This document shows, one piece after another, positions 1-25,493 of a DNA stretch of 25,493 nt; the first letter of the stretch is position 1; each line of letters starts with the position of its first letter. The position numbers were made by a program, and so were the translations under genes. The DNA lies in the NCBI GenBank assembly GCA_964415855.1, contig CAYQBZ010000003.1:1-25493 (forward strand), given 5' to 3'. Below the pieces are notes generated by a model. The model was not told where the DNA came from. It was given only the letters and a program-made list of their open reading frames with translations, and made no database searches. Origin of the DNA: an uncultured Rikenellaceae bacterium. GTDB lineage: Bacteria > Bacteroidota > Bacteroidia > Bacteroidales > VadinHA17.

Positions 1-341
1 GCTTCCCTGAGAACTTCAGGAAGAGTCTGAAATTCAGGATCAAGCCGGACGTCATTCATAAAAACACCTGTCGAGAGCGGATATTTACCTGTCAGGAGAC
101 TTCCCCTGTACGGGCAGCTGACGGGGCAACACGATATGGCATTAATAAGGTTTATACTTTCCCCTGCCAGCCAGTCGAGATTTGGTGTCATTACATCTCT
201 GTTCCCGTTAAAACCCGCAGCCTGAGCCCGCCATTCATCAGCAAGTACAAATATTATATTCGGTGCAGTCCGGGATTGTCCGTTCAGTGACGCAGAAACC
301 ATTCCCAGTAATGCAAGACCCGTAGTTTTAAATATAAACAT
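1..341 (-). CDS. Sulfatase (formylglycine-dependent S1 family, Ser-type), N-terminal part only; runs off the left edge
   Basis: Not in the ORF track. Manual minus-strand translation from ATG at 341 (in-frame TAA upstream at 360-362) gives MFIFKTTGLALLGMVSASLNGQSRTAPNIIFVLADEWRAQAAGFNGNRDVMTPNLDWLAGESINLINAISCCPVSCPYRGSLLTGKYPLSTGVFMND. This has a signal peptide, the PNIIFVLADE metal-binding motif, TPNLD and the S-x-P-x-R-x-x-L-L-T-G signature. Confidence 0.92.
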   Translation of the reverse strand, partial: MFIFKTTGLALLGMVSASLNGQSRTAPNIIFVLADEWRAQAAGFNGNRDVMTPNLDWLAGESINLINAISCCPVSCPYRGSLLTGKYPLSTGVFMNDVRLDPEFQTLPEVLRE

Positions 342-406
342 CTGCAACGGCACATTTATTTATGATTCCGTATATCCCGGAAATCATCATCAAAATTATT
401 TTCCAA

Positions 407-1762
407 TCATTTCCATAGGTCTTCACCATATTCCCATCCCTGGCGGACCGGTTCCTTAATATAGATGTCATACTCAGAATGGTTCGTAACCCTCATGCCG
501 TCAGCATCATACTCAATTCTCGAATTCGTTCTCTGTGCCAGCACTCCGATTGATGCCATCTCGGTCAACCGTGCTGAATATTCAAAGTTTGATCCCGGCA
601 GAGGACCTTCCCCTTTTACAGCAGCCAGCCACTCAGCCTGAGGAGCCTCCTCCCTGACACGTGGAATAGTTTCGGGTGGCAGATCACTGGTAAAAGCTTT
701 CCAGGCATCATCAGGAAGAAGAAGTTTGGGATTATTCGGTCTTCCTCCTGTCATAAGTGAGACCTTGTCACCAACCATTATCATGCCTGATCCCGGCAAT
801 TCATCAAGACCCCATTCCGGTCTGTTTTCAGGCTTTAGCCCCCCTTCATGCCATTTCAGAGTAACAGGAGGTTTATTCCCTCTTGCTGCAAATTCAAATT
901 GAAGGATTGACTGGTCCGATACAAATCCCTCCGGTGTCGGAGATTTAAATACAGAATCAACGGAAAGAGGCATACCGAGATCAAGCGACCAGAAAGGAGC
1001 ATCCAGGGTATGACAGGCCCAGTCACCCAGCTCACCGTTACCCAGGTCATACCATCCCCTCCAGAAACGGGGCAGGTAAAAATGGCTGTATGGCCGGTTT
1101 TCCTTCGGACCTAACCACAAATCCCAGTCAAGGCCTTCCGGGACAGGTTCCCCTGATGGAGGATAGGTATCCGGCTTGAGAAAGTATCCTGTCTCAGTGA
1201 AAGCGGGTCCGTCAAACCAGGCAAGTACTTCCTTAACCTCACCCAGGACACCTGCTTCGTACCACTCTTTAACATATCGTATTCCCATTGTAGTGTGTCC
1301 CTGGTTACCCATCTGCGTAATAATCTTATAGTGCCGGGCTGCTTTTCGCAATGTCCTGAGCTGCCATACATTGTGCGCAAGAGGTTTTTCAACATATATG
1401 TGTTTGCCAAGCTGCATGGCCGCCATAGCTGCAGGAAAATGAGTGAAATCAGGGGTGGAAACCATTACTGCATCAATCTGGTTCGACATTTCGTCAAACA
1501 TTTTTCGGAAGTCCTTATACCTTTTAGCCTCAGGGAAAGTTTTAAATCCCTCGGCAGCAGCAGTTTCGCTTACATCACATAAAGCTACAACGTTTTCATT
1601 CTTACATTCACTCCAGTTGGCCTTGCCCCGGCCGCCAACACCAATTATGGCAATATTTATCTTTCCGTCCCCTTTGCAGCGGGTAAATGCAGGCAGCAAC
1701 AATGTCCCGGCTGCCACTGCTGTAGTTTTTACAATAAATGATCTGCGTGATAAATTTTTCAT
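407..1762 (-). CDS. Gfo/Idh/MocA family oxidoreductase with twin-arginine (Tat) signal
   Basis: N-terminal SRRSFI Tat motif, Rossmann IAIIGVGGRG, VMVSTPDFTH, HIYVEKPLA, QMGNQ and GDWACHTLD, all typical of the family. Confidence 0.92.
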   Translation of the reverse strand: MKNLSRRSFIVKTTAVAAGTLLLPAFTRCKGDGKINIAIIGVGGRGKANWSECKNENVVALCDVSETAAAEGFKTFPEAKRYKDFRKMFDEMSNQIDAVMVSTPDFTHFPAAMAAMQLGKHIYVEKPLAHNVWQLRTLRKAARHYKIITQMGNQGHTTMGIRYVKEWYEAGVLGEVKEVLAWFDGPAFTETGYFLKPDTYPPSGEPVPEGLDWDLWLGPKENRPYSHFYLPRFWRGWYDLGNGELGDWACHTLDAPFWSLDLGMPLSVDSVFKSPTPEGFVSDQSILQFEFAARGNKPPVTLKWHEGGLKPENRPEWGLDELPGSGMIMVGDKVSLMTGGRPNNPKLLLPDDAWKAFTSDLPPETIPRVREEAPQAEWLAAVKGEGPLPGSNFEYSARLTEMASIGVLAQRTNSRIEYDADGMRVTNHSEYDIYIKEPVRQGWEYGEDLWK

Positions 1763-1838
1763 ATATATTTTATTTATTGATTAATGTTAAAATCTCCATG
1801 ATTTCTGTTGGAGGGAAGACTGGCTGGTCTTCCCTGCA

Positions 1839-3242
1839 TTATAAAGCCATTCCCTTCAATTCAGCAAATCGTATTTTCATTTCCCGGATCCTGGCACTAT
1901 TTTCAGGATCATTGATGCCATTATGTTTTTCAAAGGGATCCATAACCAGGTCGAAATATTCCTCATATTTATAAAAAGGCCACCAGATATACTTATCTGT
2001 ATGAGTAACAAGTGCTTCAGATGACGGGATACGCTTTTCATTTGTCACAAAAGGATGTTCGTAATAAAAATCCTGTCTCCAGGCTTCTTTTTTTGCTGAC
2101 AAATACAACCTTGAAAAATCTTCACCCTGCATCGCTTCGGGGACTGGCTGACCAGCAGCTGCAACAATGGTAGGAGCTATATCAATATTAAGCACAAATT
2201 CGTCATTTACAATATTTCCATTCTTCGATGAAAGCCGTGGATCATGTACAATAAGAGGAACCCGTATTGACTCCTGATAAGGATACCACTTATCAGCGAG
2301 ACCATGCTCCCCGTGAAAGTAGCCATTATCGCCCATAAATATTATTAATGTATTCTCATAGACGCCCTGATTCTTCAATTCCTCCACAATCCTGCCAACG
2401 ACCTGATCGAGTTCCGTGAGCATTCGATAGTAGGCCTTCATATATTTCTGATATTTCTCAGGAGTGTCAAATCTCCAGTGCCAGCGAATTCTGCCTTCAT
2501 TGGCATCGGTGGCAAGGAAGGGCGGAAGTGAATAGAAAAATGTGTCCGATGCAGTCTCGGGAACCGGAATAATATCATCCCTGTAGTATTTTTCGCTTTC
2601 AGGCTGGTACCTGTACTGATCGGGGTGGTTATCCTGTGCATGTGTTGCAAAAAAGCTAACCGACAGCGAAAATGGTTTCTCTTTTGGTCTGTTTCTTAAG
2701 AATTCAAGCGCATCCCGGGAATTTTTTTCCGTAACATGAATTGAATCGCCATTTCCCTCAGGAAACCAGTGTTTCTGCTCGTATGATTTGCTATAATCAA
2801 AATCACCATTCCTGATGGCCCCTACACCATATTTTCCGACAAATCCTGTCCAGTATCCTGCTTCCCTTAATATTGCAGGATAGGTCTGTGAAAATGCTTC
2901 TTCACTGAGAGGAAGCCCAAATTCCCTTATTTTATGACGGCTCATGTACTGTCCTGTCAGACAGGTTGCCCGGCTCACCATGCTTATCGAAGTGGTGACA
3001 CATGCGTTCGTAAATCTTACTCCTGTCCTGGCAAGGGCATCAATATTTTCAGTATGCAGCATGCTATTCCCCATGCAGCCCAGAGAATTCCACCTCAGGT
3101 CGTCTGCCAGGAGAAACACTACATTAAGTTTCGGATCATCAGAGCCCTTGTTCTGCTGCCTGCATGAATTGGATAACATGCTAACACCCCCTAAAAACAG
3201 GATCCCTGCAGATTTGCTGAACAGGAATGAATTTTCTTTCAT
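1839..3242 (-). CDS. Sulfatase (S1 family, Ser-type), probable lipoprotein
   Basis: LNVVFLLADDLR, TTSISMVSRATCLTG (modified signature), LREAGYWTGFVGK, IIFMGDNG, DKW, ESIRVPLIV, LNIDIAPT and a C-terminal EEYFDL..DPFE motif. Hydrophobic leader ends in LSNSC (lipobox-like). Confidence 0.92.
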   Translation of the reverse strand: MKENSFLFSKSAGILFLGGVSMLSNSCRQQNKGSDDPKLNVVFLLADDLRWNSLGCMGNSMLHTENIDALARTGVRFTNACVTTSISMVSRATCLTGQYMSRHKIREFGLPLSEEAFSQTYPAILREAGYWTGFVGKYGVGAIRNGDFDYSKSYEQKHWFPEGNGDSIHVTEKNSRDALEFLRNRPKEKPFSLSVSFFATHAQDNHPDQYRYQPESEKYYRDDIIPVPETASDTFFYSLPPFLATDANEGRIRWHWRFDTPEKYQKYMKAYYRMLTELDQVVGRIVEELKNQGVYENTLIIFMGDNGYFHGEHGLADKWYPYQESIRVPLIVHDPRLSSKNGNIVNDEFVLNIDIAPTIVAAAGQPVPEAMQGEDFSRLYLSAKKEAWRQDFYYEHPFVTNEKRIPSSEALVTHTDKYIWWPFYKYEEYFDLVMDPFEKHNGINDPENSARIREMKIRFAELKGMAL

Positions 3243-3342
3243 GTTAAATATTGATTAAATACAATTTTCATATCGAAGGAACAAAATATTTCTCAAGATC
3301 AGGAAAAATTTCAGATTCATTTTTCATTTATTGTACTTTTAC

Positions 3343-3370
3343 TGTAACATTTTGACCGGCTCCGCCGTCT
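3343..3370 (+). promoter_or_regulatory. Putative ECF-sigma promoter (autoregulatory): TGTAAC-N17-CGTCT
   Basis: TGTAAC at 3343-3348 and CGTCT at 3366-3370, 20 bp before the sigma ATG. This matches the generic ECF -35 'AAC' / -10 'CGT' architecture, and the same GTAAC-N17-CGTC recurs at 4973-4998. Confidence 0.7.
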
Positions 3371-3390
3371 TTACACTGTAATCTTATTTA

Positions 3391-3876
3391 ATGACAGTAA
3401 AGGAATATAACAGGTCTGTTGAGGAATATGCCGATTCGCTTTACCGTTTCATCCGCACAAGTCTTAAGGATGAGGACAGGTCAAATGATATCGTCCAGGA
3501 CAGCTATGAGAAGCTGTGGAGGCATGTTGCTGAAATTGAATATCAGGTTGTTAAATCATGGTTATTCTCCACTGCTTATCACACTATGATTGATATTATC
3601 AGGAAGGAAAAAAGAATGATACGATTCGAGCAATCATATGAACAGGACCTGCTACATGAATCTCAATACAGTGATCTGAATGAGATCCTTCATGCTGCAG
3701 TGCAACGCTTACCTGAAGACCAGAAAACGTCGGTTTTGCTACGCGATTACGAGGGTTACAGCTACCGGGAGATCGGGGAGATAACCGGACAGAGCGAGGC
3801 ACAGGTAAAGATAAACATATACAGGGGACGGATTGCCCTGAAAAGCTATATTGGCAAAATTGAAACCGTACTTTAG
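3391..3876 (+). CDS. RNA polymerase sigma factor, ECF (sigma-24) subfamily
   Basis: 161 aa. Region 2 DIVQDSYEKLW...WLFSTAYHTMIDIIRK and region 4 LLRDYEGYSYREIGEITGQSEAQVKINIYRGRIALK. Confidence 0.95.
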   Translation: MTVKEYNRSVEEYADSLYRFIRTSLKDEDRSNDIVQDSYEKLWRHVAEIEYQVVKSWLFSTAYHTMIDIIRKEKRMIRFEQSYEQDLLHESQYSDLNEILHAAVQRLPEDQKTSVLLRDYEGYSYREIGEITGQSEAQVKINIYRGRIALKSYIGKIETVL

Positions 3877-3878
3877 CC

Positions 3879-4976
3879 ATGGAATTAGACAGAACAAATT
3901 ATGAAATATGGCTTATCGACTGGCTCGACGGCAACCTTGACGAAAAACAGGTTGCACAGCTTGAACAGTTCCTTCGGGAAAATCCTGACTTAAAGGCAGA
4001 ATTCGAGGAATTGAATTCACTGACACTGAAACCTTCGATGCAGGCATTCACGGGTAAGCGGGATCTGAAAAAGACTCCTTCCGATCTGGCCTCTTCCCAG
4101 TTCGAATTACTTTGTGTAGCCTTCCTTGAAAATGATATATCCGGTTCTGAACGATCCGAACTGATGGAATATGTTAAGAATGACCCTGAAAAAAAGAGGA
4201 CTTTTGATCTTATCCAGAAAACCAGTCTGACTCCTCCGGTTTTAATGTATACAAAAAAGAATAGACTCACCAGGTGGACGCTTACACAAAAGATTATAAG
4301 ACTTTCGGCAATAGGACTTAGTGCTGCTGCTGCACTTCTTTTGATAATAATGACCTTTATAACAGTACCCCAGGAGCTGCCGGAAAGGGACATAATCACT
4401 GCAGGTGAAAGTATAACCGACAGCGTGAATACTAAGACTCCTGTTGTTCCGGAACCAGTTATGAGCTCCTCCGAACAGCTTGCATCAAATAATATTCAGG
4501 AAAGACCGGAACCTGTAGCACTAATAGATATTAAACCTCATTTGCCGGAGCCAGCTTCAAATAATATTGTGCCGGTTACTTCACTTTCCACAAATCCGGC
4601 CAGGCCCGTAAACGGTCTGGAAAAGATTCCTGTAAATGCCAGAATTGATCTTGGGGCTGAAATCTCCGTCAACAACCTGATTGCTTCAAATTATTCAGAG
4701 ACCACTCCTCCCTATGATGACGGAAGATCCAATGTAAGCAGATTTTTAGCAAGGACGTTCCGCGAAAAGATACTTAAGGAAGAGACTCCTGCGAATATCC
4801 CTGTAAAAGGTATTGAGATTGCAGAAGCCGGTGTAACCGGTCTTAACAAACTGCTTGGCTGGGAGATGGCACTTGAAAAGACAAATGACGAAAATGGTGA
4901 GCTAAAATCAGTTTATTTCAGTTCAAGGATCCTTAAATTCAACGCCCCCGTAAGAAAAAGTGAACCTCTCCCGTAA
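3879..4976 (+). CDS. Probable single-pass membrane anti-sigma factor
   Basis: Starts 2 bp after the sigma stop. Helical anti-sigma-like N-terminus (NYEIWLIDWLDGNL...FLRENPDL) is present twice, followed by a TM segment (AIGLSAAAALLLIIMTFITV), a Pro-rich linker and a C-terminal extracytoplasmic domain. Function inferred from position and topology. Confidence 0.7.
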   Translation: MELDRTNYEIWLIDWLDGNLDEKQVAQLEQFLRENPDLKAEFEELNSLTLKPSMQAFTGKRDLKKTPSDLASSQFELLCVAFLENDISGSERSELMEYVKNDPEKKRTFDLIQKTSLTPPVLMYTKKNRLTRWTLTQKIIRLSAIGLSAAAALLLIIMTFITVPQELPERDIITAGESITDSVNTKTPVVPEPVMSSSEQLASNNIQERPEPVALIDIKPHLPEPASNNIVPVTSLSTNPARPVNGLEKIPVNARIDLGAEISVNNLIASNYSETTPPYDDGRSNVSRFLARTFREKILKEETPANIPVKGIEIAEAGVTGLNKLLGWEMALEKTNDENGELKSVYFSSRILKFNAPVRKSEPLP

Positions 4977-4998
4977 CTTTTTCACCTCCCTCTTCGTC
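4973..4998 (+). promoter_or_regulatory. Second putative ECF-sigma promoter: GTAAC-N17-CGTC
   Basis: GTAAC at 4973-4977 (overlapping the anti-sigma TAA stop) and CGTC at 4995-4998, with the same spacing and T-tract after AAC as the 3343 motif. It lies about 40 bp upstream of the beta-barrel ATG. Confidence 0.65.
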
Positions 4999-5039
4999 AC
5001 AGCAGAAAGAACTTATTAAGAAACAAAAAAGTTACAGCC

Positions 5040-5981
5040 ATGAAAAAATTATGTATAGTGATATTCCTCACGGCATTCTTATCCCAGGGATTCAGCCAAA
5101 AACTTGCTGCCGAAAGTCAGGGGGGTAAAAAAGAGGTTAATGTTAGCACCCAGGAAGAAAGCACAAAAATCGCGCTGGGAAAAGATCTTATCGATTTTGA
5201 AGAGAATGATTCATCCATCAATCTGCGTGTTGGCAACAGGAAACTGAGTATTCTTGAATCACTGGAAGGTCCAAAATTAAATTTTGAGAAATATGATACA
5301 GATGAAGAATTATTCCAGAATGACAGGGATAACAATCGTGCCTGGAGAAGGAACAGGTTCAAAGGACACTGGTCGGGTGTTGAAATCGGTTTTAATAATT
5401 ATATGACATCAGATAAGAGTCTTATCCTGCCTGACGATATAGAATATATGAGTATACATTCAGGCAAATCTGTTAATTTTAATATTAACTTTACACAGTT
5501 AAGCCTTGGATTAACCCGTCATATTGGATTTGTTACAGGTCTGGGACTTAACTGGAACAACTATAAGTTCGACGGTAATAATAACATACTGAAAGGGCCG
5601 AACGGTGTAATAGAAGAGCTCGATCCGGGAGTCTCACTAAAAAAATCAAAGCTCGCAACAGTATATCTGACGCTCCCCTTTATGCTGGAGCTGCAGCTTC
5701 CTCTCGATAACAATCACCTCAACCTGGCAGCAGGACCTATTGGCGCTATTAAGATCGGATCTCATACCAAAATGGTATACCAGGATGGCCAGAAAGTAAA
5801 AGAAAACGGCGATTTCAGCCTGAATATGCTGAGATATGGTGCTACAGCCCGTGCCGGGTACCAGAATTTTCAGATTTACGGTACATATTATATGAATCCA
5901 TTATTCAGTTCAGGTAAAGGACCCGGAGGATATAATCTCTATCCGTTCGAAATAGGAGTTGCATTTACTTTTAACGATTAG
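5040..5981 (+). CDS. Outer-membrane beta-barrel protein (PorT-like / OMP_b-brl_2-like)
   Basis: Signal peptide MKKLCIVIFLTAFLSQGFS, then an acidic N-terminal extension. Alternating amphipathic strands follow (GHWSGVEIGFN, FVTGLGLNWNNYKF, YLTLPFMLELQ, YGATARAGY), ending in FEIGVAFTF. Confidence 0.75.
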   Translation: MKKLCIVIFLTAFLSQGFSQKLAAESQGGKKEVNVSTQEESTKIALGKDLIDFEENDSSINLRVGNRKLSILESLEGPKLNFEKYDTDEELFQNDRDNNRAWRRNRFKGHWSGVEIGFNNYMTSDKSLILPDDIEYMSIHSGKSVNFNINFTQLSLGLTRHIGFVTGLGLNWNNYKFDGNNNILKGPNGVIEELDPGVSLKKSKLATVYLTLPFMLELQLPLDNNHLNLAAGPIGAIKIGSHTKMVYQDGQKVKENGDFSLNMLRYGATARAGYQNFQIYGTYYMNPLFSSGKGPGGYNLYPFEIGVAFTFND

Positions 5982-6010
5982 CTGATATTTCATTCCTGTA
6001 ATATTTCTTT

Positions 6011-6048
6011 ATGTTGCAGATATGCCATACATCGCGTATCTGCAACGT
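6011..6048 (+). terminator. 15-bp stem hairpin (REP-like palindrome, probable terminator of the ECF operon)
   Basis: ATGTTGCAGATATGC (6011-6025) pairs with GCGTATCTGCAACGT (6034-6048), with 2 G-U wobbles and an 8-nt loop. It is followed by TATTTTG and lies 30 bp after the barrel gene stop. Confidence 0.6.
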
Positions 6049-6051
6049 TAT

Positions 6052-6082
6052 TTTGATTCCTGCCTGCTACAACGTATATTTG
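6052..6082 (+). promoter_or_regulatory. Bacteroidota housekeeping promoter TTTG-N19-TATATTTG
   Basis: Exact match to the -33 TTTG / -7 TAnnTTTG consensus with a 19-nt spacer. It sits 24 bp before ATG 6107, which supports that start. Confidence 0.75.
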
Positions 6083-6106
6083 TGGTACACACCATTAGCC
6101 ATATTA

Positions 6107-6886
6107 ATGGAAAACAACATATTATCTCCCAGGGAGTTAAGAAGGTACAGTAAGCAGACCATGATACCGGAAATAGGGACGCATGGGCAGGAAAAATTAA
6201 AACAGGCAAAAGTTCTTGTTGTAGGTGCCGGCGGACTCGGATGCCCAATCCTTCAATATCTGACTGTTGCAGGTGTCGGTACGATCGGCATGGTCGAGTT
6301 CGATATGGTGAATGAGACAAACCTCCAGAGACAGGTCCTGTACGGATCAACTGATGTTGGTAAATTAAAGTCAATAATAGCCAAGAACCGCCTTGAGCAT
6401 CTAAATTCACTGGTAGAGTGTGAAATATTTAATCTTCGTCTTAATGCAGCAAATTCACTTAATATCTTAAAGGAATTTGATATTATTGTCGATGCAACGG
6501 ATAACCTTGAAACCAGGTATGTAATCAACGATTCATGTATTATTCTCAATAAACCAATGGTGCACGGTGCCATTTATAAATTTGAAGGGGTTGTTTCCGT
6601 TTTTAACTATAAAGGCGGGGCAACATACAGGTGTTATAATCCGGAACCTCCTGATAATGATTACAAAAATCCTTCACCTGCCCAGGTTGGTCTGCTGGGT
6701 GTCCTGCCAGGTATAACAGGAACCTATATGGCAAACGAAGTAATCAAAATAATTACCGGTACAGGTGACATCCTGAGCGGTAAAGTCCTTCTGATAAACA
6801 TTTTAAAGAACACATTCCATATATTTACTGTAAATAATATTCCTGAGAATCATAATATCAATGATTTAAGTGAATATGCCTTGTAG
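6107..6886 (+). CDS. HesA/MoeB/ThiF family E1-like adenylyltransferase (atypical, Cys-poor, no rhodanese domain)
   Basis: RYSKQ, VLVVGAGGLG, TNLQRQ, GKLK, VDATDN and GLLGVLPGITG. Start moved from the ORF-track 6011 to ATG 6107 (MENNILSPRE), because the upstream 32 codons overlap a hairpin and the promoter. Confidence 0.88.
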   Translation: MENNILSPRELRRYSKQTMIPEIGTHGQEKLKQAKVLVVGAGGLGCPILQYLTVAGVGTIGMVEFDMVNETNLQRQVLYGSTDVGKLKSIIAKNRLEHLNSLVECEIFNLRLNAANSLNILKEFDIIVDATDNLETRYVINDSCIILNKPMVHGAIYKFEGVVSVFNYKGGATYRCYNPEPPDNDYKNPSPAQVGLLGVLPGITGTYMANEVIKIITGTGDILSGKVLLINILKNTFHIFTVNNIPENHNINDLSEYAL

Positions 6887-6912
6887 GGAAGTGTCGCAAC
6901 ATGTCCCTGCAA
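6881..6912. repeat. 32-bp imperfect palindrome, GTAG-type REP-like
   Basis: TTGTAGGGAAGTGT-CGCA-ACATGTCCCTGCAA: 14-bp arms with 1 mismatch and 2 wobbles. It contains the TAG stop of the MoeB-like gene. Confidence 0.6.
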
Positions 6913-6941
6913 CAATAACAAGAACATTTCATAAATACAAT

Positions 6942-7649
6942 ATGAGACTATTACTTATCAGCAATTCCACAAATCCCGGAGAACCATATCTTGACTACCC
7001 CAAAAATAATATAAAGCATTTCCTGGGATACGAAAAGGTTACTGCTTTATTCATTCCCTATGCTGCCGTAACATTTTCATTTGATGACTATGAGAATAAA
7101 GTCTCCGGCAGGTTCCAAGAAATAGGTCATGATATAATTTCCATTCACAGGTTCAGCGATCCTGCTTCAGCAGTACTGAATGCCAGGGCAATTGTTATCG
7201 GCGGGGGCAATACATGGAATCTTCTGAAAACCTTATCAGAGAATAAGCTTATTGATGCTGTAAGGCAGAAAGTGATGGGCGGCACTCCTTATATTGGCTG
7301 GAGCGCCGGATCTAATGTGGCCTGTCCTACAATAAGAACCACCAATGATATGCCTGTGGTTGAACCAGGTTCATTCACTGCATTAAACCTTTTACCCTTT
7401 CAGATAAATCCCCATTATCTCGATGCCAATCCTGAAGGGCATGCGGGTGAAACAAGGGAGCAGAGGATTGAGGAATTTATTGAATTAAATCCGAATGTAT
7501 TTGTTGCAGGATTACGTGAGGGTACCATGCTGGTTTATGATAATGAGAAGTTAACACTGCAGGGCCCCCGGAAGATCAGAATTTTCAAAAAAGGGATGGT
7601 TCCGCTTGAGCTTGGCACTGAGGATGATTTATCCTTCCTACTGAGATAA
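6942..7649 (+). CDS. pepE: Dipeptidase E (alpha-aspartyl dipeptidase, peptidase S51)
   Basis: MRLLLISNST start (ATG 6942, shorter than the ORF track), LFIPYAAV, IGGGNT, nucleophile elbow GWSAG, PFQINPHY, HAGETREQRI and LREG. Confidence 0.95.
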   Translation: MRLLLISNSTNPGEPYLDYPKNNIKHFLGYEKVTALFIPYAAVTFSFDDYENKVSGRFQEIGHDIISIHRFSDPASAVLNARAIVIGGGNTWNLLKTLSENKLIDAVRQKVMGGTPYIGWSAGSNVACPTIRTTNDMPVVEPGSFTALNLLPFQINPHYLDANPEGHAGETREQRIEEFIELNPNVFVAGLREGTMLVYDNEKLTLQGPRKIRIFKKGMVPLELGTEDDLSFLLR

Positions 7650-7673
7650 AAGAAAATATTTACTCAAATGAAT

Positions 7674-7681
7674 TAACTTTG
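7674..7681 (+). promoter_or_regulatory. Possible -7 box (TAACTTTG) for the asmA-like gene
   Basis: Exact TAnnTTTG in the intergenic gap, but no TTTG -33 box at the expected distance. Confidence 0.4.
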
Positions 7682-7725
7682 TCTGCCGGTAATTCAAACG
7701 GTTGACAGTGACTTCCTGTTGATAT

Positions 7726-10338
7726 ATGATATTATTTTTAAAGATACTATCGCTTGCTTCTTTGATTATTAGAGGTATTATTATCTTGCTTTTCTCAGCT
7801 TCATTCTTTATGCAGGATAAGGTAGTTGACATAATAATCAGATCACTTAACAACAACATATCCACCAAACTGTTTACAGGCTCGTCCCATTTATCCTTTA
7901 TCCGCAGATTCCCAAAGGCTTCCGTTGAACTCAGGAATGTTCTGGTCCATTCATCATCGGATTTCAATTCAGCTGCGTTCCCCGGGAATACGGATACTCT
8001 TTTATCGGTAAGGTTTGTTTCAATTGAATTCAAAATAACGGATATTATTAAAGGTACTTACAACATTGAAAGTATCAGCGCAGGAGATGGCCTTATTAAT
8101 CTCTATTCCGATACGACCGGTCTTGTCAATTATAATATATCTGCAGGAAAGAGTAGTACCGAAAACTCTGATTTTATTATTGACCTTGACAAAATAACGC
8201 TGACAAATCTAAAAGCAACCTACAGTAATCTCGCCACCCGCCTGAAAATAGACGGAATTATTGACCATGCCCGGATAAGGAGCAGAATATCCGGAAATAA
8301 TATAGAATTCACCGCCGGAGCTGAAATGCTTGTAGACAGCCTTCATCTGTACAATACTAAAATCAATAACCCGTTTTCCACTGTAATAGATCTGAACCTT
8401 AGCAGCTCCGACACTGGCGTAGTATTCAACAAGGGCGTTCTTAAAGTTGAAGACTACGATTTCAGTATATCCGGGTTAGTCTCTTCCGATAATATGCTGG
8501 ATCTGCATATCACAGGAAACAATCTTGACCTTTCAAGGATCAGGAACTATCTGCCTGAAAAGCAATTAAACCTGGTATCAGAGTATAATCCGGCAGGGAT
8601 TCTTTCCGTTAACTGTCAGATCAAAGGACTTTTATCAAGGACATCTAATCCACATATTGAGATCACCACTGCCCTCAACGAAGGTCACATCTCTTACGGG
8701 AAATCTAATCTGGCTGTAAATGATCTTTCATTTTCCGGATTTTTTTCTAACGGAGCGGCAAATACTCCAAAAACCAGTACACTCTTAATCAACAACATAA
8801 AAGCAAGCCTTGGATCTTCAGATTATTCAGGCTCGTTCATCATAAACGGATTTGAAAATCCTTATGCCACCCTGACTTTAAAAGGCAGGGTATTCCCGGC
8901 AGAGATCAAAGAATTTTTTGCCCTGGAAAATATAGATGCTGCTTCCGGTTCGGCTGACATTGACCTTAAGGTGTCATCCTGTCTGTTACCTCGAAAACAG
9001 TATTCGGCTGGTGATGTTATGGATATGAAACCGGAAGGAACAATAGTCTTTGACTCACTCACCATAGGTTTCAATAATGACAGGTTTCACCTTGACAGGA
9101 TAAGCGGGAAGCTATTACTCTCAAAGACCATAAAGGCAAACGATTTACAGTTCTCATACAAAGGGCAGCTTATTAAGATAAATGGTGATTTTACCAATCT
9201 GCCTGAATGGCTTTACGGAAGGCCTGTTCGATTGGCAGCAACCGCGGATATAACATTCGACAGGTTAATTCCTGAAGTTTTTCTTGGGGATCCGTCTTCC
9301 GGCGATGGATCTGAAGGCAGAAAAAAAGCTGTTAATATGCCCGGTGATCTTATGCTGGATATCAGCTACAGCATAGACAGCTTATCGTATGATTCATTTT
9401 CCTCTTCAAAGATGACCGGCAGTCTTAATTACAAACCAGGACTGTTGACTTTTAACACAATAAACATGAAATCGTTAGAAGGCACTATCTCAGGTAATGG
9501 TTTCATTGTACAGAACAGGAACAAATCGTTGATTGGAAGGGGTAACTTCATTGTAACCGGAATAGATGTAAACAAGACTTTCATGGCATTTCATAATTTT
9601 GGTCAGGATTTTCTGAAGGCAGAGAATCTTAATGGTACCCTTTCAGGTTCATTTTCATTACTTCTGCCTATGGATTCACTTGCAAATCCCCAGATCAGGG
9701 CTCTGACAGCTGAAGGGAAATACGTTCTTACAAATGGAGCACTAATAAATTTTGATCCTGTAAAAGAACTATCAGAATTTATTGAACTTTCAGAACTTGA
9801 AAATATTAGCTTTGAGAAACTTGAAAACGATTTTTTTATAAAAAACAACTTTCTCTACATTCCTCAGATGGATGTTAAATCTTCTGCAGTTGACCTTTCG
9901 GTAAATGGCAGGCACAGTTTTGACAATGACTATGAATATCATGTCAAGATGCTGCTTTCAGAAATACTTAGCAAGAAAAGGAAGAAAACAAGGAGTAGTA
10001 TAACTGAATTTGGTGCTGTTCAGGATGATGGTCTGGGCCGTACATCACTATTATTAAAAGTCGAAAACAAGGGAGAGGAAGTTAAGGTTAGTTATGACAT
10101 TAAGGCTGCCGGTAATGAGATAAAGACCAACATCAAATCTGAAAGACAGACTTTAAAATCGATCCTTAACCAGGAATACGGTTGGTTCAAAGGCGATTCT
10201 TCTGTTCAGCAGAAACCGGCTGAGAATAAGTCGCGCTTCAGCATAACCTGGGATGAGGCAGCAATTGAACAAAATCCTGTGGATAGCACAGAAGCTAAAA
10301 AGGAAGGAATACTCAAAACTCTTTTCAGAAAGAAGTAA
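7726..10338 (+). CDS. AsmA-like family protein (inner-membrane anchored, beta-taco repeats)
   Basis: 870 aa with an N-terminal hydrophobic anchor and a long beta-strand-rich body. The C-terminus ISFEKLENDFFIKNNFLYIPQMDVKSSAVDLSVNGRHSFDNDYEYHV resembles the AsmA-like C-terminal region. Exact start uncertain. Confidence 0.8.
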   Translation: MILFLKILSLASLIIRGIIILLFSASFFMQDKVVDIIIRSLNNNISTKLFTGSSHLSFIRRFPKASVELRNVLVHSSSDFNSAAFPGNTDTLLSVRFVSIEFKITDIIKGTYNIESISAGDGLINLYSDTTGLVNYNISAGKSSTENSDFIIDLDKITLTNLKATYSNLATRLKIDGIIDHARIRSRISGNNIEFTAGAEMLVDSLHLYNTKINNPFSTVIDLNLSSSDTGVVFNKGVLKVEDYDFSISGLVSSDNMLDLHITGNNLDLSRIRNYLPEKQLNLVSEYNPAGILSVNCQIKGLLSRTSNPHIEITTALNEGHISYGKSNLAVNDLSFSGFFSNGAANTPKTSTLLINNIKASLGSSDYSGSFIINGFENPYATLTLKGRVFPAEIKEFFALENIDAASGSADIDLKVSSCLLPRKQYSAGDVMDMKPEGTIVFDSLTIGFNNDRFHLDRISGKLLLSKTIKANDLQFSYKGQLIKINGDFTNLPEWLYGRPVRLAATADITFDRLIPEVFLGDPSSGDGSEGRKKAVNMPGDLMLDISYSIDSLSYDSFSSSKMTGSLNYKPGLLTFNTINMKSLEGTISGNGFIVQNRNKSLIGRGNFIVTGIDVNKTFMAFHNFGQDFLKAENLNGTLSGSFSLLLPMDSLANPQIRALTAEGKYVLTNGALINFDPVKELSEFIELSELENISFEKLENDFFIKNNFLYIPQMDVKSSAVDLSVNGRHSFDNDYEYHVKMLLSEILSKKRKKTRSSITEFGAVQDDGLGRTSLLLKVENKGEEVKVSYDIKAAGNEIKTNIKSERQTLKSILNQEYGWFKGDSSVQQKPAENKSRFSITWDEAAIEQNPVDSTEAKKEGILKTLFRKK

Positions 10339-10392
10339 ACTAGCATAACAGCTTAAGAAACAGAAGTATATTTAAATATAACATTCAAAGCT

Positions 10393-11556
10393 TTGAATAT
10401 TTACCGGAATAAGACCCTGGGAAGACTTTTGTTATTGTTTTTTGCAGTGTTTATCGGAATGGGTTCGCTGGTCTTTACAGGCAACCTGGTCGGCAAGCTC
10501 AAGGTTGAGGAACGGGAAAATGTAGCATTATGGGCTGAAGCTACCCGGCTCCTGTCTCTCCCCGATACCAGTCAGAATATTGAATTCCTGTCGTCAATAA
10601 TTGACAATAACAACACGGTCCCGGTTATTCTGACCGATGAATCTGACAGCATCATTTCTGCAAGAAATTTTGATGAATCAAAGATTGGCAATACCGGGTA
10701 TCTAAGGAAAGCTCTTCGAAAAATAAAAGAAAAAAACGATCCTATAGTAAATTACCTTGATGATGGCCATTATAACCTCATCTACTATAAAGACAGTATT
10801 ATACTTACAATGCTTATCTTCTATCCTTATGTACAGCTTGGAATAATAATACTATTTATCCTGGTCTCATATCTTGCTTTCAGCTCCTCGCAAAAAGCGG
10901 AGCAGAACCAGGTGTGGGTAGGTATGTCAAAAGAGACGGCCCATCAGCTGGGCACACCAACTTCTTCTCTTACAGGATGGATCGAGATACTGCAACATAA
11001 ATATCCCGATATTCCCATTACGAAAGAGCTGGCACTGGATGTCCAACGCCTGGAAAAGGTTACTGAAAGATTTTCAAGGATAGGATCCAAACCTGTTCTT
11101 GTTGAAGATAACATCATTTCAATTATCTCAAGGACAATTGATTATCTAAAGATGCGGACATCTTCAAAAGTGAAATTCAGAACCGATTATATCCCTGACA
11201 AAGAGGTAATTGTGCCGGTAAATGCAGCTCTGTTCGAATGGGTCATTGAAAACGTTTCAAAGAATGCCATTGACTCAATGGAAGGTGCCGGCACAATTAC
11301 CATACGTATTGCAGAGACTTCTAAAAATGCCATCGTTGATGTTTATGATACAGGCAAGGGTATCCCGAAATCGTTGGTAAAGAAAATCTTCAACCCGGGA
11401 TTTACTACAAAGCAAAGAGGCTGGGGACTGGGCCTCTCTCTTGCGAAAAGGATCATTGAGGAGTTTCATAACGGGCGTATCTTTGTGAGACAATCTGAGT
11501 CAGGAAAGGGATCCTGCATCAGGATCATTTTGAATAAGAATAATGAACAGCATTAA
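10393..11556 (+). CDS. Membrane sensor histidine kinase (orphan, no receiver)
   Basis: TTG start and two TM segments. Intact H-box ETAH(184)QLGTP, N-box ENVSKNAIDS, G1 DTGKG, F-box IFNPGFTTK and G2 GWGLGL. Confidence 0.93.
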   Translation: MNIYRNKTLGRLLLLFFAVFIGMGSLVFTGNLVGKLKVEERENVALWAEATRLLSLPDTSQNIEFLSSIIDNNNTVPVILTDESDSIISARNFDESKIGNTGYLRKALRKIKEKNDPIVNYLDDGHYNLIYYKDSIILTMLIFYPYVQLGIIILFILVSYLAFSSSQKAEQNQVWVGMSKETAHQLGTPTSSLTGWIEILQHKYPDIPITKELALDVQRLEKVTERFSRIGSKPVLVEDNIISIISRTIDYLKMRTSSKVKFRTDYIPDKEVIVPVNAALFEWVIENVSKNAIDSMEGAGTITIRIAETSKNAIVDVYDTGKGIPKSLVKKIFNPGFTTKQRGWGLGLSLAKRIIEEFHNGRIFVRQSESGKGSCIRIILNKNNEQH

Positions 11557-11568
11557 TTAATACTGCAA

Positions 11569-12825
11569 ATGAAAAGGGAAGATGTTGAGCTAATGGCGCC
11601 GGCAGGATCATATGAGTCGCTTATGGCAGCGATCCAGGGGAATGCTGATTCCGTGTATTTCGGTGCCGAACAGCTCAATATGAGAGCTGCATCCTCAAAT
11701 AATTTTACCATTAAAGACCTTGGCAAAATTGCATCAATATGCAGGGAAAATGGTCTTAAAAGCTATATTACACTTAACGTTGTTGTCTACGACCACGAAA
11801 TTAAGCAGATGCGTGCGATTATTGATGCTGCAAAAGAAAACGGAATATCAGCGGTTATTGCATCCGATCTTTCGGTAATCAATTATGCCTTTTCTTCAGG
11901 AATGGAGGTACATCTTTCAACACAACTGAATATCACAAATACTGAGTCCCTGAAGTTCTATTCACGCTGGGCCGATGTTGCAGTACTTGCCAGAGAATTA
12001 AACCTTGAGCAGGTCTGGCATATCTTTAACGCTATCAGGGAAGAAGAAATCAGGGGACCGAGCGGAGAACTTATCAAGATAGAGATGTTTGCCCATGGGG
12101 CCCTGTGTATGGCTGTCTCAGGCAAATGCTATTTAAGCCTGCATGAAAACGACAAGTCCGCAAACCGGGGTGAATGCTACCAGACATGCCGTAAATCATA
12201 TATCGTCACCAATAAGGAGAGCGGCTATGAACTGGAGATTGACAATGAATATATCATGTCTCCCAAGGACCTTTGCACAATTGGCTTTCTGGACAAACTG
12301 ACAGATGCAGGAGCCAGGGTCCTTAAAATTGAGGGAAGAGCGCGGTCGGCAGAATACGTTAAGGTGGTTTCATCGTGTTATGATGAGGCTTTGAAGGCGC
12401 TGGAGGAGGGAACCTTCGGCAGACAAAAAACGGAAGCATGGAGAGAAAGGCTTTCAACAGTGTTTAACAGAGGGTTCTGGGACGGATATTACCTGGGACA
12501 ACAGACAGGTGAATGGAACACAAATTATGGCTCGAGTGCCACAAAAAGAAAGATCTATCTGGGAAAAGTCACAAATTATTTTACTAAACTCAAAGTAGCT
12601 GAAATAAAGCTTGAAACGGGAGATCTGAAAAAAGGAGATACTATCATAATCACAGGACCCACAACGGGTGTTTTTGAAACAGTGACAGATGAAATCCGGG
12701 TTGATCTCACGGCTACTGAAAGAGCCATGAAAGGGGAACATTGTTCGATTAAGACACCGGTTTTCCTCAGGAGATCCGACAAGGTTTACAAATGGGTCGA
12801 TGCTAATGAAGTTAAGAGACAATAA
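11569..12825 (+). CDS. Peptidase U32 family protein, TrhP/YegQ-like Fe-S RNA hydroxylase
   Basis: ELMAPAG, ADSVYFG, HLSTQ, VLAREL, EMFAHGALCMAVSGKCYLS, NRGECYQTCR (4 Cys), SPKDL and KIEGR, plus a C-terminal beta-barrel (U32_C-like). Substrate not determinable from sequence. Confidence 0.88.
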   Translation: MKREDVELMAPAGSYESLMAAIQGNADSVYFGAEQLNMRAASSNNFTIKDLGKIASICRENGLKSYITLNVVVYDHEIKQMRAIIDAAKENGISAVIASDLSVINYAFSSGMEVHLSTQLNITNTESLKFYSRWADVAVLARELNLEQVWHIFNAIREEEIRGPSGELIKIEMFAHGALCMAVSGKCYLSLHENDKSANRGECYQTCRKSYIVTNKESGYELEIDNEYIMSPKDLCTIGFLDKLTDAGARVLKIEGRARSAEYVKVVSSCYDEALKALEEGTFGRQKTEAWRERLSTVFNRGFWDGYYLGQQTGEWNTNYGSSATKRKIYLGKVTNYFTKLKVAEIKLETGDLKKGDTIIITGPTTGVFETVTDEIRVDLTATERAMKGEHCSIKTPVFLRRSDKVYKWVDANEVKRQ

Positions 12826-12835
12826 ATCAGCCATC

Positions 12836-13870
12836 TTACCAGTTTATCTTATCTGCTGCATCAAGTATTTTTAAGGCATTGGTTTCAATATTATCGGTAT
12901 CCGTTTCGACATAGGTGACATTATTACTGCTTTTTTTCTTTAAACCGTACAGGTATGCTTTGTCATAGTACCTGAGGGTAATATCGATTGCTTTTGCAAA
13001 ATCCCTCTCTTCCACAGCCTTTAAGGCATCCTGTGTGTTATTGCCACCCAGCCTTTTACTGATTTTCATAACAGACGCTTTCAGGGATTCTTCCGGGTAG
13101 GTGGAATATTCCTCAAGCAGCCTTGGCAACCTTGTCTCAACGCTCATCATAAGAACGATGGCAGGACTTGACTGCATATTAAGATATAATCCATCAGGAA
13201 TAAAAACAGAGCCGATATTTTTACTTTCATCCTCAACCCATAGAGCATTGCCAGTATCTTTTTTTTTCCACCTGTTGAAAAGCAAATTTGCAAAATACTC
13301 CGATGTCGGTTGAGCAGGCTGCCCGAGTGACCCGAATGCTGATCCCTTGTGATTGGCCAGGCCCTCAAGATCGATAACCTGATGGCCCAGCTGGTTCATG
13401 TACCTCAGAATTTGAGTTTTGCCACTGCCGGTCATCCCTCCCAGGACAATCATTTTTCTTTTAACAGAAAGATTATCAAGTATATAATTGCGATATGACT
13501 TGTATCCTCCCTCAAGTATTTCCGTTTTAATATCCGCAAGGGAAAACAGCCAGGCCATTGCTTCCGAGCGCATGCCACCCCTCCAGCAATGGACAAGCAG
13601 TTCTCCGTTCCTTGAAACTGAAAGAGCCTCCTTCAGCTTATCTGACATTGTGGGACCGGCATCCTTAAGACCTTGAATTATTGCAGGTATTCGTCCCTCC
13701 TTTTTATATCTGGTTCCAACTGCTTCTCGTTCCTTATCGTTAAAAATAGGGATATTTACTGCGCCCGGAATATGACCCTGGTAAAATTCTGAAGGAGACC
13801 TGACATCAGCTACCGGAATTCTTTCCGAGAGGTCCAGGAAATGTTCCACCCCGATCTTTCTTGAAATCAT
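12836..13870 (-). CDS. mnmH: tRNA 2-selenouridine(34) synthase
   Basis: Rhodanese domain (DVRSPSEF..GHIPGAVNIP, HCWRGGMRS) followed by a P-loop domain (GMTGSGKT, IDLEGLANHKGSAFG, WVEDESKNIG, YYDKAY). Confidence 0.95.
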   Translation of the reverse strand: MISRKIGVEHFLDLSERIPVADVRSPSEFYQGHIPGAVNIPIFNDKEREAVGTRYKKEGRIPAIIQGLKDAGPTMSDKLKEALSVSRNGELLVHCWRGGMRSEAMAWLFSLADIKTEILEGGYKSYRNYILDNLSVKRKMIVLGGMTGSGKTQILRYMNQLGHQVIDLEGLANHKGSAFGSLGQPAQPTSEYFANLLFNRWKKKDTGNALWVEDESKNIGSVFIPDGLYLNMQSSPAIVLMMSVETRLPRLLEEYSTYPEESLKASVMKISKRLGGNNTQDALKAVEERDFAKAIDITLRYYDKAYLYGLKKKSSNNVTYVETDTDNIETNALKILDAADKINW

Positions 13871-13921
13871 ATAACTTTCCGTATCCCGCTATTTTTGGTT
13901 ATTCATGAAACAGTTCCGGAG

Positions 13922-16750
13922 TCAGCTAATGAAATATTTGGCAAACAATCTCTTCAGCTCTTCTATTCTGACCGGTTTTGATATAAAATCCTTTATTCCT
14001 GCCATCTCCGCCTTTTTTCTTGACTCAGGCATATTATCAGCAGTAAATGCAACCACAAGTGCAGAACTATCATTTTCCAGAATCTTTTGCGTGGCTTCGA
14101 AGCCGTCCATTTCGGGCATTATCAGGTCCATGAAGATAAGATCATATTTTTTGGTCTTTGAATTAAGATAACCTTCATAACCATCATCTGCTATATCAAA
14201 TGCATATCCCAGATTTTTAAGCATTGTACCGATAACCTTCTGGTTCATTTTGTTATCTTCAACAATAAGGATCTTAATATCGTTTCTTACCCTCCCGACC
14301 GGGACAGATGAAGCCGGATCTTCTATGAAAGGGAAGCTGGTTTTTAAGGCGCGCAGTAAATCTCCTATGTCAAAAGGTTTCAGAAGATAATGATCGATCC
14401 CAAGCGTATAACAGGTCATATAATTCCCCTTCCTGTCGTTGGAACTTATCATGAGCAAAATAAATTTGCCGGACAGCCTGTTCTCCCATATGGCCCTTGC
14501 CGGTTCAAACCCATCAAAATCATTATCATCAAAGATAATTATCAGGTCATACTTTTCTTCCGGAAAATTCAAGTTAGTCCGAATCTGGTTAACAGTTGAC
14601 TTCATATAGGTTGTTACGTTCACAGCGAGCCCCATTTTATGCAGGGGCCCCAGAGTGTCTTCATCCCGGTTCTGATTTCCGGTGATGACCAGTGATTTTA
14701 TCTTATCAAAGGATGTAATTCTTTCGACAGAGAGATCCTTAACCGGTCTTTCATTTGAATACAGGATCAAAGTGAAGGTTACTTTTGTCCCCTTATCATC
14801 TAAAAGACCTGAAGGGCTAACTGCAGATAACTTACCTCCCATTAATTCTATCAACTGTTTAGCAAGAATCGTACTGAAACCAGACTCATCATGGTTCCTG
14901 GCTACTTTTGATTCTATATTAACAAAATCACCGAAGATCTTTTTAAGAGTGGCGCTGTCAAAGCTTAAACCGGTATCCCGTAGTTCAAATCCCATTGTAA
15001 TGATCCCGTTCTTTTCGCTTTTCAGCATACACTCCAAGCGTATCTCCCCCTTTGCAGTGTTACTTACAGAATGGTTGATCAGGTTTGTCAGTACCTGCCT
15101 CAACCTGAAAGGATCACCGATAACACTCTGCGGTATCTTATCGTCGATTTTTGATATTAGTTCGATTTCACCGGTTGAGATATGTGTCTTTGCAAGATCA
15201 GTACAATACAAAATTTCCTCTCTGATATTGAAAGGTATCTCGTCAAGAATCATCTTCCCTGATTCTATCTTTGAAAAATCAAGTATGTCATTAATAATAT
15301 TCAGCAATACTTCCGTTGACCTGTTGAGAAGTCCTACAATTTCTTTTACTTCAACAGGAAGATCATATTTATCAAGAACTTCCGTCATTCCTATGATACC
15401 ATTCAGGGGGGTCCTTATCTCATAGCTCATCCTAGCCAGGAACTCCGATTTGGCTACATTGGCTTTGGCTTCCTGCTTACGTGCCGATTCCAGTAATGTA
15501 ACATCTATCAATATTTCCATGCAGGCATCTTCTTCTCCAAGGAAGTTCACAGGAATGCTGTTTCTGAAAAGGATAGTCTCACCTATCTCTTTCTTAATTA
15601 TTACAAATCTGTCCGGATTAAATGAATTGCCAAGGTATTTCGAGAAATAATCACTGTCATCGGGAATGGATGTTTCAGGGAATATCTTTCCCTTCATATC
15701 AGATTCACTGTTAAAAGAATAATATGATGCAGCAACCTTATTGGCTTTTATAATTTCCCTGCTCTTATTATGCACTATCACACCTACCGGCATCTCTTCA
15801 ATAATTTTCAGAAGCATTTTTTCAGAAGAATACAAGCGATCCATTTCTGCTTTCCGGGACTTATTATATCGCCAGAAAATATAGATTATCACCTGTATCA
15901 GAAACAAGGTTCCCAATACTATGAACAACGAATTTCGTATGATATACTTCTGAAAAAACACTGTAGGAGCTGAAAATACCAGTCCAAGATCTCTCTGAAG
16001 AAGCTGTGTGGAATAGAATGAGGATAATATTGCACTTCTTTTTCCATTGATAACGGCATTATTAATAATATTACCTATTGATCCGCCTGCAAGACTCTCT
16101 GTGATCTTATCAAGCTGACCATACTCGATCACCCCTTCATAATTGTCATATACTATTTCACCGGAATCACTTACAACCCATTGCCACTGATAATCCTGCA
16201 GATTGAATTTTTCAAAGATCTCAGAAAAATATCTCTGGTAATCAACGGTGACCACGATGTTCCCAATTATCTCATTATCGCTTGTTTTAAAAACAGGCAG
16301 GTAATAATTAAACTTCCTGTTTTCATATACAAGCTGTTCCATCTGATATATCTTTGCCTGTTCATGTAGGACAAACGGCTGTTCGAGCCAGTCACCGGAA
16401 TCATAATCCTTTTTCAAGGTGAATTCATTCCTGCTATTATCAGATAGTTTTATTCCTGTTACAAATTCCTGGTATTTTGAAAAGAACAGCTTCATGCTTT
16501 CCTTGGCCCTGAACTGTATTTCCGGATCCGTGAAAAACCGGTCCAGATCACCTGAAAAGCTTATCTGGTTAAGGTCACTTAAAAATCCGTTATTAGTATT
16601 ATCAACGGACAGTCCAACTATCTGAACCTGCCTGTCGAGTAATTCCACTATATAGTTTATCTGCTTATTGTAAAGGCTTTTATAATAGAAATAATTAGCT
16701 GCCATTATAATCAGGAAAGCTGAATATACAAGTATGAGGATCCTTCTCAT
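13922..16750 (-). CDS. Hybrid sensor kinase/response regulator with degenerate kinase core (pseudokinase)
   Basis: Domain order: TM, Cache-like periplasmic domain, TM, PAS-like domain, HisKA (EFLARMSYEIRTPLNG), HATPase-like domain, degenerate REC, intact REC (ILIVEDN, IFMD875LIMPEMDG, FTA, KP). Confidence 0.9.
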   Translation of the reverse strand: MRRILILVYSAFLIIMAANYFYYKSLYNKQINYIVELLDRQVQIVGLSVDNTNNGFLSDLNQISFSGDLDRFFTDPEIQFRAKESMKLFFSKYQEFVTGIKLSDNSRNEFTLKKDYDSGDWLEQPFVLHEQAKIYQMEQLVYENRKFNYYLPVFKTSDNEIIGNIVVTVDYQRYFSEIFEKFNLQDYQWQWVVSDSGEIVYDNYEGVIEYGQLDKITESLAGGSIGNIINNAVINGKRSAILSSFYSTQLLQRDLGLVFSAPTVFFQKYIIRNSLFIVLGTLFLIQVIIYIFWRYNKSRKAEMDRLYSSEKMLLKIIEEMPVGVIVHNKSREIIKANKVAASYYSFNSESDMKGKIFPETSIPDDSDYFSKYLGNSFNPDRFVIIKKEIGETILFRNSIPVNFLGEEDACMEILIDVTLLESARKQEAKANVAKSEFLARMSYEIRTPLNGIIGMTEVLDKYDLPVEVKEIVGLLNRSTEVLLNIINDILDFSKIESGKMILDEIPFNIREEILYCTDLAKTHISTGEIELISKIDDKIPQSVIGDPFRLRQVLTNLINHSVSNTAKGEIRLECMLKSEKNGIITMGFELRDTGLSFDSATLKKIFGDFVNIESKVARNHDESGFSTILAKQLIELMGGKLSAVSPSGLLDDKGTKVTFTLILYSNERPVKDLSVERITSFDKIKSLVITGNQNRDEDTLGPLHKMGLAVNVTTYMKSTVNQIRTNLNFPEEKYDLIIIFDDNDFDGFEPARAIWENRLSGKFILLMISSNDRKGNYMTCYTLGIDHYLLKPFDIGDLLRALKTSFPFIEDPASSVPVGRVRNDIKILIVEDNKMNQKVIGTMLKNLGYAFDIADDGYEGYLNSKTKKYDLIFMDLIMPEMDGFEATQKILENDSSALVVAFTADNMPESRKKAEMAGIKDFISKPVRIEELKRLFAKYFIS

Positions 16751-16813
16751 TTTATATTTCTGTTTTTTTACAAGGGGATATAAAGATAATCTATAAAATG
16801 CTATTTTTCAATA

Positions 16814-17746
16814 TCATCTGTATTTACGGTTATCGCCCTCCATTATATTAAGATAACTTCTGTACCTGAGAATGTCTATTTCAGATCTTTCCACTGCTGC
16901 CCTTACTGCACATCCCGGTTCATCGAGATGAAGACAATTATTGAACCTGCAGTCCCTGGCTGTCCTGAAGATCTCCGGGAAAAAATGGTAAATCTCATTT
17001 CTCTCCATATCCACAACGCCAAATCCCCTAATTCCGGGAGTATCAATAACCTTACCCCCAAATGGCATTTCATGCATTTCAGGAAATGTTGTAACATGTT
17101 TGCCCTGCCGGTGATAATCAGATATTGCCGAGGTTTTGAGTTTAAGGGCGGGATTGAATATATTCAGCAGGGTTGATTTCCCGACACCAGAATTGCCTGA
17201 TATCAGGGTTATCTTATTTGCCATTATTAGCCGCAGCTTATCCAGGTTGGTTTTTTCTGTCAGTGATAATCGGATTGACTCATATCCGATTTTATTATAG
17301 ACTGACTCGAGATATTCCAATTTATCCATTTCCTCCCTGCCATAGAGATCAATCTTGTTTATAATTATCCTTGCAGGCACCCTGTAAGCTTCTGCGGTTA
17401 TAAGGAACCTGTCAATAAACTCTATGGGCGTCTCAGGCAATATAACCGTTACCATAAGAAAAGCCTGGTCAATATTGGCTGCAATTATCTGCGATTGTCT
17501 TGAGAGGTTGGAAGATTTTCTAAGAATATAATTTTTACGATCAAGAACTTCAGTAATAGCGCCTGTTCCGGTTTTAATATCAATCCCGAAAAATACCCTG
17601 TCACCTACAGCTATCGGATTGGTTGTCCTCAATGCCCTGATCCTCAGTTTACCCCTGATTGTACAGTTATATATAAATCCCCTGTCACTGAGTACTTTAT
17701 AATTACTGCCGGTAGATTTTAATACGACGCCTGTTTCCAAATGCAA
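16814..17746 (-). CDS. rsgA: Ribosome small subunit-dependent GTPase A
   Basis: OB-fold start (GVVLKSTG, AVGDRV), AANID, NKID, GNSGVGKST, GKHVTT, DTPG and Zn site CRFNNCLHLDEPGC. TTG start at 17746 or 17740. Confidence 0.97.
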   Translation of the reverse strand: MHLETGVVLKSTGSNYKVLSDRGFIYNCTIRGKLRIRALRTTNPIAVGDRVFFGIDIKTGTGAITEVLDRKNYILRKSSNLSRQSQIIAANIDQAFLMVTVILPETPIEFIDRFLITAEAYRVPARIIINKIDLYGREEMDKLEYLESVYNKIGYESIRLSLTEKTNLDKLRLIMANKITLISGNSGVGKSTLLNIFNPALKLKTSAISDYHRQGKHVTTFPEMHEMPFGGKVIDTPGIRGFGVVDMERNEIYHFFPEIFRTARDCRFNNCLHLDEPGCAVRAAVERSEIDILRYRSYLNIMEGDNRKYR

Positions 17747-17757
17747 AATATTTGGGA

Positions 17758-17790
17758 CAAATGTAAAGAAAAATGGCAGAGACGGTTAAA
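17758..17790 (-). promoter_or_regulatory. Probable housekeeping promoter for rsgA: TTTA-N21-TACATTTG
   Basis: Exact -7 box (17758-17765, minus strand) just upstream of the start, with a one-mismatch -33 box at a 21-nt spacer. Confidence 0.55.
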
Positions 17791-17843
17791 CTGGCCGTAT
17801 TTACCGTAATAATAAATCACAGATGATAATCAGTAATCTCATT

Positions 17844-19049
17844 TTAATTATCAGATGCCATAAGAAGGAATGGCTTCATTTCAAAACTGTGATAATATGG
17901 CCTGAGTCTTTCAACATTATAATAATCCGAAACCTTAACAATCTTTTTTGAAGAGGTCACGACATCAATAGGCAGATTGTCATATCTTCCGTTCTTGAGA
18001 ACAACGATCCTCCCATGTACATTTTTAAGGACCAGGTCAAGTGCAAGGTTCCCATAAGCCATCGGTACTATTGAATCGAGAAAATCAGGATCCCCTCCTC
18101 GTACCATATAACCGAGTTTCTGGTTGATTACGTTAATAGTTTTTCCCTTATTAAATTTACCCGAGAGATCTTTAAGTTTGGCAGATACCAGGTCACCTAT
18201 TCCCCCAAGCTTCGCATGCCCGTAGGCATCCTTTTCATGGTCTGCGAATATCATTTCCCCTCCCTTGAACATTGCACCTTCGGAAACCAGCACAACCGAA
18301 TATTTACTGGGATTATGATTCCTGTCTTCCACAAGCAGCCTGGTCAGAAGGTTTATATCGAATTCATATTCGGGGATGACACACCTGTTCGCCGCACCTG
18401 CCATTGTTGGCAGCATTGCCGTAAATCCCGCGTATCTTCCGAATACCTCAAGCACCAGTAGTCTTTCGTGCGATCCGGCCGATGTCCTGAGGCTGTTTGT
18501 CATCTGTATGGTACGTGTAACACAGGTGCTGAATCCAATGCAATAATCGGTTCCGGGAACATCGTTATCCATCGTCTTGGGGATAGCAACCACATTAACT
18601 CCTTTTTTATAAAGATGGACACCATAGCTGAGAGTATCATCTCCGCCAATAGGAATAAGATAGTCAACACCCAGCCATTCCAGATTCTTTATAATTTCAG
18701 GTGTCAGATCATTTATCTCCGCATCGTATGCAGACCGCAGGTGTTCCGGAATATTATCCTTTGTCATATGGCTGGGTCTGGTCCTGGAAGTATGCAGGAA
18801 AGTACCGCCGGTTCGTCCTGCCTTATTAACTATATCGTCAGTAAGTATCTGAAAATTATTACTGTTATCTGCTTTGGTATCCCTTATTAATTCTGTAATA
18901 CCGGCCCATCCCCGGCGAAGTCCGATCACCCTATATCCTTCCCTGTTAGCGCGTATGGTTACCGCACGAATTGCCGGATTAAGTCCGGGTACATCTCCCC
19001 CTCCCGTAAGAATAGCAATTATTCCCTTTTTTGTTTTCTGAGTTGCCAT
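17844..19049 (-). CDS. PfkA-family phosphofructokinase, PPi-type signature, FGR variant
   Basis: LTGGGDVPGLN, GGTFLHTSR, IGGDDT, PKTMDND, EVFGRYAG, VSEGA and LGYMVRGG. Confidence 0.9.
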   Translation of the reverse strand: MATQKTKKGIIAILTGGGDVPGLNPAIRAVTIRANREGYRVIGLRRGWAGITELIRDTKADNSNNFQILTDDIVNKAGRTGGTFLHTSRTRPSHMTKDNIPEHLRSAYDAEINDLTPEIIKNLEWLGVDYLIPIGGDDTLSYGVHLYKKGVNVVAIPKTMDNDVPGTDYCIGFSTCVTRTIQMTNSLRTSAGSHERLLVLEVFGRYAGFTAMLPTMAGAANRCVIPEYEFDINLLTRLLVEDRNHNPSKYSVVLVSEGAMFKGGEMIFADHEKDAYGHAKLGGIGDLVSAKLKDLSGKFNKGKTINVINQKLGYMVRGGDPDFLDSIVPMAYGNLALDLVLKNVHGRIVVLKNGRYDNLPIDVVTSSKKIVKVSDYYNVERLRPYYHSFEMKPFLLMASDN

Positions 19050-19138
19050 GATAATTATTTTTTGATAATAATATTAATGAGCCCATAAAATTAAACCAAA
19101 ACTGCGAAAAAAGCAATGAATATATCTTTCCGTGAGAT

Positions 19139-19166
19139 GAGAAATTGGCTTTTGAGACACGCTTTT
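19139..19166 (+). repeat. Solo copy of the right end of the 20618-20751 element
   Basis: GAGAAATTGGCTTTTGAGACACGCTTTT closely matches GAGAGATTGGCTTTTAAGACACCCTCTTTT (20725-20754) in the same orientation. No matching left end is nearby. Confidence 0.6.
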
Positions 19167-19187
19167 GAAAGGATAGCAAATGGAAGA

Positions 19188-20438
19188 TCAGTATGATTCA
19201 CTTTCGTCCCACTCAAGTATCTTAAAGAAATCATATTCTTCAGGCTTCTCAACGTATTTTCTGGCGCTCCGGTAATCGGCCTTGGTAATGTAATGCAGGT
19301 TGTTCCTGTAGATCAGCTGCACCTTTTCTGTTTCAACATTAACCAGTCTTGGTTTCACCTTTCCGGATTCATCTTCAACATCCTTCAGGAATAAGGGTAT
19401 AATGTCACCTTTCCTGTCGACAGTGACCATGCAGCCTGTTAATCCGTCTTTGAATAATTTGTATACGCCCAGTCCGAGGCGGGTAGCATAATTCAGATCG
19501 TAAGCAACGGGCCGGCAGCACCGCAATTCATATCCCATTTCATTGGGTCGTGACTTTACGGTTATCCTAAGTCCCTTAAGAGCCTGCTGCGTCAGCATAT
19601 TAAAGATATGTGACTTACTTACATTACCCAGTTCAGGGTGCCCGTGATCATCATAGGTAAAATTTATTCCTGTATCGATTATCTCTTTTTCACTCATGAA
19701 ATGGAATACTCCCTCAGAGATAATGGCAACACCATAGTCAATTCCCAGAAGTCTTCTTTTCACCATAGAGGAGATAACAAGCCTGGTTATTTTGTCAAAG
19801 GTGATCTTGGTCCTGTTAAAGATCTCCGGGATGATTATCATTGGGTAATGACAGGCAGTGCCAATTCCAAATGCCAGGTGCCCGGCTTCACGTCCCATCG
19901 CGGATACCACAAACCAGTTTCCGCTGGTACGAGCATCTTCATAAATAGTCGTTGCCAGTCTTACACCCTCCTCCTTCGCCGAATGGTAGCCGAATGTTGG
20001 GGTTCCTTCAGGAAGAGGCAGGTCATTATCGATCGTTTTGGGAACATGGATGTTCTTGACATTCATCTTCTGTTCCATAAGATATTTTGTCAGACGGTTT
20101 GCGGAGGAAGCAGTATCATCACCTCCGATGGTAACCAGAAGCTTGACGTTATTCTTTTTAAAGAAATCCACTTTGAATTCATCATCCTTGGGTTTGTGCC
20201 TGCTCATCTTCAACGCAGAGCCGCCACGGCTGTATATCTGGTCAGCAAACTCAAAATCGAGATAATCATAAGTAGGTTCTGCGGCAAAGAGTGATTTATA
20301 GCCACCATTGATCCCAAGTACCGTATATCCATTCTGTAAAAATATTTTGGTGACTGAACTGATTACTGTATTAATTCCGGGTGCCGGACCTCCGGCACAT
20401 AATATAGCCACTGCATCTTTCATAATTTCTCTTTTCAT
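19188..20438 (-). CDS. pfp: Pyrophosphate-dependent 6-phosphofructokinase (PfkA family)
   Basis: AGGPAPGIN, GGSALKMSR, IGGDDT, PKTIDND, AMGREAG, ISEG and MGYELRC. The GGDD plus PKT combination is the PPi-use signature. Confidence 0.85.
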   Translation of the reverse strand: MKREIMKDAVAILCAGGPAPGINTVISSVTKIFLQNGYTVLGINGGYKSLFAAEPTYDYLDFEFADQIYSRGGSALKMSRHKPKDDEFKVDFFKKNNVKLLVTIGGDDTASSANRLTKYLMEQKMNVKNIHVPKTIDNDLPLPEGTPTFGYHSAKEEGVRLATTIYEDARTSGNWFVVSAMGREAGHLAFGIGTACHYPMIIIPEIFNRTKITFDKITRLVISSMVKRRLLGIDYGVAIISEGVFHFMSEKEIIDTGINFTYDDHGHPELGNVSKSHIFNMLTQQALKGLRITVKSRPNEMGYELRCCRPVAYDLNYATRLGLGVYKLFKDGLTGCMVTVDRKGDIIPLFLKDVEDESGKVKPRLVNVETEKVQLIYRNNLHYITKADYRSARKYVEKPEEYDFFKILEWDESESY

Positions 20439-20617
20439 TACAGATTATACCATTGATTTTTAATTATTTATAATATTCGTATCCCAAATATTTTTGAAGG
20501 TCACAAATATGACAATATCTTTTCAATATTTTAACAGATACAGGTATTTTTTAAAGTGCCATGTTAAAAACAATTCGAAAGGCTACTGTCTTTCCTGTCG
20601 ATGCTGCTGAATGGAAG

Positions 20618-20751
20618 AGAGGGTGTCTCAAAAGCCTTGATAATTTACTCCCTGCTCCCAAGGGAGTTCTATAAATGTCTGATAATCAAAAAGTCTCCCT
20701 CGGGGGATTTAGGGGTAAAATAAAGAGAGATTGGCTTTTAAGACACCCTCT
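20618..20751. mobile_element. 134-bp MITE/REPIN-like non-autonomous element
   Basis: 19-bp terminal inverted repeats AGAGGGTGTCTCAAAAGCC (20618-20636) and GGCTTTTAAGACACCCTCT (20733-20751), with 1 mismatch. Nested internal inverted repeats are present, there is no ORF, and no clear target-site duplication was seen. Confidence 0.65.
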
Positions 20752-20849
20752 TTTAAGTGCTGTTCATGTAAATTTTTATTGATACCAAATATTTGTAAAT
20801 TTAAAGCTTCGGAAATTACATCATTATTGTCTAATTCAAAGAAGTTCCT

Positions 20850-21788
20850 ATGCCGGATAATAATCCTGACAATAAAAATAACGAGGGATTGTCTGTTCTT
20901 ATCACAGGTGGCAGCGGTCTTGTAGGAAAGTATCTTACATCGCTGTTGCTATCAGAAGGATATAATGTTTCACATCTTTCGGGAAAGACAAATCAGTTTG
21001 GCAGGGTAAGGGTTTTCAGATGGGATCCTGAGAGAGAGATCATTGATCCTTTGGTATTCGATGGCGTCGATTATATTATTCACCTGGCAGGTGCCGGCAT
21101 TGGCAGTAAAAGGTGGACAAAGACCAGGAAAAAGGAGATCACTGATAGCCGGGTAGCTTCGGCAAAATTACTTTATAAATCGGTCCGGGACAATAACATA
21201 AAACCAAAGGCTTTTATATCTGCTTCAGCAATAGGCTATTATGGTTCAATTACCACCGATAGTATATTTACTGAGGAAGATCTTGCATCTGAAGATTTTC
21301 TGGGTACCACATGCAGGCTTTGGGAAGAGGCTGCGGATTTATTTTCGAATCTCGGAATACGTACTGTAAAAATAAGGTCCGGAGTAGTACTTGAAAAAAG
21401 TGACAGCGCCCTTTCGAAGCTAATGCAACCTGCCAGCTTTGGTTTTCTCGTCCAAACAGGAAGCGGGAGGCAGTATATGCCCTGGATCCATATTGCTGAT
21501 ATTTGCAATATTTATCTTAAATCGATCCGTGATGAAGAAATGTCGGGAGCCTATAATGCGGTCTCTCCATACCATGTGACCCACGGGGATTTTATCAGGA
21601 CACTGGGAAAAGTGATGAAACGGCCGGTATTACCGGTACCAGTACCGTCTTTTATGATAAGAGCAGCACTGGGCGAGAGGTCAGACGTTATTCTTAAAGG
21701 GAGCCGGATCTCGTCCGACAAGATAAGGTATGCTGGCTACAGGTTTATTTTTAACGACCTGGAAAATGCATTAAGAGATATAATCTGA
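20850..21788 (+). CDS. TIGR01777 family NAD-dependent epimerase/oxidoreductase (YfcH-like)
   Basis: LITGGSGLVG, IIHLAGAGI, RWT, FISASAIGYYG, IRSGVVL, GSGRQYMPWIHIAD, GAYNAVSP and a C-terminal AGYRF. Confidence 0.92.
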   Translation: MPDNNPDNKNNEGLSVLITGGSGLVGKYLTSLLLSEGYNVSHLSGKTNQFGRVRVFRWDPEREIIDPLVFDGVDYIIHLAGAGIGSKRWTKTRKKEITDSRVASAKLLYKSVRDNNIKPKAFISASAIGYYGSITTDSIFTEEDLASEDFLGTTCRLWEEAADLFSNLGIRTVKIRSGVVLEKSDSALSKLMQPASFGFLVQTGSGRQYMPWIHIADICNIYLKSIRDEEMSGAYNAVSPYHVTHGDFIRTLGKVMKRPVLPVPVPSFMIRAALGERSDVILKGSRISSDKIRYAGYRFIFNDLENALRDII

Positions 21789-21827
21789 GACAATGATGAA
21801 ATTAATTCGCAAAACAAGGTCCCTTTA

Positions 21828-23744
21828 CTATCTGATAACAAACTCCCTGTCTCTTAAAACTCCACCTCTTGTCGAAAAGACACTTGCCTTTCCATTTAAC
21901 TCTGTTCTGTTATAAAGCCTGACTTTGAAAAGTGTTGTAGTCAGGTCACCTCCCCGTGTATCAGGTACATTCCTGGAAAAAACACTTTGTGGTACTTGTC
22001 TTGCAGAATTATAACTGCTCCTTCCTCCTCTTGCTCCTGAAGATTTTTCTTCCTCAATCAATTTGTATCCTGGCTTGTCTGAACCAATTCCTGTGGTGTC
22101 AAATTCAATAACGACCCTGTCATCTCTGACTATCTTTACCAGGTGAGCCTGCTTAAGTGCTGTTGGTAATTTTCCGGTATTTCTGAAGCCTATTTTTATC
22201 TGATAATCTGCAGAATCTGTTTTATATGATTTTATCTTTTTCACCTCTATATTTTCCCATACAAGCTCAGGAAGATATTTAGCCATTTCGAAGTTAAACA
22301 TTGCTTCTTTCCTCACCCATGGTTCCATATGCTTTACGGGAGGGTTCTGAGAAAAGAATTTAGGATCGAATCCACCAATCTCTATATCTCCGTATACCGG
22401 ATGCTTTGCCGGTTTCCATTCAATAAAACCCAGACCGTCATTTTCCTCATCATCCCATTTTAACATGTCTGTCTGGTCTATAACACCATCTCCGTCATAA
22501 TCTTTGTTCCTTGCACCGTTCCATATCTCATCTCCATACCATACTGCCCCGAAATACCAGTACCCGAAATCAGGTCCGTGACCGAACAGGGGAGATCCGT
22601 TACCATAATCGTTATATACATCTCCGGCTCTTTCATAACCTGTGATCTTTTTCCCTATCTCATCAAAAAGTTTGTACCATTCAAGGTCCTGAGGATACAT
22701 TCTTTCCCCGGAACCTGAGGTTGACGGAGGCCGCAGATGCATCGGCACACTGGTATCCATTGAATTTACCACATAGATATTGGGATGAGAAAGAAGAAAT
22801 AGTACAACTGCACGAGTTTCCGTTTCGCTTAGGGGGAATTCACCAGCTCCTCCCTGTGTATAGCCCCTTCCGGTCTCTTCTTCCTCAGGTCTCCAGTTTT
22901 CAGGATAGTTCCGATGAAGGTCGAGGCCCCCTATACCATCTTCGTTAATCCGACCATCTCCATCATTGTCAATGCCTTCTGATGAAGTCATGTATATTCC
23001 TTGCCCTGCCTCTGCACGTTTCATGATCCGTCCTGTAGGATCTTTTGGATCAGGTATCATAGTCCCTCTTTTCTCGTCTTTCCATCTCATTGTCAGAATG
23101 ATCCCGTCTCCATCAATATCATCAGGCGCATCCTCATCGAGCAAACCATCACCATCATTGTCATCGGGCCTTACAGTGCTCCTGTTACTCTGAGCAGTAT
23201 TCAGGTAAAGGTTATGGCCGTCGGGATTATTGACCGGTCTTACATATATAGTTTTAGTATCCAGAAGATGAGTCACATCAGGATCGCTGCCATAGTTATC
23301 CAGCAGGTATTTAATGAGCCAGAATGCCGATTCGGCACCTGTCACCTCTCCGCTATGACGTCCACCCTCAAAAAATGCAGCCGGTTTGTCAGTATCTTTG
23401 CCTGTCTTGATATTTGTTATTGTCACCTGCATGATCGGACGTCCCTCAAAGCTCTTTCCTACCTCATAAAGATCAACCAGCCCGGGATATTCCTTATGCC
23501 ACCGTTCTAACCATGTATATATAACATCCACCGTATGATATCTGTTAAAAGCAAGCGTATCTCCGGCGACATACTGGACAGACTTCAGTTCAACCTTTGG
23601 AAAGAAGCTGACGCCATGCCTGGTCCCGGAGAGGATATAATTCCTGTCTTTTTGATCTGTTCTTGTCAGAGATGACTGCCCGGACTGGCCATATGCCAAC
23701 CCGTAAATCATCAGGACTGATGTTATAAGAAGTATTCTTTTCAT
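21828..23744 (-). CDS. Secreted M14-family zinc carboxypeptidase-like protein with Asp/Gly-rich Ca-binding loops
   Basis: Signal peptide, GKSFEGR, HxxE motif GGRHSGE, PVNNPDG, DLHRNYP and EFPLSETETRAV. Several DxDGDG loops. Confidence 0.85.
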   Translation of the reverse strand: MKRILLITSVLMIYGLAYGQSGQSSLTRTDQKDRNYILSGTRHGVSFFPKVELKSVQYVAGDTLAFNRYHTVDVIYTWLERWHKEYPGLVDLYEVGKSFEGRPIMQVTITNIKTGKDTDKPAAFFEGGRHSGEVTGAESAFWLIKYLLDNYGSDPDVTHLLDTKTIYVRPVNNPDGHNLYLNTAQSNRSTVRPDDNDGDGLLDEDAPDDIDGDGIILTMRWKDEKRGTMIPDPKDPTGRIMKRAEAGQGIYMTSSEGIDNDGDGRINEDGIGGLDLHRNYPENWRPEEEETGRGYTQGGAGEFPLSETETRAVVLFLLSHPNIYVVNSMDTSVPMHLRPPSTSGSGERMYPQDLEWYKLFDEIGKKITGYERAGDVYNDYGNGSPLFGHGPDFGYWYFGAVWYGDEIWNGARNKDYDGDGVIDQTDMLKWDDEENDGLGFIEWKPAKHPVYGDIEIGGFDPKFFSQNPPVKHMEPWVRKEAMFNFEMAKYLPELVWENIEVKKIKSYKTDSADYQIKIGFRNTGKLPTALKQAHLVKIVRDDRVVIEFDTTGIGSDKPGYKLIEEEKSSGARGGRSSYNSARQVPQSVFSRNVPDTRGGDLTTTLFKVRLYNRTELNGKASVFSTRGGVLRDREFVIR

Positions 23745-23800
23745 GAGAAATATGTATAGATTAAAAGGGAATAATTAAACAATGATAACAAGGCAAATAA

Positions 23801-24496
23801 TCATCCACGCTTGGAGATAACTTCCAGCTTGTTAATTTCCACTACTTCAATGGTCTTGCCAAAAACCCTGATTATGCCTTCCTTTTTAAAATCAGATAAT
23901 GTCCTTATGACATTTGCGGTACTCATTCCAATATAATCGGCAATTTCTTTCCTGGAGACCGGAAGGTCAAAGACCCTTGAATTATATATCTCTCTGGTGA
24001 AATACAACAAAACATAAGCTACCCTTCCAACAAGGTTCTTCTGTCGTATATCGAGGGTTTGCGTGATAATCTTATCATTGATCGCAGAAATTTTTGTCAG
24101 AAGACCCATTGCAAAAGCCCCATTCTCAAGAAACATTTTCTTTATGAAATCCAGCTGTATTGTGCATACAATGGAATCTTCAAGCGCAGCTACAGAGTAC
24201 TGGTAACGGTCTTCCGAAAATATGCTCATATTACTTACAAACTCAAAAGGCCTGGTAATAGTGATTACCTGCTCGTCCCCTCCTGTTGTTCTTCGAAAGA
24301 GCTTAACAAGGCCACTCTGCAAATATTTGAATGTACTTATTTTTTCTCCCTCATGATTTATGATCTCACCTTTACGAAAAAATTGTTCCACTTTGTGGTC
24401 ACATATTTCCTCGACAAAGTTCTCGTCAAGATAGGCAAAAACAACATCGCGAAAATCACAACTTGCACAGATGCATACCTTTTTTTTCTGATTCAC
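23801..24496 (-). CDS. Crp/Fnr family transcriptional regulator
   Basis: GTG start. cNMP-binding-like beta-roll (FRKGEII..EG, GLVK, ALEDSIVC), GRVAYVLL and a C-terminal HTH SRKEIADYIGMSTANVIRTLSDFKKEGII. Confidence 0.93.
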   Translation of the reverse strand: MNQKKKVCICASCDFRDVVFAYLDENFVEEICDHKVEQFFRKGEIINHEGEKISTFKYLQSGLVKLFRRTTGGDEQVITITRPFEFVSNMSIFSEDRYQYSVAALEDSIVCTIQLDFIKKMFLENGAFAMGLLTKISAINDKIITQTLDIRQKNLVGRVAYVLLYFTREIYNSRVFDLPVSRKEIADYIGMSTANVIRTLSDFKKEGIIRVFGKTIEVVEINKLEVISKRG

Positions 24497-24512
24497 GTTT
24501 TCCGGTTTTTCA

Positions 24513-24545
24513 CAAATTTACCATTTTCCATATCAAAATCTCAAA
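24513..24545 (-). promoter_or_regulatory. Bacteroidota housekeeping promoter TTTG-N21-TAAATTTG for the Crp/Fnr gene
   Basis: Exact -33 (24542-24545) and -7 (24513-24520) boxes on the minus strand, 16 bp before the GTG. Confidence 0.7.
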
Positions 24546-24619
24546 TTTCAATTTGTTTTATTCCCAAAATTAGCCCTAATTTGACCTCCTGATACCTCAT
24601 TCCTTCTCATTTAAAGGAT

Positions 24620-25405
24620 ATGATCCACAGAACCGATTATCACATACATTCCAGATTCAGCGACGGAAGATCAGATCCGGAAGATTATTTACCGCAGGCT
24701 ATTGCTGCAGGTTTGAGCGAAATAGGGTTTTCAGATCATCTTACCCTTTTCAAAGACCCTCAGGACTGGAATATGAATCCTGAGAATGTTACCACATATA
24801 TCCATAACATAGAAACACTCAGGAATGTTGCGGCGAAGATCAAGATTAAGACAGGCCTCGAGGTCGACTATTTTGAAGGTAAAGAAGATGAAATCCGGTC
24901 CTATCTTTCTCCTCTTCCTCTTGATTATGTAATTGGATCGGTCCATTATCTTGGTGAAAAAACTGTGGATGCAGGACCGGAATTCTATGAGGGAAAAAGC
25001 TTCGACGGATTATTCGAAACCTATTTCAATTCTGTTGCAAGAGCAGCAGAATCCGGTCTTTTCAATATTATAGGTCACTGCGACCTTATCAGGATCTATG
25101 GATTCAGACCATCTTTTGATCCGGAACCACTTTACAGGATGCTCGCAAGGACGATGAAAAGACATGATGTTGCTTTTGAATTAAACACAAACGGGAAGAA
25201 CCGGCCATTAGCAGATTTTTATCCCGATCCCGTATTTCTTCACATTTTCAGGGAAGAGGATGTACCTGTCTGTGTAAACTCAGATGCTCATATGCCCGCA
25301 CGGGTCGGACAGCATTTTGATGAGGCCTACGAACTGCTCAGGATCACAGGATACACTGAGATGGCTGTTTTTGACAGGAGGGTGAGAAGTATGATCTCCA
25401 TGTGA
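24620..25405 (+). CDS. PHP-family histidinol-phosphatase (HisJ/HisK type)
   Basis: DYHIHSRFSDG, FSDH, GLEVDY, IGSVH, GHCDLI, ELNT and NSDAH metal-binding motifs. Confidence 0.88.
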   Translation: MIHRTDYHIHSRFSDGRSDPEDYLPQAIAAGLSEIGFSDHLTLFKDPQDWNMNPENVTTYIHNIETLRNVAAKIKIKTGLEVDYFEGKEDEIRSYLSPLPLDYVIGSVHYLGEKTVDAGPEFYEGKSFDGLFETYFNSVARAAESGLFNIIGHCDLIRIYGFRPSFDPEPLYRMLARTMKRHDVAFELNTNGKNRPLADFYPDPVFLHIFREEDVPVCVNSDAHMPARVGQHFDEAYELLRITGYTEMAVFDRRVRSMISM

Positions 25406-25410
25406 TATCA

Positions 25411-25461
25411 TAAAGATCCTCTTAAATTATTACCCGAGAATATTTTCAAGGAAGATCTTTA
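25411..25461 (+). terminator. Imperfect long hairpin downstream of the PHP gene
   Basis: TAAAGATC (25411-25418) pairs with GATCTTTA (25454-25461) and the inner arms pair loosely. There is no clean U-tract. Confidence 0.35.
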
Positions 25462-25493
25462 ATCCGATCCCGATTAATATCAGACCTCCGATA

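Follow-up and report, generated by a model that had tools for sequence, protein, structure and literature searches.

A hybrid histidine kinase with tyrosine at the phospho-histidine position, conserved in uncultured Bacteroidales and very likely unable to autophosphorylate

The window analysed here (the whole stretch of DNA, 25,493 nucleotides) encodes a 942-aa hybrid sensor kinase in which tyrosine stands at the position of the phosphorylated histidine and the ATP-binding boxes are eroded. Judging from its sequence, the protein is very likely unable to autophosphorylate. At least 80 species of uncultured Bacteroidales maintain the Tyr state under strong selection. The gene of this Tyr clade goes back to a true hybrid histidine kinase (HK), which in other Bacteroidia sits at the same locus (RsgA-HK-MnmH). 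This one orthologue group has seen at least four to six independent losses of the histidine. Pseudo-histidine kinases are known and few have been studied (DivL, RetS, PsmA), and a recent survey puts the share of HisKA domains without the His at about 0.9% (PMC12632262). The first-pass annotation of this DNA knew of no characterised example in Bacteroidota, and our literature searches found none. The case is also a warning for annotation, as the proteins of this kind, at present annotated as 'histidine kinase' or 'response regulator', are very likely incapable of autophosphorylation. The gene and its parts are the following.

13922..16750, (-): hybrid sensor kinase gene, predicted kinase-dead, 942 aa, ATG start (ORF list, Pfam)
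15965..16663, (-): dCache sensor, extracytoplasmic, aa ~30-262 (AF2, Foldseek), with TM1 (aa ~5-22) and TM2 (aa ~270-293) on either side
15503..15814, (-): PAS-like domain, cytoplasmic, aa ~313-416 (weak Pfam PAS/PAS_8, AF2 secondary structure)
15257..15454, (-): DHp / HisKA domain, aa 433-498 (Pfam HisKA, 68 bits)
15422-15424, (-): Tyr443 codon TAT, phospho-His position (alignments to GacS, RetS)
14768..15118, (-): CA (HATPase_c), degenerate, aa 545-661 (Pfam, 49 bits)
15056-15088, (-): N-box TNLINHSVSNT, aa 555-565
14963-14977, (-): G1 DTGLS, aa 592-596
14861-14887, (-): G2 ESGFSTILA, aa 622-630
14336..14698, (-): REC1, pseudo-receiver, aa ~685-805 (AF2 secondary structure, alignments)
13949..14272, (-): REC2, canonical receiver, aa 827-934 (Pfam Response_reg, 1e-31)
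14126-14128, (-): REC2 D875 codon

The protein runs TM1, dCache, TM2, PAS, DHp (with the Tyr), degenerate CA, pseudo-receiver and receiver, in a full-length, unbroken ORF that has 120 full-length homologues at 69-76% identity. HisKA, HATPase_c and Response_reg all score above the Pfam gathering thresholds, the last over residues 827-934 and over a second, weaker stretch. The succession of HisKA, HATPase_c and a receiver with the DD-D-T-K quintet is that of a hybrid kinase; no NCBIfam model reaches its cutoff (the best, BarA NF008318, scores 314 bits vs 890). The first-pass annotation proposed a Cache-like sensor, which is confirmed as a double Cache, and a PAS-like domain. The AF2 model of the sensor (aa 30-270; pLDDT 90.5, pTM 0.85) has the long N-terminal helix and the two PAS-like alpha/beta modules of a double Cache domain, placed between the two TM helices, and its top Foldseek matches are dCache ligand-binding domains (2p7j, 3lid and 5wbf, also 6e09; TM 0.6-0.67). 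Pfam dCache_1 (PF02743) gave weak matches, only in the orthologues. The PAS-like domain is indicated by weak matches to PAS and PAS_8 (E 0.006-0.02, the PAS match spanning aa 313-369) and by AF2 secondary structure. We used the full-length AF2 model (pLDDT 71, pTM 0.35) for secondary structure and lid confidence only, its domain arrangement being too poor to judge REC2-DHp docking or closure of the ATP pocket.

Residues 441-448 read MSYEIRTP (H-box SY443EIRTPLN), and residue-by-residue alignments place Y443 on the phospho-His of GacS (7z8n), RetS (6dk7), AHK and ShkA. The change to Tyr in this ORF and the erosion of the N, G1 and G2 boxes had been read in the first pass; the ORF list and the alignments confirm the former, and comparison with GacS and RetS the latter. 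In the N-box, N556 is the first Asn, whereas H560 stands at the second Asn and S563 at the Lys. G1 (DxGxG) keeps D592 and G594 and has S596 in place of the last Gly, and the three G2 positions (GxGxG) read E622, G624 and S626, so that the NxxxNxxK, DxGxG and GxGxG of a competent kinase are not found together in this protein. To call these boxes dead, as was done initially, goes beyond the erosion itself: three residues survive, N556 (the Asn that binds Mg), D592 (the Asp that binds adenine) and G594 (the first Gly of G1). They are still constrained in the Tyr clade, and because of their conservation residual nucleotide binding may persist. The ATP lid (aa 609-625) is modelled by AF2 with pLDDT <50. 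The ExxT phosphatase motif is intact, and its E444 and T447 are invariant in both sequence sets described below (120 and 80 sequences).

Position 443 is never His in 200 orthologues. It is Tyr in 116 and Phe in 4 of the 120 closest database proteins, and Tyr in 79 and Phe in one of 80 species-representative genomes (50-75% identity). The codons at these 80 loci are TAT (71), TAC (8) and TTT (1). Phe is also found at this position in P0129, P0130 and P0146, and Ala in P0123. Because Phe or Ala stands in for Tyr in several members, phosphorylation of the tyrosine is unlikely to be the conserved purpose of the change, and we rejected it as a conserved mechanism. The Tyr-clade gene has a dN/dS in the range 0.05-0.25. 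By domain, the lowest values are those of REC2 (0.047) and then DHp (0.053), followed by CA (0.108), PAS (0.119), REC1 (0.127) and the sensor (0.133). At the ATP-box positions the entropy reaches 1.20 bits in the Tyr clade vs 0.02 in the canonical orthologues, two sets that are equally divergent (mean pairwise identity about 58%), and the background of the CA domain in the Tyr clade is 1.33. Six of the nine ATP-box positions have lost their constraint in this clade and drift at the background rate. Purifying selection stayed strong on all the rest, from the sensor and the PAS through the DHp with its ExxT, the fold of CA and the pseudo-receiver to the whole active site of the last receiver. 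The homologue alignment and dN/dS estimates suggested in the first-pass annotation thus bear out its proposal of a selected pseudokinase, neither a sequencing error nor a recent pseudogene: Tyr or Phe is conserved throughout, by TAT and TAC codons, under purifying selection and with constraint lost at the ATP boxes. With catalytic residues lost under purifying selection, the protein belongs to the pseudo-histidine kinases, the loss of activity itself being predicted from the residues.

The gene is flanked by two conserved neighbours that mark the orthologous locus.

16814..17746, (-): RsgA GTPase gene, conserved upstream neighbour (Pfam)
12836..13870, (-): MnmH (tRNA 2-selenouridine synthase) gene, conserved downstream neighbour (NCBIfam NF008750, 370 bits vs a cutoff of 241)

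RsgA lies upstream in 77 of the 80 loci and in the distant loci L081, L084, L086, L087, L090 and L091; MnmH lies downstream in 71 of the 80 and in L084, L086, L087, L090 and L091. The order RsgA, HK, MnmH, continued by a U32 peptidase gene and, on the opposite strand, a small HK, is that of the window and of 64-77 of the 80 loci. A scan found no terminator between rsgA, the HK gene and mnmH (its promoter model is for sigma-70 and does not cover Bacteroidota promoters). The same locus holds the canonical kinase P0133 and the His-bearing sister P0128. Taken with 119 relatives, P0133 defines a canonical set in which His is present in 119 of 120 sequences and N-N-K, D-G-G and G-G-G are invariant. 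Other occupants of the locus have lost the His: Arg takes its place in P0132, Asp in P0160, Gln in P0143, and Tyr in P0308, whose boxes are intact. In the tree made without the box columns, every His-less lineage has a His-bearing sister with 100% bootstrap. The residues replacing His, loss by loss, are Tyr twice (main clade and P0308), Arg/Gln, Gln/Phe, Asp/Gln/Ser/Lys, and Gln. We rejected an origin by duplication, of the kind that would give a RetS/GacS-like pair of paralogues: His-bearing and His-less forms share the locus across lineages. The pseudokinase is the degenerated orthologue itself and not a duplicate, so a paired origin of the RetS/GacS type is not indicated.

All the losses kept the dCache sensor and a fully intact terminal receiver. 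It is conceivable, if on the whole rather unlikely, that the conserved job of the protein is independent of its own kinase activity even in the canonical forms, and that it acts as a ligand-gated phosphoryl acceptor or phosphatase in a network fed by other donors. If this were true, the orthologue series would be a natural stepwise record of the passage from sensor kinase to pseudokinase, with intact forms, P0308 (where His was lost first), P0128 and P0131 (where erosion of CA came first) and fully degenerate forms as its stages. The Thr of ExxT is lost in other His-less lineages (P0136, P0160, P0168, P0173 and P0187), and phosphatase activity can therefore not be what all members of the orthologue group have retained. 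The group makes a large and clean comparative set: a single fixed locus supplies hundreds of orthologues, the kinase-competent and the kinase-dead among them are equally divergent, and several losses are independent of one another. This makes questions on the transition (which residues are lost first, what must stay, what else changes in the genome) testable by comparative genomics and by the biochemistry of paired orthologues.

The last receiver had been described as canonical, and its active site is indeed complete, with E831, D832, D875, T903 and K925 in the motifs IVEDN (829-833), FMD875LIMP, FT903AD and SK925P. D832, D875 and K925 are invariant in every sequence set and, together with T/S903, in more than 300 sequences from all lineages. 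REC1 shows the beta-alpha pattern of a receiver in AF2 secondary structure and carries LVITGN (aa 687-692), with T690 and G691 where a receiver would have its acidic pair. The absence of this pair had been reported correctly; the Phe said to hold the usual Asp position needs qualification, since in an HMM built from REC2 the phospho-Asp column holds either a gap or F740, and a conserved D741 follows one residue later. Strand beta3 is predicted by AF2 at 736-742, and S769 and K791 are also conserved. REC1 thus combines a receiver fold with the lack of the acidic pair and/or the phospho-Asp that characterises pseudo-receivers. It had been counted among four lesions of the protein, a count that does not stand: because catalytically canonical orthologues likewise lack the acidic pair, REC1 is a pseudo-receiver of ancestral origin, similar to those of ShkA, RetS and the plant receptor 7p8e (AHK type), and not a lesion.

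The closest solved relatives are GacS and RetS, not DivL (phmmer E of 2.7e-45, 1e-34 and 9e-15, respectively). RetS of P. aeruginosa (PDB 6dk7, 6dk8, 7n0e; Foldseek TM 0.66) has the same order HisKA - HATPase_c - REC1 - REC2 without Hpt, retains xExxT and a canonical REC2, and is degenerate in the same three boxes of CA (SLLDNAFKQT, DSGHPFD and GSHLGL vs NLINHSVSNT, DTGLSFD and ESGFST in the 942-aa protein). However, RetS keeps the H-box His, lacks the first N-box Asn (N556 here), and has a known GacS-like partner, whereas no partner gene is present in the 25-kb window. Its sensor is 7TMR-DISMED2, in contrast to the two-TM dCache and PAS input of our protein. The likeness thus concerns domain order, degenerate G boxes and the canonical terminal receiver, and extends neither to orthology nor to sensor homology. 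Since the orthologues of the 942-aa protein are canonical kinases of Bacteroidia, its degeneration was independent of that of RetS, in a different phylum. GacS / BarA (PDB 7z8n), the closest solved sequence, shares the type of DHp and has a spacer or pseudo-receiver before the receiver, but it carries the His, intact N, G1 and G2 boxes, a HAMP and a C-terminal Hpt, whereas the 942-aa protein has no His, degenerate boxes, no Hpt and an input made of dCache and PAS. ShkA (Caulobacter; PDB 6qrj), the best Foldseek match (E 6e-25), and the plant AHK-type 7p8e, the best whole-protein phmmer match, show the same succession of kinase core, pseudo-receiver and true receiver. They are active kinases with His, and ShkA is cytosolic and regulated by c-di-GMP. 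The pseudo-receiver of ShkA gates the access of DHp to REC2 (10.1101/675454; PMC12632262).

Our leading explanation, put forward tentatively and not quite as a probable one, is that of a RetS-like, kinase-dead modulator regulated by dCache, whose D875 would be phosphorylated by something else, a reasonable suggestion that the first-pass annotation had also made in proposing phosphorylation in trans. [quoted passage not shown] The 942-aa protein, devoid of autophosphorylation, would be a signal-regulated modulator of a phosphorelay driven by one or more other kinases. D875 of REC2 would take the phosphoryl group from the His~P of a partner kinase or, by reverse transfer, from an Hpt protein. 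[quoted passage not shown] Ligand binding by dCache/PAS would tune the strength with which the pathway is drained or blocked, and a DHp heterodimer with the partner kinase may be an additional mode. Against this explanation, the window encodes neither a partner kinase nor an Hpt or a response regulator. The conservation of N556, D592 and G594, the origin by degeneration of the orthologue itself and the loss of the ExxT Thr elsewhere in the group also count against it. The only kinase nearby, at 10393-11556, was considered and rejected as an obvious partner: it is an orphan of the unrelated AtoS/NtrB type, with a different DHp class and on the opposite strand.

The label 'DivL-like' given in the first-pass annotation fits the Tyr, but not the architecture, the lesions in CA or the sequence, which is nearer RetS and GacS. 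We judge improbable a reversed signalling in which the Tyr-bearing DHp-CA would sense a free phosphorylated single-domain response regulator and signal back via PAS to a separate kinase. DivL of Caulobacter crescentus (PDB 4q20) has the identical His-to-Tyr change in an otherwise intact xEIRTP H-box, keeps ExxT and is under selection; it has no kinase or phosphatase activity, binds ATP analogues weakly, and its DHp binds the free response regulator DivK~P (PMC4211667), the target being CckA. The rank of DHp as the second most constrained domain of our protein also suits such a role. Yet DivL is distant (E 9e-15; Foldseek rank 44, behind GacS, RetS, ShkA and HK853), and it has several PAS domains in the cytoplasm but neither an extracytoplasmic sensor nor receivers, whereas our protein has a dCache input and two receiver-type domains, its own canonical receiver being the obvious docking partner of DHp. 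Moreover, a single transition (CAT to TAT) turns His into Tyr, and the Tyr arose twice and is sometimes replaced by Phe or Ala, so the shared residue may reflect mutational accessibility and good packing.

We give similarly little credence to a self-contained switch, in which small donors such as acetyl phosphate would phosphorylate REC2, the DHp controlled by dCache/PAS would be only its phosphatase, and REC2~P would report on ligand and metabolic state. The invariant REC2 active site, the invariance of ExxT in the Tyr clade and the lack of a partner encoded nearby agree with it, and recurrent loss of the kinase in an unduplicated orthologue is easiest when an alternative phosphodonor is always available. 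It sits poorly with the loss of the ExxT Thr in other His-less lineages and with the wide differences in acetyl phosphate reactivity among the receiver domains of hybrid kinases.

A phosphorylation-independent scaffold, with the core and receivers as interaction modules and D875 unused, seems less plausible still. Its model would be PsmA of Streptomyces venezuelae, a hybrid HK-like pseudokinase, conserved in its family, without the H-box His or key residues for ATP binding, whose receiver Asp is dispensable for detectable function (PMC12963549). PsmA, a cytoplasmic protein in which a linker is long and disordered, has no ExxT, and its residue at the His position varies freely, whereas in the Tyr clade the Tyr is fixed and both ExxT and the receiver active site are invariant. 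The conservation of the whole phosphorylation quintet (D832, D875, T/S903 and K925 in the more than 300 sequences), in the domain with the lowest dN/dS, is expected only if phospho-chemistry is used.

It is very improbable that the protein is still a kinase, autophosphorylating on Tyr443 or another residue from a remodelled functional ATP site. In favour of it are the conservation of N556, D592, G594, the F-box (F606, F609) and R618, and an ATP lid of normal length. However, Tyr gives way to Phe (4/120, 1/80, P0129, P0130, P0146) or Ala (P0123), six positions of the ATP boxes change as fast as the background, and the list of invariant residues includes no His in DHp helix 1. For DivL, autophosphorylation on Tyr is said to have been claimed at first. 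DivL itself is without autokinase activity (PMC4211667), and Gly-to-Ala changes in G2 abolish ATP binding in GacS (PMC8498467). Finally, a sequencing error or decaying pseudogene, for which only the unusual residues speak, has a negligible probability and is already refuted by the full-length ORF, by the dN/dS of 0.05-0.25 and by the same state in 120 plus 80 independent assemblies.

The kinase-like ORF and every motif quoted for it by the first-pass annotation, including those of both receivers, are in place, and Pfam matches frame them as follows.

13922-16750, minus strand: kinase-like ORF, 942 aa
15422-15424, minus strand: codon TAT of the H-box MSY443EIRTP, with Tyr in the phospho-His column
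aa 313-369: PAS, weak Pfam matches
aa 433-498: HisKA (Pfam)
aa 545-661: HATPase_c (Pfam)
aa 555-565: N-box, TNLINHSVSNT
aa 592-596: G1 box, DTGLS
aa 622-630: G2 box, ESGFSTILA
aa 687-692: first receiver (REC1), LVITGN
aa 827-934: Response_reg (Pfam), with a second, weaker stretch
E831 D832, D875, T903, K925: active site of the last receiver (REC2)

We fixed the box correspondences by residue-by-residue alignment to GacS, RetS, a plant AHK-type receptor, and ShkA, which places Y443 in the phospho-His column. In the N-box of the window copy, the first Asn survives as N556, His560 replaces the second, and Ser563 the Lys; G1 reads D592-x-G594-x-S596 and G2 reads E622-x-G624-x-S626. The first N-box Asn and the G1 Asp bind Mg2+ and the adenine ring in other histidine kinases (HK853/EnvZ structures). 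Because these residues are retained, the ATP site is rightly called 'eroded', while 'dead' is a deduction. The earlier reading of the protein as a pseudokinase is well supported, and its description of a dead ATP site needs correction, since N556, D592, and G594 remain. The protein has no Hpt domain. A 247-aa antisense ORF inside the gene (14682-15425, plus strand) comes from mechanical ORF calling alone.

The Tyr-bearing state is selected, not accidental. The best 120 database matches are all full length, with 69-76% identity, and have Tyr (116) or Phe (4) at column 443; D832, D875, and K925 of REC2 are invariant among them. Among species-representative genomes, a scan recovered 80 loci (50-75% identity). 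All come from MAGs of uncultured Bacteroidales, for some of which the depositors give the name Rikenellaceae, and column 443 is Tyr in 79 of the loci and Phe in one (codons TAT 71, TAC 8, TTT 1). The dN/dS values, computed by the Nei-Gojobori method for the 13 pairs with dS <1, range from 0.05 to 0.25; by domain, they are 0.047 in REC2, 0.053 in DHp, 0.108 in CA, 0.119 in PAS, 0.127 in REC1, and 0.133 in dCache. This excludes a sequencing error or a recent pseudogene, whose probability is negligible and against which the first-pass annotation had also argued; close homologues with His and a dN/dS near 1, the pattern that annotation had set against a selected pseudokinase, are clearly not what we find. 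Within the former ATP site, H560 (codon 15071-15073) is a conserved replacement specific to the clade and present in most of its core (103/120 matches and 53/80 loci).

When cluster representatives (50% identity) were searched exhaustively with HMMER and their key residues tabulated, a series of colinear proteins of ~940 aa emerged, whose identity to the window protein falls from 66% to 27%. Down to ~43-47% identity they carry Tyr, Phe, or Ala together with degenerate boxes; P0128, a representative at 45%, has His and intact G1 and G2. The majority at 27-36% identity is fully canonical (H; N-N-K; D-G-G; G-G-G). Several other proteins are His-less: they have Arg (P0132), Phe (P0147), Asp (P0160), Ser (P0173), or Lys (P0187), and Gln occupies the His position in P0136, P0143, P0168, P0193, and P0247. 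In the window, genes for a phosphofructokinase (PFK), RsgA, the kinase-like protein, and MnmH share one strand, and the opposite strand carries those for a U32 peptidase, a small kinase resembling AtoS, and a protein of 870 aa; this neighbourhood is retained in 64-77 of the 80 loci. The locus of the canonical P0133 reads RsgA, histidine kinase (HK), MnmH, small ORF, U32 peptidase, small HK, and large protein. Those of the His-bearing P0128 and P0134 read RsgA - HK and HK - ORF - RsgA, and P0132 (Arg), P0160 (Asp), P0143 (Gln), and P0308 (Tyr) are each flanked by RsgA and MnmH. His-bearing and His-less proteins occupy one locus and are therefore positional orthologues: the gene is orthologous to canonical, active kinases and has degenerated.

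We compared the Tyr clade with a canonical set of P0133 and 119 relatives (from Marinilabiliales, Bacteroidales, or Bacteroidota MAGs, where named). The two sets are equally divergent, with mean pairwise identities of 0.59 and 0.58, respectively. The canonical set has His in 119/120 proteins and is essentially invariant at all nine ATP-box positions (three each in N, G1, and G2), where mean entropy is 0.02 bits vs 1.20 bits in the Tyr clade. The latter value is at the level of the clade's CA-domain background (1.33), and only N556, D592, and G594 are still constrained. No other sequence-level evidence speaks as strongly for the abandonment of ATP-dependent catalysis as this contrast. At three positions the window copy has decayed further than its clade: at S563, where the clade has R/K/E, and at S596 and S626 (clade Gly 119/120 and 71/80).

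Loss of the His was recurrent. In a neighbour-joining tree of 931 columns, from which the ten diagnostic columns were removed, every His-less lineage is placed beside a His-bearing sister. Bootstrap support is 94% for the Tyr clade and 100% for its grouping with P0128 (His), for P0308 (Tyr) with P0365 (His), for the P0160 group with P0133 (His), for P0193 (Gln) with P0148 (His), for P0132/P0136, and for P0143/P0147. Since regain of His and of nine canonical box residues is implausible, His was lost at least four times in the orthologue group, and probably six. P0308, the sole His exception in the canonical set, has a completely canonical box background; its gene (5001-7847 on the contig loci L087-L089) occurs on 7 assembled contigs that derive from several samples. 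Its His-to-Tyr change arose independently, with N, G1, and G2 still canonical, and may represent an early stage of the same trajectory, in which His goes before the ATP site decays. The opposite intermediates are P0128 (L081) and P0131, of the sister lineage of the Tyr clade: both keep His, with the N-box already degenerate in the former (N..T..E) and the N-box and G2 in the latter (N..I..D; E-G-T).

The rest of the protein is under strong constraint, which covers dCache, PAS, DHp with its ExxT motif, the CA fold, the pseudo-receiver, and the complete REC2 active site. The sensor (aa 30-270) is a double Cache domain, with an AF2 model at pLDDT 90.5 and pTM 0.85 whose best Foldseek matches are dCache domains that bind ligands in kinases and chemoreceptors (TM 0.6-0.67). 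In the AF2 model REC1 folds as a receiver; T690 G691 replace the acidic pair, and in an HMM built from REC2 the phospho-Asp column has a gap or F740, followed by a conserved D741. The first-pass annotation had counted REC1 among the lesions. Canonical orthologues equally lack the acidic pair, so it is an ancestral pseudo-receiver rather than a lesion accompanying His loss. The HisKA phosphatase motif is kept in the H-box, where E444 and T447 do not vary across the Tyr clade; the ExxT Thr is lost in some other His-less lineages.

By sequence, the closest solved protein is GacS (7z8n; 2.7e-45), followed by RetS (6dk7/6dk8/7n0e; about 1e-34); by fold, the closest are ShkA, RetS, and GacS. RetS matches the window protein in its HK-REC1-REC2 order and is damaged in the same trio of boxes (SLLDNAFKQT, DSGHPFD, and GSHLGL in RetS). 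A pseudo-receiver, as REC1 is here, also occurs in ShkA, RetS, and the plant AHK-type receptor 7p8e. RetS cannot autophosphorylate because its HATPase domain is degenerate, its REC2 D858 accepts phosphoryl groups from the GacS His, its HExxT T428 confers transmitter phosphatase activity, and the RetS core prevents GacS from autophosphorylating (PMC5992135). ATP binding is lost in RetS, and Gly-to-Ala changes in G2 abolish it in GacS (PMC8498467).

We tentatively favour, at somewhat under even odds, a RetS-like protein that acts as a signal-gated sink, phosphatase, or blocker on a relay driven by other kinases. The protein, having lost the His and with its glycine-rich ATP boxes under relaxed constraint, would no longer autophosphorylate. 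D875 would still be phosphorylated, and the donor would then have to be something else. The DHp would still dock a receiver, probably dephosphorylating it, and dCache/PAS input would modulate these activities. The main weakness of the RetS-like explanation is that no Hpt or response regulator is encoded within the window. A reverse sensor like DivL, the label first given to this protein and in need of correction, is unlikely: the likeness is limited to the Tyr, and DivL (4q20) scores 9e-15 and ranks 44 by Foldseek. DivL has neither kinase nor phosphatase activity, and its DHp reads DivK~P (PMC4211667). Just as doubtful is a self-contained switch in which acetyl phosphate feeds the complete REC2 site. 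A phosphorylation-independent scaffold is less probable again; the Streptomyces PsmA, a recently described hybrid pseudo-HK, has a variable 'His' position and a dispensable receiver Asp (PMC12963549), and here D875 is invariant. Residual or Tyr kinase activity, with N556 and D592 retained on one side and ATP boxes at background entropy on the other, is very improbable.

In a 2025 survey, His is missing in 0.9% of HisKA domains (PMC12632262), so pseudo-HKs are a known kind, though rarely characterised. Our literature search found none described in Bacteroidota. The family is a new, large, and uncharacterised addition to them, and its interest grows with the repeated, independent conversion of a single syntenic orthologue.

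The kinase-like gene lies among translation and RNA-modification genes (11569-13870 and 16814-17746) encoding RsgA, MnmH (tRNA 2-selenouridine synthase; its NCBIfam match exceeds the cutoff), and a U32 peptidase similar to TrhP/UbiU, an arrangement that persists where kinase identity falls to 27-35%. An ORF of 165-236 aa, with no Pfam match, separates mnmH from the peptidase gene in three distant loci (L084, 9920-10612; L086, 9406-10116; L087, 9106-9603); the window lacks this ORF, and there mnmH and the peptidase gene are directly adjacent. The small kinase (10393-11556, plus strand; 387 aa, two TM, TTG start) is an AtoS/NtrB/ZraS-type orphan whose His is intact ('ETAHQLGTP'), with canonical N/G1/G2 boxes and no adjoining response regulator; it is kept nearby in 68/80 Tyr-clade loci and in L084, L086, and L087. 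The 870-aa protein (7726-10338, plus strand) has an N-terminal TM segment, no Pfam or NCBIfam match, and, by eye only, an AsmA/TamB-like appearance; it neighbours the kinase gene in 64/80 loci and has a counterpart of 851-899 aa in the distant loci. The tandem phosphofructokinase-family genes (17844-19049 and 19188-20438, minus strand) share ~25% identity; the first is 85-93% conserved across the clade, and the second adjoins it in only about a dozen loci. Finally, the region 3391-5981 (plus strand) encodes an ECF sigma factor (3391-3876), then a protein of 365 aa that has no match and is possibly an anti-sigma factor, and then an outer-membrane beta-barrel protein (5040-5981).
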